From the IMG/VR virus record IMGVR_UViG_3300022697_000186, positions 109,091-173,090 of that record: a stretch of DNA of 64,000 bases, one strand, 5' to 3'. Below the pieces are notes generated by a model. That model was not told the DNA's origin. It saw nothing but the letters and a program-made list of their open reading frames with translations, and ran no database searches. Shown here one piece after another: positions 1-64,000 of this stretch. The translations under genes and the position numbers were made by a program. This DNA is from a virus. Taxonomy: Duplodnaviria > Heunggongvirae > Uroviricota > Caudoviricetes. Position 1 is the first letter of the stretch, and the number at the start of each line of letters is the position of its first letter.

Positions 1-2
1 AA

Positions 3-851
3 GGAACATCTAAAGCAGAACAAGAAGTATTAGAATTTGTAAAACAATACTATCCAAATGTAGAAAATCCAAATAGAACTATTTTAGATGGTAAACATAT
101 TGATATCTACATACCAGAGTTGAAACTAGGAATCGAATATAATGGACTTTACTGGCATTCAGAACTAGGTGGTAAAACTAATCCAAAGTATCATCAGAAT
201 AAAACTTTACTAGCTAAAGAAAAAGGTGTTCATTTAATTCAGATATTTGAAGATGAGTGGATTGAGAAACAGAATATAGTTAAAAGTATATTACTAAATA
301 AAATGGGTAAATCACCTAATAAGATATTCGCTAGAAAGTGTAAAATTAAAGAAGTTGATAACAAGATTGCTAAACAGTTTTTATTTGATAATCATTTGCA
401 AGGTGAAATCAATGGAACTCATTTGGGTCTTTATTTTGAATCTGAATTAGTTTCTATGATTTCTATGGGAAAATCTAGATTTAATAAATCATTTGATTAT
501 GAAATTTTAAGATTTTGTAACAAGTTAAACACATCAGTTACTGGTGGATTATCTAAGGTACTAAGTTACTTTAAAAAGTTAAATCATGATAGTTCTATTA
601 TTACTTATGCTGATGCAAGATATGGTGAAGGTAAGGGATATGAGAAATGTGGGTTTGAATATAAGAAATTAACTAGTCCAGGTTATTATTATCTTAAAAA
701 TAATATTAGGGAATCAAGAATGAAATATCAAAAATACAAATTAAAAGATTTATTAGAAGTGTTTGATCCAAATCTTACTGAATGGCAGAATATGCAATTA
801 AACGGTTTCGATAGGATTTGGGATTGTGGTAATTATAAATATGAATTATAA
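3..851 (+). CDS. Free-standing nuclease, copy 1 (Hef-like homing endonuclease family), 5'-truncated by the window edge
   Basis: The frame is open from nt 3 (GTSKAEQEVLEFVKQYYP...). It has the IDIYIPELKLGIEYNGLYWHS PD-(D/E)xK-type motif followed by the ARKC...ITYADARYGEGKGY domain, and is paralogous to 7793-9670, 59900-61675 and 62387-64000. Confidence 0.8.
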   Translation, partial: GTSKAEQEVLEFVKQYYPNVENPNRTILDGKHIDIYIPELKLGIEYNGLYWHSELGGKTNPKYHQNKTLLAKEKGVHLIQIFEDEWIEKQNIVKSILLNKMGKSPNKIFARKCKIKEVDNKIAKQFLFDNHLQGEINGTHLGLYFESELVSMISMGKSRFNKSFDYEILRFCNKLNTSVTGGLSKVLSYFKKLNHDSSIITYADARYGEGKGYEKCGFEYKKLTSPGYYYLKNNIRESRMKYQKYKLKDLLEVFDPNLTEWQNMQLNGFDRIWDCGNYKYEL

Positions 852-875
852 AGAGTTAAAATAAGGAGAATTAAT

Positions 876-2555
876 ATGGCTCAAAATGTGTCACCAGGTG
901 TATTTACTAAAATTATAGATCTTTCCGAATACGTTAGATCTATTCCAAGTACAATAGGCTTCATCCCCATTATATCAGAACAAGGACCTGATAATCAGTT
1001 AGTATTCACCAATTCAGAAGATTTTTATACTGATTTCGGTGAACCTAATATTAACTATGTAGGTAAATTGTATGGTCAAGGACCATATGTAGCGAGTTCT
1101 TTTCTTAAGGAAAGTGATTCATTATATGTTATTAGATGTATGCCTGATGATGCAGCGTTTTCTAACATGTACATTACAGCGGAAGATACAGCATCACTTG
1201 GTGTTGATGGAACTTCTAATATCACAGCTTCTACCACATCTAGTGTTAATACTATTCCTGAAATAGATACTACATTATCAGCAGTCGATTCAGCTGTAAT
1301 GTTTTATGGTATTGGACGAGGTGAATGGTATAATAATTTTCAAATTAACATATCAGCTCATGCCAATGTTAATAGAGTTGGTGTTTATGTTTTAGATATC
1401 TATAAAAGACAAAGTGAAGATAATCCAGAAACAGGTGCACCTCAGTATGAAATTATATCTTCATTTGAAGTATCTTTTGATTATACTAAACTTGATACTT
1501 CTGGTGAATCAATGTATATTGTTGATGTATTAGATAATTATTCTAAATACATTAAATGTAAAGCTAACCAAGATAATTTAACTACTGCTATTGCAAATGG
1601 TGCTGATTTTTCTGAACCATTTAGTAATGGAGCTATTAATTTACAAAATGGTTCTAGTGGTGCATTATTCAATGTCAATGGTTTAATTGATTCTGTAACA
1701 GCAGATCAAATCTTATCCCAAGCATATAATGGTACTCTTAGTAAAACAACTGATTCCTCATTATTTGTTGATGAAGTATTAGATACTGAGAACTATTATT
1801 TTACAATAGTTATGGATGGTGGTTATCCTACAAATGTTAAGTCCAGTGGACTTTATACATTAGTAACTACACGTAAAGATTGTGTTGGAATTATAGATAA
1901 TGGAGATAATACTTCACCTGATACAGCAATGACTGCTAGAACTAGTACTCATACTTATAATACTAAATACTTAGCATTATATGAATGCTACTCAAAGGTT
2001 TATGATTCTTTTACAGGTAAAGATATTTGGATAACTCCTGTGTATCATATGGCTAACATACTTCCGTTTACTGATAACGTTGCAGAATTATGGTATGCTG
2101 CAGCAGGTTTCAATAGAGCAACTATAGCTACAATTAAGGAACTTAGATTTAGTCCTTTAATTGGTGATAGAGATAGATTTTATTTAAATCAGATTAATCC
2201 AATTGTCAAATTTAATGTTGGATATACTGTTTGGGGTCAGCTGACTACTCAGAAAAGACCAAGTGCATTACAAGATTTAAATATTTCAAGATTAGTTCTT
2301 TATATTAAAAGAGCATTAGAAGAGTTTAGTAAGTTCTATGTCTTTGAACAAAACGATCAATTTACTTGGAGTAGAATACAATCTGAAGTTAATAAATTCT
2401 TAAAAGTTATTCAAAACAAAAGAGGTTTATATGATTATTCTGTAAAAGTTTATGCTGATGATTATATGAAGAAAGCTAAACAAATTGCAGTAGATGTTAC
2501 ACTAAATCCTACGAGAGTTGTGGAACAGATAAACCTTAACTTTTTTATCAAATAA
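876..2555 (+). CDS. Contractile tail sheath protein (T4 gp18-like)
   Basis: N-terminal SPGVF...DLS; C-terminal WYAAAGFNRA, INPIV, VWGQLT, SALQDLNISRL, FEQND motifs; RBS AAGGAG. Confidence 0.93.
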   Translation: MAQNVSPGVFTKIIDLSEYVRSIPSTIGFIPIISEQGPDNQLVFTNSEDFYTDFGEPNINYVGKLYGQGPYVASSFLKESDSLYVIRCMPDDAAFSNMYITAEDTASLGVDGTSNITASTTSSVNTIPEIDTTLSAVDSAVMFYGIGRGEWYNNFQINISAHANVNRVGVYVLDIYKRQSEDNPETGAPQYEIISSFEVSFDYTKLDTSGESMYIVDVLDNYSKYIKCKANQDNLTTAIANGADFSEPFSNGAINLQNGSSGALFNVNGLIDSVTADQILSQAYNGTLSKTTDSSLFVDEVLDTENYYFTIVMDGGYPTNVKSSGLYTLVTTRKDCVGIIDNGDNTSPDTAMTARTSTHTYNTKYLALYECYSKVYDSFTGKDIWITPVYHMANILPFTDNVAELWYAAAGFNRATIATIKELRFSPLIGDRDRFYLNQINPIVKFNVGYTVWGQLTTQKRPSALQDLNISRLVLYIKRALEEFSKFYVFEQNDQFTWSRIQSEVNKFLKVIQNKRGLYDYSVKVYADDYMKKAKQIAVDVTLNPTRVVEQINLNFFIK

Positions 2556-2596
2556 TTTGGTCACCTATTAAAACCAAGCCCCTCACGGGTGACCTG

Positions 2597-2630
2597 GGGA
2601 CTGAGTCTTATATGGCTCAGTCCCTTTTTT
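2597..2630 (+). terminator. Rho-independent terminator after the sheath gene
   Basis: GGGACTGAG (2597-2605) pairs with CTCAGTCCC (2616-2624), followed by T6. Confidence 0.85.
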
Positions 2631-2634
2631 ACGT

Positions 2635-2898
2635 CTAAAATATTTGAAGTAATGTTGGTTTAAATTCAGAAGTAGTTAAACTAAACATCATTATTCTAGG
2701 CGTTAATTCCATAATAATAAAGTCTCTGTTTAATATAATTATATGTCCTTTTTTAGTTTTTAATTGTAATTGATTATTTTTATTATTCCATAAGATTTCT
2801 TCATACTTATAAATAGTATTATTTGATGTATTATAACCTTTTTTATTTTTTATTTTATGAATATATAAGGAAGATCTTTTACAAGAAATTTTCATCAA
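2635..2898 (-). CDS. Hypothetical protein (87 aa)
   Basis: ORF in a run of four coupled - strand ORFs; weak similarity to 3699-4007. Confidence 0.55.
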   Translation of the reverse strand: MMKISCKRSSLYIHKIKNKKGYNTSNNTIYKYEEILWNNKNNQLQLKTKKGHIIILNRDFIIMELTPRIMMFSLTTSEFKPTLLQIF

Positions 2899-3334
2899 AC
2901 ACTTTCTTTATATAATTTGGTTCTAATATTTTATATTCTGCCACCATTGATACAGTGTATATAGCACCTGCAAATAACCATCCAATATTTATTAATAATG
3001 TAACTAAAATAACATCACCTATAATTAATAACATTGATAAAAACTTATATTTATTACGTATAATTGATGCTTCTAATAACGTTTGTATTATATCTTTACC
3101 AAAATTTTTATATTTTTTAAGTTCTTCAGGTAAATCTTTAGTACCAGTAATTAAAATTCTAATTTTTATTACAATAGCACAAATAAACCAAGTAAATGAT
3201 GTGAACATTATAAATAACCATGTGAAAATATAAAGTATATCTATTTTATGAGGATATCCTACACAAAATATCATTGTAATTAATATTAATAAACTACAAA
3301 TTATTTTACTAACATTTTTTGTTTCTTTATTCAT
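2879..3334 (-). CDS. Hypothetical membrane protein
   Basis: Four hydrophobic segments; RBS AAGGA. Confidence 0.65.
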   Translation of the reverse strand: MNKETKNVSKIICSLLILITMIFCVGYPHKIDILYIFTWLFIMFTSFTWFICAIVIKIRILITGTKDLPEELKKYKNFGKDIIQTLLEASIIRNKYKFLSMLLIIGDVILVTLLINIGWLFAGAIYTVSMVAEYKILEPNYIKKVFDENFL

Positions 3335-3345
3335 TTTAATATCCT

Positions 3346-3702
3346 TTATTTAAATGTATCTAAATAATTTAGATTCTTTTTATCTAATCTTTTATAAAAT
3401 CCTTTTAGATCATATAAGTATGATTTCTTTTTAGGGCGTTTTCTTTTATGATAATGATACGAATTTATTTGGTAATTATTACCTATAATTATAAACGCTG
3501 AATCACCATTATATTTCTTAGGTATATTACTGCATTTCAATTTCATATTATTATTAATAAGTATTAATTCAGAAAACATGTATTCAACTTTATTTCTACG
3601 TAATCCATGTTCCAACCAATTATCTAACATCCATCCACCACTATAACTTGGTGATTTATTTAAATTCACTTTAATTTTGTTTGTTATTACTATTAATCTC
3701 AT
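3346..3702 (-). CDS. Hypothetical protein (118 aa)
   Basis: ORF overlapping the upstream stop codon; RBS GGAG. Confidence 0.6.
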   Translation of the reverse strand: MRLIVITNKIKVNLNKSPSYSGGWMLDNWLEHGLRRNKVEYMFSELILINNNMKLKCSNIPKKYNGDSAFIIIGNNYQINSYHYHKRKRPKKKSYLYDLKGFYKRLDKKNLNYLDTFK

Positions 3703-4007
3703 TGAAATATCTCCATTAATTTAACTCCAGATAATGTCTTAGTAAATGATACATATTTAAACAACTCGGAATAATTTTTTTTACCTAATCTGATATAAAA
3801 TTTTATACTATTCATATCATACTTATAAAAGCTAGTCCTACTGATAATATTAAAATCATAATTCCTATTTGGTACTACAATTTGTATATCATTTTTATTA
3901 TATAAAATCTCTTTGATTCTATATTTTATTGGTGGTTTTACAGAAGAAAAAGTATCTCTACCTTTACATATCATATATAACCCTATATCTTGACAAAATA
4001 ATTTCAT
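3699..4007 (-). CDS. Hypothetical protein (102 aa)
   Basis: RBS AGGAG upstream of ATG. Confidence 0.65.
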   Translation of the reverse strand: MKLFCQDIGLYMICKGRDTFSSVKPPIKYRIKEILYNKNDIQIVVPNRNYDFNIISRTSFYKYDMNSIKFYIRLGKKNYSELFKYVSFTKTLSGVKLMEIFQ

Positions 4008-4070
4008 ATACTACTCCTATATGGAATTTCATATACATATAGGATAGAACCTACTTTAGATATGTATGTT

Positions 4071-4084
4071 GGACAAACTATAAA
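4071..4084 (+). promoter_or_regulatory. Candidate late-promoter motif GGACAAACTATAAA
   Basis: Lies upstream of the tail tube gene; the same 14-mer recurs at 4929, 6677, 21534 and 24172, always co-oriented with structural genes. Confidence 0.75.
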
Positions 4085-4125
4085 CAAATTAAGATATTTA
4101 CTAAGATAATTTCAAGGAGGATTAC

Positions 4126-4851
4126 ATGGCCAATAACGCATTCGCTCCAGTTGCGAGCGGAAAAAATAGATTTAGTAGAAGATGGGGTGGTAGTACAACT
4201 GATGCTGTTGATCCATATGTTTCAGGTTATTTCTTTTGTCACTTCGCACAGTTACCTTCTAAATTAAAGGAAAGTGTTGATAAAGGTTCTATTATATCTG
4301 GATTAGCAGATTCAACAGAAATTGCTCAAACATTGAGATCGTCTGCCCTTTCAGTTACAATACCAGGTGCCACAATGAACAAAGCAGAATTTGTAGGATT
4401 AGGTGGAACTAAATGGAGTGTACCAACTAATGTAGAATGGGATAATACTGTTACAGTTAAATTTTTAGAATTTTCAACACTACCTATACTTAGTATTATA
4501 CATGGTTGGGTAAGAATGATAAGAGATTATAGATCAGGTGTTACACAATTAACTGGTAGTGATTATACTAAAAGTAATTACTCCGGTAATATGTATTATT
4601 GGACAACTAAACCAGATGGTAAGACTGTTGAATATGCTTCTCTATTAACTGGTATGTTTCCTATGAAAGATCCTACAGATCAATATGGTGGAGATTTAAC
4701 TACTGTTGATAAATTAGAATTAGATATAGACTTCAATGTAGATTATATATGGCATGAACCATGGGTTTATGATAGATGTCAAACATTTGCAGATGATGTA
4801 TATGGTGATCAACCTAATATTGATAAGTATGGAAAAGACGAATCACTATAA
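4126..4851 (+). CDS. Tail tube protein
   Basis: Downstream of the sheath, with strong RBS AAGGAGG. It has a tube-like pattern (SVTIPG...EWDNTVTVKFLE...YYWTTKPDG...FP...LDIDFNVD) and is followed by a terminator. Confidence 0.8.
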   Translation: MANNAFAPVASGKNRFSRRWGGSTTDAVDPYVSGYFFCHFAQLPSKLKESVDKGSIISGLADSTEIAQTLRSSALSVTIPGATMNKAEFVGLGGTKWSVPTNVEWDNTVTVKFLEFSTLPILSIIHGWVRMIRDYRSGVTQLTGSDYTKSNYSGNMYYWTTKPDGKTVEYASLLTGMFPMKDPTDQYGGDLTTVDKLELDIDFNVDYIWHEPWVYDRCQTFADDVYGDQPNIDKYGKDESL

Positions 4852-4872
4852 TTTAAAAATTAAACTTAGATG

Positions 4873-4904
4873 AATAACCCGGACATTATATCCGGGTTAT
4901 TTTT
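4873..4904 (+). terminator. Rho-independent terminator after the tail tube gene
   Basis: AATAACCCGGA (4873-4883) pairs with TCCGGGTTATT (4891-4901), followed by further Ts. Confidence 0.85.
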
Positions 4905-4928
4905 CACGTATACTAAATTTTTTAAAAA

Positions 4929-4942
4929 GGACAAACTTTAAA
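4929..4942 (+). promoter_or_regulatory. Candidate late-promoter motif (GGACAAACTTTAAA, 1 mismatch)
   Basis: Lies just after the tube terminator and upstream of 4987. Confidence 0.7.
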
Positions 4943-4986
4943 CAAAATTTTAATTTTTGGGGCAAAATCAAACTTAGGAGATAAAT

Positions 4987-6018
4987 ATGTCATATTCCGG
5001 ATTTAAAGGATTTACAATAGAATACCCAGTATTTACTGTTGTATGTCCACAAACAGGATACACCTTCGATGTAAGGTCTTTAAATGTATCAGAAGTTAGT
5101 AAGTTAAAAACTTCTCTAACTACACCAAATAAAGCACCTGCTTTACTTAATAAGGTATTATGGGAATCATTAAAATCTAAACCAGATCATATTTCAAACT
5201 TTAAAGAGTTTAAACAATCTGTTACATTAAAAGATCGAGAAGCTATAATGTATGGTTTATATCAAGCTACATTCGGAGAAGATAGAGATTTTGCTGTAGT
5301 ATGTGGGTCATGTGAAAAAGAACAGAATGTTAAAATAAATATGGCTAAAGTATTTTCAATGAATGCTTATCCTGGTAGTGAATCAATGAAAGAATCCTAT
5401 AAAGTAGCTAAATCTACTGGCGACGCAGATTACGATGTAGAAATAGAAAGAGAAATAGAGGAAGAAAAACTTAAAAAAGAAATACCAATATTACCAAAAA
5501 TACCAAAAACTGATTTTGATGATAACGGAGATGATGGTATAATTGAAGGTGATATCCCTAAAAAAGTTGATTTTGTGGAAGAACAAGTTGAAGAACAAGT
5601 TAAAGTAAATGCAACAACTAATATTTCAAGTCCTATTCTTTCAAAAATAATTGATTTAGAATTACCTATATCAAAGGTAACAGCTTATATAAAACAACCT
5701 ACTGTAATGGATGAAGAAACTCAATTAAATAAATTATCATTTGCTCAAAAGAATCAGAGTGATTTAGTTAATGAAACTCTGATTATTGATAAATTTGTTC
5801 AAGGTAATAATATAGTTGTTGATAAAGAAGATATACTTTTTGGATATCAATCCCTTCCTATACAAGATAGACTTAAAATATTTGAAACATTTGATAAAGA
5901 ATTTGGACAATATTGTATTAACCTAGAGGCAGACTATCCTTGCAAAGAATGTGGAGAGAGTAATAAGATTTCTATAGATCTTATTACTCAATTTTTTCGA
6001 ATGGTCGCGAGATACTAA
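4987..6018 (+). CDS. Baseplate hub / tail assembly chaperone-like protein (T4 gp26/gp51-like)
   Basis: Follows the tube gene; two CxxC pairs (CGSC, CKEC), DREAIMYGLY, an acidic insertion, and a C-terminus of QFFRMVARY. Confidence 0.65.
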   Translation: MSYSGFKGFTIEYPVFTVVCPQTGYTFDVRSLNVSEVSKLKTSLTTPNKAPALLNKVLWESLKSKPDHISNFKEFKQSVTLKDREAIMYGLYQATFGEDRDFAVVCGSCEKEQNVKINMAKVFSMNAYPGSESMKESYKVAKSTGDADYDVEIEREIEEEKLKKEIPILPKIPKTDFDDNGDDGIIEGDIPKKVDFVEEQVEEQVKVNATTNISSPILSKIIDLELPISKVTAYIKQPTVMDEETQLNKLSFAQKNQSDLVNETLIIDKFVQGNNIVVDKEDILFGYQSLPIQDRLKIFETFDKEFGQYCINLEADYPCKECGESNKISIDLITQFFRMVARY

Positions 6019-6238
6019 TATAATAGATAAGTTCAGATCTACACTAGATGAAAATATAAGGACATTAATGGAATTAATGAGAGAACCATATACTTCAATT
6101 ATGTTAATGCCTTATACATTTTTTATAGATACTTTAACATGGAAAATAGATTTAGAGGATGAAAAGAGAAAGAAAATGGAAGAAAAAACAAAAGGTTCAA
6201 GGACAACTAGTTATAAAATGAATAACCCTATACGTTAA
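5978..6238 (+). CDS. Overlapping +1-frame ORF (ATG at 6068 gives 56 aa); possible frameshift extension of 4987-6018; missing from the ORF track
   Basis: The frame is open from after TAG 5975-5977 to TAA 6236-6238 and reads ...FFEWSRDTNIIDKFRSTLDENIRTLMELMREPYTSIMLMPYTFFIDTLTWKIDLEDEKRKK... Confidence 0.65.
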   Translation: MLLLNFFEWSRDTNIIDKFRSTLDENIRTLMELMREPYTSIMLMPYTFFIDTLTWKIDLEDEKRKKMEEKTKGSRTTSYKMNNPIR

Positions 6239-6599
6239 TTTTATGTTCTTCTTTAAATTGCTTAAAACTTGTAAATCTAATTTGCTGTTTTATGTATGAT
6301 TCTAATTGACTTCTTGTAAGTTTATTATCTAAATCTGTTACTATTTTACACAAAATAGTACCTTGAGCACTTGATCTCATTTTCATCATTGGTAATATAG
6401 AAAATTTATTGGTTGCTTTAGCTATTGATTCTCTAGTTTCTTTTTCTAATAATTCTGGTATGTTATCTAGTATTTTAAATGAAGCTTCAGCCTCTGTATA
6501 TTCTTCTGAAGTATAATGAAGTAACCCATCAAGATATACTTCTCCTGGATTACTACCATAAGCATCTTCTATTCCAACACCAAATAAATAATGATTCAT
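6228..6599 (-). CDS. Hypothetical protein, paralog of 26860-27267
   Basis: Start moved to ATG 6599 (RBS AGGAG); shares a C-terminal pattern with 26860-27267. Confidence 0.7.
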   Translation of the reverse strand: MNHYLFGVGIEDAYGSNPGEVYLDGLLHYTSEEYTEAEASFKILDNIPELLEKETRESIAKATNKFSILPMMKMRSSAQGTILCKIVTDLDNKLTRSQLESYIKQQIRFTSFKQFKEEHKINV

Positions 6600-6639
6600 A
6601 ATATCTCCTAAAAATTTTAAAATATAACACGTTATCAAT

Positions 6640-6654
6640 ATTTAATATATATAA
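6640..6654 (-). promoter_or_regulatory. Candidate early/middle promoter motif TTATATATATTAAAT
   Basis: An identical 15-mer lies at 24978-24992, with near matches at 48039-48051 and 53987-54001; all are intergenic and upstream of - strand non-structural genes. Confidence 0.5.
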
Positions 6655-6676
6655 TCTATAATTTAAGATCTATAAA

Positions 6677-6690
6677 GGACAAACTATAAA
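6677..6690 (+). promoter_or_regulatory. Candidate late-promoter motif GGACAAACTATAAA
   Basis: Immediately upstream of the baseplate operon. Confidence 0.75.
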
Positions 6691-6702
6691 GGAGTGATAT
6701 GT

Positions 6703-7128
6703 ATGAGTAATATTGAAAAATTTCTTGTAAAAATACCTGGTTCAATTTCTACTCCTAATGATGTTGATGCATCAATTACGGAGGCTGGTGATCTATTAGA
6801 ATTAACTGGTGTTGATGTAATAGTTAGAAGTTTGACCAGATTATTTTTACTACCATCTAATACATATATATTTGACCCACCTCTAGGTACTGGTCTTTAT
6901 AAATATGTTTTTGAACCAGTTGATACAATAACTAAAGCATCAATAGAGCAAGAAATTCAATTTAATATTGCAAGATATGAAACTAGGGCTGAGATTAAGT
7001 TTAAAGTATTATTCTTTAAAAATAAAAAAGGGTTTAGAATTAATTTAAATGTAGGATATGAAGGAAAAAATAAAACTGTGAATGTTGATATTGATGAATC
7101 ATTAATTAGAACACTTGGTGCTACTTAA
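6703..7128 (+). CDS. Baseplate wedge protein, gp25-like
   Basis: IVRSL..LF......YIFDPPLGTGL..YVFEP...I..EI...I.RYE pattern. The start is set to ATG 6703 from RBS spacing; the ORF track starts at GTG 6694. Confidence 0.8.
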   Translation: MSNIEKFLVKIPGSISTPNDVDASITEAGDLLELTGVDVIVRSLTRLFLLPSNTYIFDPPLGTGLYKYVFEPVDTITKASIEQEIQFNIARYETRAEIKFKVLFFKNKKGFRINLNVGYEGKNKTVNVDIDESLIRTLGAT

Positions 7129-7791
7129 ATGGAAAATTATATAAGAAAATATAACTACATCAAAGATTATTATGAAACAGTATATGATCTTTATGCGGAA
7201 AATTATCCTGGTTATCCTGTCACATATTATGCATTAGATAATGAAAATTCTGTAATGGATAGAGAAAATTTAATGGCTGGTGCATATGAAAGACAAGGTG
7301 TTGGAAAACTATCTGGATTTTTATGGCGCAAAATATCTATGTTACCTGTATTTGGAATAGAACAAATACAACCAACTCAAGATTCAGGTGAAAAAGGATT
7401 AACATATCAACAATCAGAAAATACACAAATATCATTTCCATCTAAATATAATTTTAGACCATCAGAAAATGATATAATACATTTCTCGCAAGAATTTTTA
7501 AAGAAAGCAGCATTAGATATAAAACCTTTATTTGTAGTATCAAATGTAAATCTCGCTACATATGGTGAAATAACAATGTATCAATGTGTATTAAAACCAG
7601 CACCGTTTTCAAGAGATGAACTTGAAAAACAAATAAGCTCTTATTGGATGTTTATGAATCTTGATAAAAAAATACATAGAGCAGATAATGCTCAATTAAT
7701 GTTAAGACTACAAAATAAATCTGAACAACTATCAGATAGACTTAGAACACTATTCCATGATCCTACTGGTACATATTTGGAACAGGTTTAA
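7129..7791 (+). CDS. Virion structural protein (possibly neck/head-tail connector-like)
   Basis: Coupled to the gp25-like gene; assignment rests on context only. Confidence 0.45.
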   Translation: MENYIRKYNYIKDYYETVYDLYAENYPGYPVTYYALDNENSVMDRENLMAGAYERQGVGKLSGFLWRKISMLPVFGIEQIQPTQDSGEKGLTYQQSENTQISFPSKYNFRPSENDIIHFSQEFLKKAALDIKPLFVVSNVNLATYGEITMYQCVLKPAPFSRDELEKQISSYWMFMNLDKKIHRADNAQLMLRLQNKSEQLSDRLRTLFHDPTGTYLEQV

Positions 7792-7792
7792 A

Positions 7793-9670
7793 ATGATTAA
7801 ATGTAAAATATGTGATAAACTTTATAAAAATTTAGTCGGGTTATCATCTCATTTAACACAAATTCATCATATTAAACCTAAAGAATACTATGATCAAAAC
7901 TTTATGAAATTAAAGGAAGATACATGTTTTTATAATAATTGTAAAGAAACAGGAATTAATTCATTCATAAGTATGTCTCAAGGTTATCATAAATATTGTT
8001 CAGTTATTTGTGCAACTAATTCAAAAGAAACTAGAGAAAAAACTAGACAAACCTATTTAAAAAGATACGGTGTAGATAATCCTTCAAAATCAAAAACTAT
8101 ACAGGATAAATTTAAAAAGACATGTTTAAAAAAATATGGTGTAGATAATCCTATGAAAAACAAAGATATAGTTAAAACAGTAGAAAATAATAATTTAAAA
8201 AAATATGGCGTGAAATGGTTATTATTAACGGATGATGTTAAATCTAAATCTAAACAAACTATGTTAAAAAAATATGGTGTAGATAATCCTATGAAAAATA
8301 AAAAAATCAAAGAGAAATCTAAACAAACATGCTTAGAGAGATATGGTGTAAATAGTTATTCTAAAACAAAATTATTTAAAGAAAAATATAAAAGTACTAT
8401 GTTAGAAAGACATGGTGTAGAACATGCTTTACAAGTAGAAGAGTTTAAAGAGAAATCTAAACAAACTTGTCTGAAAAGATATGGTACTGAAATTGCTTCC
8501 TCCTCTGAAATTATAAAAAATAGAATTATTAAAAATAATTTAAAAAAATATAATAAACATCATGTACTACAAGTTAAAGAAATTAAAGATAAAATTAAAA
8601 AAACTAGACAAAATAATTTTTATAATATGTTAATTAATTCTAATAGATTAAAAAATCTAGTTACACCTTTATTTGAATTATTAATTTTTAAGGGTGTAAA
8701 AAATAGTTATTTTTGGAAATGTAACAAATGTGAAACTGAATTCGAAGATAATTTGGATAATGGTAAAGTTCCTAGATGCCCAACTTGTTATCCTATATTA
8801 GCAAAAAATACTTCAATTGGTGAACAAGAAGTACTAGAATTTGTTAAACAATATTATCCTAGTGTAGAAAATCCAAATAAGACTATTTTAAATGGTAAAC
8901 ATATAGATATCTACATTCCAGAAATTAAACTAGGAATAGAATATCATGGGCTTTATTGGCATAGTGAAAGTATAATTTTAAATAAAAATTACCATCAAGA
9001 AAAACACTTATTAGCTAAAGAAAAAAATGTTCAATTAATACAGATATTTGAAGATGAATGGATTGAGAAACAGAATATCATTAAAAGTATATTATTAAAT
9101 AAAATGGGTAAATCTCCCAATAAAGTATTCGCTAGAAAGTGTAAAATTAAAGAAGTTTCTAATAAAGAAGCTAAACAATTTTTATTTGATAATCATCTTC
9201 AGAGTGAAATCAATGGAACTCATATGGGTCTTTATTTTGAATCTGAATTAGTTTCTATGATTACGATGGGTAAATCTAGATTTAATAAGAAGTATGATTA
9301 TGAAATTTTAAGATTCTGTAATAAGTTGAATTATTCAATTACTGGTGGATTATCTAGACTTCTTTCTCACTTTAAAAAATTAAATCCAAATAGTTCTATT
9401 ATTACATATGCTGATGCTAGATATGGTACAGGATCCGGATATGAAAACTGTGGATTTGAATATAAAGAATTAACTAACCCAAATTACTTTTATTTAAAAA
9501 ATAATGGTAGAGAAAATAGAATAGGTTATCAGAAACATAAGTTAGAAAATTTATTAGAATCATTTGATTCTACTTTAACTGAATGGCAAAATATGCAATT
9601 AAATGGTTTCGATAGAATATGGGATGCAGGCAATTATGTTTATAATATAGGAGTTAATCCATGTCATTAG
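7793..9670 (+). CDS. Free-standing nuclease, copy 2 (C2H2 finger, eight 23-aa repeats, Zn ribbon, PD-(D/E)xK, Mom/GNAT-like domain)
   Basis: CKIC-x12-H-x4-H finger; KxYGVxN repeats; CNKC...CPTC; DIYIPEIKLGIEYHG. It sits inside the baseplate operon and its 3' end contains the RBS of the next gene. Confidence 0.8.
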   Translation: MIKCKICDKLYKNLVGLSSHLTQIHHIKPKEYYDQNFMKLKEDTCFYNNCKETGINSFISMSQGYHKYCSVICATNSKETREKTRQTYLKRYGVDNPSKSKTIQDKFKKTCLKKYGVDNPMKNKDIVKTVENNNLKKYGVKWLLLTDDVKSKSKQTMLKKYGVDNPMKNKKIKEKSKQTCLERYGVNSYSKTKLFKEKYKSTMLERHGVEHALQVEEFKEKSKQTCLKRYGTEIASSSEIIKNRIIKNNLKKYNKHHVLQVKEIKDKIKKTRQNNFYNMLINSNRLKNLVTPLFELLIFKGVKNSYFWKCNKCETEFEDNLDNGKVPRCPTCYPILAKNTSIGEQEVLEFVKQYYPSVENPNKTILNGKHIDIYIPEIKLGIEYHGLYWHSESIILNKNYHQEKHLLAKEKNVQLIQIFEDEWIEKQNIIKSILLNKMGKSPNKVFARKCKIKEVSNKEAKQFLFDNHLQSEINGTHMGLYFESELVSMITMGKSRFNKKYDYEILRFCNKLNYSITGGLSRLLSHFKKLNPNSSIITYADARYGTGSGYENCGFEYKELTNPNYFYLKNNGRENRIGYQKHKLENLLESFDSTLTEWQNMQLNGFDRIWDAGNYVYNIGVNPCH

Positions 9671-12246
9671 ATGAAAAAAGTATAGATATCTATAGTTCTA
9701 GAGATAAGATACGTACAGAGCTTATTAAATATATGCAGGAGCATTTAGAGTTAGAAAATGTAGATTTAACAAAAACCTCTTATTTATCATACCTCGTAAA
9801 TACACTTTCTGTTTTAACTTCTAATTTACTATTTTACAATTCAAGTGTATATAAGGAGATGTTCCTTACTAAAGCTACATTAAAAGAATCAGTTCTTAAT
9901 TTAGCAGCTATGTTAAGTTATACTCCAGCGTTTGCTACCACTGCAACTTCAGCATTACTTATAGAAATACCTTTGGGTTTTACAAGTGATGTTAATATTG
10001 TATTGGAAAAAGGTTTTAAATATTATGCAAACGATGTTATATTTACCCAAAATAATGAAATTAGATTAGATATTAAATCTACTGGTACAGCAATTGTTAC
10101 TGAAATACCTAGTACTGGGGGTTCACAGGTTGTTATTTCTTCTATAAATTCTAATACACTTATTTTCGCAGTATCAGTTACACAGGTGGAAGAAATTCCA
10201 TTAACATACCAAATACCCTCATTAAAACCTTTTGAATTTTATACATTAGAAACAAATTTTGATGGTCAAATTTCTAGTATGGTTGTTACAACTACAGATC
10301 AAGGAAGTCAAATATCAGAAACTTGGATATCTTATAATTCTTTATTTTTAATACCTAGTGGTATAAGGGGATTTGCTTTTAGAAAAACTGAATCTGGTGG
10401 TAGATTATTTTTTGGTAATGGTGTTGTTGGAATACAACCTAGTGAAAATGCTACTGTAACAATATCTATGAATATCACAAAAGGTAGTAGTGGTAATGTT
10501 ATATCTGGTTCTATTGTAAAAGCTCAAAGAGTATATGTTGAAGATCTAGTTGGTACAAAGTTAATAAGAAAACCTGTACAAATTACTGTAACAAATGTTT
10601 CACCTGCTACTGGAGGGGCAGATTCTCCTACAATGGATGAAATAAGAAGCGGTGCTATAACAAGTTTATCTTCTAGAGGACGTCTTGTTTCTCAAAGTGA
10701 TTATAATAATATTAAAGATATAGTTACTAATTTTATTTCTGATCATTCAATTGATATTGTTAAAAGAAGTGATTTAAAAAGAAATGAAATATGTGTATTT
10801 TCAGACATATTATTTCAAGGTCTAATAGTACCAACAAGAAATACTATTTGGAATGTAGATAGTACAGCTGGAGATAGTACTGCTGCAGTTTCAACTACAA
10901 CAGAATTCGTAAGAACTAATGATGTAGCATCTATAAATAATGCCGATTATTATAGTATGTTTAATATAGAGATTAATCCTTTACTTAAAGAGGCTAATTA
11001 TTTTTATCAAATTGATTCTGTTGAAAAACCATTAGTATTAAGTAGAACTTATACAACTGAAACAAAAATATCTTTAGATAAAGTTAAATTTCATGTTGAT
11101 TCAACAAAAACAAATCTTTTAATTGATTTATATTTTACAGAGATAGTTGCTGCAACATATACTGAATTGAGTTGTGAGATGGTAGCCGACTGGGATGGTG
11201 TTGAACGACAGATGGTTAGAAATGTTGATCCTGCCCCTGGTGGAGGTTTCTTAGAAGAATTCACAGTATCAATTCCTTTAACAGAACCATTAGATGGTGA
11301 TTGGAATTATTATTTTAGAATGTATGATTTAGTTGCAGGTACAAAAGAATATATAAATGAATCATATGTAGAAATTACTGTTAAGAAAGATTTAAGTGAT
11401 TTTATGTATAGCTCAGTTGATGTTACAGGAACTCCAGGAAATTATAATATAACAATTTATGATGTTCCTGTTATAAAGAAAAGTTGGTATGATACAACTA
11501 ATGCAGATTCATTTACTTTAAATGTTTTGGAAAAAATTATTAATTTAGATGTAACATCATATAGAATGATGACAGATTTTTTAAATTTAAAATTTAGTAA
11601 TACTACAGGTATATTAAGTAATATGCATAAATTTAATCCAACAGATAAAGATCCAGTTATATCTGTTAATCCTGAAACTAAACCAACTTCACCACTTAAT
11701 GGAGATAGATATTTAATTACTTCTGAAGCATCACATATTTATAGTTCCGGTGTAGTTCCATGGAATGAAACTGGTACACGTATAGGTGGTTTTATAGTTC
11801 AATATTCATCATCAACCTCAACTTGGGCTTATGAAAAACTTGATATAAACGATATTATTTACGTTGTAGATGTTGGTTCTAATTTGATATATAATGGTTC
11901 ATCCATGGTATCAATGATTAGTATGATTCCTTTAGAGATTAGCTTGATTATTTGGAAAGATCGAAGTGTATCAACTGTTGATACAGCATTATCTGCTTTA
12001 ATAAAAACAGAATTAATTGCTGCTCTAGGTCCTAATTTTGGATTTGATAAAGGTTTATATACTTCACAAATAATAAAAATTGTTCAATCAATTAAAGGTG
12101 TAGCAAATGTTAAGGTAGTAAGTCCAAGACATGATATATTTTTTAGTTACGATAAATATAAAGATTTTTCTGAACAAGATTTATTAGAATATGGACCAGA
12201 TCTTATTTACTTTAGTGCTGATCAAATATCAATTGAAATTAGATAA
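9661..12246 (+). CDS. Baseplate wedge protein (T4 gp6-like)
   Basis: FLTKATLKESVLNLAAMLSYTP, FFGNGVVGIQP, ATGGAD..T.DEIR, R.VSQSDY motifs. Confidence 0.85.
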   Translation: MSLDEKSIDIYSSRDKIRTELIKYMQEHLELENVDLTKTSYLSYLVNTLSVLTSNLLFYNSSVYKEMFLTKATLKESVLNLAAMLSYTPAFATTATSALLIEIPLGFTSDVNIVLEKGFKYYANDVIFTQNNEIRLDIKSTGTAIVTEIPSTGGSQVVISSINSNTLIFAVSVTQVEEIPLTYQIPSLKPFEFYTLETNFDGQISSMVVTTTDQGSQISETWISYNSLFLIPSGIRGFAFRKTESGGRLFFGNGVVGIQPSENATVTISMNITKGSSGNVISGSIVKAQRVYVEDLVGTKLIRKPVQITVTNVSPATGGADSPTMDEIRSGAITSLSSRGRLVSQSDYNNIKDIVTNFISDHSIDIVKRSDLKRNEICVFSDILFQGLIVPTRNTIWNVDSTAGDSTAAVSTTTEFVRTNDVASINNADYYSMFNIEINPLLKEANYFYQIDSVEKPLVLSRTYTTETKISLDKVKFHVDSTKTNLLIDLYFTEIVAATYTELSCEMVADWDGVERQMVRNVDPAPGGGFLEEFTVSIPLTEPLDGDWNYYFRMYDLVAGTKEYINESYVEITVKKDLSDFMYSSVDVTGTPGNYNITIYDVPVIKKSWYDTTNADSFTLNVLEKIINLDVTSYRMMTDFLNLKFSNTTGILSNMHKFNPTDKDPVISVNPETKPTSPLNGDRYLITSEASHIYSSGVVPWNETGTRIGGFIVQYSSSTSTWAYEKLDINDIIYVVDVGSNLIYNGSSMVSMISMIPLEISLIIWKDRSVSTVDTALSALIKTELIAALGPNFGFDKGLYTSQIIKIVQSIKGVANVKVVSPRHDIFFSYDKYKDFSEQDLLEYGPDLIYFSADQISIEIR

Positions 12247-13322
12247 TGATTAATTTATTAACTGAATTTAAACTTCCAGAAATAAAACCTGATGCAAAAG
12301 AATATCGTTTTGTTTCTAAAGTCGTAGGTCTTGAATTATCATCAATAATTAAACCGTGTTATAGACCAAGACTTATCAAATACAGATTAGACTTAGAAAA
12401 ATATACTGGTGTAACTAAAGAAAAAATTAAAGAATTTAAAAATACATTATCTTCACCTTATAATAAATTTCCTTTTTTTACAGATGAATTAAATTTACTT
12501 ATATTAATAGCTATATTGAATAATGTTAAACATAATAAACAAAATATGATAAAGTTATATCTTCAGCTATTAGGATTAAAATATTACACTAATCAATTAT
12601 GGAAACATTTTAAATTATTTTGTGATGTTGAAGTTTGGAATATGGCTTTAGACAAAGTTTCATCCAAACATAATTTTAGAGTACATAATGGTATTGGTAG
12701 AACTATATTATATTTAGCAGATAAAGAATATAAGAATCATAAAAAAATGTTAAGTAAAACTCCTGGCAGAATTACTGATAAGGAATTAATAGATCTTTCA
12801 AGAAGATTGAGAAATGGTGTCACACAATCTACTAGGTCATTTGCACAGTTATATTATAAATTATTCGAAGAAAAAAAAGTGGGAGTTAAACAAGATCAAG
12901 AAGGACAAGAACTAAAACTAATTTCACAAAAGATATCCCAAGGAATGTGTACATATGGGCAAATAGATAAAGAAGCATTAACTATAGCTATATCAAAAAG
13001 TGGGATAAGAAAAGAAATGGGAATAAATATTATTACAGATATATCTACATCCCCATACAGAGATCAAATAGGTTTTATAATACTATTATTAGGTAGGTTA
13101 GATAAATTAAAAAATATATGTAATGATAGAAATAGAACTAATCTAATAAGAAAAGCTCAATCAAATAATAAGATTGCTGATAAGTATATTATTAAAGATA
13201 AAATTAAAGAAATATTATATTCAACACCTCAAGGTAATAAATTAAAATCAATATATGAAAAACAACTTCTAATATTCTTTTTATATTATCTTACTACATT
13301 TATAAGAAATAGAATTTGTTAA
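12246..13322 (+). CDS. Hypothetical protein (358 aa, basic), last gene of the baseplate operon
   Basis: Translationally coupled (TAATG); no recognisable motif. Confidence 0.7.
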   Translation: MINLLTEFKLPEIKPDAKEYRFVSKVVGLELSSIIKPCYRPRLIKYRLDLEKYTGVTKEKIKEFKNTLSSPYNKFPFFTDELNLLILIAILNNVKHNKQNMIKLYLQLLGLKYYTNQLWKHFKLFCDVEVWNMALDKVSSKHNFRVHNGIGRTILYLADKEYKNHKKMLSKTPGRITDKELIDLSRRLRNGVTQSTRSFAQLYYKLFEEKKVGVKQDQEGQELKLISQKISQGMCTYGQIDKEALTIAISKSGIRKEMGINIITDISTSPYRDQIGFIILLLGRLDKLKNICNDRNRTNLIRKAQSNNKIADKYIIKDKIKEILYSTPQGNKLKSIYEKQLLIFFLYYLTTFIRNRIC

Positions 13323-14497
13323 CCAGTAGCAGTAGTTATACCATTCCATTTATTTTGTTGTGATAATGCAACTCTTTTTGATGGAGTTAATGAATTTAAA
13401 TTAGGTGAGTTAGAAGAAGAAACCATAACATCATTATTATTTAATAAAGATGCTAAATTTTCGTTATTCTTATCGTGACTTATTGAATTTATACCAACAG
13501 TTGAAGTAAGATTATTTATGTAATCTTTCATTGTTGGTCTATTTTCATCTGTTGTACCTCCACCAGCTATAAATGAATTATATAAATTATTGATTGTCAT
13601 CTTTACATCAATCATACCGACTCTTTGAGTATAACCTATATCATTTGCTTCTCCACCTTTAATAACATCTATAGAAGATATATAACCAGCATTTATTTTA
13701 AATAAACCAGGACAATCTGCTCTACACATTAAAGGTGTATTAAATGTTGCTTGATTAACATCACTTTCAGGTGTTATAAATGCTAATAATTTTGCTAATG
13801 GGTTAACAATATATTTCTTATGGTATGTATTATTACCTGGTTCAGGATTATATAATCTAACAGTAAAAGAATATGAAGGTGAAAATGATGCACCTTGCCA
13901 AATCATAGGAAAATCAATTTGACCCCCTGCCATTAAACTTGCATAATCTTTATTTTGAGATCCTACAATACCTTCAACAGCTTTAGCTACACCGCTAGCT
14001 AACCCCAGACTTGCACCACCTATAGTACCAACAATACCTCCACTTTTTGACGCACTATCACTTAATACCTTAATAGCTTCACCTAAAGTTTTTTTACCAG
14101 TTATTCTAGTTAATTCTTGTATAGTTGAAGAAGATGCATTACTTATTGCTTCTAATTTTGATTCACCATAATCAACAGAGAATGATTCAGATATTGAAGT
14201 ATCATTTAAAAATGCTACATATATTGACTTTGCTCCTGCTGATAGTGGTTCAGCGCCAGATCCAGATAATAATTTATTATATTTAGAAACTCCCCCATCG
14301 ATATCTAAACCATATAACTTTAAACCATTTGTACCAGCAGATACACCACCATTAGCTATTGCAGGAAAAAGTTGAACAACTGCAAATGAGTTTAATGTCA
14401 TTTGTTCTTCGTCTGCTATAGTTGGAGGTAATCCAATTATTTGTTTACTTAATCCAGATTTAGTAAAAACATCATGTTTACCTGATGAACTTGCCAT
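13319..14497 (-). CDS. Virion structural protein (possible baseplate/tail-tube cap)
   Basis: Directly downstream of the tape-measure-like gene; FPMIWQGASFSPSYSFTVRLY and GYISSIDV patterns. Confidence 0.5.
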   Translation of the reverse strand: MASSSGKHDVFTKSGLSKQIIGLPPTIADEEQMTLNSFAVVQLFPAIANGGVSAGTNGLKLYGLDIDGGVSKYNKLLSGSGAEPLSAGAKSIYVAFLNDTSISESFSVDYGESKLEAISNASSSTIQELTRITGKKTLGEAIKVLSDSASKSGGIVGTIGGASLGLASGVAKAVEGIVGSQNKDYASLMAGGQIDFPMIWQGASFSPSYSFTVRLYNPEPGNNTYHKKYIVNPLAKLLAFITPESDVNQATFNTPLMCRADCPGLFKINAGYISSIDVIKGGEANDIGYTQRVGMIDVKMTINNLYNSFIAGGGTTDENRPTMKDYINNLTSTVGINSISHDKNNENLASLLNNNDVMVSSSNSPNLNSLTPSKRVALSQQNKWNGITTATG

Positions 14498-14511
14498 TAT
14501 TATAATCCTTT

Positions 14512-17500
14512 CTATTCAAATTTAGTTTTAGTAAGTGCTTCTGTGTTCGGATCCATTTGGGAATTGGATCCACCTCCACCACCTGCACCTGCAATATTAT
14601 TAGCATTTGAATTAGATACAATTGTAGTCATGTTATTATAATAGTTTATTGTTTCTGCTGAAAGTTTATCTATACTTTTAGTTGTTTCTTTAGCACCTAT
14701 AGCATTTAAATCAGCTTTAACTTTGGCATTAGCTGATGATGAATTAGCTAATTGACTTTTGTCCATTTGTGCTAACCCAGGTGTATCCTGTACTTTTGAA
14801 AATTTACCATCAATAACCTCATATTTATTACCTTGTTTCATACCAGAAGATACAGTATGGATTGCACCTGCGGCTTTAGAATATGATTTATAGTTAGTAC
14901 CGTATTTTTTATTTATTGCTTCCACTTGACTAGCTTTATTTTGTTTAGCTGTTGCAGCATGCTCTTTATTTAATTCATCAAGACTTTGAAATTTATGTTT
15001 TATCCATCTCATAGCCATTGCAGCTGCAGCTATAACAGGTAAAAATGGGGCAATCAATGCACCAACACTAGCTATAGCTCCACCAATAGAAGCCATAATA
15101 GCCATTATAGCTTTTTTCTTAAACCAAGTTTGAACTTTTGATGTTGCTTTAGATGTCTTTTTAATTTTAGTAGTATTCCAATCAATTGATTTTAAATATT
15201 TATTACCTTGTTTTAATAAACTAATAACTTTAGAAGGCCATTTTGCATATATAGCCTTACCGTCAGCATCCTTACCAATGACTTCCATACCTAAAATCTT
15301 TTTAGCAAAATTTTGAGCTTTACCTTTGACCCAATTTTTTGCCTTAGTAAATTTATCTATTATACCTTGAAATGGACTCATTAAAAACTTTTTAAATCCA
15401 GTCCAAGCACCAGACATAACTTTTCCTATTTTACTTGGGATTGATAATACACCATCATAAACTTTTTCTAATTTATTTACAATTTTGTCACCAATGTAAT
15501 TTAGTGTTTTCCATAAACCTTTAACTGGTAAAGATACAGTATCATATATTAATCCTCCTAAACCTTTAGCTATTCCCCAAGCTCCTGATATTGGTGCAGT
15601 TATAGCTTCCCATAAACCTTTACCTACAGCTCCTGCTATTGTAAATGGTAATTTAACTGCAGATATAGATAAATCAGTAATACCACCAGCAATTTTAGAT
15701 AGTACACCTTGTGTACCTTTTACTCCTCCTGCTGAAAATAAATCAACAATTTCTTGTAATTTAGCAACAATTGGTTGTGTTATGATTTCATCTAATGTTT
15801 GACTCACAGGCATTATAAATTCACCTTTATGAACTTTAGCCATACCATCATTGGCTACTTGTCCACCAACAGCAAACTCTGATGTACCTTTAATTATCCT
15901 GTCTGCTTTTATATTTTCTGCAGTTGCTTCTTTCATTTGCTCGTACATACTCATAACTTCTTTTTTTATTTTAGTTTTATTATCACCTAGTTGTTCCCAA
16001 TCCTTTTTTAAATTTTTTTCTAAACCTGTTTTTATATATACATCTATAGCACTAATCAATTCAAGAAATTTATCTACGGCTGTATCCATTACTTTTATAT
16101 ATGGTTCAGTTGCAATTTCAATAGCTTTAAATATAGTTGCAAAACCAGATACTATACTAGCAACTATCCCTTTTTTATCACCTTTTTTTTCTTCGAATAT
16201 TTTTTTAAATTCAATATTAAATGTTGATTTAAATGAAGCAAGTGCAGCTGATTGCCAACCTATAATTAATTTCTGTATTTCTTCAAATATTTTAGCCCAA
16301 CCATCAGGTAATATTTTATTAATAAAATTTACTTTTAATTCAGAAATAGTTTCAGCTAAACCTAAATCAGCTGTATCTTTTAAAATTAACCATTTGGACC
16401 AGACATCAACAATGCTTCCAGTAATACCTGATAAAGCTCCCCACATTGAATATAATATACCCATAAAACTACCATCAACTAATTTTATTTCTTTCAGTTT
16501 ACCACCAACCCATTTATGTGGTGTTTTAGCTATTTTTTCATTAATCGATTTGTTACCACCAAATACTCTAATTGAATCAATTATAGGTGTAATGTTTGAT
16601 TTTATTATTTCTATTAGACCTAACATTACATTCGTTATTTCAATAGGTAAATTACCTATTGCAGTTACTGCTTTTTTTACAGCATCAGGTATTAATATAT
16701 TATAACCATCTGTAATCATTGTTTCTAATTTATCAAATATTGTAGCTTTATCTCCAACTTTAGTTTTATCACCTATAAGTATTTTTCTCATTTTTTCATA
16801 TACTAAACTTAATAAATTACCAAGGAAACTTTTACCTTCATCTTGCTCTTTTTCACCAACAAATAAATTTCTAATACCTTCAATTATAGAATCAACAACA
16901 TTTTTACCTTTTCGTGTTCCTGATGTCCAAAGATCTTTTATTGATTCTGCGATTCTTTTAGGTAAACCTTCAATTGATGCCCACATCTCTCGTAATATTT
17001 CAGGTATTTTTGATAAACCTGCAGTAAAGAAACTTAATATTCCTCCAAAGAATCCGCCGCCTCCAGGTTTTTGTTCTTCTCCATTTGTTGTGCCAGCAGA
17101 CCTCGCTTTTTCTGAAGTACCGCCTCCGAATTTTGATTTAAGATTTTCCCAAAGTTCTTTAGGTTGCCCTATCATTTCACCTTTATGTACTGTAGCATCA
17201 CCAGTTTCTATAACTAATCCTCCAACGGCAGCCATTGGTTTAATTTTAGCACCTTTTTTAACTTCACTAAATCCTTCACCAGGTGTTTTCCCAATTCCTA
17301 ATAATCCACCTAATTTTGAACCTGCAAACATTTTTTGTTTTAGCATACCACCAAGTAATTGTCCTAATGATCTAGCTCTTGGTTTTTCTAAACTACCTTC
17401 TACATTTAATCCAATTTGTAAAAGTCTAGATTGTGCTAATATTAAATCATTTATCTCACTTGATGCAAATCTTTGAGCTACATACATTATACCAAGTGTT

Positions 17501-18657
17501 TGATTAATTGCTTGAAATATACCCTTTTTTGGATCTGGTAATTCTGATCTATATCCCATACCAAATATAGGAACTGAATATGCTAATACTTTTCCGACAC
17601 CCATTTGTAATTCAAATGTGCCTTTCATTGATCTTCTTAAATCATCAAGTATTTTAGTTTGTTTATCATCATTTTTTATTTTTAATTCTTTTCTTAGTTT
17701 AGCATCAACCTTCATTCTTGTTTTAGGACTTAATATATTCTCAGAAGCAGTAACTACATTTAATGGTTTACTTGGATCACTACCAAATGAATCATCGGCT
17801 GATGCAACAGACATAGCGCCAGACTTAGTTGATGGCATACCTTCTATCCAAGTTTTTAATACATCAAATCCATCAGATGTTTTTTTAGCTAAACCTTTAG
17901 TAATTTCCCATGTCTTAGCAGTAATTCCTGGACCACCATCATCCATACTTTCTTTCTTATTACTATTAAGGAATAATTCATTAAATAATGATCCAGCAAT
18001 TGGTCCGCCAATCTTACTTAAAACACCAGCACCCAAATTCTTTTTAAATGAACCTGTTGCATCACTTTTAAAATCACCCATTAATTCTCTAGAGAATTCA
18101 TCTTGACCCCCTGCATAAAAATTATAAGCACTTTTAGCACCTCTAATAGGTGATGTTGCAATATTTGCCGCTTTTTTAGCACCCCATTTACCACCAGTTG
18201 CAGCATAACCTAAAGCAGCACCCCCACCAGCTAATAAACCATACTTAGCAGCACTAGTAAGTCCTTGTCCTATATATGACAATGGTTCTTTTAAATCAAG
18301 CATAGAACGATTTAATTCTTCAGTTACATCTGATAATTTTTCTGAACTCTCATTAAATTCTTTAGAACTTTCACTAAGAGACATAGCACTCTGTGTTAAT
18401 TTATCAGTACTTTCACTTAATTGTTTAATAGGTTCATGCATTTCTTTTTTAGATTTAGTTAATTCTTTAGTAAGTTGTTCAACAGCTTGTTTATTCATCA
18501 TACCAGATTTATCAATTAACTTTACTTCCTTAGAAGTATTCTCTCGTATAGCTTTAGTATGAGCGTCAATTGAATTACTAAGTGATCCTAAGTTTCTTTT
18601 AAACTTCTGTTGTTCTGAAGCTAGTTTCTTAGAATCATCTTTAATATCATCTACCAT
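14512..18657 (-). CDS. Tape measure-like protein (1381 aa)
   Basis: Long helical G/A/K/I-rich sequence with an N-terminal coiled coil, 11-residue aromatic periodicity in the C-terminal half and two VHKGE motifs. Confidence 0.75.
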   Translation of the reverse strand: MVDDIKDDSKKLASEQQKFKRNLGSLSNSIDAHTKAIRENTSKEVKLIDKSGMMNKQAVEQLTKELTKSKKEMHEPIKQLSESTDKLTQSAMSLSESSKEFNESSEKLSDVTEELNRSMLDLKEPLSYIGQGLTSAAKYGLLAGGGAALGYAATGGKWGAKKAANIATSPIRGAKSAYNFYAGGQDEFSRELMGDFKSDATGSFKKNLGAGVLSKIGGPIAGSLFNELFLNSNKKESMDDGGPGITAKTWEITKGLAKKTSDGFDVLKTWIEGMPSTKSGAMSVASADDSFGSDPSKPLNVVTASENILSPKTRMKVDAKLRKELKIKNDDKQTKILDDLRRSMKGTFELQMGVGKVLAYSVPIFGMGYRSELPDPKKGIFQAINQTLGIMYVAQRFASSEINDLILAQSRLLQIGLNVEGSLEKPRARSLGQLLGGMLKQKMFAGSKLGGLLGIGKTPGEGFSEVKKGAKIKPMAAVGGLVIETGDATVHKGEMIGQPKELWENLKSKFGGGTSEKARSAGTTNGEEQKPGGGGFFGGILSFFTAGLSKIPEILREMWASIEGLPKRIAESIKDLWTSGTRKGKNVVDSIIEGIRNLFVGEKEQDEGKSFLGNLLSLVYEKMRKILIGDKTKVGDKATIFDKLETMITDGYNILIPDAVKKAVTAIGNLPIEITNVMLGLIEIIKSNITPIIDSIRVFGGNKSINEKIAKTPHKWVGGKLKEIKLVDGSFMGILYSMWGALSGITGSIVDVWSKWLILKDTADLGLAETISELKVNFINKILPDGWAKIFEEIQKLIIGWQSAALASFKSTFNIEFKKIFEEKKGDKKGIVASIVSGFATIFKAIEIATEPYIKVMDTAVDKFLELISAIDVYIKTGLEKNLKKDWEQLGDNKTKIKKEVMSMYEQMKEATAENIKADRIIKGTSEFAVGGQVANDGMAKVHKGEFIMPVSQTLDEIITQPIVAKLQEIVDLFSAGGVKGTQGVLSKIAGGITDLSISAVKLPFTIAGAVGKGLWEAITAPISGAWGIAKGLGGLIYDTVSLPVKGLWKTLNYIGDKIVNKLEKVYDGVLSIPSKIGKVMSGAWTGFKKFLMSPFQGIIDKFTKAKNWVKGKAQNFAKKILGMEVIGKDADGKAIYAKWPSKVISLLKQGNKYLKSIDWNTTKIKKTSKATSKVQTWFKKKAIMAIMASIGGAIASVGALIAPFLPVIAAAAMAMRWIKHKFQSLDELNKEHAATAKQNKASQVEAINKKYGTNYKSYSKAAGAIHTVSSGMKQGNKYEVIDGKFSKVQDTPGLAQMDKSQLANSSSANAKVKADLNAIGAKETTKSIDKLSAETINYYNNMTTIVSNSNANNIAGAGGGGGSNSQMDPNTEALTKTKFE

Positions 18658-18669
18658 TAATCATTACTC

Positions 18670-19563
18670 CTAAATACGTATTTTCTTTACCATTTTTACT
18701 GCATCTTGCCTTATACCAAATTGATTAGATATACAAATTACTTCTGATGGGTATAATGCTTCTTGTCCTACTAATGTTATTTTTTCAGGATTTTTTACAC
18801 CTATGTTTTCATAAGCTTTATAAAAATATCTAGCTATATCTATTGTAATACTTCTATTAAATAAATATTTATCCATTAATAACCCACTATATGGAGCTAA
18901 CATTTGCTTAGACATTTCAACAGCAGAATCTTTATCATTTGATTTATTAAATAATTCATACCAAAATGAAATTATTACATCTGTACTAATTCTAGAATTA
19001 GATTCATCAGAAAATTTTGATATATCTATAATTGTTTTTATTAAATCTATATCATGAACTGGACTTTTAGAAATCTTATTACATATTTCTCTATAAAAAG
19101 GAAGTAATGTATCATTCATTGTTCCTCTTAAAAATTGTGTTACATCTTTATTAGCAAGGAAATGCATAAATTCATGAGTAAGTACAGGAGGTATTTCTCT
19201 TACAGACTTACCAAACAAATCAACATTAGAATCTAGTAGTATGGCGATTTGACCATCTTCTTTAGAAAAATAACCTAAAACAAATTTACCTGATGTTGGT
19301 TTTCTAAAATGTTTCCATCTAGTTAATAAAAATTTAATTTTACTTCTTGATTCATATCCTATTAATATTTTTCTATCTCTGATACCTTGTATTAATTTAT
19401 CGGCTATTAATTTAGTTCTTGATGATTTACTTAACCAATTAATAATATATGTTATTATTTTTTCATTAGAATAAATATTAGTACCACCTACTGAACCAAA
19501 CTTTTCTAAATTAGTAGGTGCTAAATCTAAAAATTCTTGTAATATATCTATATTAGTTTTCAC
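18670..19563 (-). CDS. Hypothetical protein with an HExxH zinc-metallopeptidase motif
   Basis: VLTHEFMHF motif; lies between the terminase and tape-measure genes. Confidence 0.55.
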   Translation of the reverse strand: MKTNIDILQEFLDLAPTNLEKFGSVGGTNIYSNEKIITYIINWLSKSSRTKLIADKLIQGIRDRKILIGYESRSKIKFLLTRWKHFRKPTSGKFVLGYFSKEDGQIAILLDSNVDLFGKSVREIPPVLTHEFMHFLANKDVTQFLRGTMNDTLLPFYREICNKISKSPVHDIDLIKTIIDISKFSDESNSRISTDVIISFWYELFNKSNDKDSAVEMSKQMLAPYSGLLMDKYLFNRSITIDIARYFYKAYENIGVKNPEKITLVGQEALYPSEVICISNQFGIRQDAVKMVKKIRI

Positions 19564-21254
19564 TATTTCTTATCCTGAAATAAACTATATACGTCAATAG
19601 CTCCAGTTAATTTAACACCAACATTTTGTTTAATAAATCTATCTAGTGATTTTTTAAACATACTATATTTTTCATTATTATAATTACCTAATAAAGGTGC
19701 ACCATCATTATTAAATCCTGATAACATATTAATTGTATCATCAGTATAACCAGCTGCTTCGTCATCCTCTAGAGCTTCAGTATTACCTAACAGTTGAGGG
19801 CAATAATGTCTAACATAACAAATGAAAGCATATGATAAAGCTAAGTCATCATTAAATCCAGTGTCAGCTTCTACTCTTCCTCGTCTACTTGTTAAACCTA
19901 ACAATTCCAATGCTAATCTTTCAGATCCAATACTTTCAGGATCATTATTCACATAAGTAAAAAGAGCATCCAATATTAATGGTCTAGTTTTAACATTTGT
20001 ATTTAATCCTTCAGTGAATTTCTTGTTTGAACCTACACCTTTGGTTTCACCAAACATATTATAATTATAGTCATCATCTAGTACTAATTCTTCAACTACC
20101 TGATTACCATATGAATTATTCTCTACAACAATCATATTATGTGGCACCATTCTAGCTACTAATTTAACTATATCAGAAAACTTTTTAACTTCACATCTTC
20201 CTTTAAATTCCATAACTTGTTTCATAGTTTCATAATCAACTACTTGTATTGTAGAATAATCAGCACCAGACTTACTGGCAGTGTCTACACCTATTAAATG
20301 AAATCTAAGTTTATTTATCTCTTCAAATATCCAAATATCTAATCCAGTTTCTTTTAATCTAAACTTTCTTAATGGTTCTCGTTTTATATTCTGTAATGCT
20401 TCTTGTACCTTTTCATCAAATAAACATGATTCAGCGCCAATGAATTTTAATTCTAACTCCTGAGCTATCTTTCTTTTATCATTACCCAATAAACTACATT
20501 GTGTTTTATACCAATCAGGATCATCTCTATAAGCAGGAATTTCATGCCAATATATTTTATGAGGTTTAAAAATACCATTATCATTTATAGCTGCATTCCA
20601 ATTATCAAAAAAGAATTTACCAATACCTTCAGTTTTATTTGGAGTACTAAGAAATATAGTACCATATGGTATACCTTTCTTTTTAGCCTCCATTTGAGCT
20701 TTAGAAAGTGCAGGTGCTAGACCTGTCCATGATTGGTCTATTTTAGGTATGTGAGCAAGTTCATCCATTACTAATAATGTAATTGATTTACCACGGAATA
20801 CAGCTCCAGGATTTGCTGGGGAAACTGCACCTGCGTACAGTGAACATCCATTATCCATAATGTAATTTTGTACGTTCTTTGTTTTATATATTGGACGTAA
20901 CCACTTAGGGAGTTTATCAATCATATCTTCTGTTTTTCTGCAGAAGTCTGAAGCCTCATCCCCATTTCTTGATAAAACACCCATTACGCAATTGGAATAA
21001 AATACAGTAATGAATGTAACAATAGCTTGAGATAGTGTAGAAAACCCAACCTGCCTAGATTTTAGAAGTATTAAATGATGATCTTTAAAAAAAGATTCAA
21101 GTATCTTTTTTTGTGGTCGATAAAGCTTCATTAACTCATCTCCACCTGGTGTTGGGATTTTAATTTGTTCTTCAATAAATTTAATAGGATTTTTTTTATA
21201 ATCTAAAAACTTCTTAGCATACTTAAGAGTACGTTTATCTAATTTAGTAGCCAT
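19563..21254 (-). CDS. terL: Terminase large subunit (T4 gp17-like)
   Basis: Walker A LKSRQVGFST, Walker B LLVMDELAH, STPN motif, and RNase H-like GVDTA...DYS and DDL motifs. Confidence 0.93.
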   Translation of the reverse strand: MATKLDKRTLKYAKKFLDYKKNPIKFIEEQIKIPTPGGDELMKLYRPQKKILESFFKDHHLILLKSRQVGFSTLSQAIVTFITVFYSNCVMGVLSRNGDEASDFCRKTEDMIDKLPKWLRPIYKTKNVQNYIMDNGCSLYAGAVSPANPGAVFRGKSITLLVMDELAHIPKIDQSWTGLAPALSKAQMEAKKKGIPYGTIFLSTPNKTEGIGKFFFDNWNAAINDNGIFKPHKIYWHEIPAYRDDPDWYKTQCSLLGNDKRKIAQELELKFIGAESCLFDEKVQEALQNIKREPLRKFRLKETGLDIWIFEEINKLRFHLIGVDTASKSGADYSTIQVVDYETMKQVMEFKGRCEVKKFSDIVKLVARMVPHNMIVVENNSYGNQVVEELVLDDDYNYNMFGETKGVGSNKKFTEGLNTNVKTRPLILDALFTYVNNDPESIGSERLALELLGLTSRRGRVEADTGFNDDLALSYAFICYVRHYCPQLLGNTEALEDDEAAGYTDDTINMLSGFNNDGAPLLGNYNNEKYSMFKKSLDRFIKQNVGVKLTGAIDVYSLFQDKK

Positions 21255-21516
21255 TATTTAAATCCTCTAAATTTTGAATTAACCAAGATTCAGAAACATA
21301 TTTATTCCACCCCATCTTTATTCTACATTTATTTCCTACTGCTCTTTTCATATAACCCATAGCATATTTATAAAATTCTGGATCCTTATCATTAAGTCCT
21401 TCTTTTTTAGAAGCATTTTGAGCGTCATCCCATAACTTCTCTGCTTTAGCTTCAGTCATTTTACATGTCTTAACTAACTTTTTTATAGTATTTGATGGCA
21501 ATGATTCTCTCCTCAA
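21244..21516 (-). CDS. Small basic protein upstream of terL (probable start TTG ~21501)
   Basis: RBS GAGGAG; first gene after a late-promoter motif. Confidence 0.6.
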   Translation of the reverse strand: MRRESLPSNTIKKLVKTCKMTEAKAEKLWDDAQNASKKEGLNDKDPEFYKYAMGYMKRAVGNKCRIKMGWNKYVSESWLIQNLEDLNNGY

Positions 21517-21533
21517 AAGAATGGAACAATAAA

Positions 21534-21547
21534 TTTATAGTTTGTCC
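21534..21547 (-). promoter_or_regulatory. Candidate late-promoter motif GGACAAACTATAAA
   Basis: The + strand reads TTTATAGTTTGTCC; heads the terminase/tape-measure operon. Confidence 0.75.
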
Positions 21548-21582
21548 TATTATTATATAAAAATTGAGCAAAAAAAAATTAA

Positions 21583-21622
21583 AATGAATAAGAGGAGCTA
21601 ATTAAAACCCCTCTTATTCATT
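21583..21622 (-). terminator. Terminator after 21628-21954
   Basis: 13-bp inverted repeat AATGAATAAGAGG / CCTCTTATTCATT, followed by a long T run on the - strand. Confidence 0.75.
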
Positions 21623-21627
21623 CATTT

Positions 21628-21954
21628 TTAGCTCTTATTTGCCATACTTTCTAGTGTTTCTTCTACTTTTTCGACTCTTTCTTCTAAGTTATTTTCATCC
21701 TCTGTAGTTGCTGCGGATTCCGAAGAATTAACTTGTTCAGTTATTGCTTCACTTTCTTCTTTAACTTGAGTATTAGCTAGTATCATACCTTGATGTGATT
21801 CTTGTATTTTTTTAACAGCTTCTTCCTTAGTCACCTGACTTATACCAGTTATTTTAAGATGCTTCATAATATTATGTATTTGCCACATATTAAGTTTCAT
21901 GAGGTATTCTGTATCTATATAATCTACGTTATCAAAGTTTACTTCTTTTTCCAA
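21628..21954 (-). CDS. Small protein with a Rho-N/HeH-like helical motif and an acidic tail
   Basis: LMKLNMWQIHNIMKHLKITGISQVTKEEAVKKIQE; TTG start with RBS AAGGA. Confidence 0.55.
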   Translation of the reverse strand: MEKEVNFDNVDYIDTEYLMKLNMWQIHNIMKHLKITGISQVTKEEAVKKIQESHQGMILANTQVKEESEAITEQVNSSESAATTEDENNLEERVEKVEETLESMANKS

Positions 21955-22133
21955 TTTATATTTCCTTAAAAATTGAGATTAAAAAACGACCTGTATATAT
22001 CAAATATCCCTGGTTCTCATAAGGTGTCAGTTCCTTTTAGAAAGATATTTTCAATATACAGGCCACAAATTTATGTTGATAGAGAACACCATAACTCTAC
22101 CGATACGTATTTTTTATTAACTTTGGAGAAAGA

Positions 22134-22655
22134 TTAATGTGATGTTTTTAATTCTGCTACATACGGTAAGTTTCTATATAAACCATTATAATCTAATCCA
22201 TATCCAATAACAAATTTATCTGGTATTTCAAAACCTATATAATCTACGTTAACTACTACTTCTCTTTTACTTGGTTTATTTAACATTGAACAATATTTTA
22301 TACTTTTAGGATTTTTAGAATTTAACCATTCTTCAATTTTAGTTAAAGTATGACCAGTATCTACTATATCTTCTATAACAAGTATATCGACATCTGTTAA
22401 ATACATCTGTAATGAATCACATGTTATTATTGGTTTAGTATTTTTAATTCCTACATATGATTCTATTGTTAAAAATTCACATTTAAAATTTAATTTAATT
22501 TCTCTTATTAAATCTGAAAAAAATAAAATAGATCCTTTTAATACACAAACAACCATTAAATTTTTTTCTTTATAATCTTCTGTAATACGTTGACCCAATT
22601 CTTTAATACGGTTATTTAATTTTTCTTTAGTTATTAATTCATCAAATGTACCCAA
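22134..22655 (-). CDS. hpt: Hypoxanthine-guanine phosphoribosyltransferase
   Basis: VCVLKGS, PRPP-binding motif LVIEDIVDTGHTL, and FVIGYGLDY...YRNLPYV. Confidence 0.95.
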   Translation of the reverse strand: MGTFDELITKEKLNNRIKELGQRITEDYKEKNLMVVCVLKGSILFFSDLIREIKLNFKCEFLTIESYVGIKNTKPIITCDSLQMYLTDVDILVIEDIVDTGHTLTKIEEWLNSKNPKSIKYCSMLNKPSKREVVVNVDYIGFEIPDKFVIGYGLDYNGLYRNLPYVAELKTSH

Positions 22656-22669
22656 TACCCCTCCAAGAT

Positions 22670-22846
22670 TTATTTTATATATTTAAATTTAAAACCCAGA
22701 TTAAACAATATAACCTCTATCTCATGTACAATTAAAAAACCTGGATCTTCTACTTTATAATAAGTGTATTCTAAATCAATAAACTTGAGTTTATATTTAT
22801 ATTCACTACATTTTTTCCAACCATTTAAAAATTTAAAACTTAACAT
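22670..22846 (-). CDS. Possible 58-aa protein missing from the ORF track
   Basis: MLSFKFLNGWKKCSEYKYKLKFIDLEYTYYKVEDPGFLIVHEIEVILFNLGFKFKYIK fills the gap between 22854 and hpt; no clear RBS. Confidence 0.4.
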   Translation of the reverse strand: MLSFKFLNGWKKCSEYKYKLKFIDLEYTYYKVEDPGFLIVHEIEVILFNLGFKFKYIK

Positions 22847-22853
22847 CTTATAA

Positions 22854-24149
22854 TTATACTTTCATGTTGCTACGTATAGCTTTAATGGTTATATCTGGTG
22901 TCCACAGTTCACCTTTTTTCTGAAGATTTAAATGTGAACTACTTACAATATATTTACCTTGCATATCATTATATTCTGTTGTTTGTGAAACAAATTCCAA
23001 AGTAACACCTACCTTAATTAATTTTGTAAGAGCAAGTTTTCTGTCTATCTTAAATTCTAATTCAGTCATTGAAGAATATTTACGACTCCAAGTTGCGTAT
23101 GCAAATGTTTCATCATCATCCCAACCAGGTTCGTTTGAAAGTCTATATACAATTCTATCTTTTAAAGTTTCATTAAAATATAAACCATCTTTACCATCAT
23201 TAATAGCTTTATCAAAAGCTTGATCTGCAGTTACTTCAAATTCTGTATACAATGTATCTGACGGATTTGATCTATATATTTGTTTATAAGCATTAACCAT
23301 AATATCTTGATTATTACTATTTTTAAATTTTATAGAATCAGTTATAATAAATTTGTCATCTGCTGTATCAGTTTCTGCTGTAATTTCATCAATGTTAGTT
23401 CCGCCTGAAACTTGAAAAAAAGTTAATGTAGGAGCTTGTTTCACCATACTTCCTAAGTCCCAAAGATGAAAAGTGTTTTCCTCCCATTCACATTGAAAAA
23501 ACATAGGTCCATCAAATATACCAGGACCTCTACCATAAGCTTCTACTAATTCAGGATTACTACCATCTAAATATTTTATAAAATTCATAAAGGTCATTGG
23601 TGGTATTATGAACTGTGGTAGAAGATATACATTTTCATTTTCATTTTTAATATCTAATTTCATATCAGGATTAAATGTTTTAGCTATATCTTCTACTATT
23701 TCTAAAGGTTTCTTTAGTGTAGATTCATCATATAATTTATTAACTACCTTAGTCATATGATTAAAACAATCTTTAATTATACAAGTAAATGTAACTTGTG
23801 CTGACCTTTCATTATCAGGTCCCATATCTACTTTACCACCGTCACCAGTTGATTTAGCAGGTTTTTGAGTTAATGGTAAATCTACCTTAACTGTAATTAA
23901 ATCAAATTTTATTGTTTCTAATGGTGTAGCATCTTCCCCTGCCATATTTTGTATAGTTACTGTTAAATCTTTTTTACCAAAGAGATCATCTGTAATCATA
24001 TCTTTAGAATCCATCATCATTGTTAAAATTACTGTTTGATAAGGAGTCATTATTGATCCAGCTAATTCAAGTTTTAACAATAAATGAGATAAATCTAACT
24101 CTTTAGTTTCAACAATTACAATATAATATGGTTTTATTTGAGTAGTCAT
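22854..24149 (-). CDS. Probable virion/baseplate structural protein (hub-like)
   Basis: Beta-rich 431-aa protein preceded by the late-promoter motif; C-terminal G.Y.VSSS.L pattern typical of hub proteins. Confidence 0.45.
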   Translation of the reverse strand: MTTQIKPYYIVIVETKELDLSHLLLKLELAGSIMTPYQTVILTMMMDSKDMITDDLFGKKDLTVTIQNMAGEDATPLETIKFDLITVKVDLPLTQKPAKSTGDGGKVDMGPDNERSAQVTFTCIIKDCFNHMTKVVNKLYDESTLKKPLEIVEDIAKTFNPDMKLDIKNENENVYLLPQFIIPPMTFMNFIKYLDGSNPELVEAYGRGPGIFDGPMFFQCEWEENTFHLWDLGSMVKQAPTLTFFQVSGGTNIDEITAETDTADDKFIITDSIKFKNSNNQDIMVNAYKQIYRSNPSDTLYTEFEVTADQAFDKAINDGKDGLYFNETLKDRIVYRLSNEPGWDDDETFAYATWSRKYSSMTELEFKIDRKLALTKLIKVGVTLEFVSQTTEYNDMQGKYIVSSSHLNLQKKGELWTPDITIKAIRSNMKV

Positions 24150-24171
24150 TTTATCAGTTCCTATCTATTAA

Positions 24172-24185
24172 TTTATAGTTTGTCC
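24172..24185 (-). promoter_or_regulatory. Candidate late-promoter motif GGACAAACTATAAA
   Basis: The + strand reads TTTATAGTTTGTCC, 22 nt upstream of 24149. Confidence 0.75.
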
Positions 24186-24235
24186 AAAATAAATAAATCA
24201 GGAATAAAAAAATGAAATTAAAAATTATTAAATAT

Positions 24236-24275
24236 GGTAGTTTAGAAAAATACATAAGTACCTTCCCAAACTACC
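24236..24275 (-). terminator. Possible terminator after 24282-24938
   Basis: 8-bp arms GGTAGTTT / AAACTACC, followed by a T-rich tract on the - strand. Confidence 0.45.
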
Positions 24276-24281
24276 TTTAAT

Positions 24282-24938
24282 TCAACTAGGTTGTAAAATA
24301 TCTGTTTCAACTTCAGATACTTGTTCTATTGATTCTGTTTGATTAAATTGTATATATCTAGCTTCATTCTCTTCGATTATAGTGTTAATTAATTTAGCTT
24401 TAGTTTTACCTTTATAATCAAAGTTTTCCTTCTGACAAACTTTAATAAGAGCTTCTTTCTTTAAAGTATTTAATTCACTTTTACTTCCAAGATCAACAGT
24501 TGATACAGATATTTTATCAGGATCATGAAATAAATATCTATTTGTTGATCGTCTTATAGTCTTTCCTATAACACAAATTTGTTTAGTTTGATTACTAAAT
24601 TCACCTGTTAAAATATTAGTAACATCAACAGCTTTAAGTTCTGGCGCTGTAACTCCTGATGCATCACCTACTGATTTTAATTCTGAATTAGCTAAATCTC
24701 TAATTTCAAACACTTTAGTACCAATTAAAGCTAACCCTGTTAAAACTGGAATATTAAGTGATTCAACAAATGGAATTAAAAAATGCCCTACGTTAACAGG
24801 ATTTTCTTTACTTACTTTTGTTATCTTAGAAAGTGCAGTAGTTCCTGTTGATTCAAGGTTTTTTTGATTTTCATATCTCTTTTTATTCTGTTGTCTCATA
24901 ATTTTAGAATCTCGTTTTCGATGTGTATCCTTTTCCAT
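24282..24938 (-). CDS. Hypothetical protein with a C-terminal SAP/Rho-N/HeH-like motif
   Basis: ELNTLKKEALIKVCQKENFDYKGKTKAKLINTIIE. Confidence 0.55.
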   Translation of the reverse strand: MEKDTHRKRDSKIMRQQNKKRYENQKNLESTGTTALSKITKVSKENPVNVGHFLIPFVESLNIPVLTGLALIGTKVFEIRDLANSELKSVGDASGVTAPELKAVDVTNILTGEFSNQTKQICVIGKTIRRSTNRYLFHDPDKISVSTVDLGSKSELNTLKKEALIKVCQKENFDYKGKTKAKLINTIIEENEARYIQFNQTESIEQVSEVETDILQPS

Positions 24939-24977
24939 AATATATCTCCTAAAAAATTAATAATATACGTATACGGA

Positions 24978-24992
24978 ATTTAATATATATAA
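24978..24992 (-). promoter_or_regulatory. Candidate early/middle promoter motif TTATATATATTAAAT
   Basis: Identical to 6640-6654. Confidence 0.5.
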
Positions 24993-25014
24993 TAACTTAT
25001 AGGATTAATTATGA

Positions 25015-25248
25015 TTATTTATCTAAGTCTTTTTCTTCTAGTAATTTCTTTTCTTGAGGATCCATTAATCCAATCTCTGCACTAACTCTTGGTGTTTCAT
25101 CTTCATTAAGTTTTTTTATAGTCAACTTACCTTTAATTTCCTCATGTATAATTTCTGCTTCAACTTCATGTCCTATATCAGGATCAGAAGAGAATTTAAT
25201 TTTTACTTTTTTTAAAGTTTCTTTAATTACTTCCCAAACTTCAGACAA
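25015..25248 (-). CDS. Hypothetical protein (77 aa)
   Basis: TTG start with RBS AAGGAG. Confidence 0.65.
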   Translation of the reverse strand: MSEVWEVIKETLKKVKIKFSSDPDIGHEVEAEIIHEEIKGKLTIKKLNEDETPRVSAEIGLMDPQEKKLLEEKDLDK

Positions 25249-25266
25249 ATTATTCTCCTTTAATTG

Positions 25267-25689
25267 TTAACCATCATACCAACCACCAGCATGCCAACCA
25301 ATAGTATAATCACTTAATCCATTTTCTATTAATAGTTTGTTAATTTCTTTTTTAAAATCACCCATAATTTGATTATCATCACATGAACCTGGATGTCTTC
25401 CTATATAAATAATACCTTCATCATAATTATTAGTAAGATCTAATCCTTTTTCTTCTATATGTTTTTGAAACATATCTAAGAAATAATCATCTTTAAGAAA
25501 ATCTTCTTTAGATAAAATTTCTTTATATCCATAAGTTGTATTTTCATTAATATATTTTTTCCATAGAATATTGACTAAGTTACCATCAATCATATTTGGA
25601 TCCGATAATTCACTACGATCTACTGATATACCCCAACAACAAAATGATGTTGATGAACTATTCGTTACAAAATCTAATTTGATTTTCAT
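25267..25689 (-). CDS. Protein with an N-terminal DFVTNSSS motif
   Basis: Begins MKIKLDFVTNSSSTSF; directly downstream of the radical SAM gene. Confidence 0.7.
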   Translation of the reverse strand: MKIKLDFVTNSSSTSFCCWGISVDRSELSDPNMIDGNLVNILWKKYINENTTYGYKEILSKEDFLKDDYFLDMFQKHIEEKGLDLTNNYDEGIIYIGRHPGSCDDNQIMGDFKKEINKLLIENGLSDYTIGWHAGGWYDG

Positions 25690-25703
25690 TATATACCTTT
25701 CCT

Positions 25704-26693
25704 CTAAAGTTCATATGGACAACTAGCAGGATCTTTATATAATACATCTCTAAATTCTTTAAATTTACTTTCATTTTTCCAAACATCAATTATACTTTTA
25801 TCTTTTATAGAAGTACCACTATTATGTTCACATGCTCTAAAAGAACACGGCATTAATTTCATATCATTTGAAATATATGCACTCATTCTTCCACCTTCAC
25901 AAGTATCCAAAAATGTATTTTCTTTTTCATTTATTCCTGATAATTTAACCATCTTATTAACAAGACATGAATCCATACCAATTTTAAAGTTACACTTCAT
26001 ATCTTTATTTCTAATTTTTTCAAAAAATATTTTTAATTTATCTTCTTCTATAATCCAATCAGAAAGTTTTTCACCTTGTCCTGCAGGTTTAAAAAGTAAA
26101 AATATAACAGCATTTAATTTTTCTAAATTTATTTTATTATTCCATATATCTTTACCATCTATTAAATCTAATATATCATCAATTGATTTAGAAGATAATA
26201 TCATATGTATATTTGTTTTAATACCAGAATTAATAAATTTATTTAATGCCTCAAATGTGTAAGGTTTATTATGCATAGATACTGCAACTGCTCCACAATT
26301 CTTAGTAACTTCAATTTGTTCATCTGATATATCTTTACCTGATGTTGTATAATTAGGTACAATTGTATTTGCTACTGTATATTCGATAATTTCTTTAAAA
26401 TTTTCATGCTGATTAGGATCACCTTTACCACCTAAAGCAACCTGGGTTACATAATCTTTAGATTCATTAATTATTTTTTTATAATTATTTAATTCCATAT
26501 TTGGTTCATTTTTATTACCTTGATAACAAAAACTACATGTATTATGACAATGTCCCATAATTCCTATATCTATTAAACTAGGGTAATCTAAAACATTAGG
26601 ATCAGGATTTCCATTAATACCTGTAAGTATTTCTAAACCTGTTTCTGTATTCATTGCTATTTTATATTTATCATTCTCTACTATTTTAATCAT
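25704..26693 (-). CDS. Radical SAM enzyme with a SPASM/twitch-type C-terminal domain
   Basis: CHNTCSFC (CX3CX2C); ALGGKGDP; C-terminal CEGG..SAYI......PCSF...W...F..FR...CP. Confidence 0.88.
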   Translation of the reverse strand: MIKIVENDKYKIAMNTETGLEILTGINGNPDPNVLDYPSLIDIGIMGHCHNTCSFCYQGNKNEPNMELNNYKKIINESKDYVTQVALGGKGDPNQHENFKEIIEYTVANTIVPNYTTSGKDISDEQIEVTKNCGAVAVSMHNKPYTFEALNKFINSGIKTNIHMILSSKSIDDILDLIDGKDIWNNKINLEKLNAVIFLLFKPAGQGEKLSDWIIEEDKLKIFFEKIRNKDMKCNFKIGMDSCLVNKMVKLSGINEKENTFLDTCEGGRMSAYISNDMKLMPCSFRACEHNSGTSIKDKSIIDVWKNESKFKEFRDVLYKDPASCPYEL

Positions 26694-26859
26694 AATTTTC
26701 CTTTTAAAATTAGGGTCTCAGAAATCACATTATATTTTGTAACATGGGAGGGTTCTAAGGGGATTAAAACTATTCACATTACTATTATTTATAAAGTATC
26801 TTATTAAAGTACTTTAACAATGTTATTCTGAGACCCATTCCTAAAGGGGGTTCAGGAAT

Positions 26860-27267
26860 TTAAAAATCTAAGTTTACTTCTGTATCTTTTAAAAATTTTT
26901 CAGTTCCTAAAGATTTTATCTGGTTTTTAATGTATTTTTCTAACCCAGATTTTTCAACTTTATCATCTAATGAAAATTTACAGATTTTTACATTATCCAT
27001 AGATTCTTTCATTTTAGCGACAAGACATGCTTGTCTAAACATATCTAAAGCCTTTGGTTTATCTTTATCTTTATCATCAGTCTGAGTGTACTTTTTATCA
27101 TCATCAGATATATTTTTTATAACTTCAGACATGGTAAGTTGTCTTTGGTCATCTAAAGCCCGTTTTAAATCATCAGTTTGATATTCAAAAAAGAATTCCA
27201 AAATAGGTTTAGTTTCTATATTTTTAATACCTACCATATAGAAAAATGGGTCTACTGCTATAGTCAT
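26860..27267 (-). CDS. Hypothetical protein, paralog of 6228-6599
   Basis: Shares the (F/Y).GI...M....N/G..ICK......LE.YIK.QI pattern. Confidence 0.65.
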   Translation of the reverse strand: MTIAVDPFFYMVGIKNIETKPILEFFFEYQTDDLKRALDDQRQLTMSEVIKNISDDDKKYTQTDDKDKDKPKALDMFRQACLVAKMKESMDNVKICKFSLDDKVEKSGLEKYIKNQIKSLGTEKFLKDTEVNLDF

Positions 27268-27281
27268 AATTATAATATTCC

Positions 27282-28625
27282 TTATATATGAATTGTTTGA
27301 GTTTTACAATGTTCTAAAGACACTTCTGGATGATCTTTAGTATTTAATACCCATGTAGTTGGTACTTCTTTTATCCACTCGTAATTTTGATAAATTTGTT
27401 CTACATCAGAATAATAATCTGTTAAAAATATAGCAGAACTAATACATGTTTGATCTTGTATTACTTCAATTTTATCAAACAGATCTTTATGGGAAGTACC
27501 GCCTCTTCCCATAATAGATCTTAATTTTTCTAAAATTTCTAATTCTGAACAGTTATTCTCGAACCATAATTCTGTATGTACTACAAAATCATGAACTAGT
27601 ACAACAATTGATTTATAGTAATTTATAGAACTAACTATAACTCCTACGAATTTTTTTAAGTCAGTTGTACTTACTGACCCAGAAGAATCAATTCCTGCAA
27701 TTAGAGTTTGAGTGGTCTGTCCTTCAACGTAACCAGGTAATATATGATTTCTTAAATAAATATTACGAGTAGTCCAAGAAGGATCGTCATATGATTGAGA
27801 ATGGAAAAGTATAGCGGAAGCTAATACTTCATCCCATGGTAATTTAACATCTAATACTTCATCCAGATATTCTACTAATTCTGCAGGTAAATTACCTTTA
27901 GATGTTTGGTTAGATTCCCATAAAGCTTTAGCAGTATTAGCTAATTCTTTGCAACGTTTCTCAACATCTTTTGGATTTTGTCCAGGTTTCTTTTGGATTT
28001 CCGTATCGTGACCAGTCTTCTGAGTTTTACCGGTTTTATTATTTTTAACAATAATTACTTTACGTTGTTGTCCATTTCCTGACCCATCGCCTCCTCCAGG
28101 TTGTCCTTCGGCTCCATCTCCTTCACTTATAACTTCTACAGATATTTTATAATCCTTTTTATTTTTATCTAGAATTTCATAAACATCTTCACAAGTAATA
28201 TCAGGGAATTCTTTATGTATATCTTCGAAGAAAACACAATCTTTAGGAGCCTTTACATAACGACCTCTAGAGTTAGCCATAGATTTCCAAACTCTATTTA
28301 CAACATGATCACATGCTATATTCCATCTAAGAGGATCTCTAGTACCTCTTCTTGTTAAGTGGTTAGAAATAATATGAGTAATCTCATGTCCTAATATAAA
28401 TATTATTTCACCGGCACTTATATCTGGTCTAACCACGAAAGTTATTTTTTTACCATCAGTATACCCAAGAGAAGGTATACCTGTTCTTGCTAAGGCAGTT
28501 TCTTCAGTAACGACTTCTTTTTCCATCCCATAACTTAATATACCGAAATATAAAAGTTCTGGTTTGTTAATAAAAATTACGTTAGCTTCAGAAAGAGCCT
28601 TATTAAACTTTTCTTCTATACTCAT
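27282..28625 (-). CDS. Metallopeptidase-like/vWA protein (DUF2201-like), partner of the MoxR ATPase
   Basis: LGHEITH and WNIACD motifs; MIDAS motif IDSSGSVS; GRGGT; FLTD. Confidence 0.85.
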   Translation of the reverse strand: MSIEEKFNKALSEANVIFINKPELLYFGILSYGMEKEVVTEETALARTGIPSLGYTDGKKITFVVRPDISAGEIIFILGHEITHIISNHLTRRGTRDPLRWNIACDHVVNRVWKSMANSRGRYVKAPKDCVFFEDIHKEFPDITCEDVYEILDKNKKDYKISVEVISEGDGAEGQPGGGDGSGNGQQRKVIIVKNNKTGKTQKTGHDTEIQKKPGQNPKDVEKRCKELANTAKALWESNQTSKGNLPAELVEYLDEVLDVKLPWDEVLASAILFHSQSYDDPSWTTRNIYLRNHILPGYVEGQTTQTLIAGIDSSGSVSTTDLKKFVGVIVSSINYYKSIVVLVHDFVVHTELWFENNCSELEILEKLRSIMGRGGTSHKDLFDKIEVIQDQTCISSAIFLTDYYSDVEQIYQNYEWIKEVPTTWVLNTKDHPEVSLEHCKTQTIHI

Positions 28626-28639
28626 TTGTATACCCCAGT

Positions 28640-29815
28640 TTAATCTCCACCACCTAGTAATGTGGAAGTTTGTTTAAGATTGTTTAACAGTTCCATACTA
28701 AGGATTTTTCTTTTAGTTAAATCCATAAGTATTTTATGATCTCTTGCTGCAACATACCTTAAACTGTTAATACAAAGTTCTGGTAGTTTACCTTTTTGTA
28801 ATGCAGATATGATCTCACCATATATTTCTAATGGTTTTGTATCAGGTTTTTTACTTGACTTTTGTTCTTCATATCTATTATAAAATTCAGATGCCGTTGC
28901 TGCACAAAATGCAAACTGTTCCATAGGCTTAGTAGGAATTTTAAATTTACCAGTATTGAATATTTGTTTAGTATTAACTTTAGAATATACATTATAGTAA
29001 AGATGAAACTTAGAAGCTCCTTCAAATCCTACATGGGCAGCACATAGTGCCATTTTCTCACTTGCATCTAAATTCATTTTAATAGCTTCAACATGCTTTA
29101 GTTTAGTAGAGAAATTAGTCCAACTTCTAGGAGAACACCAAGGATCATTAACATCTTCTTTACCATGGAAGTATTGTCTATGATCTGGAGTTTCTAAAAA
29201 TGAAGCAACTGCAGGATGTACTTCATTTGGTAAAGCAAACTTTTCTAACCAATGAGAAAAATCTGTTTCTACATACATCTTAGCGACACGATTCATTATA
29301 GCAGAAAATTGTGTACGGGCTCCTGCTTGTGCTGTATCATTTCCTGCTAACAAAAACACAATATTACTAGGTACTTTGTTTCCTTTTACAGAATAGTCTG
29401 TAAATAATTCATATCCTAATGCTTGTATTTGAGGTGTAGATAAATGCCAATCGTCTAATAAACAAACTACTGCAGAATAATTTTCTGCTTTCAATCTTAG
29501 TTCACAAATAAGTTCAGGTACTGTCCATTTAGTATGTAATTCTGATACACCACTTTTTAACTTAACTTTATTAATTTCTGGTATGCCACCAAATTCTTCT
29601 ATTTTGGCAAGTCCCATATTTCTAGCAACAAAACCAAAACCATATTTATTAGCATGATTTAATATAGATTTTGTTTTACCACCACCAGGAGGTCCTGATA
29701 AATATGGAGTAGATAGATTTTCTTCTCCATTTAATCTTAAATCAAAATCTAAAAATGCTATTTCTATAGCTCTATGCAATGCCACTCTATCTGCTTGACC
29801 TTTACCACTACTCAT
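28640..29815 (-). CDS. MoxR-like AAA+ ATPase
   Basis: Walker A GPPGGGKT, Walker B CLLDD, LLAGN, NR and SPRSW motifs. Confidence 0.85.
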   Translation of the reverse strand: MSSGKGQADRVALHRAIEIAFLDFDLRLNGEENLSTPYLSGPPGGGKTKSILNHANKYGFGFVARNMGLAKIEEFGGIPEINKVKLKSGVSELHTKWTVPELICELRLKAENYSAVVCLLDDWHLSTPQIQALGYELFTDYSVKGNKVPSNIVFLLAGNDTAQAGARTQFSAIMNRVAKMYVETDFSHWLEKFALPNEVHPAVASFLETPDHRQYFHGKEDVNDPWCSPRSWTNFSTKLKHVEAIKMNLDASEKMALCAAHVGFEGASKFHLYYNVYSKVNTKQIFNTGKFKIPTKPMEQFAFCAATASEFYNRYEEQKSSKKPDTKPLEIYGEIISALQKGKLPELCINSLRYVAARDHKILMDLTKRKILSMELLNNLKQTSTLLGGGD

Positions 29816-29839
29816 AATATATAATCTCCTTGATTATCT

Positions 29840-30565
29840 TTAATTCGATTGATAATGAATTAATAAACTTTCCGCAAAAGGCCATATTAATTCACTCCAG
29901 ATTTGATTTTTATCAATATCATTTATATCGATAAAACTTAATGAAGATTTATTTATTTTTAAATCCCCTTCATTTTTTATAGGAACAAAATACATATCAT
30001 CAGTTTCTCTAGTAAAATATAAAATGTTATTACTTTTTAATATATTTTTTCTAATTGATTCTAATCCTACTAGGACTGATTTTTTTCTTGAGAAATCCAA
30101 ATTTCTAAATAATTTATAGAAATCTGTATTTATTGTTTTATTTCTTATCCCCTTTACTTCTACTACCCCCTCTAATGTTATTGTTAAAAACTTCTTTCTA
30201 TCCACTGAAATAATTAATTTTGATATTACCTCCCTTAAATCTATTGGCATTGTTTGATCTTGTATAGTTAACTTTTTAGTTATAATCAAACCATCCTTTT
30301 GTCTTGATATTATTTCTGTGTCTTTTAAATTATTTAACTTAATATAAAAATCAACTAATCCTTCAGTTGTTGTTGTTAGATAATTTGCTAGCTTAGTATT
30401 TTCTCTTTGCATATATCCTATTTGTATATTTCTAGTTTTTTTGTCCATTTCTTCAATAGAAGTTAAATCCCAATTAATACTCTTTAGTATATTATAATAG
30501 CATGATTTAAAATCATATAAATATAAGTCAGATAAAACTAAATTACAATCTTTTGATATTTGCAT
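29840..30565 (-). CDS. Minimal family-B DNA polymerase-like catalytic domain (241 aa)
   Basis: YDFKSCYYNIL (motif A-like), KKTRNIQIG (motif B-like), RQKDG (motif C-like); no exonuclease domain. Confidence 0.55.
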   Translation of the reverse strand: MQISKDCNLVLSDLYLYDFKSCYYNILKSINWDLTSIEEMDKKTRNIQIGYMQRENTKLANYLTTTTEGLVDFYIKLNNLKDTEIISRQKDGLIITKKLTIQDQTMPIDLREVISKLIISVDRKKFLTITLEGVVEVKGIRNKTINTDFYKLFRNLDFSRKKSVLVGLESIRKNILKSNNILYFTRETDDMYFVPIKNEGDLKINKSSLSFIDINDIDKNQIWSELIWPFAESLLIHYQSN

Positions 30566-30581
30566 ATGTAGACCTAAAAAT

Positions 30582-30620
30582 TGACCTCAATGTAAACATA
30601 AAATGAATACAATGAGGTCA
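30582..30620 (-). terminator. Hairpin / possible terminator between 30628 and 30565
   Basis: TGACCTCA / TGAGGTCA arms with an inner TGTA/TACA pair; T tract on the - strand. Confidence 0.5.
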
Positions 30621-30627
30621 TTAAAAT

Positions 30628-31389
30628 TTATTCAGTACAACTAATTTCTTTATTCAAATTAATTATCTTCTCCATATAAGATGGATCTATTGTTTTACTT
30701 AACATCTTATCCAAATTAAAAAGCATGTAACTTAATGTTGGAGTATTACTCTCTGATTCGACTAATACTTTTTTAAATTTAGCGCCATTATTTTCTATAC
30801 GTATATGCTGATTCTCTGTAAGTGGTTCTTCCAATTTATTAAATGTTACTATATCTTCATTATAACTTACATTATTAATAGGTAATTCAGGATTAGATGA
30901 ATTAGTATAAAAGAAACAACTTCTTTTACTATCAGTTCTTTGAATAGTTTCCCTTTTATAATAACCGTATATCTTTTTTCCAGAACTAAAAGGCATAAAA
31001 CAAAATAATCCTAAATTATTTAAAGTTTGAACCAGTACAATACCTTTTTCATAAAATTTATGTGGAGAGGTATTGTAAATAAAAGTTTTAACATCAAGAG
31101 AACCACCTATATAAGGTACTAGAAAATTTGGATTAACAATCGTCAATTTATTAATCCCACTAGATATATATTCTTTTATTAAAAATTGATCAGAGTGTAT
31201 TTGAAAATCTAACGGTACTACTTCTAATTTGGGAAATCCTCGTTCTTTTAGCTTCTCTAAAAATTGAGGCCATTTTAAATTCTCTACGTTAAAACAAACA
31301 TCTAATTCTTTTAATGCTTCTGTTTCATTAGTTTCTTTATGTTGTTTTCTTTCTTCAAGTTTTTGATTAAGATTTTTACTTGTTGACAA
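30628..31389 (-). CDS. Hypothetical protein (253 aa)
   Basis: ORF with RBS AGGAG. Confidence 0.7.
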   Translation of the reverse strand: MSTSKNLNQKLEERKQHKETNETEALKELDVCFNVENLKWPQFLEKLKERGFPKLEVVPLDFQIHSDQFLIKEYISSGINKLTIVNPNFLVPYIGGSLDVKTFIYNTSPHKFYEKGIVLVQTLNNLGLFCFMPFSSGKKIYGYYKRETIQRTDSKRSCFFYTNSSNPELPINNVSYNEDIVTFNKLEEPLTENQHIRIENNGAKFKKVLVESESNTPTLSYMLFNLDKMLSKTIDPSYMEKIINLNKEISCTE

Positions 31390-31398
31390 TTAATTCTC

Positions 31399-32022
31399 CT
31401 AATAGTTCTTTTTTTGTTGACACAACCTCATAAATTCAGCATTGATAGCTAAGTTATCTAAGAAAGAGCCTCGTATTTCAGATGTAATTGCAGACACTCC
31501 AGGTTCTTGTAAACCTCTAGCAATCATACAATTATGTCTACCTTCAACCCAAACACCAATACCTTCAGGTTTTATTTTATCAATAAAAATATCTGCTAAA
31601 TTTTTAGTAAATGTTTCCTGTAATATTGGCTGAGAACCATAAAGTTTAATAACTCTACCAACTTTAGATAGTCCTATGCATCTATCACTTGGAATATATC
31701 CTATTCTAACAGTATATTCTACATTTTCAAAATGATGAGGACATAGTGAATGAACTGTTACAGGTCCTACTACTATCATTCCTTTATATTCAGAAGGAAA
31801 ACTTTTACCTAATAAGTCCATACAGCGTTCTTTACTATTAATACCTTTACATCTTTCTAGTACTAAGGCCTTAGCATTACGTTTAGCTGTTTCTTTAAAG
31901 TTTTCATCTTCCTTCCAATTTAAACCATGTGCTAAATTTAATGCATTAAAAATCTGTTCCCAGGCACCTTCTACTATGGAAAGTGCCTGTTTAACATTAT
32001 CATCCAAATTATCTAAGTTCAT
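31399..32022 (-). CDS. folE: GTP cyclohydrolase I
   Basis: ETAKR, HSLCPHH, GLSK, LQE and HNCMIARG motifs. Confidence 0.92.
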   Translation of the reverse strand: MNLDNLDDNVKQALSIVEGAWEQIFNALNLAHGLNWKEDENFKETAKRNAKALVLERCKGINSKERCMDLLGKSFPSEYKGMIVVGPVTVHSLCPHHFENVEYTVRIGYIPSDRCIGLSKVGRVIKLYGSQPILQETFTKNLADIFIDKIKPEGIGVWVEGRHNCMIARGLQEPGVSAITSEIRGSFLDNLAINAEFMRLCQQKKNY

Positions 32023-35000
32023 TTAGTCAATTCCTCCGTTTCATTATCAATTACTTCTTCTTGTTCCTGTTCCTTTATAATAGGATTATCAGGATCAACT
32101 AAATTTAAGTTTAAGTTTTTTAAATATGCTTCTAGTAATCTCAATGATTGAGGACGTTTATCTAAGTTATCAGAAATTATAAGTTCTGGATTCTGTAATA
32201 TATCTGCTAGTAATTCATTTTTAAGTCCTGGACTGTCAGATTGTACTGTCAGAAAATCTTTAAGTAAATTCTTTGCACCATGTCCCATAGTTGCCCAAAC
32301 TTCCATTTCTCCTAATCTATGTCCACCCTGTTTAGATTTACCACCTAATGGTTGTAAAGTTTTTTTAGAATAAGGACCAATAGATCTAGCAGACATTTTA
32401 TCTGAAGCTCTGTGAACTAATTTTAAGAAGTATAGATAACCAACAGAAACAGGATTTTCTGATTCAACATTATTAGTAGAGTCAGTTATTGTATATTTAT
32501 AACTAGCTCCAGAAAATTTTATTGCTTTTTCTAATTCCTTAGGACCAATTGATTGGAACATGGGTTGTATTAAATAAAGTTCATCTATGTTGTTATTAGA
32601 AGATTTAAAATCTCCCAATATTTTGTTAGTAATCCAAGACTTATCACTCTTATCTACTATTTTTAAAAATTTAGTTAAATGTGATACTTGTTTAGCTTTA
32701 CTTAATGACTTTAATTTAATTTTTAAATGATATAGACATTCATTTAAATGTAATTCATATAATTGTCCTACATTCATACGAGAAATAATACCTAGTGGAT
32801 TTAAAATAAGATCTAATTTTCTACCATCAGCAAGAGAAGGCATTTCATCATCAGGATAAATTTTAGAAATAACACCTTTATTACCATGTCTATTTGCTAT
32901 TTTATCTCCTATACCTAATGTCTCTCTATAAACTGCTTGCATCTTAATATAAATACCACCAAATTTAGAACCTTTAAATGAATATTTACCTACTCTAGAT
33001 GCACAATCTAATTTTGATAAACCATTAACTATAATAAATTGATCAGCTTGTTCTTTGTTCATGTAAGTACGTAATTTATTATATAATGTTACATACTTAT
33101 CAGTTTGTCTAATAATTAAATGTTCAATAAATTCATTAAATTCAGTAACTCTTTTATTCCAAGAATTAGGATATATTTCTATGTCCGTTATTTCACAATC
33201 AGCAGGAGCATTAAGTTCATATGGTTCAATATTAATAGATTCAAATCCATCTTCACCATCAAGAGATTTAATTTTTGCAAATACATCTCCTTTTTTTAGA
33301 ACATGACCTATAGATGGTATTGGATTATAATCATCATTATTCAAACTAAGTAAAACTTGTCCAGGTTCAATTGTAAAAGTTAAGTCTACACTATGTATTG
33401 ATTCAAACTTTTTAGCCGTAGTTTCATTAAGTACTATACCGTCCTCATAATTATAACCTTTCCAAATAGAAATACCTGTACACAGATTTCTTCCAAATGA
33501 AGTTTCTCCATTATCAAGGCAACAAGACTCAGCTAAAATATCATCTTTCTTAAACTTTTCACCTTCTTTAAACTTAGGTAGGATATAATCAATAGTATTT
33601 AAATGTAAACTTTTCCAATATAATTTAAAAACTTCTGACTTTTTATTATTATATAAAACAATCATAAATTGATTATCTATATGAACAACAACACCAGAAT
33701 CTTTAGCAACATTTAAAAAAGTACTGTGTTCTAAATAACAATCTTCTGCTCCACTCTTAATAATAGGTTTCTCTCCCTCTGTTAAAAGTATAGCTTGTTT
33801 AAGTTGATTAGAAGCCATTTGTAATCTAATAGGATCATCATGTTCTAAAAAAGGAGTAAATGAAATGGGATATGATGTAACTACTTTATCATCAATCTCT
33901 CCAAAATCACCATTTTCTTCAATATTTATTGTTGGTACCATATTTGTAACAACACCACAACCATCTCTATCTGGAGTATCAGCAGTACATAGTCTTCCAA
34001 AATGTGAAGGATCTAAATTTCTTAAGTTAGCAGGAACGTTATCTTTCTTAAAACCACCAGGACCTGTAAGTGAACATTGCATTAATGATGCTATTTCTCC
34101 AACCGGATTAATAGGAAAATTAAAATGTACTATATCACTTACATTACAACTATCAGTTACTATAGTTTGGTTTATTTGAAACTTAACTTTCTTAGAAGAA
34201 TTTAATGTAATTAACATATCATATACTTTGCGCATTAAACTTGCTAAAATATATTCTTCAAATCTTATTCTTTTTAATTTTAAATCTGTATCAGATCTTG
34301 GTGTCTCATAAATTGCGTTTAACAATTCAAATAACATAGACTTAGTTTTACAAAATTCTCTAGAAAAGAAATCAACTTCAAATGCAGATTTTAATGAAAA
34401 TAAAACACTTTTACCTTTTTTAGTTTTATCTATATTTGGGGTTGCAAATATTTTTCCTAAACTTAGTATTCTTTCGTTTTGTGTTGTTTTATCCCATACA
34501 TCATTACATCTTTCTTCTATACCTGCTAACATTAATGATTCATTTGTTCTAGTAGATAAAAAATCTTTAAATTCTTCTTTAGTATGATATGTAGCTACTA
34601 GTAAATCTAAAGGTACAGTTTTATTGAATAAAGAAACTTTATAACCATCATCATTATTTTTATTTAATAAAATGGTTAAGGTAATTATATTATTATGAAA
34701 CTTTAATACTCCAGTTCTATAAATTATTGGATAATCATATATTTGAAATATAGGTACTTTTAAATTACCTCCAATATAAAAAAATTGTTCTTTTATAAGT
34801 TCTGGTATTTGTATATCATATACAAACTCTTTTTCATTTGGATCTTTAATAGTTATTTTAAGTATACTTAAAATATGTCTTTTCAATTCCTCTGACCTTT
34901 TTGTTTTAGCTGGAGGAGTCCAGTGACAATCTACAAATTTCCATCCTTCACAAAGTTCAATATTTTTAAATATTTTAGTTACATGATCTTTAACATTATC

Positions 35001-35060
35001 ATGTGTCCATTCTTTTACACGTTTATTTAATATCGTGTTATTATTAAATCTAGGATCCAT
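32019..35060 (-). CDS. rpoB: Phage multisubunit RNA polymerase, beta subunit
   Basis: SHFGRLC..DTPD, HDD..R.QMASNQ.KQA, GYNYEDGI, GDKIANRHGNKGVIS, SRMNVGQ and ARSIGPY...QP.GG...GG.RLGEME motifs. Confidence 0.96.
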   Translation of the reverse strand: MDPRFNNNTILNKRVKEWTHDNVKDHVTKIFKNIELCEGWKFVDCHWTPPAKTKRSEELKRHILSILKITIKDPNEKEFVYDIQIPELIKEQFFYIGGNLKVPIFQIYDYPIIYRTGVLKFHNNIITLTILLNKNNDDGYKVSLFNKTVPLDLLVATYHTKEEFKDFLSTRTNESLMLAGIEERCNDVWDKTTQNERILSLGKIFATPNIDKTKKGKSVLFSLKSAFEVDFFSREFCKTKSMLFELLNAIYETPRSDTDLKLKRIRFEEYILASLMRKVYDMLITLNSSKKVKFQINQTIVTDSCNVSDIVHFNFPINPVGEIASLMQCSLTGPGGFKKDNVPANLRNLDPSHFGRLCTADTPDRDGCGVVTNMVPTINIEENGDFGEIDDKVVTSYPISFTPFLEHDDPIRLQMASNQLKQAILLTEGEKPIIKSGAEDCYLEHSTFLNVAKDSGVVVHIDNQFMIVLYNNKKSEVFKLYWKSLHLNTIDYILPKFKEGEKFKKDDILAESCCLDNGETSFGRNLCTGISIWKGYNYEDGIVLNETTAKKFESIHSVDLTFTIEPGQVLLSLNNDDYNPIPSIGHVLKKGDVFAKIKSLDGEDGFESINIEPYELNAPADCEITDIEIYPNSWNKRVTEFNEFIEHLIIRQTDKYVTLYNKLRTYMNKEQADQFIIVNGLSKLDCASRVGKYSFKGSKFGGIYIKMQAVYRETLGIGDKIANRHGNKGVISKIYPDDEMPSLADGRKLDLILNPLGIISRMNVGQLYELHLNECLYHLKIKLKSLSKAKQVSHLTKFLKIVDKSDKSWITNKILGDFKSSNNNIDELYLIQPMFQSIGPKELEKAIKFSGASYKYTITDSTNNVESENPVSVGYLYFLKLVHRASDKMSARSIGPYSKKTLQPLGGKSKQGGHRLGEMEVWATMGHGAKNLLKDFLTVQSDSPGLKNELLADILQNPELIISDNLDKRPQSLRLLEAYLKNLNLNLVDPDNPIIKEQEQEEVIDNETEELTK

Positions 35061-35102
35061 TAAGTCCCCTTAATTAAAATTTTTAAAAACTTAAATTTCA
35101 TT

Positions 35103-37787
35103 TTAAAATCTAAATAAATCACTTATAGCAGAAGGTTCATCAGTTCTTGAATTAACTAAACCATCTAATAATTTTTGTTTTAAATTTGAAAACGCTAAAC
35201 CTATTAGCCATGAATTCTTTGATGGTATTTGTAAAATAGAAGTCCAAGTATATGGAGTTTCTTTTCTTAGTTCATGTAATCTCCAAGGAGTCTTACCAGC
35301 AAACATCATACAAGATACAATTATTTCGTAATGTATTAAATGTATACCTTTATATGGATTAAAAATTTCATAAATACATTTCACTAAATCAAATGGTCCA
35401 TTAATATTATCTAAACTTCCTGGTTTATGAAATATTGTATTAGCCATTCCAATCCCACTAATAATATCTTCTTGATCATCTGTTTGTGTACCACTAGCTG
35501 CTTGAGCAACTCCACCAAGATGAAAAGTTCTTAAAACTAATTGAGTAGTTCTTTCACCAACGGCTTGTGTTGCAATTATACCAACTTGATCTGAATGTAA
35601 TATCTTGTATAAATCTCCATAACATTTTTTACAGAGTTTTCTATCTTGACAATAAATAGGAGATCTTAATTTAACAGTTGTACCAACTATCGATTTATAA
35701 TTTTTACTAGTAATCTTTTCTATATGATTATCTTCTGCTATACGGTATCTCCACCATAATGTTCTAGCCATAGCTTCATCATCAACTTTAACCTCTAAAT
35801 AATCATCTGTACCACAATCATCATCTGTACCAAGTTCCATAGAAATTGTACTATATATTAATTTTCTAGTAAGATAACCAGAATCACCAGTTGATAATGC
35901 TGTATCTAATAATCCTTTACGAGATCCATAACAAGAATTAAAAAACTCTTCTTGATTTAATCCCTTAATTAAACTACTTCTAATTAAGTTAGGACGTATT
36001 TTACCACTAATATCAGATACATAACCTCTAGCTAAAACTATTTGTCTAACTTGATCCCAATTACCTCTTGCCCCAGAATCAACAAATTCAGCAAATGGAA
36101 ACTCTCTAAGTTTAACCATTACTTCATCACTATTCATTTTAGCTATATCTTCTTGTACATTACCAGTTAAGTCTGCGGATATTCCATCAAGTACATCAGA
36201 ATATAAATCATCTATACCTAAAGTATAGCCTTTTAATGTTGCATGTGTAAAACCTAAACTTTTTATTTTATCTAAAGTTTCCATAACAACATCAGGTGAA
36301 TAATGTAAAGCTACATCATTTAATAAATTCATTAATTCTTTATCTTTTAAAGGTTCATCTATTAATCTATAATCTTCAGGAAAACATTGATTAATTAAAT
36401 ATTTTCCAAATGGTAATTTCTTACCTTTAATTTCTTTTAAATTATCTTTGGAATCATTACTTGATAATGCATATATTCCTAAAATTATATCTAAATCAGG
36501 TCTAGGTACAATACTTATATCAGTAGGTGATACTAGGTTATTCCAAATACCTAATTTTTCTTTAGCATCTTTAATTCCTGCTTCAGTTGCTGGGAAATAA
36601 ATAGCCATAGCATCACCATCAAAATCTGCATTAAATGGTGAACATACCATAGGATGTATTTGTACAGTATTTCCTAAATGAGTACTAACTTTAAAGGCGA
36701 GAATTCCAAGTCTATGTAAAGTTGGCTGTCTGTTTAATATACAAACTTTATCAACACAAAATTCTTCAACTATATTAAATAATTGAGTATCTTTAGATTT
36801 AATACAATCTTCAATTAGTTTAACAGATTGATTGTATCTTTTACATACCCTTCTATTTACCAAGTATGCAGATAATTGAGGTTTAAGTATTTCTAAAATC
36901 ATCCAATAAGGAACTTTACATGTATCAATAGTTAAATTAGGATTAGGAGATATAACTGCTCTTCCACTAAAGTCAAGTCTCTTACCTAAAATATTTGATC
37001 TTATTAATCCTTTTTTCTTAGACATCTTCTTTAATATGTAATCATATAATTTAATTACTGTCTGTTGAATGTGTTTAAAGTTACTTCTATAAATTTCATT
37101 TGATTCATTGACTTGAAACTGTATACTTTTAACGTTATTAGATCTAATTAATATAGTAGAATATAATTGATTAATTTCATCAATAACTCTTATACCTGTA
37201 TTATTATTACCACATGGTCTAAAATCTGGTGGTATAACTATCACATTTGAAAAAGAAATTTTATCAAAATTATCTCTGATAAATTGAAATTCTTGTTTAT
37301 CACTATTCTCTATGAATTTTTCAATTATTGTAATAACACCTTTTAATCCTATAAGTCTCTCTGTACCTTCAATAGGTTTAATAGTATCTGTTTCTTTAGT
37401 AATTATATCATCAATATTATAAAAATAATGATTAGTATAATTTAACATATCATCTATTATTGTTTTTAATGTAGTTTTAGATGTAGTAATTATATAATAA
37501 AATATAGGATTCAGTATAGGAAATGGTAAAGTAATTTTAGCGTACCTTTTTCTACGTTCTTCTGAATTAGTTATATCTACATTGCATTCTGTACATTTTT
37601 TTGCAGTATTAGAACGTCCTCTATATGTTGCTCTATTACAAACACAATAATAAGATTTTACTGGACCAAAAATTTGTTGACTGAACAATCCATCTCTAGC
37701 AAATTTACCTGACTCAAAAATCTTAGGATTAATAACTTCAGGCATTTCTTTTGTGTATTGATCAACATTAAATATATCAAGATTCAT
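35103..37787 (-). CDS. rpoC: Phage multisubunit RNA polymerase, beta' subunit
   Basis: GLFSQQIFGP, N-terminal Zn finger, PPDFRP, LGKRLDFSGRAVI, LNRQPTLH, catalytic NADFDGD, SGYLTRKL and GERTTQLVLRTFH motifs. Confidence 0.97.
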   Translation of the reverse strand: MNLDIFNVDQYTKEMPEVINPKIFESGKFARDGLFSQQIFGPVKSYYCVCNRATYRGRSNTAKKCTECNVDITNSEERRKRYAKITLPFPILNPIFYYIITTSKTTLKTIIDDMLNYTNHYFYNIDDIITKETDTIKPIEGTERLIGLKGVITIIEKFIENSDKQEFQFIRDNFDKISFSNVIVIPPDFRPCGNNNTGIRVIDEINQLYSTILIRSNNVKSIQFQVNESNEIYRSNFKHIQQTVIKLYDYILKKMSKKKGLIRSNILGKRLDFSGRAVISPNPNLTIDTCKVPYWMILEILKPQLSAYLVNRRVCKRYNQSVKLIEDCIKSKDTQLFNIVEEFCVDKVCILNRQPTLHRLGILAFKVSTHLGNTVQIHPMVCSPFNADFDGDAMAIYFPATEAGIKDAKEKLGIWNNLVSPTDISIVPRPDLDIILGIYALSSNDSKDNLKEIKGKKLPFGKYLINQCFPEDYRLIDEPLKDKELMNLLNDVALHYSPDVVMETLDKIKSLGFTHATLKGYTLGIDDLYSDVLDGISADLTGNVQEDIAKMNSDEVMVKLREFPFAEFVDSGARGNWDQVRQIVLARGYVSDISGKIRPNLIRSSLIKGLNQEEFFNSCYGSRKGLLDTALSTGDSGYLTRKLIYSTISMELGTDDDCGTDDYLEVKVDDEAMARTLWWRYRIAEDNHIEKITSKNYKSIVGTTVKLRSPIYCQDRKLCKKCYGDLYKILHSDQVGIIATQAVGERTTQLVLRTFHLGGVAQAASGTQTDDQEDIISGIGMANTIFHKPGSLDNINGPFDLVKCIYEIFNPYKGIHLIHYEIIVSCMMFAGKTPWRLHELRKETPYTWTSILQIPSKNSWLIGLAFSNLKQKLLDGLVNSRTDEPSAISDLFRF

Positions 37788-38559
37788 TAAAATCTCCTAA
37801 TTTTTTAACAAAATTTGGAACCCAGTAACAATTTAATAGGTTCATAATTTTAATTTGTTGTAATATTTTCTTTAAACTCTGTGAAGTTAAAGGTTTAAAT
37901 AATAAATTATCTCCTAAACAATAATAACCATTCTTATCACAGTTAGGATGTTTAATATCTAATTTTACAGATATAATCAAACCATTAGGATCTGTATCAA
38001 TACATACCCTATTAATTGTTAATACATCTTTTTTAGGTATTTTTTTAATTAAATTGTTATCACCATCACTAACATATATATTATTAACAGTAATTTTTTC
38101 ATATATTTCTATACCTAAATCTGTTGTTACCACATTAGGATGTTTTTTTGTAAGCTCTTTATAACACTCAGATAAATGAGTTAAGCATCTACGTATGTCA
38201 TATTCTAATAAAAATATTTTCTTTTTAAATTCTTTTTTCTTACCAAACTTCTTTTCATAAAATTTAACAATTTCATTAAGACCCATCCAATTAAAGACAA
38301 TAATAGAAAAATTATTTTGACCTAATACTACTAAAGTATCTTCACCATCTAGTATTTTTAATTTATTAGCTTTAGCTTGTTTTGTTATTTTCTTTCTTAA
38401 TTTATTACTAGATTTATATAATTTAAAATTATTTGACCCCTCAAATATTTTAGCGGATAGAATTATATTATTTTCATAAAGATCTCCAGAATCTATCTTC
38501 TCTTTTATAAAATTATTAAGTGACTTATCTAGTTTGGATTTTGTGATAATTAAATTCAC
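37777..38559 (-). CDS. E2 (UBC)-like protein 2
   Basis: C-terminal HPNCDKNGYYCLG (HPN-x7-C, canonical E2 spacing); overlaps the rpoC start. Confidence 0.55.
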   Translation of the reverse strand: MNLIITKSKLDKSLNNFIKEKIDSGDLYENNIILSAKIFEGSNNFKLYKSSNKLRKKITKQAKANKLKILDGEDTLVVLGQNNFSIIVFNWMGLNEIVKFYEKKFGKKKEFKKKIFLLEYDIRRCLTHLSECYKELTKKHPNVVTTDLGIEIYEKITVNNIYVSDGDNNLIKKIPKKDVLTINRVCIDTDPNGLIISVKLDIKHPNCDKNGYYCLGDNLLFKPLTSQSLKKILQQIKIMNLLNCYWVPNFVKKLGDFNES

Positions 38560-38572
38560 AAACTCTCCTTTA

Positions 38573-38785
38573 TTATGATACTAAAGGTTTTTCTCCCATT
38601 TCAGTATTACATTGAATACAAATTAGTGCTTGAATTGGAACTAATTTTTCCTGTCCATCAGGTGACATTATTGCCGATAGTTTTTTAAATTTGAAAGTCT
38701 GTTGAAAATATTGACTTTGACATTTTTTACATTCAACATCCTCTAAATCATCTGGGTTTATATTTGGCATTTGATTATTATCCAC
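38573..38785 (-). CDS. Small zinc-ribbon protein
   Basis: CKKC...CIQC; GTG start with RBS AAGGAG. Confidence 0.65.
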   Translation of the reverse strand: MDNNQMPNINPDDLEDVECKKCQSQYFQQTFKFKKLSAIMSPDGQEKLVPIQALICIQCNTEMGEKPLVS

Positions 38786-38863
38786 TATTTCTCCTTTTAA
38801 TTAATATAACATGAAAATTATTAGTAACAATTGTGTAATATGACATTTATAATATGTCCTAAA

Positions 38864-39649
38864 TTATTTTCCTCGTTTCTTTAATTTATTTTTAACTTCT
38901 GGTTTTTTAATAAATTCAGTTTTCTTAGTATTATATCTAATTTGGAACATTCGAATACCACCTAAATTTTTAATAACTTTTTCATAATAAACATTATTGG
39001 AAGAACCATTATATTTTTTTAATGCTATTTTTAAGTTACCTTTAGAATTCATATAATATTTATGTAATACATAACATCCTGCCATTACATTGTTCTTAGG
39101 ATCGTATAAATCTTTTTTTCTAGAAATAATTTTTAGATTTTCAAGTTCATCATACCAAACACTTTTCTTCTGAGAGTTAAAAGGTCTAACTTGCATTAAA
39201 CCAAATGCATTTTTGTTACTAACTATAAATGGATCACCATTTGATTCTGTTCTAATAATAGCTAAAATAAGTTCTGGATCTATATGATATTTTCTAGAAG
39301 CTTTCAATATAGAATTTACTATATAATCTGCCATACTTTGATACATTTTATTATTTATAGTCATTAAATATTCTTTTATTAAATTAGTATCTAGTTCCTT
39401 TGCATACATTGTAGAATCTGATAAATTTCTATTATTAATTAATATATTAGTTAGAGATATTATTTTTTTACTCATTTGCTTATTTGAAATAGATAAAATT
39501 TCAACTTGTGGAATATGTATTATAAAATGATAATAAAATCCGCCACATACTAAACATATAAATAAAACTACAATTCTTATAAATATCATTAGTTTACTTT
39601 TAGGATTATCCCACCACCTTATTTTTTTTATCTTATTTATTGATTCCAT
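38864..39649 (-). CDS. Membrane-anchored lytic transglycosylase (SLT)
   Basis: N-terminal TM helix; LAIIRTES catalytic Glu, GLMQV, AL..YNG. Confidence 0.88.
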   Translation of the reverse strand: MESINKIKKIRWWDNPKSKLMIFIRIVVLFICLVCGGFYYHFIIHIPQVEILSISNKQMSKKIISLTNILINNRNLSDSTMYAKELDTNLIKEYLMTINNKMYQSMADYIVNSILKASRKYHIDPELILAIIRTESNGDPFIVSNKNAFGLMQVRPFNSQKKSVWYDELENLKIISRKKDLYDPKNNVMAGCYVLHKYYMNSKGNLKIALKKYNGSSNNVYYEKVIKNLGGIRMFQIRYNTKKTEFIKKPEVKNKLKKRGK

Positions 39650-39663
39650 TAAACCCCCTTTAA

Positions 39664-39921
39664 TTATGCTGACTCTACAATAGGAAGAAAATAAATATTT
39701 AACTTTTTATTATCATGATCTACTTCCGATGCTAACATATAAGTTAAATTAAAATTACCCATATATTTTTGTATACTATTTTTATTATAATTAGATTTTA
39801 TAATTTTTCCATCTGGTAGATGTAAATAACATACATATTTTAAATAACTATTACATAATTTTAAAGTCTCTTCATGTGATAGAATTTTCTTTTGACTTAC
39901 TTTTAACTGATTTTGGGACAT
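39664..39921 (-). CDS. Hypothetical protein (85 aa)
   Basis: Overlaps the end of the upstream ThiF-like gene. Confidence 0.55.
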   Translation of the reverse strand: MSQNQLKVSQKKILSHEETLKLCNSYLKYVCYLHLPDGKIIKSNYNKNSIQKYMGNFNLTYMLASEVDHDNKKLNIYFLPIVESA

Positions 39922-40474
39922 TAAATAACTCCATATTTTTATTAATTAAAACGCAATACGTACTTATATCATCCTTATAATCTTCATTAAAGATAACTTG
40001 TGTACATAGTCCTGAAAATAACATACTGTTATATTTTGAATCTCCTAATATATATCTTGAAGTTTTACTTGAAATATAATCTTCAGGTTTAAAATTTATT
40101 AATCCAAAGTCACCATCTATATTTAATTTTAAATTAAATGATGAATGTTCATCTACAGTATCTCTACAATCAATATTATAAAAATCAGGATCATTGTTCC
40201 ATATTTTAGGATATGATCCATGTTTTATTTCTATATTAAGATCTGGATTAATATCTTCAAATATATGTTTAAGAGCCATAACTTTTGGAACTCCTATGCA
40301 TTCAATTAATTGATCTTTTCCAATTATAAATGGAAAGTTCTTGTGAATAAGACTATCCCTATCCACAAGAACCAACTTATTTATTTTTTGTTCTAAACTT
40401 TTTAAAACTATATGATAAGATAAAAAACTACCCAAACTACCACAACCAACTATAGCAATTTGTTTTGGATACAT
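39872..40474 (-). CDS. ThiF/E1-like protein 2, short and degenerate
   Basis: IAIVGCGSLG, LVDRD, PKV and IDCRD motifs; the SNLNR motif is replaced by KNFPF. Confidence 0.75.
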   Translation of the reverse strand: MYPKQIAIVGCGSLGSFLSYHIVLKSLEQKINKLVLVDRDSLIHKNFPFIIGKDQLIECIGVPKVMALKHIFEDINPDLNIEIKHGSYPKIWNNDPDFYNIDCRDTVDEHSSFNLKLNIDGDFGLINFKPEDYISSKTSRYILGDSKYNSMLFSGLCTQVIFNEDYKDDISTYCVLINKNMELFNVPKSVKSKSKENSIT

Positions 40475-42165
40475 TAACTTTCCTTTTTATTAAAATGACT
40501 TTTTAAAATACTTTTATTTTCATCATGTATTAATATCTTGTCTATTATGTCATTAATATTAATTTCTTTTTCTTCTAATTTAGAAGAAGGTTCATATGCT
40601 TTATAAGTTTCATCATCTACTTCATAATAAGTTCTCAAATCAGGCAAACCTGATAGTTTAGTTGCCCAATAAGATAACAATCCAGAACCACAGGCAGGTT
40701 TACCATCTTTACTACAGTTATGAGGTATACCATCAATTAATTTAGGTCTATCACAACTAACTAAATAAGGGGATAATTTTGTTAACAATCCTAGCTCATT
40801 TAATAATACATATTGTTCTGTCTTTAACAAATTAGACAAACCATAAATTGACTTAATTTTATTACCACAAATAGAAGCAAACTTCACAAACTTCATGGAT
40901 GCATCCATAAATCTTTCAGAATTGTCCGAATATACACCACTTTCTGTTAATTGCATCCAGCCTCCAGTAATATAAACTTCGTCATATTTGGAATCAATAA
41001 TATAACCTTCTGCCAAAGCTGCTAAGTAACTTACAAAAAATCCATTCCTAAAACAGGTCCACGCAACAGTAGTTTTAACACCTGCTGAAGTACCTGTTGT
41101 AATAGCATGATTAGAATTAACTAACATACTACTATCATCTAGTAATTTCATATTTTCTTCTATATCAATTTCTATTAAAGGTATTTCTAAAGTATTCGTT
41201 ACATATTTTATTGCTGCATACTCTGCTTCTTGACCTCTATGACCATATTTAAAATGTACAGCAGCTACATTATAACCAGCCATTTTTAATGTTGCTAAAG
41301 TGGTGGAGGAATCTAATCCGCCACTTGCAGCAACTAATACTTTTTTACCCAACATTGGTTTAAAAGTATAAGGATCATATTTAGGATGTATATATCTAGG
41401 CATAAATTTAAATTCATTAATCATACCTGAATCAATATCCATTTCTGAAATGGTATTAGCTGGAAGTTGTCTTGCATAATAATCTTCCCATACGCATAAA
41501 TTATTATTTGTTACGGTTTGTCCTTTAAGTAAAGATATAGTTTTATATATACCTTCTTCAAAACTAGAAAAGAACAAACCATGTCCTCGTACATATCCAC
41601 AATAAAGAGGATTATGAGAACATACAAAATATAATTTATTCTTAACAGTATCTACCATTAAAAAAGCGTAACCTCCACTAAGGTATTCCATAGTCTTTTT
41701 CATATTCCTACCATTTTCCAAGTAGGCCCATATTATGGCCTCACTATCTAAATTTGATACAGATTTTTCTTTGTATTTTTCTTTTAATTCTTGTACTATA
41801 AAATTTGAAACTGAACCATTATGTACTAAATACAACCCATTATTTTCATCAATAATAGGTTGCATAGTTTTAGAATCATTTTGTTTTACTTCTGGTTCAG
41901 TTTCAGGTACTGCTCTGTGATTAACTAATAGTATATCTTTTAATCTTATTTCACTTTCAATTTGTTCTGCTAAATTATGTCTAAAGGAAGTATGGGAATT
42001 AATTTGTTCTGAACTAAATAATTTATATTTAATTTCACCATCTTGTGATGTTAAACTATAACCTACACTGTCAGAGCCTCGATACTCACCATACTGTAAA
42101 AGTTTTGCTATTATTTCTTTTGTAGGGACAGATTCTCTAGCAAAATAACCACTAATACCACACAT
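40474..42165 (-). CDS. queC: Class II glutamine amidotransferase-QueC fusion (Gat-QueC)
   Basis: N-terminal MCGI, HR, HNG and DSE (Ntn GATase); C-terminal SGGLDS, YGHR..E, RNG and Cys-rich tail (QueC). Confidence 0.88.
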   Translation of the reverse strand: MCGISGYFARESVPTKEIIAKLLQYGEYRGSDSVGYSLTSQDGEIKYKLFSSEQINSHTSFRHNLAEQIESEIRLKDILLVNHRAVPETEPEVKQNDSKTMQPIIDENNGLYLVHNGSVSNFIVQELKEKYKEKSVSNLDSEAIIWAYLENGRNMKKTMEYLSGGYAFLMVDTVKNKLYFVCSHNPLYCGYVRGHGLFFSSFEEGIYKTISLLKGQTVTNNNLCVWEDYYARQLPANTISEMDIDSGMINEFKFMPRYIHPKYDPYTFKPMLGKKVLVAASGGLDSSTTLATLKMAGYNVAAVHFKYGHRGQEAEYAAIKYVTNTLEIPLIEIDIEENMKLLDDSSMLVNSNHAITTGTSAGVKTTVAWTCFRNGFFVSYLAALAEGYIIDSKYDEVYITGGWMQLTESGVYSDNSERFMDASMKFVKFASICGNKIKSIYGLSNLLKTEQYVLLNELGLLTKLSPYLVSCDRPKLIDGIPHNCSKDGKPACGSGLLSYWATKLSGLPDLRTYYEVDDETYKAYEPSSKLEEKEININDIIDKILIHDENKSILKSHFNKKES

Positions 42166-42174
42166 ATTTATACC

Positions 42175-42939
42175 TCATTGATCTCCATAATTATAATCTA
42201 GATGATTTAACCATTCTTCTTCTGTCATTTCATGTATTTTAGGTTCTCTTCTTGCCATCGATTCTAACGTTTTATCTTCTTCTTTTTCTTCTTCTTCACC
42301 AAAGTCTGGGCTGATTTTTTTTTGATTAAGATAAGGAAAGTTTCCTGAAAATTTATTATTTACACCATGTAGATTATAATTGTCATTATAAGTTACAATA
42401 GGAGAAGTAATTTTATTTAATTCTTCTTCCGGTATATCTACATCAGTACCTTGTACCTCAATATCAGTTTTTACTATAATATATCCGTATTCAGTTTTTA
42501 CTCTAACTTGACCTGTTTCAAATTTAGAATTCACCCAGAGTAAACTAATATCAAAATTTCTATTTATATAATCATCGTCTGTACTACTAAAAACTTTCAT
42601 ATTTTTTGGATGCTTATGTATTACGCAATTATATCCTTCTGGTGCATCTTCATTATAATCTACTGCAGCAGGAGATACTTCTTGTTTTGGAATAAAGAAT
42701 GCTTCATCTATAATTATATTTTTATCTTCTTTTATATATTTACCTTTACAAAATATAGAAAATTCATCATCTGAAAATTGTTTATCTATTTTACACATAA
42801 CATTTTGTATATGTTCTGGTACTATACATTTAATTTTATTTATTGGATCTACATCTTTATTTTGCCATGGTACTGGTGGTTTAACAACTTTACCAGCATG
42901 TCTATTAGTAAAACCAGCACCCTTTTTCTTTTTATTCAC
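42175..42939 (-). CDS. JAB/JAMM metalloprotease
   Basis: N-terminal Glu (DEF) and HKH...FSSTDD (HxH-x7-S-x2-D). Confidence 0.8.
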   Translation of the reverse strand: MNKKKKGAGFTNRHAGKVVKPPVPWQNKDVDPINKIKCIVPEHIQNVMCKIDKQFSDDEFSIFCKGKYIKEDKNIIIDEAFFIPKQEVSPAAVDYNEDAPEGYNCVIHKHPKNMKVFSSTDDDYINRNFDISLLWVNSKFETGQVRVKTEYGYIIVKTDIEVQGTDVDIPEEELNKITSPIVTYNDNYNLHGVNNKFSGNFPYLNQKKISPDFGEEEEKEEDKTLESMARREPKIHEMTEEEWLNHLDYNYGDQ

Positions 42940-42953
42940 TTTAATTAAACTCC

Positions 42954-43748
42954 TTAAATAATTGTTCCATTAAAAATCTTTTCTTCTATATCTATATTTT
43001 TTTCTGTCGAAAGTTTCCTAACTGCTATACCTAACATCATATGATTTAAAATATCTTCTACCTTAAATGTTAGAGGTTTATCTAATAATTTAGGAAAATT
43101 ATGAGAATATCTAATTAAATTAACTACCATTAATGCTGCTGTTCTTGCAGGAATTGAATGGGATGGTGTTACTTGATATCCTCCAGGTCCCCATACATGA
43201 TGCTTCTCAGGATGAGCATCAATTGTAATAGACATATCATCATATGCTGCTCTGTAAATTTGATTATCACAATTAGAACTATCATCTATTTTTTTAAATA
43301 AATTATAATCACCATAATAATCATCACGACAATCTATAACTATATACTTATATCCAGAAAATGATCTTAATATGTTAGATTTACATATCTCGTCAACACT
43401 TTCCTTATTAAACTTATCATTTATTGCAATAACTTTTACGTTTACGTTTCGTGATGAAATTATTTCTGATGCAGCCTCAACTTTAGATTGTCCAACGTGA
43501 CAATATCTAAAAGCAGTTCTATTTAAATTACTAAGTTCAACTACATCATTATCAAATAAAACAATTGATTTTATTTTAGATATTGATCCTAATATTTCTG
43601 CTACATGAGCACCTATACCACCAAGTCCTAAAATTACATAATTATAACATAAACCACGATTAAATTCATTAGTATCCTTACTGATTTCTCTAGCAAATTG
43701 AGAAGTTGCTATATCAGATGTATCAATATTATTTATAATACTCTTCAT
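42954..43748 (-). CDS. ThiF/E1-like adenylating enzyme 1
   Basis: ILGLGGIG, FDND, SNLNR, SKVEA and IDCRD motifs. Confidence 0.9.
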   Translation of the reverse strand: MKSIINNIDTSDIATSQFAREISKDTNEFNRGLCYNYVILGLGGIGAHVAEILGSISKIKSIVLFDNDVVELSNLNRTAFRYCHVGQSKVEAASEIISSRNVNVKVIAINDKFNKESVDEICKSNILRSFSGYKYIVIDCRDDYYGDYNLFKKIDDSSNCDNQIYRAAYDDMSITIDAHPEKHHVWGPGGYQVTPSHSIPARTAALMVVNLIRYSHNFPKLLDKPLTFKVEDILNHMMLGIAVRKLSTEKNIDIEEKIFNGTII

Positions 43749-45080
43749 TTAAATTCTCCTAAATTTCTTACTAACTTTAATATCTTTAGCTTCAACATCA
43801 ACTAAATCCATTTTAGTTTGCCATGGACCATCATCATCATCAAGTGAATTTATATCAATATAAGCACTATCATAATTAATAACATTTAATACTTTTTCTA
43901 CTTCTTTTATAAAATTTATATAATTAGATATCGTAGTGTTACTATTTTCAAGTAACTTCTGATATTTAATAGATAGTTCAACTCCAATACATATAACATC
44001 ATCACCAGCATTTACATTAGGATGGGAACCAAAAGCATACATTAAAAATGAACCATTAACTAATTTATGGGGATCTAATTTCAATTTGGTTATTTTAAAT
44101 ATTCTATATTTCTCTTGGATTTTATAATTTAAACTATTATGTACACAAATCTCTGGATTAATATTTACATTTTTAATCCAATTATTATGTTCTTGTTCAT
44201 AACCTAATGAAGATAATGCCGAAGTTAATTGCGTGCCAATAGAAATTCCATTTTTAAAAGATTTTTCTTTATCAAATTTTGTTTGCTTAATCATTGCAGT
44301 TAATGAATTCCTATACATTTCATTTGAATTCTGAAGAATAATTGATTGTGAACCAATAGAAGTCCTAGATTTAAATACTAATCTTATAGAATCATTAACT
44401 AATCTAGGTATATTTATATTGGATATATTACTATCATCTAATTTATCACATATATATCCTAACATTTTAAGCATTATATCTTCTCTAAGTAATTCTAAAT
44501 CTTTTAGTTCATCATTATCAATTAAATCATAAGCATTTAATACCTTTTTACAATAATTAAAAATATTACTTATAGCATCACGGGCTTGTTGTTCATCTAT
44601 TTTTATTAATCTTAAGAAAACATCTTGTAATATAAATATTTTCCCATCAATTCCCATATATGCTAATACAATATCTTCTTTTCCAATAGTACATATAGAG
44701 TTTATTTTTTTTGTATTATCACTAGAATAATTATGGTTTATATATGATGATGTATATCTTTCTAAATATTTATGTTCAGAATCTATTATTGTTTTTATTG
44801 GTAGTATATTAAACATACCTTCAGAATAAGATTTTACATGTGGTAATTTATTATATATGTTTTTATAAGAATTTATACTATAATTAAATTTTATTGTTTC
44901 AACAACCGTACAATATGGTAATAATCCACATTTTTCAGCTTCTTCATTTTTAATTTTTTCTAAAATTATTAATAATTTTTCATCAGAAGTAATTTTATTT
45001 TTATTATTCCAAATAACTCCTGTTCGTTCATTATCTATTGTAGTCATACCGTCTCCGTGATCATTTTGTTGCACGTACAT
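43749..45080 (-). CDS. E2 (UBC)-like protein 1 (C-terminal domain) with a long N-terminal region
   Basis: GSHPNVNAGDDVICIG (HPN-x8-C) and a downstream LNVINYDSAY helix; directly upstream of the E1 gene. The start is probably GTG 45074. Confidence 0.65.
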   Translation of the reverse strand: MYVQQNDHGDGMTTIDNERTGVIWNNKNKITSDEKLLIILEKIKNEEAEKCGLLPYCTVVETIKFNYSINSYKNIYNKLPHVKSYSEGMFNILPIKTIIDSEHKYLERYTSSYINHNYSSDNTKKINSICTIGKEDIVLAYMGIDGKIFILQDVFLRLIKIDEQQARDAISNIFNYCKKVLNAYDLIDNDELKDLELLREDIMLKMLGYICDKLDDSNISNINIPRLVNDSIRLVFKSRTSIGSQSIILQNSNEMYRNSLTAMIKQTKFDKEKSFKNGISIGTQLTSALSSLGYEQEHNNWIKNVNINPEICVHNSLNYKIQEKYRIFKITKLKLDPHKLVNGSFLMYAFGSHPNVNAGDDVICIGVELSIKYQKLLENSNTTISNYINFIKEVEKVLNVINYDSAYIDINSLDDDDGPWQTKMDLVDVEAKDIKVSKKFRRI

Positions 45081-45093
45081 CCTCCTAAATTAA

Positions 45094-45133
45094 ATGTGGT
45101 TATCAATAGATATTAATTTACTGATAACCACAT
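45094..45133. terminator. 12-bp perfect inverted repeat between the Ubl-like and E2-like genes
   Basis: ATGTGGTTATCA (45094-45105) / TGATAACCACAT (45122-45133). Confidence 0.6.
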
Positions 45134-45140
45134 ATCTTAA

Positions 45141-45701
45141 TTAACCTGCTTTATTATATCTTTCAACACCTAAAAGTATTACAGCTGAATCTAAATTAAC
45201 ATCAGAAGGATTAGCAACTGATGTATTTTTTATTAAATCTGTAACTAGAAATGTACCTATTCCTTTTTCGTCACTATATTCTTTTATCGCCTTAAGTACA
45301 TCATCTGAATTAGCAACTTTATATCTATGAGTGTTATCATTATTAATAACTAAAAGCCTTTCATCTGCTTCTAACTGTACCTCACACTTATCACCAGCAC
45401 ATTTAATAGCTGCAGTACCATTTGATTGATTTATATTAATATCATAACCGCTTGCATTAGAGGGCATTGACATAATAGTATCACTAGATGAATCTTCTTC
45501 TTCAGCAACGTAGTATAAAGTTCTACCACTTTTAGTTATTTCTCTGAATACTTTTTTTTCAACTAACTCTTTAATTATTTCTGTAACTTTATCATTCTTT
45601 TTAGAATATCCTACAGCTTTAGATATGGCAGTTAATGATAAAGCATCATCTTCTTCATCAACTATAATTGTTTTAATTATTTTAGTTTTTAATTCTGACA
45701 A
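45141..45701 (-). CDS. Winged-helix + ubiquitin-like (beta-grasp) fusion ending in ...YNKAG
   Basis: N-terminal wHTH pattern; C-terminal beta-beta-alpha-beta-beta-beta pattern with a terminal Gly; immediately upstream of the E2, E1 and JAB genes. Confidence 0.6.
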   Translation of the reverse strand: MSELKTKIIKTIIVDEEDDALSLTAISKAVGYSKKNDKVTEIIKELVEKKVFREITKSGRTLYYVAEEEDSSSDTIMSMPSNASGYDININQSNGTAAIKCAGDKCEVQLEADERLLVINNDNTHRYKVANSDDVLKAIKEYSDEKGIGTFLVTDLIKNTSVANPSDVNLDSAVILLGVERYNKAG

Positions 45702-45713
45702 TTTAATGTCTCC

Positions 45714-46688
45714 TTATTTAGTTTTGAATATTATTCTATTTAATTTATCTACAGTACTCTGTATGTTTATATGCTGTAATACAGTATAATTTCTTTCTAG
45801 TAATACAGAAGTAATCAGTAATATAAAATATAAGTTTTTATATGCTGGTTGTAGATTAGAACATTGTCCTTGAAAATGATCTCTAGTTTCTTTCTTAAAG
45901 TTTTTAGATATCTTTTCTATTATATCTTCTATATTTGTGTTGTAACTTTTTAACTTCTGTATTGTATGATCTACATTTGCTTGAATTGAAGTTACATCTG
46001 TGTCTATTTCTTGTAGTGATCCTGCATGTATAAATTTAGACGAAAAATTACATAATGTAAAAAAGTCTTTCATTTTATGCGTAGTATTTGATGATGAATC
46101 TGAATTATTAATACTTCCAATTGTGTTAACAACATAATCTAAACGTAATGATCTTGAACCATTATATGAATTAACCACAGCTATATTTAATTTAGATTTA
46201 ACTGATGATAATTTAATTCCATCTATTCCAGTTATTATACTAAAAATCATTGATGCATCATCATCATCAAATGTTTTAATATCATAATTTGTTGAACCTA
46301 ACCATGTTGATCTAAATGGTTCTATATAAACTTTAGGTTCTTCTGTTAATTTAATCTTATCTTGTAAAAGATTAATAAATTTTTCAGAGGAAGCTATAAC
46401 ATATTTTCTAGTAAGTACACCATTTAAAGGAACCCATTTAGTAGACCCTTCTAATAAACAACATACAGTATATAATCCTGTTTTTTCATTATTTGGTGTT
46501 AAAATTTCTTTATACTGATATTCTTGACCAAACTCTTTTATTGATACTCCTATACTAGTCATATCTCTTAGTGAAAAAGTCCAACCAGTGGAATTAACAG
46601 TATCTACTTTTTGTACTAGTTCTACTGGTTCCTCTGTGTGAACTTCTTCTATAAATCGTTCTGTAATCCCACCTAGGGTAGTTGACAT
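45714..46688 (-). CDS. DUF932-like protein
   Basis: VVNSYNGSRSL resembles the NSxDGS motif of DUF932/DUF945 proteins. Confidence 0.45.
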   Translation of the reverse strand: MSTTLGGITERFIEEVHTEEPVELVQKVDTVNSTGWTFSLRDMTSIGVSIKEFGQEYQYKEILTPNNEKTGLYTVCCLLEGSTKWVPLNGVLTRKYVIASSEKFINLLQDKIKLTEEPKVYIEPFRSTWLGSTNYDIKTFDDDDASMIFSIITGIDGIKLSSVKSKLNIAVVNSYNGSRSLRLDYVVNTIGSINNSDSSSNTTHKMKDFFTLCNFSSKFIHAGSLQEIDTDVTSIQANVDHTIQKLKSYNTNIEDIIEKISKNFKKETRDHFQGQCSNLQPAYKNLYFILLITSVLLERNYTVLQHINIQSTVDKLNRIIFKTK

Positions 46689-46700
46689 AAATTATCCTTT

Positions 46701-46946
46701 CTACTTAATTCTAAACATTGTTTTTATATGTTTAATTTGATTTTCGTAGTGTTCTGATTTATATAAAAATTCTCTCAGTTTACCTAGAAAATCACCAACT
46801 AAATGATCTTTTCTTTCATCACCACTTTTCTGTATTTTAGCTGCGGGACAACCACCACTTACTTGTGGGTGAATCATCCCACATTCCTTACAGTTTACAT
46901 TATTTGACATCATATCATTTCTGGGTGGTCCTTGATTCATATTCAA
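46701..46946 (-). CDS. Small hypothetical protein with Cys/His cluster
   Basis: CKECGMIHP...CP. Confidence 0.55.
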   Translation of the reverse strand: MNMNQGPPRNDMMSNNVNCKECGMIHPQVSGGCPAAKIQKSGDERKDHLVGDFLGKLREFLYKSEHYENQIKHIKTMFRIK

Positions 46947-47399
46947 TTACATATCTCCTTTACTATGCTTAATCCAAACTTCTTTCAATATATCTGATGA
47001 ACATAAAATTAAATTTTTTCTTTGCAATATTTTTGAGCGGAATTCAGGGTCATTTTCTACATAAATTATTTTATCTACATGAATATTATTTTCAAAAATT
47101 TTAGAAATAACACTATTTTTCCAATCAGCAACTTCATCATTATTTTGAAATTTATAAAACAAACTAGGTTGTGTAATTATTTCATCTGGTTCCAATTTAT
47201 GTAGAAAATTAAACAATTGAATCATGGGTTTATCTATAGCTGGTCTTCCTGTAATTATTGACCAAGTACACTCTTTAGGTAATGTGAATGTTGGTCCGGT
47301 TTTAAAAACTTGAAAACTATTCCACCAGACGTTTTTCCATTCACTTTTACCTGCTAAAGTACCATCTAAATCTACTAAAATTTTAACATAACTTTCCAA
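46947..47399 (-). CDS. HAD-superfamily phosphatase
   Basis: Motif I VDLDGTL, motif II ITGR, motif IV-like YVEND. Confidence 0.75.
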   Translation of the reverse strand: MESYVKILVDLDGTLAGKSEWKNVWWNSFQVFKTGPTFTLPKECTWSIITGRPAIDKPMIQLFNFLHKLEPDEIITQPSLFYKFQNNDEVADWKNSVISKIFENNIHVDKIIYVENDPEFRSKILQRKNLILCSSDILKEVWIKHSKGDM

Positions 47400-47410
47400 T
47401 AAGTTACCTC

Positions 47411-47875
47411 CTATACTTCGACTTTTTCATTAGAGTTATATTTAACTGTAGGAATTTTTAAATTATATGTTATAGATTTACCTTCTACTTGATAATAAGA
47501 ATCCATTTTTTCAGTTATTGATTCAACAATACCTTTAACTGCTATATCATATGCAGTTTTTAGTCCATCTTTCTTTAAGACAATATATTGATTTTTTGAA
47601 TCAATATTATCACATTTAATTGAATTATCTTTTGCTCGATTTAACATATTGTCAATTACTTTACTTTTATTAAAACGTGTCCATGCACTTATAGCTCTTC
47701 CAGCTGATTTTGCTCTACCCATTTGTTTATTAAATGTATCACTTAGACTGCATTCAGCAATACCTACACAATAAAACTTATCTGATATATCTTCATTAAT
47801 AGAAATAGTTGCTCCACCATTACTAAGAATATTCCCGTTTGTATCGATTCTTCTTAAATGAAAAAATCTTGGCAT
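47411..47875 (-). CDS. Conserved phage hypothetical protein
   Basis: GIAECS..DTFNKQMGR...AGRA motif; RBS AAGGAGG. Confidence 0.65.
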   Translation of the reverse strand: MPRFFHLRRIDTNGNILSNGGATISINEDISDKFYCVGIAECSLSDTFNKQMGRAKSAGRAISAWTRFNKSKVIDNMLNRAKDNSIKCDNIDSKNQYIVLKKDGLKTAYDIAVKGIVESITEKMDSYYQVEGKSITYNLKIPTVKYNSNEKVEV

Positions 47876-47933
47876 AATAACCTCCTTAAAAAATCTTTAA
47901 ATAAAAAAATATGATTTTTGAGTAGATGAAATA

Positions 47934-47967
47934 GTAGGACTGGTAGTGGGAAAACTACCAATCCTAC
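47934..47967 (-). terminator. Hairpin in the leader of 47875
   Basis: GTAGGA-TGGTAGT / ACTACCA-TCCTAC arms; the single mismatch forms a G-U pair on the - strand. Confidence 0.55.
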
Positions 47968-48054
47968 AGAAATAAATTAATTCAATGTTTCATTATATTA
48001 TCTCCTAAATAAAAATCCAAATATGTTACATATCTAATATTTAATATATATGGT

Positions 48055-50253
48055 TCACATTGGGAGATGCTCGTCTACTTCAATATGATCTCGTAAAGTA
48101 TGAGAAATCAAAACTACACATTGTACTTCTGAAATTTTTCTTATCATACTTAAAACTACGTTTACATTATTAGGATCTAGTGAATCTAATATTTCATCTA
48201 ATATCAATATATTAAATCTCACACTATGCATTGATTCTAATAAATGTCTTAATGATAATAGACAGATTAACTCAATCAATCTACCTTCTCCTCTACTCAT
48301 ATCTTCAACACTATCAGTAAGATTATTAGTTTGAATTGCTGAAATAGAAAATTTATTTCTTAAATCACCACTTTTTAACTGTTGTTGAGAATCAAATCTT
48401 ACTCTTAAACAATCTGTTAATGAAGATAACTCTCTTGATTTATCATTAATTATTGGTATACTTTCGTCCAATAAAATAGATTTAATACCAGTATCAGAAA
48501 ATGCTTGTTTCCAAAAATCAAGAATATTTAAATCTGATTCTAACTTATTAATATCATCACTAATAGTTTTAGAAACATTTAATTCTTCTTCTATTTTCAA
48601 CTCTAATTTACCTATTTTAGATTTAATATCATTAATTAAAATTTCAGAATTTTTAGTTACATTTTTTAATTCAATAGTTTTACTTTCTAATTTGGAATTA
48701 AGTCTTATTAAATCCTGATTAGAATTTTCAAAATTCTCTAATTCTATTATTAAACCATCTAATTCTTTTTCTAACTTTTGTTTTTCATTAGAAGATTCTA
48801 TTGTTTCTTTCTTATATGTATTAAAAATATTAACTTTAAAATCTTTTAAATTTTTATTTAAATCTTCTAATTTAGAACTAAGTTTAGAACTAATTGTTTC
48901 TTTAATTCGAAGCATTTCTTTTTCTGCAGTATTCAATTTGTTTGAGAAATCAACTTCTAAATCTTTTATAGTAATCTGTAACTGATTAATTTTTGTAGTA
49001 GTTTCTGATTTTTTAATGTTTAATAATATTAGTTTATTATTTTGTTCTAATAAAGAATCTTTATTTAATTTTAATTCAGTTTTAACTTCATCTAAACTAG
49101 TTTCTCTAATCTCTTGTTTACATACAAAACAAGTTGGTGTATCTTTATTCAAATCATTCTCAATTTCAGATATTTTAAACTCCAAATTCTTAATTAATTT
49201 TTCAATAGTTTTTATATCATTAGTTATATTAGAATCTTCTAGTTGAACTATATTTAAATCTACTTTTATTGGATCTTTAATTCTTGATTCTTCTAAAATT
49301 ATTTCATTTTTAGACGCTTCGAATTTTGATATACATTGATCTTTAAATGAATTAGCTTCAGCATTAATTTTATCTATTTGATCTTTATTCGATTCTTCAG
49401 TATTTTTAATCGTAATATCAATTTGTTTCTCAGCATCATTAATTTTACTAGTTAATATAGTAAGACTATTTTGAATCTTTTCCTTTTTAGTAATTAGATC
49501 TTTAGGATCTTTTTTAGAATTAGATTCTAAATTTTTAATCAGAGAAATTATACTTGAAATATCTTTATTTAATTCATCAATAGTATTATTATTTCTATCT
49601 ATTATATTATTTAAATTAACCTTTTCTTCATTAAGAAAATTAGTATTATTATTAATTAAAGAATCTTGGTTTTCAAACTCTTGAGATTTAGATTTAAATA
49701 AACTATTATGTTCAGATATAGAAGCTTTAGTAGCTTTAGAATATACTTCGTATTTTTCTAATCCTAACATTTTGTCTAGTATACCTTTTTGACCACTATG
49801 TGTCATTTCAGAAAATGATTTTTCATTATCATTTTGACCAAACAACAAACAATTTAAAAATATATCTGAAGGCATTATTAAATCTACAATACGTTCATTA
49901 ACTAGTTTTCTTGATTCTGAAATATCTTTTCCATTCATAATAAGAAATTTATTATCATTGTATTGATTATGTTTCCTATAATTTCTTATTTCAAAATGAT
50001 CATCATCTATAGTAAATTTTAATATTACTGAACAATTTTTACCTGTTCTTTTTCTAATAACTGAATCACCTTTTCTACCCTTAATTGTGATATCATATAG
50101 AGCCCACATTATAGCATCACCTGGTATAGTAGATTTACCTGCTCCATTATCTCCAGTTATCATAACAAGCCTATTAGGTTGGAAACTAAATTCCATAAAT
50201 TCATGATTCCTAAAGTTTGTTACTTGAATATTTTCAAAATTGACTTCTCTCAT
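48055..50253 (-). CDS. sbcC: SbcC/Rad50-like ATPase (T4 gp46-like)
   Basis: Walker A GDNGAGKS, coiled coils, CFVC zinc hook, signature SRGE, Walker B ILILDE, and SH motif. Confidence 0.92.
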   Translation of the reverse strand: MREVNFENIQVTNFRNHEFMEFSFQPNRLVMITGDNGAGKSTIPGDAIMWALYDITIKGRKGDSVIRKRTGKNCSVILKFTIDDDHFEIRNYRKHNQYNDNKFLIMNGKDISESRKLVNERIVDLIMPSDIFLNCLLFGQNDNEKSFSEMTHSGQKGILDKMLGLEKYEVYSKATKASISEHNSLFKSKSQEFENQDSLINNNTNFLNEEKVNLNNIIDRNNNTIDELNKDISSIISLIKNLESNSKKDPKDLITKKEKIQNSLTILTSKINDAEKQIDITIKNTEESNKDQIDKINAEANSFKDQCISKFEASKNEIILEESRIKDPIKVDLNIVQLEDSNITNDIKTIEKLIKNLEFKISEIENDLNKDTPTCFVCKQEIRETSLDEVKTELKLNKDSLLEQNNKLILLNIKKSETTTKINQLQITIKDLEVDFSNKLNTAEKEMLRIKETISSKLSSKLEDLNKNLKDFKVNIFNTYKKETIESSNEKQKLEKELDGLIIELENFENSNQDLIRLNSKLESKTIELKNVTKNSEILINDIKSKIGKLELKIEEELNVSKTISDDINKLESDLNILDFWKQAFSDTGIKSILLDESIPIINDKSRELSSLTDCLRVRFDSQQQLKSGDLRNKFSISAIQTNNLTDSVEDMSRGEGRLIELICLLSLRHLLESMHSVRFNILILDEILDSLDPNNVNVVLSMIRKISEVQCVVLISHTLRDHIEVDEHLPM

Positions 50254-50678
50254 TAATCCTCAGTATACTCAGCAAAACTAGTTGGTGTTTCCCATACCTT
50301 AACAGATGTTACTTTTACAGTTGAATGTATATTATTTGATGTTAATCCTCTATCCACTCCTTCAAAAAAATATTTGGTCATTGCTTCAGCAGTAGGATCT
50401 GTTTCAAATGTAGTAAGTATAATACTTTCATCTGGAAGTTCATTTATATAAGGATCTTTTTCATTTAATATCATACCATGATCAAATGGTTTTAATAATT
50501 CATTTACTATCTTTTTAAGATCTCCAAAGTCAACAACCATATCATTTTCATTTAAATTTTTACTAGTTAAAGTAACTTCAATTCTATAGTTATGTCCGTG
50601 AAAATATTTACATTTCTTTTTATGCTTACTTAATCTATGTCCTGCTTCAAAATCGAATGATTTAGTTACACTATACAT
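50253..50678 (-). CDS. queD: 6-carboxy-5,6,7,8-tetrahydropterin synthase
   Basis: FEAGHRL, C...HGHNY, DFGDLK, FDH, PTAE and WET motifs; start set to ATG 50678 (RBS AAGGAG). Confidence 0.93.
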   Translation of the reverse strand: MYSVTKSFDFEAGHRLSKHKKKCKYFHGHNYRIEVTLTSKNLNENDMVVDFGDLKKIVNELLKPFDHGMILNEKDPYINELPDESIILTTFETDPTAEAMTKYFFEGVDRGLTSNNIHSTVKVTSVKVWETPTSFAEYTED

Positions 50679-50688
50679 TAAATCTCCT

Positions 50689-51129
50689 TTAGTGAACATA
50701 TTTTGAATTATTATTATTAAGATATTCATCCATATTAGATGGTGTTGATATACCTAATCTATTAATTGAATCATTTAATGCACAATTAAATTCTTCTTTT
50801 GTAATCCCAGCAAGTTCATTTATCTCTTTTATAAACTTCCTTAATACGTTATTCGCTACTTCATTTTTAATACCTAGATGCTGCTGCATTAAAGTTTCTC
50901 TAGCAGTTATATCTAGTAATTCTCTAAGTTCAGAACCGCTAAACTCTAAATTTATTTTAAACTTTTTACCAACTTCTAATTTTTTTAATTTTTTAGAAAT
51001 AGATTCCATAGGTGAAACTTTTTTATTTATTCTAGACTTAGTTTTTAGTTTAGCCTTAATAGACTTTTTCTTCGAAGATTTTAATTTAGTTACTTTTTTC
51101 TTTACTACTTTTTTACTCTTTACTACCAT
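50689..51129 (-). CDS. Protein with a very Lys-rich N-terminus
   Basis: VVKSKKVVKKKVTKLKSSKKKSIKAKLKTKSRINKK. Confidence 0.6.
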   Translation of the reverse strand: MVVKSKKVVKKKVTKLKSSKKKSIKAKLKTKSRINKKVSPMESISKKLKKLEVGKKFKINLEFSGSELRELLDITARETLMQQHLGIKNEVANNVLRKFIKEINELAGITKEEFNCALNDSINRLGISTPSNMDEYLNNNNSKYVH

Positions 51130-52123
51130 CTATAAACCTTTCTAATGTTGTAGTACCAATATCTAAATAATGTTGGTACTGATTTTCTGGTATACCTTGT
51201 ACCTCTAAATATTTTTTCATTTGATCTACAATAGTCATTGCTGTAGTTATACCTCTTATTTGATAATCTTCAACTACCTCATCTACTACTGATATACCAT
51301 CAAATGCATCTTTAGGAAGTTCCTTAACTTGATTATGAACTCGTACATAATCTCCTGCCTCAGTATATTCTTTTGATTGTTTTAGTACTTCCTCAATATC
51401 TTCTTCCCTTTCAATTATCAACTCTTGATATTTACGATAACCTTTCGTTGGAATACTTTCTATTTCTAACGTATCAGTATCTATAACTAAGAACCGTTTA
51501 AGGTTCCCTGCTTCGTCTCTGCGTAGTTGTATAAGACTACCCGTATAGTATACATGCCCTACCTGTTGGTGATTATGATAATGACCTAATACTACTAAAT
51601 CGAATTTCTTTAAATCATTAGATGATATTCTGGTTCTTATTGATATACCTGAAGCAACAGTAGCATCTGATAATCCTAAATGACCAAACATTATTTTATT
51701 TGGTTCCGCTTCTACAATATGATCTACTAAATTACCAGAATGTGGTATATAAGTTTTTTGGTCAATTACTGTAGGTTCTATTATAGTTGTTACGTTAGAT
51801 AATCCATCTAATAATTGTATAGCAGATTGTTGCTCTATTTTTGTACTACTATCATGATTACCATGTAGTATTATAAAATGTATATCAGAGTATTTTTCTA
51901 ATATTTGCTGGAACAATACAAAGGCTCTAGCATGAACTATATTTTTTAAATCATTGATATCCCCGAGAATATTAATCTCAGGGATACCATTTTCTTTAGC
52001 ATAAATACAGATGTCTTCAAATACATTTAACGTTTCCGTTAGTTTAAGAGGTATACCATCGTCACCTATTTGTTTATCATTCCAGAGCTTTAAATGCAAG
52101 TCAGCAACTGTTATTATTTTCAT
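51113..52123 (-). CDS. sbcD: SbcD/Mre11-like metallophosphoesterase nuclease (T4 gp47-like)
   Basis: ADLH, LGDI, GNHD, GH and LGHYH motifs. Confidence 0.9.
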   Translation of the reverse strand: MKIITVADLHLKLWNDKQIGDDGIPLKLTETLNVFEDICIYAKENGIPEINILGDINDLKNIVHARAFVLFQQILEKYSDIHFIILHGNHDSSTKIEQQSAIQLLDGLSNVTTIIEPTVIDQKTYIPHSGNLVDHIVEAEPNKIMFGHLGLSDATVASGISIRTRISSNDLKKFDLVVLGHYHNHQQVGHVYYTGSLIQLRRDEAGNLKRFLVIDTDTLEIESIPTKGYRKYQELIIEREEDIEEVLKQSKEYTEAGDYVRVHNQVKELPKDAFDGISVVDEVVEDYQIRGITTAMTIVDQMKKYLEVQGIPENQYQHYLDIGTTTLERFIDGSKE

Positions 52124-52137
52124 TTATTTACCTGATT

Positions 52138-53397
52138 TTAACCATTAATTGTTTCTTTATCTGGTCTCATTCGACCAAACACAGGAAACCGCAGGCATCC
52201 CTGATCAGTCTTTTCCTGATACTTAACTTCAACTATTTTACCAATTAAACTATCTCGTTTACTCCAAAAGTCTTTTCTCATATCTTCAGTTAAACCACTA
52301 CCAACTCTAGTAGTATTTCCATTTTCTAATCTAACAACTAAAGTTCCAAGCATACCGTTAAGTTTACCTTCACCTTCTTCAAATCCTATAATTTCACAAT
52401 CTTCTTCAAATCTAGGTTTCATTTTGTACCAACCCTTAGTACGTTTACATTCGTAAACAGCATCAGGATCTTTTATCATTAAACCTTCATATCCTTTTTT
52501 AACTGAATCATCGAATAAGTTTTGTAACTCATCAACGTCATCTACTATAAACCAAGGTGCCACTTCTAAGTGATGTGAATCATTAATTTTTGGTTTAATA
52601 ATATTATCTATGTATTTTTTTCTATTTTCTTGTTTAGTAGTTGATTTAACACCTTTTAAAATTTCTGATTTTTCAGAGTCAAATATAAAGTATAAAATAT
52701 TATTATCTATATCTTTTTCATCTCTACCTTTAACTCTTTGTACACAAGTCATTAGTTTTTGAAAACCTGACTTATGAAAAATTTCACCATCCACAAATGT
52801 ATCAGGTTCCATTACTTGATTAAGTTCTTCTTCTAAAATAGGAAAATTTAATTCCCTTCCAGATCTACTTAATAATATAATCTTATCATCTTCTTTAACA
52901 GCAGTACATCTTAAACCGTCATATTTATAATCACCTATTATAGGATAATTTAATTGACTTGTTTGTTCATCTTTTAACGGTGTAGCTAATTGTACATCAT
53001 ATTTTGTAATCTGTTGTTTATCACTTAATACTTTATTAGAAGTACTTATACTAACACCACATTTTAAATCTTTCTTTAAAATACACTTCAATATATCTTG
53101 ACTTTGTTTGTCATATCTTCTAATAAAATCTCTTAGTTCATTTCTTGCATTGTTACCAGTTAATGTTCTGTTGGCTAATCTATCAAGTATATTTAAATAT
53201 TCATCAAGAGATGCCACGTCTAGCTGACCTTTACCTTCTTTTATAGTGGGTAATTTAACTATACCATAAGTAATGAAAGGATCTAGAGCTGCATGCAATA
53301 TTTTCACAACACTTTGTTGTTTAATATATTCTTTTAATATTTCTTTTTTCTCTGTTGATTTAGTTGTTGATCTAAGATCATTTAACAATTCTAACAA
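52138..53397 (-). CDS. lig: ATP-dependent DNA ligase
   Basis: KYDGLR, SRSG, DGE, FD, EGLMIK, WYKMK, VGSG and LRFPVF motifs. Confidence 0.95.
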   Translation of the reverse strand: MLELLNDLRSTTKSTEKKEILKEYIKQQSVVKILHAALDPFITYGIVKLPTIKEGKGQLDVASLDEYLNILDRLANRTLTGNNARNELRDFIRRYDKQSQDILKCILKKDLKCGVSISTSNKVLSDKQQITKYDVQLATPLKDEQTSQLNYPIIGDYKYDGLRCTAVKEDDKIILLSRSGRELNFPILEEELNQVMEPDTFVDGEIFHKSGFQKLMTCVQRVKGRDEKDIDNNILYFIFDSEKSEILKGVKSTTKQENRKKYIDNIIKPKINDSHHLEVAPWFIVDDVDELQNLFDDSVKKGYEGLMIKDPDAVYECKRTKGWYKMKPRFEEDCEIIGFEEGEGKLNGMLGTLVVRLENGNTTRVGSGLTEDMRKDFWSKRDSLIGKIVEVKYQEKTDQGCLRFPVFGRMRPDKETING

Positions 53398-53418
53398 TAT
53401 ATTAACGCCACCTTTTAC

Positions 53419-53970
53419 CTAAAATCTATTTATTTCTACACCATGTAAATCTGTCCAAGTGAACAATTCTACTGGTAATTGCCAATATTTATTTTTACTA
53501 TTTTCATCAAATTTTTGAGATTCAACTCCTAATGTTATTGCCTCCATAAGTTCAAATGATACTCTTGATATAAGTTTATTTGGATTATCAAAATTAAAAT
53601 TTGAAGTATCACTAATAAAAAATGTTAGAGGTAATTTAATATTTTTTTCCGCTTCTTTACACCACCATTTACTTGTATTAAATTGATTAGTTTTTAATTT
53701 AATAATACCATCTTTTCCTACATGCAAACATGAAATGTACATTTTGATTTTTCTGTCCCATAACATTAAATAATTAGGTCTATTAGACATCTTGCCTAGT
53801 AAGTGTCTATAATATGGATCAACACTTGTTGTTTCTTTCGATGCTAATTGTTCATACCAATGATTATTTATAGTACAAAATTCTTCAAACACATGACTTG
53901 AATCATACTTTTGGAATATTTTATTTTTTTCTTGTTTTTCAATTATTTCTTTTTTAAATTTTTTGCTCAT
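53419..53970 (-). CDS. Hypothetical protein (183 aa)
   Basis: ORF with RBS AAAGG. Confidence 0.65.
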   Translation of the reverse strand: MSKKFKKEIIEKQEKNKIFQKYDSSHVFEEFCTINNHWYEQLASKETTSVDPYYRHLLGKMSNRPNYLMLWDRKIKMYISCLHVGKDGIIKLKTNQFNTSKWWCKEAEKNIKLPLTFFISDTSNFNFDNPNKLISRVSFELMEAITLGVESQKFDENSKNKYWQLPVELFTWTDLHGVEINRF

Positions 53971-54001
53971 TATACCTTTCTATTAGATTTAATATCTATA
54001 A

Positions 54002-54439
54002 TTACCATTCTTCTTCATCTTTTTTTGATTTTAATTCATTCCTAATTGATATAGATGAATATGTAAAATGTTCACTGGGACATTTTAGATCTCTACACCC
54101 TCCTGAAAGTTTAGGTTTTTTTAATTTCTTACGTTTACCAGAATCTTCTGAAATATTTTCAACTATACCTTCCATTAAAACTTCTCTTTCAATATCTTCA
54201 GTTTCTTCGTATGATATAGGAATTATTTTTTTAGATTTGATACGGTCTTCTGATATCATTTTAGATTGTATTCCTTGTTTTAATTTCTTTCTAGCATCTT
54301 CTTCATTATTCTCCATACCAACATAATCCCAATAAAAAGGAATCCAACTTTTTCTTTCAATTTTATATTTATAAGGTTGTGTAGGATCGTATTTAATTCT
54401 ATACTTATCTTTTATTCCAAACATTTTTAATATATTCAT
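54002..54439 (-). CDS. Hypothetical protein, tandem paralog of 54448-54741
   Basis: Shared MNIL...YRI.YDP....KY.I.RKSWIPFYW. Confidence 0.7.
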   Translation of the reverse strand: MNILKMFGIKDKYRIKYDPTQPYKYKIERKSWIPFYWDYVGMENNEEDARKKLKQGIQSKMISEDRIKSKKIIPISYEETEDIEREVLMEGIVENISEDSGKRKKLKKPKLSGGCRDLKCPSEHFTYSSISIRNELKSKKDEEEW

Positions 54440-54447
54440 TATTATCC

Positions 54448-54741
54448 TTATTCATCTTTAATATTTTCAGCTATATCTTCCATTAAAACTTCTTTTTCTA
54501 ATTTATTCATTGATATAGGGATTACAGTTCTAGATTTAATTTTATATTCATGAATTATTTTACTTCTAATCTTTTTCTTAATATTTTCTGTTGCTTTTAA
54601 TTTTGTATCTTCAGCATCAGAATAAACCCAATAAAAAGGAATCCAACTTTTCCTCTGTATTCTATATTTAATAGCATATATAGGATCATATATTATTCTA
54701 TATTTAAAACTAAAATTTCTTATCTTATTTAGTATATTCAT
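54448..54741 (-). CDS. Hypothetical protein, tandem paralog of 54002-54439
   Basis: Shared RKSWIPFYW and EKEVLMEDI/EREVLMEGI. Confidence 0.7.
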   Translation of the reverse strand: MNILNKIRNFSFKYRIIYDPIYAIKYRIQRKSWIPFYWVYSDAEDTKLKATENIKKKIRSKIIHEYKIKSRTVIPISMNKLEKEVLMEDIAENIKDE

Positions 54742-55028
54742 CTATTTAAAACCTTTAGCATTTTATCTAAGTTACTATTTAAAATTTTAGATCCAATTGT
54801 AAATAGTGGGAAAGACTTATTATCTTTCGTAGTGTGAGTTGTAGATGAACTATCAGTACCAAGATACATTAAATAACTCACATATCTACTCATTGGTTCA
54901 ACAGGTATATTATCTAATTTTGTATATACCTTCCCCTCACCAATAACTTTTCCGTAAAATTTTTTATTAACATATATTTTCTCAAACCAATAATTTGAAT
55001 CTATATCATCTCTAACTAATAGTTTCAT
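54738..55028 (-). CDS. Hypothetical protein (96 aa)
   Basis: Coupled ORF within the operon. Confidence 0.55.
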   Translation of the reverse strand: MKLLVRDDIDSNYWFEKIYVNKKFYGKVIGEGKVYTKLDNIPVEPMSRYVSYLMYLGTDSSSTTHTTKDNKSFPLFTIGSKILNSNLDKMLKVLNR

Positions 55029-55032
55029 AACA

Positions 55033-55692
55033 TCAACCTACATTACAACCAAGTTTTTCTTTTACAGGACAATATTTACAATATTCATTTTCAGTCGCAA
55101 TCCAATTATTATTATCAGCTGCATCTTTAATTTTATTAGCTCTAGATACAAAATGATTTTTTAAATTTTCTACATCTTCTCTATTAATAGTTATTGTATC
55201 CATACGCATATCCTTTAACCAGATAAAACAACTCTTAATTGTATTAATTTGTTTATTTAAAAAGAATGTCATAATAGATTGTAATTGTAATTGTCCTACA
55301 TTACTATCCCATTTACCAGTTTTGTAATCTCCAATCCATGCTTTATCATCAATAATTCTCATCACATCCATAATGCCTCTTACATAAACATTACTAGCCA
55401 TCCAACCACATGAATTGAAATCTTTATCAAACGCTAAACGTTTTTCAGTATGAAGTTCGCCTGGACCATTTTCAATATTAATAGCCATTTCTTCTAAATG
55501 TTTTAAATTATTTGGTAGCGGTGTTTTTTTCTTTAATCTTGAATCTAATGCATTATGCACTCTACTACCTTCAATTGCCCATTTATTTGGTTTATCTTTA
55601 ACATCTTTTATAATATTAAGATGATAATATTTTCTTGGACAACTTTCAAATGTTGTTAGTCTACTGTAGCTCCAGGCGTACTCTTTTTTCAT
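55033..55692 (-). CDS. PD-(D/E)xK (RecB/Cas4-like) exonuclease
   Basis: SYSRL..F..CPRKY, G..VH, RGIMD, DYKTG, QL.L and CKYCP motifs. Confidence 0.88.
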   Translation of the reverse strand: MKKEYAWSYSRLTTFESCPRKYYHLNIIKDVKDKPNKWAIEGSRVHNALDSRLKKKTPLPNNLKHLEEMAINIENGPGELHTEKRLAFDKDFNSCGWMASNVYVRGIMDVMRIIDDKAWIGDYKTGKWDSNVGQLQLQSIMTFFLNKQINTIKSCFIWLKDMRMDTITINREDVENLKNHFVSRANKIKDAADNNNWIATENEYCKYCPVKEKLGCNVG

Positions 55693-55693
55693 A

Positions 55694-56476
55694 TCAATCT
55701 ACTGGTTCTTCGTCTTCTATATCTGCATGTAACCACATAGTTACACCAATTTCATCAACATTAGAAGTCATTTTTAATACGATTCTATCTTTACCATTTA
55801 CAGGTTTACCTTTATAACAGTCAATTTCTATATTTTCAAATCCTAATATAAAAGGATTAATAGGTAATACACATACACCAGTAATATTTTCAGATAAATC
55901 AGTTATTGTCATTATCTTACCAACAGTTGATTGTAGTTTGTCAGCTGCTTTAACTTTAAAAATAGCTTCTCCATCTTTAAATTCAACTAAAAGTTTTGTA
56001 GCTTCTAGTCCTTTTTGTATTGCTGATAAACGTTCTATTATCATTTTTAACATAGTATAACTAAAAATGTGACCATCATTATCTAAAGCTAATTTATTTT
56101 GTAGATCATCTTCAGAAATAAAAGGACTTGCTAAATATTTTTCTAAAGGATGTTGAAATTCAATCTTCGAATATGTATCTTGAAATATAGATGTTGTTGG
56201 TGTTAAAATTAAGTCAACATCAACTGTCTGTTTTTTAAATGGTTCTAATAATTCAGATTTAGCTTTTATACCACTTAACATTAATGATTCTTCATTAACT
56301 AAAGATGTTAAATCTATACTGAATATAGATGAACGTCTATCACTTAATTGTGATATTTTACCTTCTCTTATAATAACATCTTGACATACTTTTGATATCA
56401 TTGATATTATTGTTGCTAATGTCCCAAATTGACTGGCGTTTAAACTAATCTTTGTATTCATTATTGTATCCGTCAT
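55694..56476 (-). CDS. Sliding clamp (T4 gp45-like)
   Basis: Size, alternating alpha/beta pattern and replication-module context. Confidence 0.55.
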   Translation of the reverse strand: MTDTIMNTKISLNASQFGTLATIISMISKVCQDVIIREGKISQLSDRRSSIFSIDLTSLVNEESLMLSGIKAKSELLEPFKKQTVDVDLILTPTTSIFQDTYSKIEFQHPLEKYLASPFISEDDLQNKLALDNDGHIFSYTMLKMIIERLSAIQKGLEATKLLVEFKDGEAIFKVKAADKLQSTVGKIMTITDLSENITGVCVLPINPFILGFENIEIDCYKGKPVNGKDRIVLKMTSNVDEIGVTMWLHADIEDEEPVD

Positions 56477-56504
56477 TCTTTCTCCTTATTTATTTTTATA
56501 AACA

Positions 56505-56981
56505 TTAATTTTTAATATTTTTTATTATAGTCATTGTTGTAAGTTGAGCTCTCGCAGATTCTTCATTATCACCTGTTATCATAATTTTATTAGAACAATG
56601 AGTAGTTTCATAAGAAGTTTCTAATTCTTCAATTAATGCATCTAAAGATTTCCATGCGTCCAATTCAGATGTATAAATACAATTTGAATTACTAAGTTCT
56701 TTAAAATATGGTAATTTAGTTAAATTTTCTAAATACAACCATCTCGGTAAATCTATCCATATTAATTTATAATATATTCTCTGTATTCTAAAATATTTAT
56801 TACTTTTAATTATGCGCCATTTATTTTTAACTTTAAAATGATATTGTTTAACATATACAAAATTTTTAGAAAGACCTTTTTTCTCAATTACATATGCTTT
56901 TATTTCTTCATCTATCAAATAACATATTGTAATTAAACCTATAATACTAAAAAATATTACAATACTATTTATAATAATCAC
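56505..56981 (-). CDS. Hypothetical protein with an N-terminal TM helix
   Basis: Hydrophobic N-terminus; FRIQR..YK..W segment reminiscent of the 54002/54448 family. Confidence 0.55.
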   Translation of the reverse strand: MIIINSIVIFFSIIGLITICYLIDEEIKAYVIEKKGLSKNFVYVKQYHFKVKNKWRIIKSNKYFRIQRIYYKLIWIDLPRWLYLENLTKLPYFKELSNSNCIYTSELDAWKSLDALIEELETSYETTHCSNKIMITGDNEESARAQLTTMTIIKNIKN

Positions 56982-56984
56982 TAT

Positions 56985-58406
56985 TTACTCCAAATTGATA
57001 ATTTTTATTTTCCATCCCATTTTTTCATATAACATTTTTCGTTTTTCTGCACTTTTCATAAACCAACCAGTTTTCTTCTTTTCACCTTTTTCATCAGGAT
57101 ATATTGACCAAATCATAGGCCCTTCAGTATCAACTAAATCTAAAACAATAGGACTTTGCTTACCTTTTAATTCTCTTTGAATACGTCCTATTGCTTGCTC
57201 TATATTATTTGTAGTAGTAGTCATAACTAAGGCATCTAAATCTTTTCTATTATTTCCATCTCTACAAGCCATATAAGTTGAAAAAACTATTTTCTTTTCT
57301 TTAAATGCTTTATCTAAACAATCAGTATCCGATACGGATAACCTTTGTTCTTTTGTTGATGATGGTAAAAATGCTCCAACATCTGTTTTAGGTACACCTA
57401 CTTTAGAAGATAATTTAATTAATGAATCTATTCTAGTACCTAGTACTAAAGAAATACGATTATCATCATATAGTTTTTTAATTAACTGAGATACAGTTTT
57501 TATATAATCTTCAGATTTAACCATTTGTTTATAATATCTAGATGTTATAAAACTACCACCCCAACTTAAATACCTCCTGTATCTAGAATAAATTTTAAAT
57601 GGAAAATAAATCATAAAGATTTTAGGATTTAATAATTCATTCTTTTCAGGTTGAAAATATTTAATATCACCTACATGATATTTTATTATATCTTCATTAC
57701 CATCTGTACGATAAGGTGTTGCAGATAATCCAATAGTACGTTTACAGTTTAATAATAACGATACTTGTGAAAATTTATCAGGACCAATCGTTGCATGCGC
57801 TTCATCTAAATATACTTGACCAACACCTGAATTTTGTAATGTATATATAAAATCTTGAGATTTCTTTTTAGATCTAATACCTGCAAGTAGTGCTTGTACA
57901 GTAGCAAGTATTATTGGCTTTTTAAAATCCTCTTCAAACGTTTGAGTTGACAATCTACTAATGTCATCTTCGGTTGCAGATGTATGTGTAATAAATTCTT
58001 CACGCCACTGTTTTAATAGTTTATCCTTATGAACAATTACTAATGCTTTTCTACCTACTTTACAAATAGTATCTATTGCTACAACAGTTTTACCACTCCC
58101 TGGTTCCAGCTTCAAAGTACCACAGTCATTATTAATTAAAAAATCAATAGCCTTTTTCTGTCTATTATTTTTAGGTTTAATATTAGATTTAATATCTATC
58201 CATGTACCTTCAACTGATTCATCCTTAATTTCTTCATTAACAGGGTAGAACCTCGGTATTAATATCGAATCACCTAAATCATTGTAGAAACTAACTTTAG
58301 TAGTCTCTTGATTCCAACCAACAATATATCGGTCTAAATCCGACTTAATTTTATTGTAATCTGAATGTGATTTAGGTAATATAATACCAGAAGTTCTTTT
58401 TAACAT
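56985..58406 (-). CDS. Superfamily 2 helicase (UvsW-like)
   Basis: Walker A PGSGKT, QW, DEAH, GLSATP.R.DG and EQAIGRIQR motifs. Confidence 0.92.
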   Translation of the reverse strand: MLKRTSGIILPKSHSDYNKIKSDLDRYIVGWNQETTKVSFYNDLGDSILIPRFYPVNEEIKDESVEGTWIDIKSNIKPKNNRQKKAIDFLINNDCGTLKLEPGSGKTVVAIDTICKVGRKALVIVHKDKLLKQWREEFITHTSATEDDISRLSTQTFEEDFKKPIILATVQALLAGIRSKKKSQDFIYTLQNSGVGQVYLDEAHATIGPDKFSQVSLLLNCKRTIGLSATPYRTDGNEDIIKYHVGDIKYFQPEKNELLNPKIFMIYFPFKIYSRYRRYLSWGGSFITSRYYKQMVKSEDYIKTVSQLIKKLYDDNRISLVLGTRIDSLIKLSSKVGVPKTDVGAFLPSSTKEQRLSVSDTDCLDKAFKEKKIVFSTYMACRDGNNRKDLDALVMTTTTNNIEQAIGRIQRELKGKQSPIVLDLVDTEGPMIWSIYPDEKGEKKKTGWFMKSAEKRKMLYEKMGWKIKIINLE

Positions 58407-58411
58407 ATTAT

Positions 58412-58612
58412 TTAAACATTACTCTTATCTATAAATGCCGAAAGTATTCCAAATAATGTTGCTCCTGCTAAACCACCTATAATCATTTTAAAATAATCAA
58501 TGTACGTAAAATAGGAAACTATTGATACATATATTTTAAAACCTATAGTACTTGCAGCAAATATACAGATAATTATAGATAATCCTGTTAGTATTTTAAA
58601 TAAAACACTCAT
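58412..58612 (-). CDS. Small membrane protein
   Basis: Two hydrophobic helices. Confidence 0.55.
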   Translation of the reverse strand: MSVLFKILTGLSIIICIFAASTIGFKIYVSIVSYFTYIDYFKMIIGGLAGATLFGILSAFIDKSNV

Positions 58613-59937
58613 AATAAACTCCCATATTCATTAACACAAAAAGATTTCACATCTTTTAAATTATTTGTATATTCTTTAATTATTTTTTCAGTTTCTTTAA
58701 TGTCTAAACTTACACTCATAAGTTTTCTTATCTGATATTTTGAAACAATTTCTTTAATTATATCTATATTTATTTTAGTTAATTTAGATAATTCTAAACA
58801 CATTTTCTCTGGTGTATCTTTAATTTGTAAAACCTTGGATAAATGTGGTCTAATATTTTTGATAACATCATATTCCTTAATTTTATTTTTTAAATCACTT
58901 ATCTGATGTTTAAAATATACAGAAACAGTTTCTGTATAAAAATTAAAAGAATTTAATAACATTTGATCTACTGAATTTTCTTCTGTAATACCATTAGAAT
59001 TAACGGTTATAATACCGTATGTCAAACTATCTTCTAACGAAGTTTTAATTGCATCTAACATTTTATTATATATTTCTTCTTTGTTTCTTTGTTTCTGTAC
59101 TTCAAATCTAATTCTAGTACCATTTGATTTTGTAGATTGATCTATAAACCCTACATCACTATTACTAAGAATTTTATTTTTATCATGTCTATCTATTTTA
59201 TCTAACAATGTTTGAAACTTTGTTCTAGGACTCCAACCATTAATATAGATTCTCCAATTCTTTTTATCTTCAGTATATTTCCCTTGTATTTGTATTCTAC
59301 CATTACCTTTTTGTAATAACTGTTTTAGTTCTTTCTTTTTAGATGTAACTTTACAATTAATAATATTTGGTGCTGGTACATATTCTTTTTCCAATTCAAG
59401 TAAAAACATTAATCGTTTAATTAAATCAGTATACTTATAACATGGTATTTCAGTTTTATATCCAAATGCGATAGATGTCATTTCATATTTACCCATTAAA
59501 CAAAAAGGTATCATTGTAGGTAGTGTTAAAGGTTCAGGGTCAGCTTCAATTTCTTTCCACTCAACATGTTTAACATATTTAAAAGCTAATTCTTCTATTC
59601 TATTGTTAGCCTTTATTTTTGTATATCTAGGTGCAGCACAACCAATTGGTTCAGTTCCTATTTTAGAACCCCATGAGCCTCCACCATCTAAAAATTCATT
59701 TTGTACTGCCCATGATGCTGTACCTAAAGCTTCAGAGAATGGATGCCATCGTGCCATACACTCACCAAGAATCTTAGTTGTTTTAACATAAGACCCTTTA
59801 GCTATTGTATGAGCAGTAAGTAATATTCTTTTTTGTACAGGTAATAAACCATCAATACAATTAGGAAGCATTTTATTTTGATTTACATATCTGCCATAAT
59901 TACCGTATAACTGTGGTACTAATTTTTCCAAATACAT
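58609..59937 (-). CDS. Type IIA topoisomerase subunit A (T4 gp52/GyrA-ParC N-terminal-like, no CTD); probable start TTG 59931
   Basis: DGLLPVQKRIL, WHP, G.WGS, and catalytic AAPRYT motifs. Confidence 0.9.
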   Translation of the reverse strand: MYLEKLVPQLYGNYGRYVNQNKMLPNCIDGLLPVQKRILLTAHTIAKGSYVKTTKILGECMARWHPFSEALGTASWAVQNEFLDGGGSWGSKIGTEPIGCAAPRYTKIKANNRIEELAFKYVKHVEWKEIEADPEPLTLPTMIPFCLMGKYEMTSIAFGYKTEIPCYKYTDLIKRLMFLLELEKEYVPAPNIINCKVTSKKKELKQLLQKGNGRIQIQGKYTEDKKNWRIYINGWSPRTKFQTLLDKIDRHDKNKILSNSDVGFIDQSTKSNGTRIRFEVQKQRNKEEIYNKMLDAIKTSLEDSLTYGIITVNSNGITEENSVDQMLLNSFNFYTETVSVYFKHQISDLKNKIKEYDVIKNIRPHLSKVLQIKDTPEKMCLELSKLTKINIDIIKEIVSKYQIRKLMSVSLDIKETEKIIKEYTNNLKDVKSFCVNEYGSLL

Positions 59938-61675
59938 CTCCTTTGTTTAATTTGTAAATATAACTATAATTACCACAGTCCCAAATTCTATCGAATCCGT
60001 TTAGCTGCATATTTTGCCATTCAGTTAAAGTGGAATCAAATGATTCTAATAAGTTTTTTAATTTATGTTTTTGATAACCTATTCTGTTTTCTCTCTGATT
60101 ATTGTTAATATAGTAATAACTAGGATTTGTTAATTCTTTATATACAAAACCTGAATTAAGATACCCTTTACCTTCACCATATCTTGCATCAGCATATGTG
60201 ATAATAGAACTATTTGGGTTTAACTTTTTAAAGTAACTAAGAATTTTTGAAAGTCCACCAGTAATGGAATAATTTAATTTATTACAGAATCTGAGTATTT
60301 CATAATCATACTTCTTATTAAATCTAGATTTACCCATCGTAATCAGAGATATTAATTTCTCTTCGTAATATAAACCAATATGAATTCCGTTTATAGGTCC
60401 TTGTAAATGATTATCAAAAAGAAACTGTTTAGCTTCTTTGTTCTCAACCTTTTGTATTTGACATTTTCTAGCAAATATCTTATTAGGTGATTTACCCATT
60501 TTATTTAAAAGAATTGATTTCACTATATCTTTCTTGTTTAACCATTCATCCTCAAATATCTGTATTAAATGAATACCTTTAGATTTTGCAAGTAAAGTTT
60601 TGTCTTGGTGGTATTTAGGTTCTTTATTACCACCTATTTCACTGTGCCAATATAATCCGTTGTACTCAATTCCTAATTTTAACTCTTCAATATAGATGTC
60701 AATTTCTTTACCTTCTAAAATTTCTCTATCTGATTTAGATTCTGGGTAGTATTTCTGTATAAAAGATAGGACTTCTTGTTCCTCAATTGAGGTACCAGTT
60801 AGAGGAGGATAACAAATTGGACATCTGGGAATATCACCATGATTAATACCAGAATCAAATTCAGTTTCACATTTGTTACATTTCCAAAGATATTTTATTT
60901 CACCTACTTCATATTTATAAGTTCCTATATAATCTTCTAATTTAAATAAAGGTGTAACTAAATCTTTTAATCTGCTTGAATTTAATAAATTATCAAACCA
61001 TTTTTTTCTTTTCGATTTAATATTTTTTTCTTTAAATTTTTCTACTTGTGATGTATGTTCTACTCCATATCTTTTCAGACAAGTTTGTTTATATTTTTCT
61101 CGTATTTCTTTATTTTGAAAAACGTTTTCAACTCCATATCTATCTAAATTAGTTTTCTTTATTTTATCTTGAAATTTCTTTGTTTTGGAAGGATGTTCTG
61201 AACCATATTTTTCTAAACAGGTTTGTTTAGACTTCTCTTTAAATTCTTTAGTTTTAAAATAACTATTTATACCATATCTATCTAAACATGTCTTTATCTT
61301 TTTTTGTTTAATTTCATTTGAGTATGATACGTTATCTACACCATAATTCTCTAATAAAGTTTTCTTTATCTTTTCTTTTATGTCTTTATTTTGAAAAGTA
61401 TTCTCTGCCCCGTATCTATCTAAACAAGTTTTTTTATATTTACTTCTAGTTTCTTTATCATTTGCACTACACTTTGTAGAACAAAACTTACCATACCCTT
61501 TACTTAATGATATGAAAGTTGTTTCTTTTCCACATGTACAATACTTAATTTTTCCTAAGAATTTATTAAAATATTCTTTTCTATTTGGATGATATTTATT
61601 CTGGACGATATGACTAGTTAAACTTAATAAATTTTTAAATTGTCTATTACATATCATACATTTATACAAATACAT
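59900..61675 (-). CDS. Free-standing nuclease, copy 3 (six 23-aa repeats); probable start TTG 61669
   Basis: Same architecture as copy 2; its 3' end overlaps the topoisomerase start. Confidence 0.8.
   Translation of the reverse strand: MYLYKCMICNRQFKNLLSLTSHIVQNKYHPNRKEYFNKFLGKIKYCTCGKETTFISLSKGYGKFCSTKCSANDKETRSKYKKTCLDRYGAENTFQNKDIKEKIKKTLLENYGVDNVSYSNEIKQKKIKTCLDRYGINSYFKTKEFKEKSKQTCLEKYGSEHPSKTKKFQDKIKKTNLDRYGVENVFQNKEIREKYKQTCLKRYGVEHTSQVEKFKEKNIKSKRKKWFDNLLNSSRLKDLVTPLFKLEDYIGTYKYEVGEIKYLWKCNKCETEFDSGINHGDIPRCPICYPPLTGTSIEEQEVLSFIQKYYPESKSDREILEGKEIDIYIEELKLGIEYNGLYWHSEIGGNKEPKYHQDKTLLAKSKGIHLIQIFEDEWLNKKDIVKSILLNKMGKSPNKIFARKCQIQKVENKEAKQFLFDNHLQGPINGIHIGLYYEEKLISLITMGKSRFNKKYDYEILRFCNKLNYSITGGLSKILSYFKKLNPNSSIITYADARYGEGKGYLNSGFVYKELTNPSYYYINNNQRENRIGYQKHKLKNLLESFDSTLTEWQNMQLNGFDRIWDCGNYSYIYKLNKGDVFGKISTTVIR
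59929..59944 (-). repeat. 16-bp direct repeat, copy A (RBS and start of the topoisomerase gene)
   Basis: The + strand reads CAAATACATCTCCTTT, identical to 61667-61682. Confidence 0.9.
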
Positions 61676-61682
61676 CTCCTTT
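61667..61682 (-). repeat. 16-bp direct repeat, copy B (RBS and start of nuclease copy 3)
   Basis: The + strand reads CAAATACATCTCCTTT, identical to 59929-59944. Confidence 0.9.
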
Positions 61683-61713
61683 ATTTATATCTAACTGAAA
61701 AAGTTATCCTTGA

Positions 61714-62073
61714 TCATAGGAAAGATAAAAAGCATCCTCGTCTTTTTCTAGGTTTATATTTTCTTCTAGGTTTATATTTTTTAGGTTCTCTAGGATACTC
61801 AATATGTTCATCTAATTCCGGAAACATATGATTAAATAATTTTTTATTATTAATACTGTTTTTTCCAAATTCTCTACCAAAATTTCCATTTCGTAATCTT
61901 CTATCATATTTATGTAATAATTCAGAATAATTATAATAATTTATATTACCATAATATTTAGTAGTTGTTTCAAATCTATCTTTATGTTCTATATTCCATT
62001 TAATGTCAATATTAACAGGTACCATTCTTGGACTATCAGATGTAGATATAAGTTCTGTTATATTTAGATTCAT
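61714..62073 (-). CDS. Hypothetical protein with a basic repetitive tail
   Basis: An 18-nt tandem repeat (61746-61780) encodes KKYKPRRKYKPR; weak paralog of 62073-62399. Confidence 0.6.
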   Translation of the reverse strand: MNLNITELISTSDSPRMVPVNIDIKWNIEHKDRFETTTKYYGNINYYNYSELLHKYDRRLRNGNFGREFGKNSINNKKLFNHMFPELDEHIEYPREPKKYKPRRKYKPRKRRGCFLSFL

Positions 62074-62399
62074 TATTTATATCTCCTTTTTCTTGACATT
62101 GTTCTCTCTCTTATTGGAATTATATCATGACCTAATTCATCAAATAATTTATTAAATCTTTTTTTATTAATCTTAATATATTCTCCGTATTTTTGACTAA
62201 AATCAGACAGTAATGTACCATAACATGATTTAGCCATCTCATGAAATTTATCATCAACATTCCATCTATACTTTCCTTGGTCAGCATTAACTAAATCACT
62301 TGAAAACTTAATCTGATAATTTATTTTAAATTTTATATTATCCCATTTAATATCTAAACAGTAATCATATTCATTGACTAATAACCTCATAATCTCCAT
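62073..62399 (-). CDS. Hypothetical protein, weak paralog of 61714-62073
   Basis: LDIKW...INKKRFNKLFDEL versus IDIKW...INNKKLFNHMFPEL. Confidence 0.6.
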   Translation of the reverse strand: MEIMRLLVNEYDYCLDIKWDNIKFKINYQIKFSSDLVNADQGKYRWNVDDKFHEMAKSCYGTLLSDFSQKYGEYIKINKKRFNKLFDELGHDIIPIRERTMSRKRRYK

Positions 62400-64000
62400 T
62401 CATATTTATAGTTGCCACAATCCCAAATTCTATCAAATCCATTTAGCTGCATATTTTGCCATTCAGTTAAAGTAGAATCAAACACTTCTAATAGTTTGTC
62501 CAGTTTATACTTTTGATATTTCATTCTTGATTCCCTACTATTATTTTCTAAATAAAAATAGTTAGGATTAGTAAGTTCTTTAAACTTAAATCCACAAGAT
62601 TCATATCCCTTACCTTCACCATACCTGGCATCAGCATAAGTAATAATAGAACTATTTGGATTTAACTTTTTAAAATGCTTTAATAATTTAGATAGACCAC
62701 CTGTAACTGAGGTGTTTAATTTGTTACAAAACCTTAAAATCTCGTAATCAATTGACTTATTAAATCTTGATTTACCCATCGTAATCATAGAAACTAATTC
62801 AGATTCAAAATAAAGACCTATATGAATTCCATTAATTTCAGATTGTAAGTGATTATCAAATAGAAATTGTTTAGCTTCTTTGTTTTCTACAGATTTAATT
62901 ATACACTTTCTAGCGTATATTTTAACAGGTGATTTACTCATTTTATTTAAAATGATACTCTTAACTATATCCTGTTTATTAAACCATTCATCCTCAAATA
63001 TCTGTATTAACTGAATACCTTTTTCTTTAGCTAGTAAAGTTTTATTCTGATGATATCTAGGTTCTTTATTTCCTGCAAGCTCAGAGTGCCAATATAATCC
63101 GTTGTATTCAACTCCCAATTTGATTTCTGGTATATAGATGTCAATATGTTTACCATCTAAAATAGTTCTATTTGGATTTTCTACATTTGGATAGTATTGT
63201 TTTACAAATTCTAATACTTCTTGTTCCGCTTGAGATGTACCAGATACTAATTTAGGATAACAAGTAGGACACCTTGGTATTTTACCATTGTTTATATTAT
63301 CTTCGAATTCAGTTTTACATTTAGTACATTTCCAAGAATATATAGAATAATTTAATGTACCTTTATATTCTTTACTGTTAAATGAAGGAGTAACTAAATC
63401 TTTTAATCTATCTGAATTTAGTAGTTTATTATAAAAGATTTTTCTATTAGTTTCTGATGTTTTATGTGATATAAATTTTGATTTTCCAATACAATCTACA
63501 CCATATCTATCTAAACATGTTTGTTTAGTTTTTTCTTTTATAACTTCTAATTTCATTGGGTTATCTACACCATAATTCTTTAGAAATGTCTTTTTAGATT
63601 TTTCTGCAAAATCATTCATTTGACTAGGATTTTCTACACCATATCTTTTTAACCATGTTTGCTTTGATTTGGATTTCATTATTTTTGATTGTGTTGAATA
63701 TTCTACATTATATCTTTCTAAACAAGTTTGTTTTTTCTTATTATTAGATTCTTCTGATTTAGAATTATGTTCAACACCATATTTAATTAACATTGTTTTC
63801 TTTTGTTTTTCTCTTGTAATTGGATTTTTTGTAGAACAACTATAAGAACAATGTTTTTGATATCCTAATCCTAATCCTATAAATTTATTATCTTTTTTAC
63901 AAACTAAACATTTATTTGCATTATTTTTTAATAAAAATTTATCAAAATAATATTTAGTATTTACATTATGAACTTTAGAGATATGTGATGATAATCCTAG
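62387..64000 (-). CDS. Free-standing nuclease, copy 4 (five 23-aa repeats), 5'-truncated by the window edge
   Basis: The frame is open from 64000 (LGLSSHISKVH...CLVC...YQKHCSYSC); same architecture as copies 2 and 3. Confidence 0.8.
   Translation of the reverse strand, partial: LGLSSHISKVHNVNTKYYFDKFLLKNNANKCLVCKKDNKFIGLGLGYQKHCSYSCSTKNPITREKQKKTMLIKYGVEHNSKSEESNNKKKQTCLERYNVEYSTQSKIMKSKSKQTWLKRYGVENPSQMNDFAEKSKKTFLKNYGVDNPMKLEVIKEKTKQTCLDRYGVDCIGKSKFISHKTSETNRKIFYNKLLNSDRLKDLVTPSFNSKEYKGTLNYSIYSWKCTKCKTEFEDNINNGKIPRCPTCYPKLVSGTSQAEQEVLEFVKQYYPNVENPNRTILDGKHIDIYIPEIKLGVEYNGLYWHSELAGNKEPRYHQNKTLLAKEKGIQLIQIFEDEWFNKQDIVKSIILNKMSKSPVKIYARKCIIKSVENKEAKQFLFDNHLQSEINGIHIGLYFESELVSMITMGKSRFNKSIDYEILRFCNKLNTSVTGGLSKLLKHFKKLNPNSSIITYADARYGEGKGYESCGFKFKELTNPNYFYLENNSRESRMKYQKYKLDKLLEVFDSTLTEWQNMQLNGFDRIWDCGNYKYEWRL

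What the first reader, a model, noticed from the sequence alone, without database searches (positions are those of the whole stretch)
7793..9670. Four-copy nuclease family fused to a Mom/GNAT-like domain: a self-modifying selfish element?
Seen in all four copies (3-851, 7793-9670, 59900-61675, 62387-64000): after the PD-(D/E)xK motif (DIYI.E.KLG.EY.G) comes a conserved ~190-aa domain with YEILRFC...GGLS..L..F...IITYADARYG.G.GY...GF.Y. Inference: this resembles the acetyl-CoA-binding region of GNAT proteins, in particular phage Mu Mom-like DNA-modifying enzymes (established as GNAT fold). A nuclease plus DNA acyltransferase in one chain would behave like a single-polypeptide restriction-modification unit that protects its own genome while cutting competitors.
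Basis: partly seen in the sequence, partly recalled or inferred. Interest (0 to 1): 0.7.

Follow-up and report, generated by a model that had tools for sequence, protein, structure and literature searches.

The report
Hef-type homing nucleases with Mom domain
These four genes (twelve in the whole phage contig) are selfish DNA-cutting "homing endonuclease" genes of the known Hef type. Their C-terminal part does have the fold of phage Mu's DNA-modifying enzyme Mom. The fusion has been described in print before, and what the Mom-like part does has never been tested.

Summary
The four copies are real, intact paralogues. The 236-kb jumbo-phage contig holds twelve.

Each protein has, in order:
- a C2H2-type zinc finger and a Cys4 knuckle
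- about nine 23-residue helical repeats (DUF7487)
- a treble-clef zinc ribbon
- a GNAT domain whose best Foldseek hit is Mu Mom (8BV8, E 6e-6)

The residues equivalent to Mom's H58, R111, S124, D149, R151 and Y159 are kept in all twelve copies. Among the paralogues the Mom-like part is as constrained as the nuclease (dN/dS 0.13 against 0.14).

The family is not new:
- It is the "Hef-like homing endonuclease" family (PHROG 3339; 16,729 cluster representatives match the C-domain).
- Iyer et al. (2021) already described Mom–REase fusions in jumbo phages as predicted restriction-plus-self-protection units.

The context fits homing:
- The copies abut the tail sheath, baseplate wedge and both topoisomerase genes, and one lies in a gene broken by a split intein.
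- The GyrB|GyrA junction that holds two copies here is empty in related contigs and holds HNH genes in others.

The single-chain restriction-modification reading is untested. The proposed acetyl-CoA assay is dated, because Mom uses Gly-tRNA(Gly). I rate this a new member of a known kind, of modest interest.

The parts
7793..9670 (+). Copy c4, whole gene (625 aa from the ATG at 7793; an ATG at 7757 is also open). It starts 2 nt after the stop of the upstream baseplate-module gene and overlaps the start of the baseplate wedge gene at 9661.
   Evidence: full-length AF2 model: mean pLDDT 91.1, pTM 0.53
7793..8020 (+). c4 N-terminal zinc modules: a beta-beta-alpha C2H2-type finger (aa 2-24) and a second Cys4 knuckle (C45, C50, C69, C73 are nearly invariant in the family).
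   Evidence: (weak zf-C2H2 hits)
8024..8635 (+). c4 array of about nine 23-residue helix-turn repeats (Pfam DUF7487), aa 78-281. The number of repeats varies among the 12 copies. Presumed DNA-binding arm (inferred).
   Evidence: (DUF7487, 3.6e-38)
8714..8800 (+). c4 treble-clef zinc ribbon (C310, C313, C329, C332).
   Evidence: (DUF4379)
8807..9118 (+). c4 Vsr-like 'EDxHD' nuclease domain (aa 339-442; E344, D372, E383, H390).
9119..9643 (+). c4 Mom-like GNAT domain (aa 443-617; H468, E504, R507, S521, D541, R543, Y550).
3..317 (+). Copy c3 (gene starts 846 nt before the window): nuclease domain.
318..851 (+). Copy c3: Mom-like GNAT domain through the stop codon. The tail sheath gene (876-2555) follows 24 nt later.
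   Evidence: (PF25680, 1.2e-6)
59900..61675 (-). Copy c5, whole gene (591 aa): nuclease 60485-60796, Mom-like domain 59960-60484. It overlaps the start of the GyrA-like topoisomerase II gene (58609-59937).
62387..64000 (-). Copy c6 (551 aa, first 14 codons beyond the window end): nuclease 62927-63241, Mom-like domain 62402-62926. Its ATG directly follows the stop of the GyrB-like topoisomerase II gene.

Best explanation
These are free-standing homing endonuclease genes of the Hef type. This phage lineage has expanded them to 12 paralogues. SHOWN HERE: each protein carries zinc fingers and a variable array of 23-residue helical repeats. A constant two-domain cassette follows, made of a Vsr-like (EDxHD) nuclease packed against a Mom-like GNAT domain. 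Both active sites are intact in all 12 copies and under equally strong purifying selection. The genes sit tightly between, or inside, conserved essential genes, at junctions that are empty or hold other endonuclease genes in relatives. INFERRED: the arm docks the protein on a long site in the neighbouring conserved gene of a phage genome that lacks the endonuclease gene. The nuclease cuts there, and recombinational repair copies the gene in. Also inferred, and the least certain step: the Mom-like domain is an active transferase that flips out and modifies a base (adenine, by analogy with Mom) at or near the bound site, using an activated acyl or aminoacyl donor. For Mom that donor is Gly-tRNA(Gly). 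The modification would mark the carrier genome or the repaired product and shield it from re-cutting. My odds: Hef-type homing endonuclease about 0.85. Given that, the Mom-like part catalytically modifies DNA about 0.55-0.6. That the modification serves self-immunity, about 0.3 overall. The confidence given for this explanation (0.5) is for the homing endonuclease reading together with a catalytically active, DNA-modifying Mom-like domain.
Against: No cleavage, homing or modification data exist for these proteins. The alleles without an endonuclease gene come from relatives only 41-47% identical in GyrA. The sequence link to Mu Mom itself is weak (hhalign E 0.015). Pfam Mom passes its cut-off for one of the four window copies only, and 16 of 37 relatives match it at E <= 0.01. 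The Ser equivalent to Mom S124, whose Ala mutant is dead in Mom, is G, A, N or D in 21% of relatives. 81 of 241 relatives with an intact nuclease lack the Ser or the Asp/Arg pair. The T-even protein at the hef locus has Asn at the D149 position. So transferase activity may not be needed everywhere in the family. From my memory of Sandegren et al. 2005 (paper not held), Hef of phage U5 cut its own DNA as well as that of phages lacking the gene, which does not suggest built-in immunity. As far as I recall, that assay used unmodified DNA.
Confidence: 0.5

Rival explanations
1. Same Hef-type homing endonuclease, but the Mom-like domain is no longer a transferase. It would serve as a DNA-binding, base-flipping or dimerisation module that helps position the nuclease. 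Mom is a dimer and has a DNA-binding insertion.
For: The least conserved of the Mom-equivalent residues is the Ser whose Ala mutant kills Mom: 201 of 256 keep it, and 10 are naturally Ala. The invariant residues include R170, the equivalent of Mom R111, which the 2020 study assigned to substrate or base recognition rather than cofactor binding. The cassette is predicted as one rigid unit, pTM 0.91. I-Bth0305I needs dimerisation for activity.
Against: Six of the residues that matter in Mom are kept in all 12 copies, and five of them in 92-100% of relatives. dN/dS equals that of the nuclease. The active nuclease I-Bth0305I needs no such domain.
Confidence: 0.25
2. Single-chain restriction-modification weapon, as the first reader and Iyer et al. 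2021 proposed. The Mom-like domain modifies adenines across the phage's own genome. The nuclease degrades unmodified host or competing-phage DNA. Homing is not the main function.
For: This is a published prediction for Mom-REase fusions of jumbo phages. Both active sites are intact. The nuclease and modification domains sit in one chain, like Type IIG enzymes (my own knowledge).
Against: One enzyme would be enough for that job. Here there are 12 paralogues with a constant cassette and fast-diverging DNA-binding arms. Each sits beside a different conserved gene, at junctions that are polymorphic among relatives and elsewhere hold HNH homing genes. One lies inside a gene broken by a split intein. 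The characterised relatives, Hef and I-Bth0305I, are site-specific homing enzymes. PADLOC gives only a weak 'homing endonuclease' hit.
Confidence: 0.12
3. The Mom-like domain acts on something other than DNA. It could act on a charged tRNA, as GNAT toxins of the TacT/AtaT type do, or on a protein. That would give a second, host-directed activity unrelated to the nuclease.
For: GNAT enzymes have very varied substrates, and some acetylate aminoacyl-tRNA. The substrate cannot be read from the fold.
Against: The closest relative by fold and by profile is the DNA-modifying Mom, not the tRNA-acetylating toxins. The domain is always fused to DNA-binding and DNA-cutting modules.
Confidence: 0.05

Closest known systems
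Hef of T-even phage U5 and the 'Hef-like' free-standing homing endonucleases (PHROG 3339; Campylobacter, ViI-like, AR9 and PA5oct phages)
   Same: Same nuclease + Mom-like cassette: PHROG hit at 1e-135, and 42% identity to a T-even phage protein at the hef locus. Free-standing genes beside conserved genes, often in many copies: 11-13 places in some records.
   Different: At most 64% identical to anything outside this contig. Twelve copies here against 0-2 in related contigs. The arm is a long DUF7487 repeat array with two N-terminal zinc modules. Other members carry DUF723, NUMOD3 or HTH arms.
I-Bth0305I (PDB 3R3P), prototype of the 'EDxHD' Vsr-like homing endonuclease family
   Same: Same nuclease fold and core residues: E6/E170, D34/D196, E45/E206, N47/N208, H52/H213. 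Also has a modular DNA-binding arm.
   Different: I-Bth0305I is intron-encoded, has its nuclease at the C-terminus and has no GNAT domain. Its D222 aligns with a His (H64) here.
Mom of phage Mu (PDB 8BV8; Pfam PF25680)
   Same: GNAT fold with an insertion before the last strands. The residues equivalent to H58, R111, S124, D149, R151 and Y159 are kept.
   Different: Mom is a stand-alone 241-residue enzyme that modifies many adenines genome-wide. Identity here is 15-19%. Y59 is Leu/Ile here. The loop before the Ser is Gly-Gly, more like a classical CoA-binding GNAT loop, so the donor is open.
Mom-REase fusions of jumbo phages, predicted by Iyer, Anantharaman, Krishnan, Burroughs and Aravind (Viruses 2021, PMC7824862)
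   Different: That paper treats them as restriction-like conflict systems and does not tie them to Hef-type homing. The evidence here points to homing.
Type IIG/IIC single-chain restriction-modification enzymes such as MmeI (my own knowledge, not tested here)
   Same: Nuclease, modification domain and DNA-recognition part in one polypeptide. This is a working model of how cutting and protecting could share one target.
   Different: Those use a SAM-dependent methyltransferase and a short recognition site. There is no homology in the modification domain.

Membership tests
Hef-type / EDxHD (Vsr-like) homing endonucleases | Vsr-like restriction-endonuclease fold | tested here: met
Hef-type / EDxHD (Vsr-like) homing endonucleases | Composite catalytic motif E...D...x...H...D (I-Bth0305I E170, D196, N208, H213, D222) | tested here: inconclusive
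   E6, D34, N47 and H52 align with E170, D196, N208 and H213 and are 98-99% conserved. The fifth position, D222, aligns with a nearly invariant His (H64) in this alignment.
Hef-type / EDxHD (Vsr-like) homing endonucleases | Sequence membership in the Hef-like group | tested here: met
   PHROG 3339 at 4e-106 to 7e-139 for all four copies. tblastn hits are annotated Hef-like. 42% identity to the T-even phage gene at the nrdA|nrdB locus.
Hef-type / EDxHD (Vsr-like) homing endonucleases | Free-standing gene at a site that is polymorphic among relatives (presence/absence) | tested here: met
   The GyrB|GyrA junction is 23-65 nt in L005-L007, holds HNH genes in L004 and L010, and holds two Hef-type genes here. 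Copy number is 0-2 in relatives against 12 here.
Hef-type / EDxHD (Vsr-like) homing endonucleases | Site-specific double-strand cleavage near the gene, and over-inheritance in crosses | not testable with these tools
   Needs enzyme assays and phage crosses.
Mom family (Pfam PF25680, GNAT superfamily) | GNAT fold | tested here: met
Mom family (Pfam PF25680, GNAT superfamily) | Score above the Pfam gathering cut-off of PF25680 | tested here: inconclusive
   28.7 bits against a cut-off of 27.1 for copy 3-851. The other three copies are not listed at E <= 0.1. 16 of 37 relatives match at E <= 0.01. PHROG 1384 'Mom-like' matches at 9e-9 and 1e-5 for two copies.
Mom family (Pfam PF25680, GNAT superfamily) | Residues required for momylation (H58, R111, S124, D149, R151, Y159) | tested here: met
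   They align with H131, R170, S184, D204, R206 and Y213, which are present in all 12 copies. Family-wide conservation is 100, 100, 79, 93, 92 and 99%. Y59 is not kept.
Mom family (Pfam PF25680, GNAT superfamily) | Mom-specific insertion between the last strands of the GNAT core (Mom residues ~175-209, essential) | tested here: inconclusive
   The model has a ~45-residue insert of a hairpin plus three helices at residues 224-268, before the last two strands. It has highly conserved R239 and K244. Mom gives the longest structural alignment, 143 residues. No residue-level superposition of the inserts could be seen.
Mom family (Pfam PF25680, GNAT superfamily) | N6-adenine modification of double-stranded DNA with Gly-tRNA(Gly) as donor | not testable with these tools
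   This is the biochemistry of Mom. Nothing is known for the Hef-type domain.
Indirect evidence is mixed: 81 of 241 relatives with an intact nuclease lack one of the Mom-type residues.

The most novel reading that the evidence does not exclude
Hef-type homing endonucleases carry their own epigenetic immunity. Guided by the same DNA-binding arm, the Mom-like domain would install an aminoacyl-tRNA-derived modification on an adenine in the enzyme's own target site. That would let a free-standing selfish gene keep an intact but uncuttable target next to itself. The 12 paralogues would then be 12 site-specific cut-or-protect pairs. The most abundant phage homing endonuclease family would be a large hidden source of site-specific DNA hypermodification.
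Probability: 0.25. Interest if true: 0.75.

Novelty: new member of a known kind. Interest (0 to 1): 0.33.

Why it matters
The family is very large. The C-domain alone matches 16,729 cluster representatives, and some phages carry a dozen copies. Yet the Mom-like half has, as far as I could find, never been assayed. Mom's chemistry was solved only in 2026: a glycyl group is transferred from tRNA to adenine. That makes the question directly testable.

If the domain is active, homing endonucleases would have a form of self-immunity not described before. Phage genomes would then carry site-specific adenine hypermodifications that sequencing pipelines miss.

If the domain is inactive, this is an ordinary, heavily expanded set of selfish genes. 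For this window the practical value is annotation. These four ORFs are Hef-type homing endonuclease genes that mark mobile junctions in the tail, baseplate and topoisomerase modules.

Tried and rejected
- Megablast of 7000-12000 against cultured phages found no match.
- Single-protein search for related loci with the baseplate wedge and GyrB-like proteins found no relatives. An alignment of GyrA-like homologues did find them.
- The baseplate wedge protein has only ~26% identical relatives among cultured phages. The baseplate and tail-sheath junctions were therefore not compared with alleles lacking the gene.
- Sequence searches against PDB, by phmmer and by profile, reached I-Bth0305I but not Mom. 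Only the fold search and Pfam/PHROG made the Mom link.
- NCBIfam gave nothing. PADLOC gave only a weak 'homing endonuclease' hit.
- Sandegren et al. 2005 and Iyer et al. 2009 are not held. What I say of them rests on citing papers and on memory.
- I tested whether loss of Mom-type residues goes with loss of nuclease residues, which obligatory self-protection would predict. Only 8 of 256 relatives have a damaged nuclease, too few to decide.
- I looked for a shared sequence motif in the 60 nt flanking the 12 copies and saw none by eye. I saw only that most start within about 20 nt of the upstream stop codon, several directly after it.
- An assembly duplicate was considered and rejected: the copies differ at 16-37% of residues and dS is about 1.1.

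Full report
**What is there.** The window is part of a 236,091-bp IMG/VR virus contig, estimated 69% complete, with 25-30% G+C.
Identity to 7793-9670 is 80, 63 and 65% overall, and the last ~290 residues are nearly identical.
- Two copies are cut by the window ends.
- The contig holds twelve copies. All are open and 76-84% identical over the last 282 residues.

**Anatomy.** A full-length AlphaFold2 model of 7793-9670 has mean pLDDT 91.1 and pTM 0.53. With Pfam it gives this order:
- a beta-beta-alpha C2H2-type zinc finger (aa 2-24)
- a second Cys4 knuckle
- about nine 23-residue helix-turn units (DUF7487, 3.6e-38), whose number differs between paralogues
- a treble-clef zinc ribbon (DUF4379)
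- a two-domain C-terminal cassette

The cassette alone (window 3-851) folds with pLDDT 96.4 and pTM 0.91. The nuclease and the last domain are therefore predicted to pack as one rigid unit.

**The nuclease.**
- A profile of 37 relatives hits the catalytic domain of the homing endonuclease I-Bth0305I (3R3P) at E 1.2e-5.
- Taylor et al. 2011 named this the 'EDxHD' family and explicitly included the phage Hef-type homing endonucleases in it.
- The residues equivalent to E170, D196, E206, N208 and H213 of I-Bth0305I are kept. Three of them (D34, E45, H52) were counted, and 98-99% of 256 relatives keep them.
- The position of D222 aligns with a conserved His here. I leave that point open.

**The C-domain.**
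- Pfam's Mom family (PF25680) scores 28.7 bits, above its cut-off of 27.1, for copy 3-851.
- PHROG 'Mom-like DNA modification protein' matches two copies, best E 9e-9.
- 16 of 37 relatives match Pfam Mom at E <= 0.01.
- The best Foldseek hit of the model in the PDB is the crystal structure of Mu Mom S124A (8BV8; E 5.9e-6, probability 1.00). Ordinary GNAT acetyltransferases follow.
- Direct profile-to-sequence comparison with Mu Mom is weak (E 0.015), but it puts the key residues in register. Mom R111, S124, D149, R151 and Y159 fall on R170, S184, D204, R206 and Y213. An HMM alignment adds H58 on H131.
- Two independent studies found these same residues to matter for momylation (the 2020 paper numbers them 10 lower).
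- All twelve copies keep them.
- Over 256 relatives, H131, E167 and R170 are invariant. Y213 is kept in 99%, D204 in 93%, R206 in 92% and S184 in 79%.
- The model also has a ~45-residue insert before the last two strands, with conserved basic residues. Mom's essential insertion sits at the same place.
- Among the twelve paralogues dN/dS is 0.13 for this domain and 0.14 for the nuclease. It is about 0.58 for the arm, which is hard to align. dS is about 1.1, near saturation.
- The domain is therefore functional, old and as constrained as the nuclease.

**What kind of element it is.**
- All four copies match PHROG 3339 'homing endonuclease' at 1e-106 to 1e-139.
- 426 phage records hold relatives, many annotated 'Hef-like homing endonuclease' and one 'nuclease/acetyltransferase'.
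- A Tequatrovirus protein lying between nrdA and nrdB is 42% identical over the cassette. That is the locus where hef replaces mobE according to Sandegren et al. 2005, as cited.
- The C-domain alone matches 16,729 representatives of 50%-identity clusters. In the best 150, the domain sits at the C-terminal end of proteins that are nearly all 300-880 residues long.
- This is a very large, known family.

**Context.** The copies sit very tightly against their neighbours. Most start within about 20 nt of the upstream stop codon, several directly after it, and several overlap the next gene. The neighbours are conserved core genes:
- tail sheath
- baseplate wedge
- GyrB-like and GyrA-like topoisomerase II subunits

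One copy outside the window (genome 183114-185183) lies between an RNA polymerase beta' fragment and an ORF that begins with an intein C-terminal splicing region. That Pfam hit is below its cut-off. This is the 'fractured gene' layout in which the Vsr-like homing family was first found.

I looked for alleles without the endonuclease gene.
- In related IMG/VR contigs (GyrA 41-47% identical, same flanking genes), GyrB and GyrA are 23-65 nt apart in L005, L006 and L007.
- The junction holds HNH endonuclease genes in L004 and L010, a helicase-HNH gene in L009 and an SSB gene in L011.
- Here it holds 4.1 kb with two Hef-type genes and two small ORFs.
- The related contigs carry 0-2 Hef-type copies against 12 here.
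- Together this is the usual signature of mobile homing endonuclease genes. It argues against a single general restriction function.

**How it most likely works.** The best-supported reading is a modular homing endonuclease.
- A fast-evolving zinc-finger-plus-repeat arm selects a long site in a conserved gene.
- The Vsr-like nuclease cuts.
- Recombinational repair copies the gene in.
- These steps are inferred from the family, not shown for these proteins.

The role of the Mom-like domain is the open part. Its conserved active site favours a real transferase acting on a flipped-out base at the bound site. The most economical purpose is to shield the carrier genome from re-cutting.

Points against that role:
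- About a fifth of relatives lack the Ser that is essential in Mom.
- A third of the relatives with an intact nuclease lack at least one of the Ser or the Asp/Arg pair.
- The T-even homologue has Asn for the Asp.
- As I remember Sandegren et al. 2005, Hef cut its own DNA too.

A non-catalytic docking or dimerisation role is therefore a serious rival. The donor is unknown. On the other hand, the Gly-Gly-x-Ser loop of this family looks more like a classical CoA-binding GNAT loop than Mom's does. Both donor types should be tried.

**Novelty.** Iyer et al. [quoted passage not shown] The Hef family and its EDxHD nuclease are also described. An earlier report of this scan (e1-5625239) reached the Hef-type reading for six other copies of this contig.

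- the residue-level match to the now-solved Mom
- the equal selective constraint on the two domains
- the junctions without the gene in relatives
- the note that the Mom mechanism published in 2026 changes which experiment is decisive

I rate it a new member of a known kind, with modest interest. There is one reading worth a bench test: site-specific, tRNA-dependent self-immunity of a homing endonuclease.

Noticed in passing
window 58609-64000 and beyond (genome 167699-174938): The two topoisomerase II subunit genes (GyrB-like, 601 aa; GyrA-like, 442 aa) are separated by 4.1 kb holding two Hef-type genes and two small ORFs. Relatives have them adjacent, or with HNH genes, a helicase-HNH gene or an SSB gene in between. 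It is a hot spot for mobile genes, reminiscent of the T4 gene 39/60/52 region.
   Followed up: yes
window 61714-62073 and 62073-62399 (- strand): Two small ORFs (119 and 108 aa) lie between copies c5 and c6. They have no significant Pfam match (one weak hit below cut-off) and no tblastn match in the related loci. Their N-terminal parts look alike, so they may be paralogues. Function unknown.
   Followed up: partly
outside the window: genome 181630-186668 (locus L002:14630-19668): Copy c7 lies exactly between an RNA polymerase beta' fragment (Rpb1 domains 2, 3 and 5) and an ORF whose start matches the intein splicing domain (E 4e-6, below the Pfam cut-off). This looks like a 'fractured gene' with a split intein.
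   Followed up: partly
window 7129-7791 (+) and 14512-18657 (-): A 220-aa protein in the baseplate module and a 1381-aa protein have no PHROG match at 1e-5.
   Followed up: no
all 12 copies, e.g. window 7788-7795 and 64040-64045: Most copies start within about 20 nt of the stop codon of the upstream gene, several directly after it, and several overlap the start of the next gene. There is little room for a promoter or ribosome-binding site of their own. This suggests expression by translational coupling or re-initiation.
   Followed up: partly
L003:1682-3274 (Escherichia phage FL12, between nrdA and nrdB): The T-even phage protein at the hef/mobE locus is annotated 'hypothetical protein'. It carries the same nuclease + Mom-like cassette, with Asn in place of the Asp equivalent to Mom D149.
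   Followed up: partly
L009:2708-6445 (IMGVR_UViG_3300018080_002591): At the same GyrB|GyrA junction a relative carries three genes, including a 637-aa ResIII/DEAD helicase fused to an HNH nuclease. The other two have no Pfam match.
   Followed up: no

What the first reader, a model, noticed from the sequence alone, without database searches (positions are those of the whole stretch)
45141..45701. The Ubl carries an N-terminal winged-helix domain: a conjugatable DNA-binding tag?
Seen: residues ~5-66 (LSLTAISKAVGYSKKNDKVTEIIKELVEKKVFREITKSGRTLYYV) follow a wHTH pattern. An acidic linker follows, then a C-terminal strand-strand-helix-strand-strand-strand unit (RLLVIN / RYKVA / SDDVLKAIKEYSDEKG / TFLVTD / TSVA / VILLGVERY) ending KAG. 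Inference: conjugation would covalently tether a DNA-binding module to target proteins such as the phage RNAP or host defence proteins. That would differ from a degradation tag.
Basis: inference. Interest (0 to 1): 0.8.

Follow-up and report, generated by a model that had tools for sequence, protein, structure and literature searches.

The report
Phage ubiquitin-like tag with winged helix
An uncultured giant bacteriophage encodes a two-part protein, with a DNA-binding-type winged helix at the front and a ubiquitin-like domain with a conserved tail at the back; it sits beside its own activating, conjugating and trimming enzymes, so the phage can probably attach this whole protein covalently to other proteins.

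Summary
The minus-strand ORF 45141-45701 (186 aa) folds with high confidence (pLDDT 92) into four parts:
- a winged helix (residues 1-66);
- an acidic linker;
- a three-strand extension;
- a beta-grasp domain (residues 111-186) that superposes on SUMO, FAT10 and ISG15 up to their terminal glycine.

It belongs to a family of about 75 metagenomic representatives. Their tail is N-K-A-[G/A]: Gly in about 65% and Ala in about 35%. The Gly forms usually carry 1-15 extra, unconserved residues, as expected for a tail trimmed by a peptidase.

In ten diverged phage loci the gene is followed by the same three genes:
- a protein whose conserved core carries an E2-type HPN...Cys motif;
- a ThiF/E1 adenylating enzyme that has no conserved catalytic Cys;
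- an intact JAMM peptidase.

A degenerate second E1 lies nearby. A strong hairpin follows the tag gene in every locus.

Best reading: this protein is the modifier of a phage-encoded E1-E2-JAMM conjugation system. The neighbouring Gat-QueC gene is lineage-specific and probably belongs to a separate pathway.

DNA binding by the winged helix, the targets, and conjugation itself are not shown.

I found no description of this system in the papers searched. This scan had already noted the same cassette on other genomes. I rate it a new variant of a known kind.

The parts
45141..45701 (-). Gene for the winged-helix plus ubiquitin-like protein (186 aa, P0001), stop codon included
   Evidence: ORF, TTG start, AAGGAG RBS; 79 representatives at E<=1e-3; model with pLDDT 92.4.
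45504..45701 (-). Winged-helix domain, residues 1-66
   Evidence: H-H-H-E-E. Z 8-9.5 to wHTH proteins; the family profile hits RPA32 winged helix, Zalpha, MarR and DsvD. Conserved positions T24, K28, G31, K34 and Y63.
45453..45503 (-). Acidic, low-confidence linker, residues 67-83
   Evidence: pLDDT below 50 at residues 71-73. In homologues the linker is 14-132 residues long and mostly acidic.
45372..45452 (-). Three-strand beta extension before the beta-grasp, residues 84-110 (conserved G85-Y86)
   Evidence: E87-91, E96-100, E107-110. G85 conserved in at least 90%.
45144..45371 (-). Ubiquitin-like beta-grasp domain, residues 111-186
   Evidence: pLDDT 93.8. Smt3 Z 7.4, rmsd 2.7 A, 72 aa, aligned to the last residue..
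45144..45155 (-). C-terminal tail N183-K184-A185-G186. The family motif is [RK]-H-N-K-A-[GA] followed by 0-15 variable residues.
45081..45140 (-). Intergenic stem-loop directly after the tag gene's stop codon and before the RBS of the E2-like gene. Possible attenuator, terminator or RNA-stability element.
   Evidence: dG -20.5 kcal/mol, z -4.9; a strong hairpin at the same place in nine other loci, several with a U-run.
43749..45080 (-). E2-like protein (443 aa). The conserved core is residues 278-411 (43848-44249), with HPN at residues 353-355 (44016-44024) and the invariant Cys364 (43989-43991).
   Evidence: alignments; 15 of 16 and 28 of 29 PDB profile hits are E2 enzymes, aligned HPN..C to HPN..C, at E 0.07-1.8 (not significant).
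42954..43748 (-). E1a, a ThiF/E1-type adenylating enzyme (264 aa): GLGGIG 41-46, SNLNR 73-77, DCRD 139-142. It has no conserved crossover-loop Cys.
   Evidence: Pfam ThiF 1e-20; invariant residues. MccB, MoeB, UBA5, ThiF, NAE1 and UBA1 at 1e-15 to 1e-7.
42175..42939 (-). JAB/JAMM metallopeptidase (254 aa). The H-x-H-x7-S-x2-D motif is at residues 108-121 (42577-42618).
   Evidence: Prok-JAB 6e-4, below the cut-off; the motif is invariant in ten loci.
39872..40474 (-). E1b, a degenerate ThiF paralogue (200 aa). It keeps GCGxxGS and IDCRD but lacks the SNLNR arginine.
45714..46688 (-). Conserved upstream gene of unknown function (324 aa). It precedes the tag gene in the loci where the tag ends in Gly.
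   Evidence: No match in PDB or Pfam.
40474..42165 (-). Gat-QueC (class II glutamine amidotransferase fused to a QueC PP-loop domain). A neighbour, probably not part of the tagging system.
   Evidence: It is absent from the three loci where the tag ends in Ala. FolE, QueD and a radical SAM gene lie elsewhere in the genome.

Best explanation
P0001 is the modifier protein of a phage-encoded ubiquitin-like conjugation system. It is not a free-standing transcription factor.

**Proposed pathway**
1. The protein is made with, or is trimmed by the JAMM peptidase to, an exposed N-K-A-G (or N-K-A-A) carboxyl end. In this phage the ORF already ends at Gly186.
2. E1a adenylates that carboxylate. E1a probably pairs with the degenerate paralogue E1b as an active/inactive dimer.
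3. The acyl group passes to Cys364 of the E2-like protein. E1a has no conserved cysteine, so this happens either directly from the adenylate or through a hydroxyl side chain of E1a.
4. The E2-like protein has a large, variable N-terminal part that would choose the target. It transfers the tag to an amine of that target. The JAMM peptidase can reverse the step.

The thing attached is therefore a whole winged-helix module on a flexible acidic linker. It would act as a nucleic-acid-binding or protein-docking payload.

**Shown here:** the folds, the conserved tail, the catalytic motifs, the conserved gene linkage, and the hairpin after the tag gene.

**Inferred:** every chemical step, the E1a/E1b pairing, the ligand of the winged helix, and the targets.
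For: **Fold.** Residues 111-186 are a beta-grasp that superposes on Smt3/SUMO, FAT10, ISG15 and the bacterial Bil Ubl up to the last residue. Residues 1-66 are a winged helix.

**Tail.** In 74 family representatives N183, K184 and A185 are conserved in at least 90%. The last residue is Gly (48) or Ala (26). Of the Gly forms, 37 carry 1-15 unconserved extra residues; one further locus, L022, has a 10-residue tail. Bil Ubls show the same pattern and are trimmed by their JAMM peptidase (PMC10557695, read).

**Context.** The order tag, E2-like, E1a, JAMM is contiguous in ten loci whose tag proteins are 26-37% identical. Three of these (L016-L018) have otherwise rearranged surroundings.

**E2-like protein.** It has invariant W, HPN, Cys-x-Gly and IN-x-DS-x-Y. 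Profile searches of the PDB return almost only E2 enzymes, aligned motif to motif and at the same distance from the domain start.

**E1a.** It keeps all the adenylation motifs.

**JAMM peptidase.** The metal-binding motif is invariant.

**Hairpin.** A strong hairpin follows the tag gene in all ten loci, in five of them with a run of four or more U directly after the stem (six or more in L001, L020 and L018). This fits a tag made in excess over its enzymes.

**Complex prediction, E1a with the tag's C-domain: weak support only.** The score was 0.46 and the best of 3 controls 0.22. In the tool's calibration this mark was reached by 58 of 80 solved complexes and 2 of 110 mismatched pairs. At 0.60 or under, however, it was reached by only 7 of those 80 and by both mismatches. 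The runs agree in at least 84% of their contacts, and the partner's pLDDT is at least 81. E1-Ubl complexes are solved, so the pass may reflect likeness to them.
Against: - No conjugate, adenylate or thioester has been observed; the phage is uncultured.
- The E2 assignment rests on a motif and on sub-significant E-values (0.07-1.8).
- E1a has no conserved cysteine outside DCRD, so the canonical E1 thioester step is missing.
- About a third of the family ends in Ala-Ala rather than Gly, which is unusual for conjugated Ubls.
- The winged helix is not basic (median net charge 0), and its closest sequence match is a protein-binding winged helix.
- All loci may belong to one broad phage lineage with conserved gene order, which weakens the linkage argument. 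The rearranged Ala-type loci offset this only in part.
Confidence: 0.62

Rival explanations
1. The protein is a sulfur carrier of the ThiS/MoaD/TtuB/SAMP type. E1a adenylates the tail, a persulfide converts it to a thiocarboxylate, and the sulfur goes into a nucleobase or cofactor, perhaps through the neighbouring PP-loop enzyme Gat-QueC. The JAMM peptidase only matures the tail, as Mec+ does for CysO.
For: - The trio of beta-grasp protein, ThiF enzyme and JAMM peptidase is also the signature of the CysO and QbsE sulfur-carrier systems (established knowledge; Iyer 2006, PMC1779556).
- E1a has no catalytic Cys, like MoeB.
- A PP-loop enzyme is adjacent in seven loci.
Against: - The tail is K-A-G or K-A-A, not the Gly-Gly of known sulfur carriers.
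- An E2-type HPN...Cys protein is always present between the tag and E1a.
- No rhodanese or cysteine desulfurase was found in the 236-kb record, which is about 69% complete.
- The three Ala-type loci have no PP-loop enzyme within 10 kb.
- Gat-QueC is explained by the dispersed FolE/QueD pathway.
Confidence: 0.08
2. The protein is not transferred to targets. It is a winged-helix regulator or adaptor whose beta-grasp domain and tail merely dock into E1/E2-type enzymes. One version: it acts as a decoy or inhibitor of host ubiquitin-like defences (Bil, Bub, CBASS Cap2). Another version: it recruits the phage's own enzymes to DNA while another protein is the real modifier, for example the small protein ending in ESA that follows E1b.
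For: - Ubiquitin-fold domains are common non-conjugated docking modules; UBX, PB1 and RBD domains appear among the fold matches.
- A second small protein with an invariant, exactly terminal E-S-A, E-A-A or S-S-A tail follows E1b in six loci, and a second E2-like gene exists.
- Host Ubl defences that target phage proteins are known (PMC11601596).
Against: - Non-conjugated Ubl domains do not keep a fixed C-terminal small-residue motif followed by disposable residues.
- The tag gene, not the ESA protein gene, is the one contiguous with the E2-like, E1a and JAMM genes in all ten loci.
- The ESA family shows no sequence similarity to the beta-grasp family (hhalign probability 0.6%), and its fold is untested.
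Confidence: 0.15
3. The tag's carboxyl end is joined to a 7-deazaguanine derivative (a protein-nucleobase conjugate), or to modified DNA. Gat-QueC supplies or activates the base, by analogy with QueC-family deazaguanylation in type IV CBASS.
For: - QueC-family enzymes can conjugate deazaguanine to proteins (10.1101/2025.04.06.647259 and PMC13279940, abstracts).
- Gat-QueC lies between the JAMM and E1b genes in seven loci.
- The phage has FolE, QueD and radical SAM genes but no detectable TGT/DpdA.
Against: - Gat-QueC is absent from the three Ala-type cassettes, so it is not a core partner.
- Known deazaguanylation uses a TGT-like partner and the protein's N-terminus, and neither is seen here.
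- Phages that replace G at the nucleotide level also lack DpdA (PMC10516641), which explains the gene set without involving the tag.
Confidence: 0.04

Closest known systems
BilABCD (bacterial ISG15-like) anti-phage ubiquitination systems, types I and II
   Same: - It has four parts: Ubl, E2 with a catalytic Cys, JAMM peptidase and E1.
- The Ubl has a conserved small C-terminal residue followed by a few disposable residues that the JAMM peptidase removes.
- There is no E3.
- The Ubls are architecturally diverse (PMC10557695 and 10.1101/2024.11.21.623966).
- The Bil Ubl 8tyz_B is among the fold matches (Z 5.8).
   Different: - It is encoded by a phage, among replication and transcription genes, not in a bacterial defence locus.
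- The E1 is split into a short active enzyme and a separate degenerate paralogue, and it lacks the helical CYS domain and any conserved Cys.
- The E2-like domain sits at the end of a 414-729-aa protein.
- The Ubl carries a winged helix, which is not among the N-terminal domains listed for Bil/Bub Ubls (disordered, coiled coil, DUF1508).
- The tail may end in Ala.
Bub (6E/DUF6527) bacterial ubiquitination-like pathway
   Same: - Its E1 has no catalytic cysteine. Bub uses an invariant crossover-loop Tyr to form an oxyester (PMC11601596).
- E1a likewise has invariant Y169, T175, Y191 and S196 after DCRD.
- Its Ubls also carry varied N-terminal domains.
   Different: - Here the E2-like protein keeps the canonical HPN...Cys rather than the Bub serine.
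- The peptidase is a separate JAMM protein. None of the seven cassette proteins scanned against Pfam matched DUF6527.
- E1a matches the PDB BubCD chain only weakly (6e-6, against 1e-15 for MccB).
CBASS type II Cap2/Cap3 (conjugation of the cGAS-like enzyme)
   Same: A functional protein, not just a small tag, is attached through its C-terminus by E1/E2 chemistry and released by a JAMM peptidase. PADLOC E1-E2 (Cap2) models are the best defence-library matches to E1a and E1b.
   Different: - Cap2 is a single E2-E1 fusion with catalytic cysteines.
- Its substrate has no beta-grasp domain.
- It is a host defence system.
Archaeal SAMP/UbaA/HvJAMM1 and Thermus TtuB/TtuC
   Same: A beta-grasp protein, a ThiF-type E1 and a JAMM peptidase. 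These systems both conjugate proteins and carry sulfur (established knowledge; PMC3980101 listed).
   Different: - Those systems have no E2.
- Their tails end in Gly-Gly.
- They are linked to tRNA thiolation enzymes. None of these applies here.
Lambda/T1 tail assembly protein I with the JAB domain of protein K
   Same: It is the only previously described pairing of a phage-encoded ubiquitin-like domain with a JAB peptidase (PMC1779556).
   Different: - It has no E1 and no E2.
- It lies in the tail gene cluster.
- The Ubl domain is N-terminal and is released, not conjugated.

Membership tests
Conjugatable ubiquitin-like modifiers (Ub/SUMO/ISG15/Bil Ubl type) | Beta-grasp fold at the C-terminus | tested here: met
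   Model pLDDT 93.8. Smt3: Z 7.4, rmsd 2.7 A, 72 aa. The match lists are almost entirely ubiquitin-fold domains.
Conjugatable ubiquitin-like modifiers (Ub/SUMO/ISG15/Bil Ubl type) | Flexible tail ending in a conserved small residue, exposed or followed by removable residues | tested here: met
   N-K-A-[G/A] is conserved in at least 90% at three positions. There are 0-15 extra residues after it. The last residue is Gly in 48 and Ala in 26 of 74. Ala in place of Gly is a departure from the usual pattern.
Conjugatable ubiquitin-like modifiers (Ub/SUMO/ISG15/Bil Ubl type) | Cognate E1 adenylating enzyme | tested here: met
   A ThiF-family gene with all adenylation motifs lies two genes downstream in ten loci. 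The predicted E1a-tag complex has only weak support (0.46 against 0.22).
Conjugatable ubiquitin-like modifiers (Ub/SUMO/ISG15/Bil Ubl type) | Cognate E2 with a UBC fold and catalytic Cys | tested here: inconclusive
   HPN-x6-8-C-x-G is invariant. The PDB profile hits are E2 enzymes but at E 0.07-1.8. The fold was not modelled.
Conjugatable ubiquitin-like modifiers (Ub/SUMO/ISG15/Bil Ubl type) | Covalent attachment to target amines | not testable with these tools
   This needs biochemistry or mass spectrometry.
BilABCD | [quoted passage not shown] | tested here: not met
   E1a is 264 aa with one adenylation domain and no conserved Cys apart from DCRD. The degenerate domain is a separate gene, E1b.
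BilABCD | Located in bacterial genomes as a defence operon | tested here: not met
   The record is a 236-kb virus contig. The cassette lies between SbcCD/helicase/ligase genes and RNA polymerase genes in phage contigs of up to 307 kb.
Bub (6E/DUF6527) | E2 with catalytic Ser, and a DUF6527 serine protease | tested here: not met
   The E2-like protein has an invariant Cys. None of the seven cassette proteins matched DUF6527 in Pfam at E<=1.
Bub (6E/DUF6527) | E1 without Cys, using a crossover-loop Tyr | tested here: inconclusive
   There is no conserved Cys. Y169 and Y191 are invariant, but their position relative to the crossover loop was not modelled.
ThiS/MoaD-type sulfur carriers | C-terminal Gly-Gly, with a sulfur-transfer partner (rhodanese or cysteine desulfurase) | tested here: not met
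   The tail is K-A-G or K-A-A; only 4 of 74 end in G-G. PF00581 and PF00266 were not found in the record, which is about 69% complete.
Winged helix-turn-helix DNA-binding proteins | Three helices plus a beta-hairpin wing | tested here: met
   (Z 8-9.5, rmsd 1.6-2.6 A over 58-66 residues).
Winged helix-turn-helix DNA-binding proteins | Binds nucleic acid through the third helix and the wing | not testable with these tools
   Only indirect data are available. K28, K34 and Y63 are conserved, and position 59-60 is R/G-Y. The domain's median net charge is 0, and the best profile hit is the protein-binding RPA32 winged helix.

The most novel reading that the evidence does not exclude
The phage uses E1-E2 chemistry to fasten a winged-helix module covalently onto DNA- or RNA-associated machinery. 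Candidate targets are its own two-subunit RNA polymerase or host nucleoid or defence proteins. This would create a new, reversible way to retarget or tether a protein to nucleic acid. A second E2-like gene overlaps the start of rpoC, which fits a polymerase target.
Probability: 0.2. Interest if true: 0.88.

Novelty: new variant of a known kind. Interest (0 to 1): 0.7.

Why it matters
Complete prokaryotic ubiquitin-like conjugation pathways (Bil, Bub, CBASS Cap2) are so far described as bacterial defences against phages.

A phage lineage with its own tag, E1, E2-like enzyme and JAMM peptidase, placed among core replication and transcription genes, would show that viruses of bacteria also use this chemistry. 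Eukaryotic viruses are already known to do so.

The tag is itself a winged-helix protein. Conjugation would therefore deliver a functional binding module rather than a passive mark, which is a different logic from degradation tagging.

The enzymes are also unusual. The E1 has no cysteine and is split into an active and a degenerate gene, and it is combined with an E2 of canonical HPN-Cys type. That places the system between the Bil and Bub mechanisms and bears on how the heterodimeric eukaryotic E1 arose.

All parts are small and could be tested by co-expression in E. coli.

Tried and rejected
**Searches that found nothing**
- GenBank phage records: megablast of the cassette and tblastn of the tag gave no match.
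- Pfam, PHROGs and PADLOC on the tag: nothing significant.
- The upstream 324-aa protein has no match in PDB or Pfam.
- BFVD (viral structures) gave only weak ubiquitin-fold matches.

**The 443-aa protein**
- The word-based homologue search found only the protein itself.
- The ESM Atlas feature hits (aerolysin-like, 0.84-0.87) fall in the range that shuffled sequences reach.
- The Atlas's own model has pLDDT 0.29, so its structure matches are meaningless.

**Locus searches**
- With sub-alignments it returned few loci: 2, 3 and 3.

**Ideas considered and rejected**
- Gat-QueC as a core partner: rejected, because it is absent from the Ala-type loci.
- The 443-aa protein as a hidden DpdA/TGT: no support (Pfam at E<=1 gave nothing; the TGT family is absent from the record).
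- The small ESA-tailed protein as a relative of the beta-grasp family: hhalign found no similarity.

- Both structure-prediction jobs went to the tag, so the E2-like core, E1a/E1b and the ESA protein were not folded.
Full report
**What is there.** The finding's coordinates hold a minus-strand ORF of 186 codons (45141-45701).
- It starts at a TTG that lies 7 nt after an AAGGAG and 12 nt after the stop of the upstream gene.
- It ends ...VILLGVERYNKAG.
- The window is part of a 236-kb virus record with 27% G+C, estimated about 69% complete.
- The record encodes SbcCD, a DNA ligase, a helicase, a two-subunit RNA polymerase and parts of the 7-deazaguanine pathway.

**The protein family.** An exhaustive phmmer search of 1.8 billion representatives found 79 proteins at E<=1e-3, and 29 at E<=1e-10.
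- No Pfam, PHROG or PADLOC model describes them.
- None is found in GenBank phage records by tblastn.
- I aligned 74 members. The most conserved positions are in the tail: N183, K184 and A185 are each at least 90% conserved.
- The last residue is Gly in 48 members and Ala in 26.
- 37 of the Gly forms continue for 1-15 unconserved residues, whereas 21 of the 26 Ala forms stop exactly at Ala-Ala.

**Structure.** AlphaFold2 on the family alignment gives a confident model (pLDDT 92.4).
- Residues 1-66 are a three-helix, two-strand winged helix. A Foldseek-independent search of 48,161 PDB chains puts TtgV, Fur, ArsR, MarR, IclR and Zalpha domains on top, at Z 8-9.5 over 58-72 residues.
- The family profile weakly hits winged helices by sequence: RPA32 at 3e-4, then ADAR1 Zalpha, AdcR and DsvD.
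- Residues 67-83 are acidic and of low confidence. In homologues this linker is 14-132 residues long and mostly acidic.
- Folded alone, residues 78-186 give pLDDT 93.8 and pTM 0.85.
- Residues 111-186 match almost only ubiquitin-fold domains. Smt3 is best (Z 7.4, rmsd 2.7 A, 72 of 79 residues), and the alignment runs to the final residue of both proteins. SUMO1/2, FAT10, ISG15, UBX, PB1 and the Bil Ubl follow.
- Z values of 6-7 are not decisive on their own. The uniformity of the match list and the end-to-end alignment make the beta-grasp assignment safe.
- Three further strands (residues 84-110), with a conserved Gly-Tyr, precede the beta-grasp.

**Neighbours.** On the minus strand the gene order is as follows:

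| Gene product | Length |
|---|---|
| Unknown protein | 324 aa |
| The tag (P0001) | 186 aa |
| Unknown protein (E2-like, see below) | 443 aa |
| ThiF enzyme E1a (Pfam 1e-20) | 264 aa |
| JAB protein | 254 aa |
| Gat-QueC | 563 aa |
| Short ThiF-like protein E1b | 200 aa |

I collected nine further loci that hold a tag homologue or an E1a homologue: L001, L009, L016-L018, L020 and L022-L024. I compared them by BLAST and alignment.
- In all ten loci the order tag, 414-729-aa protein, E1a, JAB is contiguous, and an E1b gene is nearby.
- In the three loci whose tags end in Ala-Ala (L016-L018) the surroundings are rearranged: SbcD and SbcC follow the JAB gene, and Gat-QueC is absent within 10 kb.
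- Gat-QueC is therefore a lineage-specific neighbour.
- This phage also has FolE, QueD and radical SAM genes elsewhere and no TGT/DpdA. Gat-QueC is best read as part of a separate deazaguanine pathway.

**The enzymes.**

*The 443-aa protein.* It is conserved only in its last third (residues 278-411).
- This region has invariant W, H353-P-N, C364-x-G and IN-x-DS-x-Y.
- HPN followed 8-10 residues later by Cys is the active-site signature of E2 enzymes (established knowledge).
- Profiles of this region searched against the PDB return E2 enzymes in 15 of 16 and 28 of 29 hits. They are aligned motif to motif and at matching distance from the domain start.
- The E-values are only 0.07-1.8. I treat the E2 assignment as probable, not shown.

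*E1a.* Aligned with 38 orthologues, it keeps R20, GxGGIG, D66, SNLNR, K89 and DCRD.
- It has no other conserved cysteine.
- Y169, T175, D177, Y191 and S196 are invariant in the region where a crossover loop would lie.
- This recalls the Bub pathway, whose E1 forms a tyrosine oxyester (PMC11601596).

*E1b.* It keeps the nucleotide-binding loop and IDCRD but lacks the SNLNR arginine. This suggests an inactive partner, like the inactive adenylation domain of eukaryotic and Bil E1s (PMC10557695).

*The JAB protein.* It has an invariant H-x-H-x7-S-x2-D motif.

**A regulatory detail.** The tag gene is separated from the E2-like gene by 45-89 nt in every locus, whereas the other cassette genes abut or overlap.
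- In the window this spacer forms a 15-bp stem (dG -20.5 kcal/mol, z -4.9).
- The nine other loci each have a different but equally strong hairpin there (z -2.1 to -6.2). Five are followed directly by a run of four or more U, six or more in L001, L020 and L018, like intrinsic terminators.
- A partial terminator, or a stabiliser of the RNA 3' end, after the tag gene would give more tag than enzymes. That fits a consumed substrate better than a regulator.

**Complex prediction.** E1a with the tag's C-domain scored 0.46 against 0.22 for the best of three controls. The tool calls this weak support. In its calibration, passes at or below 0.60 were few among true complexes (7 of 80), and they included both false passes. 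Because E1-Ubl complexes are solved, the pass may only reflect likeness to them. I give it little weight.

**Reading.** The simplest account of all parts is a phage-encoded ubiquitin-like conjugation system, with the winged-helix/beta-grasp protein as the modifier (confidence about 0.6).
- *Sulfur carrier.* This alternative is weakened by the non-Gly-Gly tail, the ever-present E2-like gene, the absence of rhodanese and desulfurase genes, and the absence of any PP-loop enzyme from the Ala-type loci.
- *Non-conjugated adaptor or decoy.* This remains possible (about 0.15). A second E2-like gene (37777-38559) overlaps the start of rpoC. An 85-aa ORF after E1b has an invariant, exactly terminal E-S-A tail in six loci. 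So the system may be double, and the partner assignments are not settled.
Nothing here shows DNA binding. The domain is not basic, although K28, K34 and Y63 on the second helix, the start of the third helix and the wing are conserved.

**Novelty.** In the searchable literature I found:
- bacterial Bil, Bub and Cap2 systems;
- lambda-type tail Ubl/JAB pairs;
- a survey of Bil/Bub Ubl architectures that lists disordered, coiled-coil and DUF1508 N-terminal domains.

I found no phage-encoded E1-E2-Ubl-JAMM cassette and no winged-helix Ubl. This is absence from one library, not proof.

The scan's own earlier notes describe what looks like the same cassette in at least eight other genomes, including one with the Ala-Ala tail. 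I confirmed such loci independently here.

I rate it a new variant of a known kind, with interest 0.7.

Noticed in passing
window 37777-38559 (-): A second E2-like gene (260 aa, HPNCDKNGYYCLG). Its end overlaps the start of the RNA polymerase beta-prime gene. hhalign against the core of the first E2-like family gives E 0.003 over 77 columns. An orthologue with the same position before rpoC is present in L022.
   Followed up: partly
window 39664-39921 (-): An 85-aa ORF overlapping the end of E1b, ending ...PIVESA. Orthologues after E1b in L001, L020, L022, L023 and L018 all stop exactly at E-S-A, E-A-A or S-S-A. It may be a second modifier. It shows no sequence similarity to the beta-grasp family, and its fold was not tested.
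   Followed up: partly
window 45081-45140 (-), and the same spacer in L001, L009, L016-L018, L020, L022-L024: A strong hairpin right after the tag gene in all ten loci. The sequences are unrelated, and five are followed directly by a run of four or more U. It is a conserved attenuator-like or terminator-like element inside the cassette.
   Followed up: yes
L009:14026-17022: The Gat-QueC orthologue is 998 aa because an intein with a homing-endonuclease region (PT-HINT, NUMOD3, Intein_splicing hits) interrupts the QueC domain.
   Followed up: partly
L009:8716-9801 (-): A TnpB/Cas12f-like gene (Cas12f1-like TNB domain, 7e-24) is inserted between the conserved upstream gene and the tag gene.
   Followed up: no
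window 4071, 4929, 6677, 21534, 24172 and six weaker sites: GGACAAACTATAAA occurs 11 times with up to 2 mismatches, against 1.7 expected (0 of 100 shuffles reach 11). The five sites with at most one mismatch (four exact) lie just upstream of a gene and point the same way, like a phage promoter. No copy with at most one mismatch lies before the tag cassette.
   Followed up: partly
window 31399-32022, 50253-50729, 25704-26693, 40474-42165: 7-deazaguanine genes are dispersed: FolE, QueD, a radical SAM candidate for QueE, and Gat-QueC. No TGT/DpdA family match was found in the 236-kb record, so the modification may be made at the nucleotide level or by an unrecognised transglycosylase.
   Followed up: partly
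family members P0003, P0025, P0053, P0060, P0061, P0072, P0076, P0077: Eight homologues have an N-terminal part about twice as long (126-150 residues). In L005 the first 67 residues match the winged helix a second time (BLAST 6.5e-5), so there are probably tandem winged helices before the beta-grasp.
   Followed up: partly
L016:13295-14245 and L017:13278-14288: The JAMM peptidases of the Ala-type loci carry a C-terminal CxxC...CxxC segment, a possible zinc ribbon, that the Gly-type loci lack.
   Followed up: no

What the first reader, a model, noticed from the sequence alone, without database searches (positions are those of the whole stretch)
59929..61682. Nuclease copy 3 is flanked by a duplication of the topoisomerase RBS and start codon
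Seen: the - strand sequence AAAGGAGATGTATTTG (16 bp exact; 21 bp with one mismatch, TAAAYAAAGGAGATGTATTTG) occurs both at the nuclease start (61667-61682) and at the topoisomerase start (59929-59944). With normal RBS spacing the true starts are the terminal TTG, so the repeat ends exactly at the start codon. Inference: this is a target-site-duplication-like scar. The element inserted at the translation start of an essential gene, took over its initiation signal and restored a copy downstream. That resembles integration more than classical homing by gene conversion.
Basis: partly seen in the sequence, partly recalled or inferred. Interest (0 to 1): 0.78.

Follow-up and report, generated by a model that had tools for sequence, protein, structure and literature searches.

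The report
Selfish nuclease borrowing a gene start
A selfish DNA-cutting gene in a large uncultured phage sits between two copies of the topoisomerase gene's start signal, which is a real insertion scar but an occasional one for a known kind of mobile gene, not evidence of a new integration system.

Summary
The repeat is real: 16 bp exact, 21 bp with one mismatch, 1,738 bp apart. It holds the RBS and TTG start of both the nuclease and the gyrA-like gene, and homologues confirm both TTG starts. The nuclease, a Hef-like Vsr-fold enzyme with a Mom-like domain, has no start or stop of its own. It starts in the upstream copy and stops 32 nt inside gyrA. The scar reading is supported; a dedicated integration mechanism is not. 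The other 11 copies in this genome lack such a repeat. About 3% of family members elsewhere have one, 21-47 bp long, at either gene end and sometimes diverged. No tyrosine integrase or reverse transcriptase was found. Most likely: an illegitimate break-repair join left the resident gene start in front of an incoming homing endonuclease, and selection fixed the endpoints. T4 MobA/HomR and fungal atp6/atp9 elements are precedents, and this scan noted the same layout in other genomes. No empty-site relative was found, so the key test is open. Unexplained: a third copy inside an RNA polymerase beta gene matches the gyrA start at 28 of 30 bases.

The parts
61667..61687 (-). Upstream repeat copy: RBS (AAGGAG), 6-nt spacer and TTG; serves as the nuclease start
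59900..61669 (-). Hef-like free-standing endonuclease, 589 aa from TTG: zinc fingers, DUF7487 repeats, Vsr-like PD-(D/E)xK core, Mom-like GNAT domain. No stop of its own; ends 32 nt inside gyrA in another frame
59945..61666 (-). Segment between the two exact repeats (nuclease codon 2 to just past the terminal WDCG motif); inferred inserted body
   Evidence: boundaries inferred, no empty site
59929..59949 (-). Downstream repeat copy: RBS and TTG of the gyrA-like gene, inside the nuclease 3' end
58609..59931 (-). Type IIA topoisomerase GyrA/ParC-like (gp52-like) subunit, 440 aa from TTG, intact
61714..62399 (-). Two small ORFs (119 and about 106 aa) with no homologue found, in the variable gyrB-gyrA interval
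62387..64000 (-). Another family copy (551 aa, starts 42 nt beyond the window, directly after the gyrB-like stop); no flanking repeat
33269..33298 (-). Third copy inside an RNA polymerase beta coding region (KKGDVFAKI); 28 of 30 identical to the gyrA start; unexplained

Best explanation
The repeat is the scar of the founding, non-homologous insertion of a free-standing Hef/Vsr-type homing endonuclease gene at the gyrA start. Shown: the gene body lies between two copies of the gyrA initiation region, starts at the TTG of the upstream copy and has no stop before the downstream copy. Inferred: a break at or near the first gyrA codons was repaired with nuclease DNA, and at least the upstream join was illegitimate, leaving the resident RBS and TTG fused in frame to nuclease codon 2. 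The downstream copy either arrived with the element (one-sided homing from a donor whose nuclease already carried the gyrA start in its 3' end; about 0.4) or was re-copied from the target by template switching (about 0.3). The repeat ends at the start codon because only joins that leave gyrA an RBS and give the nuclease one in frame are both viable and mobile. Later spread would be ordinary homing.
For: Longest start-anchored suffix in the genome. Copy 3 has the longest tail after WDCG, 23 aa against 6-14. An independent case in a related virus has an exact 27-bp RBS+ATG+4-codon duplication of a baseplate wedge start (L008). Further cases have diverged copies or the other gene end: L102 (41 bp, gene start), L034 (primase 3' end), L352 (3' end with stop). 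A relative has a degenerate family gene reading through the gyrA start in the same frame offset (L173). The wedge start is occupied in three related viruses, with a duplication in only one. The gyrB-gyrA gap ranges from 4 bp to 2.9 kb in relatives, so upstream homology is often absent. Family assignment. Precedent: MobA carries a homologous replacement segment in Topo2L (bioRxiv 10.1101/2022.08.31.505936).
Against: No empty allele was found, so the junction is untested. Enrichment over control genes is weak: 2 of 68 against 1 of 425 (Fisher p 0.05, and one of the two is the discovery case), and 5 of 164 against 4 of 298. One mismatch in 21 bp cannot separate the two sub-routes. The model does not explain the rpoB match. 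Nuclease activity and target are not shown.
Confidence: 0.7

Rival explanations
1. Dedicated integration or transposition: the element inserts at gene starts and makes a target-site duplication each time.
For: Direct repeats at both ends. Twelve copies at unrelated sites form one clade with two copies from a close relative, which fits spread within a lineage (quick tree, SH-aLRT 100).
Against: Eleven of 12 copies lack the repeat. Family cases vary in length, sequence and gene end. No PF00589 or PF00078 match in the genome. The protein has no recombinase domain. The clade could also reflect gene conversion among copies (C-terminal DNA mostly 70-90% alike).
Confidence: 0.08
2. Later local recombination: the nuclease was already upstream of gyrA, and a duplication-deletion or short conversion later replaced its own start with the gyrA initiation region.
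For: L173 shows a family gene upstream of gyrA with the same read-through. Other genes in this genome are flanked by long RBS-bearing repeats.
Against: Needs two steps, and does not explain the L008 remnant of five unused codons or the displaced gene ends in L034 and L352.
Confidence: 0.1
3. Chance convergence of two strong RBS-TTG strings in an AT-rich genome.
For: AAGGAGAT occurs 24 times. The rpoB copy shows that a better match can exist with no visible cause. Twenty-six other local exact repeats of 16 bp or more exist.
Against: One pair in 47,586 reaches 16 nt and it is an adjacent pair. None of 76 gyrA relatives has an upstream repeat over 12 bp across its start. L008 repeats the layout independently.
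Confidence: 0.07
4. The string itself came from the rpoB coding region, captured as a repair patch that gave gyrA a new RBS and TTG, or it marks a look-alike cleavage site of a family nuclease.
For: 28 of 30 match; rank 4 of 309 starts and best among those not paired with a neighbouring repeat. No other site within 6 mismatches. The rpoB peptide is native and conserved. Most relatives start gyrA with ATG (61 of 77).
Against: Noticed after the fact; my rough Gumbel estimate is 3e-4 per start, about 0.1 genome-wide. Relatives share no such string. No nuclease copy is next to this rpoB. It does not by itself explain the duplication.
Confidence: 0.12

Closest known systems
Hef-type / EDxHD (Vsr-like) homing endonucleases: phage U5 Hef, Campylobacter phage Hef, I-Bth0305I (PDB 3r3p; PMC3239194)
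   Same: Vsr-like core (3r3p is the only PDB sequence hit, E 0.0016); 34% identity over 89% of the length to a protein annotated Hef; free-standing beside conserved genes.
   Different: I-Bth0305I is intron-encoded, leaves 2-nt overhangs and lacks the Mom-like domain; copy 3 borrows both start and stop.
T4 MobA element in the topoisomerase large subunit (bioRxiv 10.1101/2022.08.31.505936)
   Same: Homing endonuclease in a topoisomerase II locus that carries a homologous replacement segment (HomR) so that the host gene survives.
   Different: HNH enzyme; inserts mid-gene, deletes 55-75 nt and needs a ribosomal bypass. Here gyrA is intact and both copies are kept.
Fungal mitochondrial free-standing endonucleases with duplicated atp9, atp6, cox or rps3 ends (PMC7487136, PMC4019555)
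   Same: Endonuclease flanked by a duplicated gene terminus, including N-terminal atp9 duplicates.
   Different: GIY-YIG or LAGLIDADG enzymes, organellar, mostly longer coding duplications.
Mom-REase fusions of jumbo phages (PMC7824862)
   Same: Same domain pairing; the best fold match of the C-terminal domain is Mu Mom, 8bv8, E 7.9e-7.
   Different: Read there as a restriction-modification pair; flanks and mobility not discussed in the passages found.
Insertion sequences and integrative elements with target-site duplication
   Same: Direct repeat of host sequence at both ends.
   Different: No transposase or integrase domain, and no constant duplication length across copies.

Membership tests
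Hef-type / Vsr-like free-standing homing endonuclease | Vsr-like PD-(D/E)xK core with catalytic residues | tested here: met
   E299, D326, E337, H344 invariant in 14 copies; D326, E337, H344 invariant in 118; 3r3p hit
Hef-type / Vsr-like free-standing homing endonuclease | Near full-length homology to annotated Hef proteins | tested here: met
   34% over 89% of the length, Campylobacter phage IBB_35 Hef; PHROG 3339 E 7e-139
Hef-type / Vsr-like free-standing homing endonuclease | Intact ORF between genes, next to a conserved gene | tested here: met
Hef-type / Vsr-like free-standing homing endonuclease | Optional at the site in close relatives | tested here: inconclusive
   Absent upstream of gyrA in nearly all of 76 distant relatives; nearest gyrA is only 55-57% identical
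Hef-type / Vsr-like free-standing homing endonuclease | Site-specific cleavage of the empty allele and biased inheritance | not testable with these tools
   needs enzyme assay or co-infection
Insertion sequence / integrative element | Transposase, integrase or reverse transcriptase | tested here: not met
   none in the protein; no PF00589 or PF00078 in the genome. Serine recombinases and DDE transposases in trans were not searched
Insertion sequence / integrative element | Duplication of constant length at most copies | tested here: not met
   1 of 12 in this genome; 5 of 164 in the family, 21-47 bp
MobA/gene 60-type bypass cassette | Host reading frame interrupted, needing a bypass or frameshift | tested here: not met
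   gyrA is continuous from TTG 59931 and matches relatives over its full length
Mom-family DNA acyltransferase | Mom-like GNAT fold | tested here: met
   model pLDDT 95; best match 8bv8
Mom-family DNA acyltransferase | Adenine modification activity | not testable with these tools
   needs assay

The most novel reading that the evidence does not exclude
Hef-Mom elements colonise new sites within their own genome by cutting near gene termini and being repaired in by template switching, with no integrase. This makes variable duplications of the start or end of the target gene, from which the bare reading frame borrows its start and stop, and which later decay. The rpoB match would then mark the cleavage consensus or a captured repair patch.
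Probability: 0.2. Interest if true: 0.65.

Novelty: new member of a known kind. Interest (0 to 1): 0.3.

Why it matters
How free-standing homing endonucleases first reach a new site is rarely visible, because the scar decays. This copy keeps it at single-base resolution and, with L008, L102, L034 and L352, gives a small set of junctions that predict where these enzymes cut. It shows how an element can sit at the start of an essential gene without splicing. It does not need a new integration chemistry.

Tried and rejected
Empty-site search failed. No sequencing run was listed. No viral contig matched the gyrA junction string. The two upstream small ORFs have no homologue. The contig of the closest relative (P0102, P0106) was not on record. 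An empty site was also not seen for the CP81 case (the 40 records listed all match the occupied region) or for L352. The CP81 33-bp repeat resembles a promoter-like motif seen beside other copies, so I give it little weight. L366, L301, L065, L047 and L016 repeats come from tandem nuclease copies and were set aside. Promoter and terminator scans were at background. ATG starts seven bases upstream were rejected: zero RBS spacing and no match to homologue starts. Misassembly was considered unlikely: the exact repeat is 16 bp and all three proteins continue normally across it. The Hef paper (PMC1275590) and two Mom papers were not held, so claims on U5 Hef rest on PMC2988022 and PMC3239194. The tree is the quick version, midpoint-rooted, without P0143 and without a one-clade test.

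Full report
Observation. The 16-mer is exact at 59929-59944 and 61667-61682 on the minus strand, 1,738 bp apart. It extends to 21 bp with one mismatch and to 25 of 28 across codons 2-3. Among 309 predicted genes, a 16-nt shared suffix ending at the start codon is the longest of 47,586 pairs, and the next is 14. It is therefore not a common RBS string. Two cautions: 26 other exact repeats of 16 bp or more lie within 0.2-4 kb in this genome, and a third exact copy lies at 33278-33293.

Starts. GyrA homologues mostly begin at the Met of MEKL.P, which is the TTG at 59931. Of 77 distinct starts, 61 are ATG, 9 GTG and 7 TTG. The nuclease paralogues begin M-[FIV]-[KE]-C, which places the start at TTG 61669. 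Each TTG lies 6 nt after AAGGAG. The nuclease has no stop before the second repeat. It runs 23 residues past its terminal motif, against 6-14 in the other copies, and stops 32 nt inside gyrA.

Setting. The genome is a 236-kb, 27% GC virus record, 69% complete by CheckV. Gene order is gyrB-like, nuclease (551 aa), two small ORFs with no homologue, nuclease copy 3, gyrA-like. In relatives the gyrB-gyrA gap runs from 4 bp to 2.9 kb and holds zero to three genes in the four annotated cases. None of 76 relatives has an upstream repeat over 12 bp across its gyrA start. One, L173, has a degenerate family gene that carries the gyrA RBS in its 3' end and reads through the start with the same frame offset.

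The protein. It has DUF7487 repeats, zinc fingers, a Vsr-like core and a Mom-like domain. The only PDB sequence match is I-Bth0305I, the prototype of the EDxHD family, to which Hef enzymes were assigned (PMC3239194). It aligns over 89% of its length to a Campylobacter phage protein annotated Hef. The model of the C-terminal part (pLDDT 95) best matches Mu Mom, the fusion noted for jumbo phages in PMC7824862. Activity is not shown.

Is the duplication a rule? No. The genome has 12 copies and only copy 3 has such flanks; one other shares 10 bp across the two starts. Eight copies start within -4 to +13 nt of the upstream stop, as several T4 endonucleases do (PMC2988022). Among 164 non-tandem full-length members, 5 have a flanking duplication of host sequence once two tandem remnants are set aside, against 4 of 298 control genes. 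The start-anchored test gives 2 of 68 against 1 of 425, p 0.05. The enrichment is weak, but the cases are informative. L008 has an exact 27-bp copy of the RBS, ATG and four codons of a baseplate wedge gene. L102, a shorter relative, begins with a diverged 41-bp copy of the next gene's start. L034 has a diverged copy of the primase 3' end after the nuclease. L352 ends in a copy of the upstream gene's last codons and stop. The wedge start is occupied in this genome, L008 and L073, with a duplication only in L008. Lengths, sequences and sides all vary. No tyrosine integrase or reverse transcriptase was found.

Spread. All 12 copies group with two copies from one close relative, apart from copies of other viruses (quick tree). 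This fits spread within a lineage or gene conversion among copies; I cannot separate these.

Mechanism (inferred). A break near the first gyrA codons was repaired with nuclease DNA. The upstream join had no homology to use and left the resident RBS and TTG in frame with nuclease codon 2. The downstream copy came with the element or was re-copied from the target. L173, the wedge sites and the diverged copies in L102 and L034 favour the first route; one mismatch in 21 bp cannot decide it here. Selection explains the endpoint: gyrA must keep an RBS and the nuclease must gain one. Confidence 0.7 overall. Precedents are the MobA element, which carries a homologous replacement of the topoisomerase segment it displaces (bioRxiv 10.1101/2022.08.31.505936), and fungal mitochondrial endonucleases flanked by duplicated gene ends (PMC7487136, PMC4019555). 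Unchecked notes of this scan report the same layout in other genomes.

Unexplained. The third copy lies in an intact RNA polymerase beta gene whose peptide at that place is conserved in relatives. It matches the gyrA start at 28 of 30, better than the nuclease-side copy does. It ranks 4th of 309 starts for best match elsewhere in the genome, and the three above it pair with nearby repeats. No other site is within 6 mismatches. My rough estimate is 3e-4 for this start and about 0.1 for some start in the genome. Relatives do not share the string. It may be coincidence, a captured repair patch or a cleavage look-alike. It also warns that improbable matches occur here.

Limits.

Verdict. Real scar, known kind of element, integration reading not supported. 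New member of a known kind; interest 0.3.

Noticed in passing
window 33269-33298 (-): RNA polymerase beta coding segment matches the gyrA start at 28 of 30 bases; no other site in the genome within 6 mismatches except the nuclease start.
   Followed up: partly
window 59971-59979 and 59910-59918 (-): A 9-bp perfect inverted repeat between the nuclease's terminal DCG codons and gyrA codons 4-7 could close a stem around the gyrA RBS and TTG (z -4.2, -2.8); the other 11 copies lack it.
   Followed up: partly
L008 4424-4476: The upstream repeat opens a 12-codon mini-ORF whose stop overlaps the nuclease ATG, suggesting translational coupling.
   Followed up: no
L016 2818-6173: Two tandem nucleases and the sequence after them all begin with MNLW-like codons, as if each copy took the start of the next.
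   Followed up: no
L034 2686-2765 and 4505-4590: Diverged copy of the last 25 or so primase codons downstream of the nuclease.
   Followed up: partly
G000 genome 27855-29010 and 25458-27710 (outside window): Non-nuclease genes flanked by 54-bp and 34+29-bp direct repeats; the 54-bp one includes the RBS.
   Followed up: no
window 61679-61689 (-): A TATAAATA box (T4 late-promoter consensus, from memory) overlaps the upstream repeat; such strings are common at 27% GC.
   Followed up: no
window 32019-37787 and G000 genome 177552-187924: The genome appears to carry two sets of multisubunit RNA polymerase genes; nuclease copies lie beside the second set, as in L328.
   Followed up: no
L173 3-730: Degenerate, frameshifted family gene directly upstream of gyrA with the same read-through layout; contig too short to see its 5' end.
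   Followed up: partly
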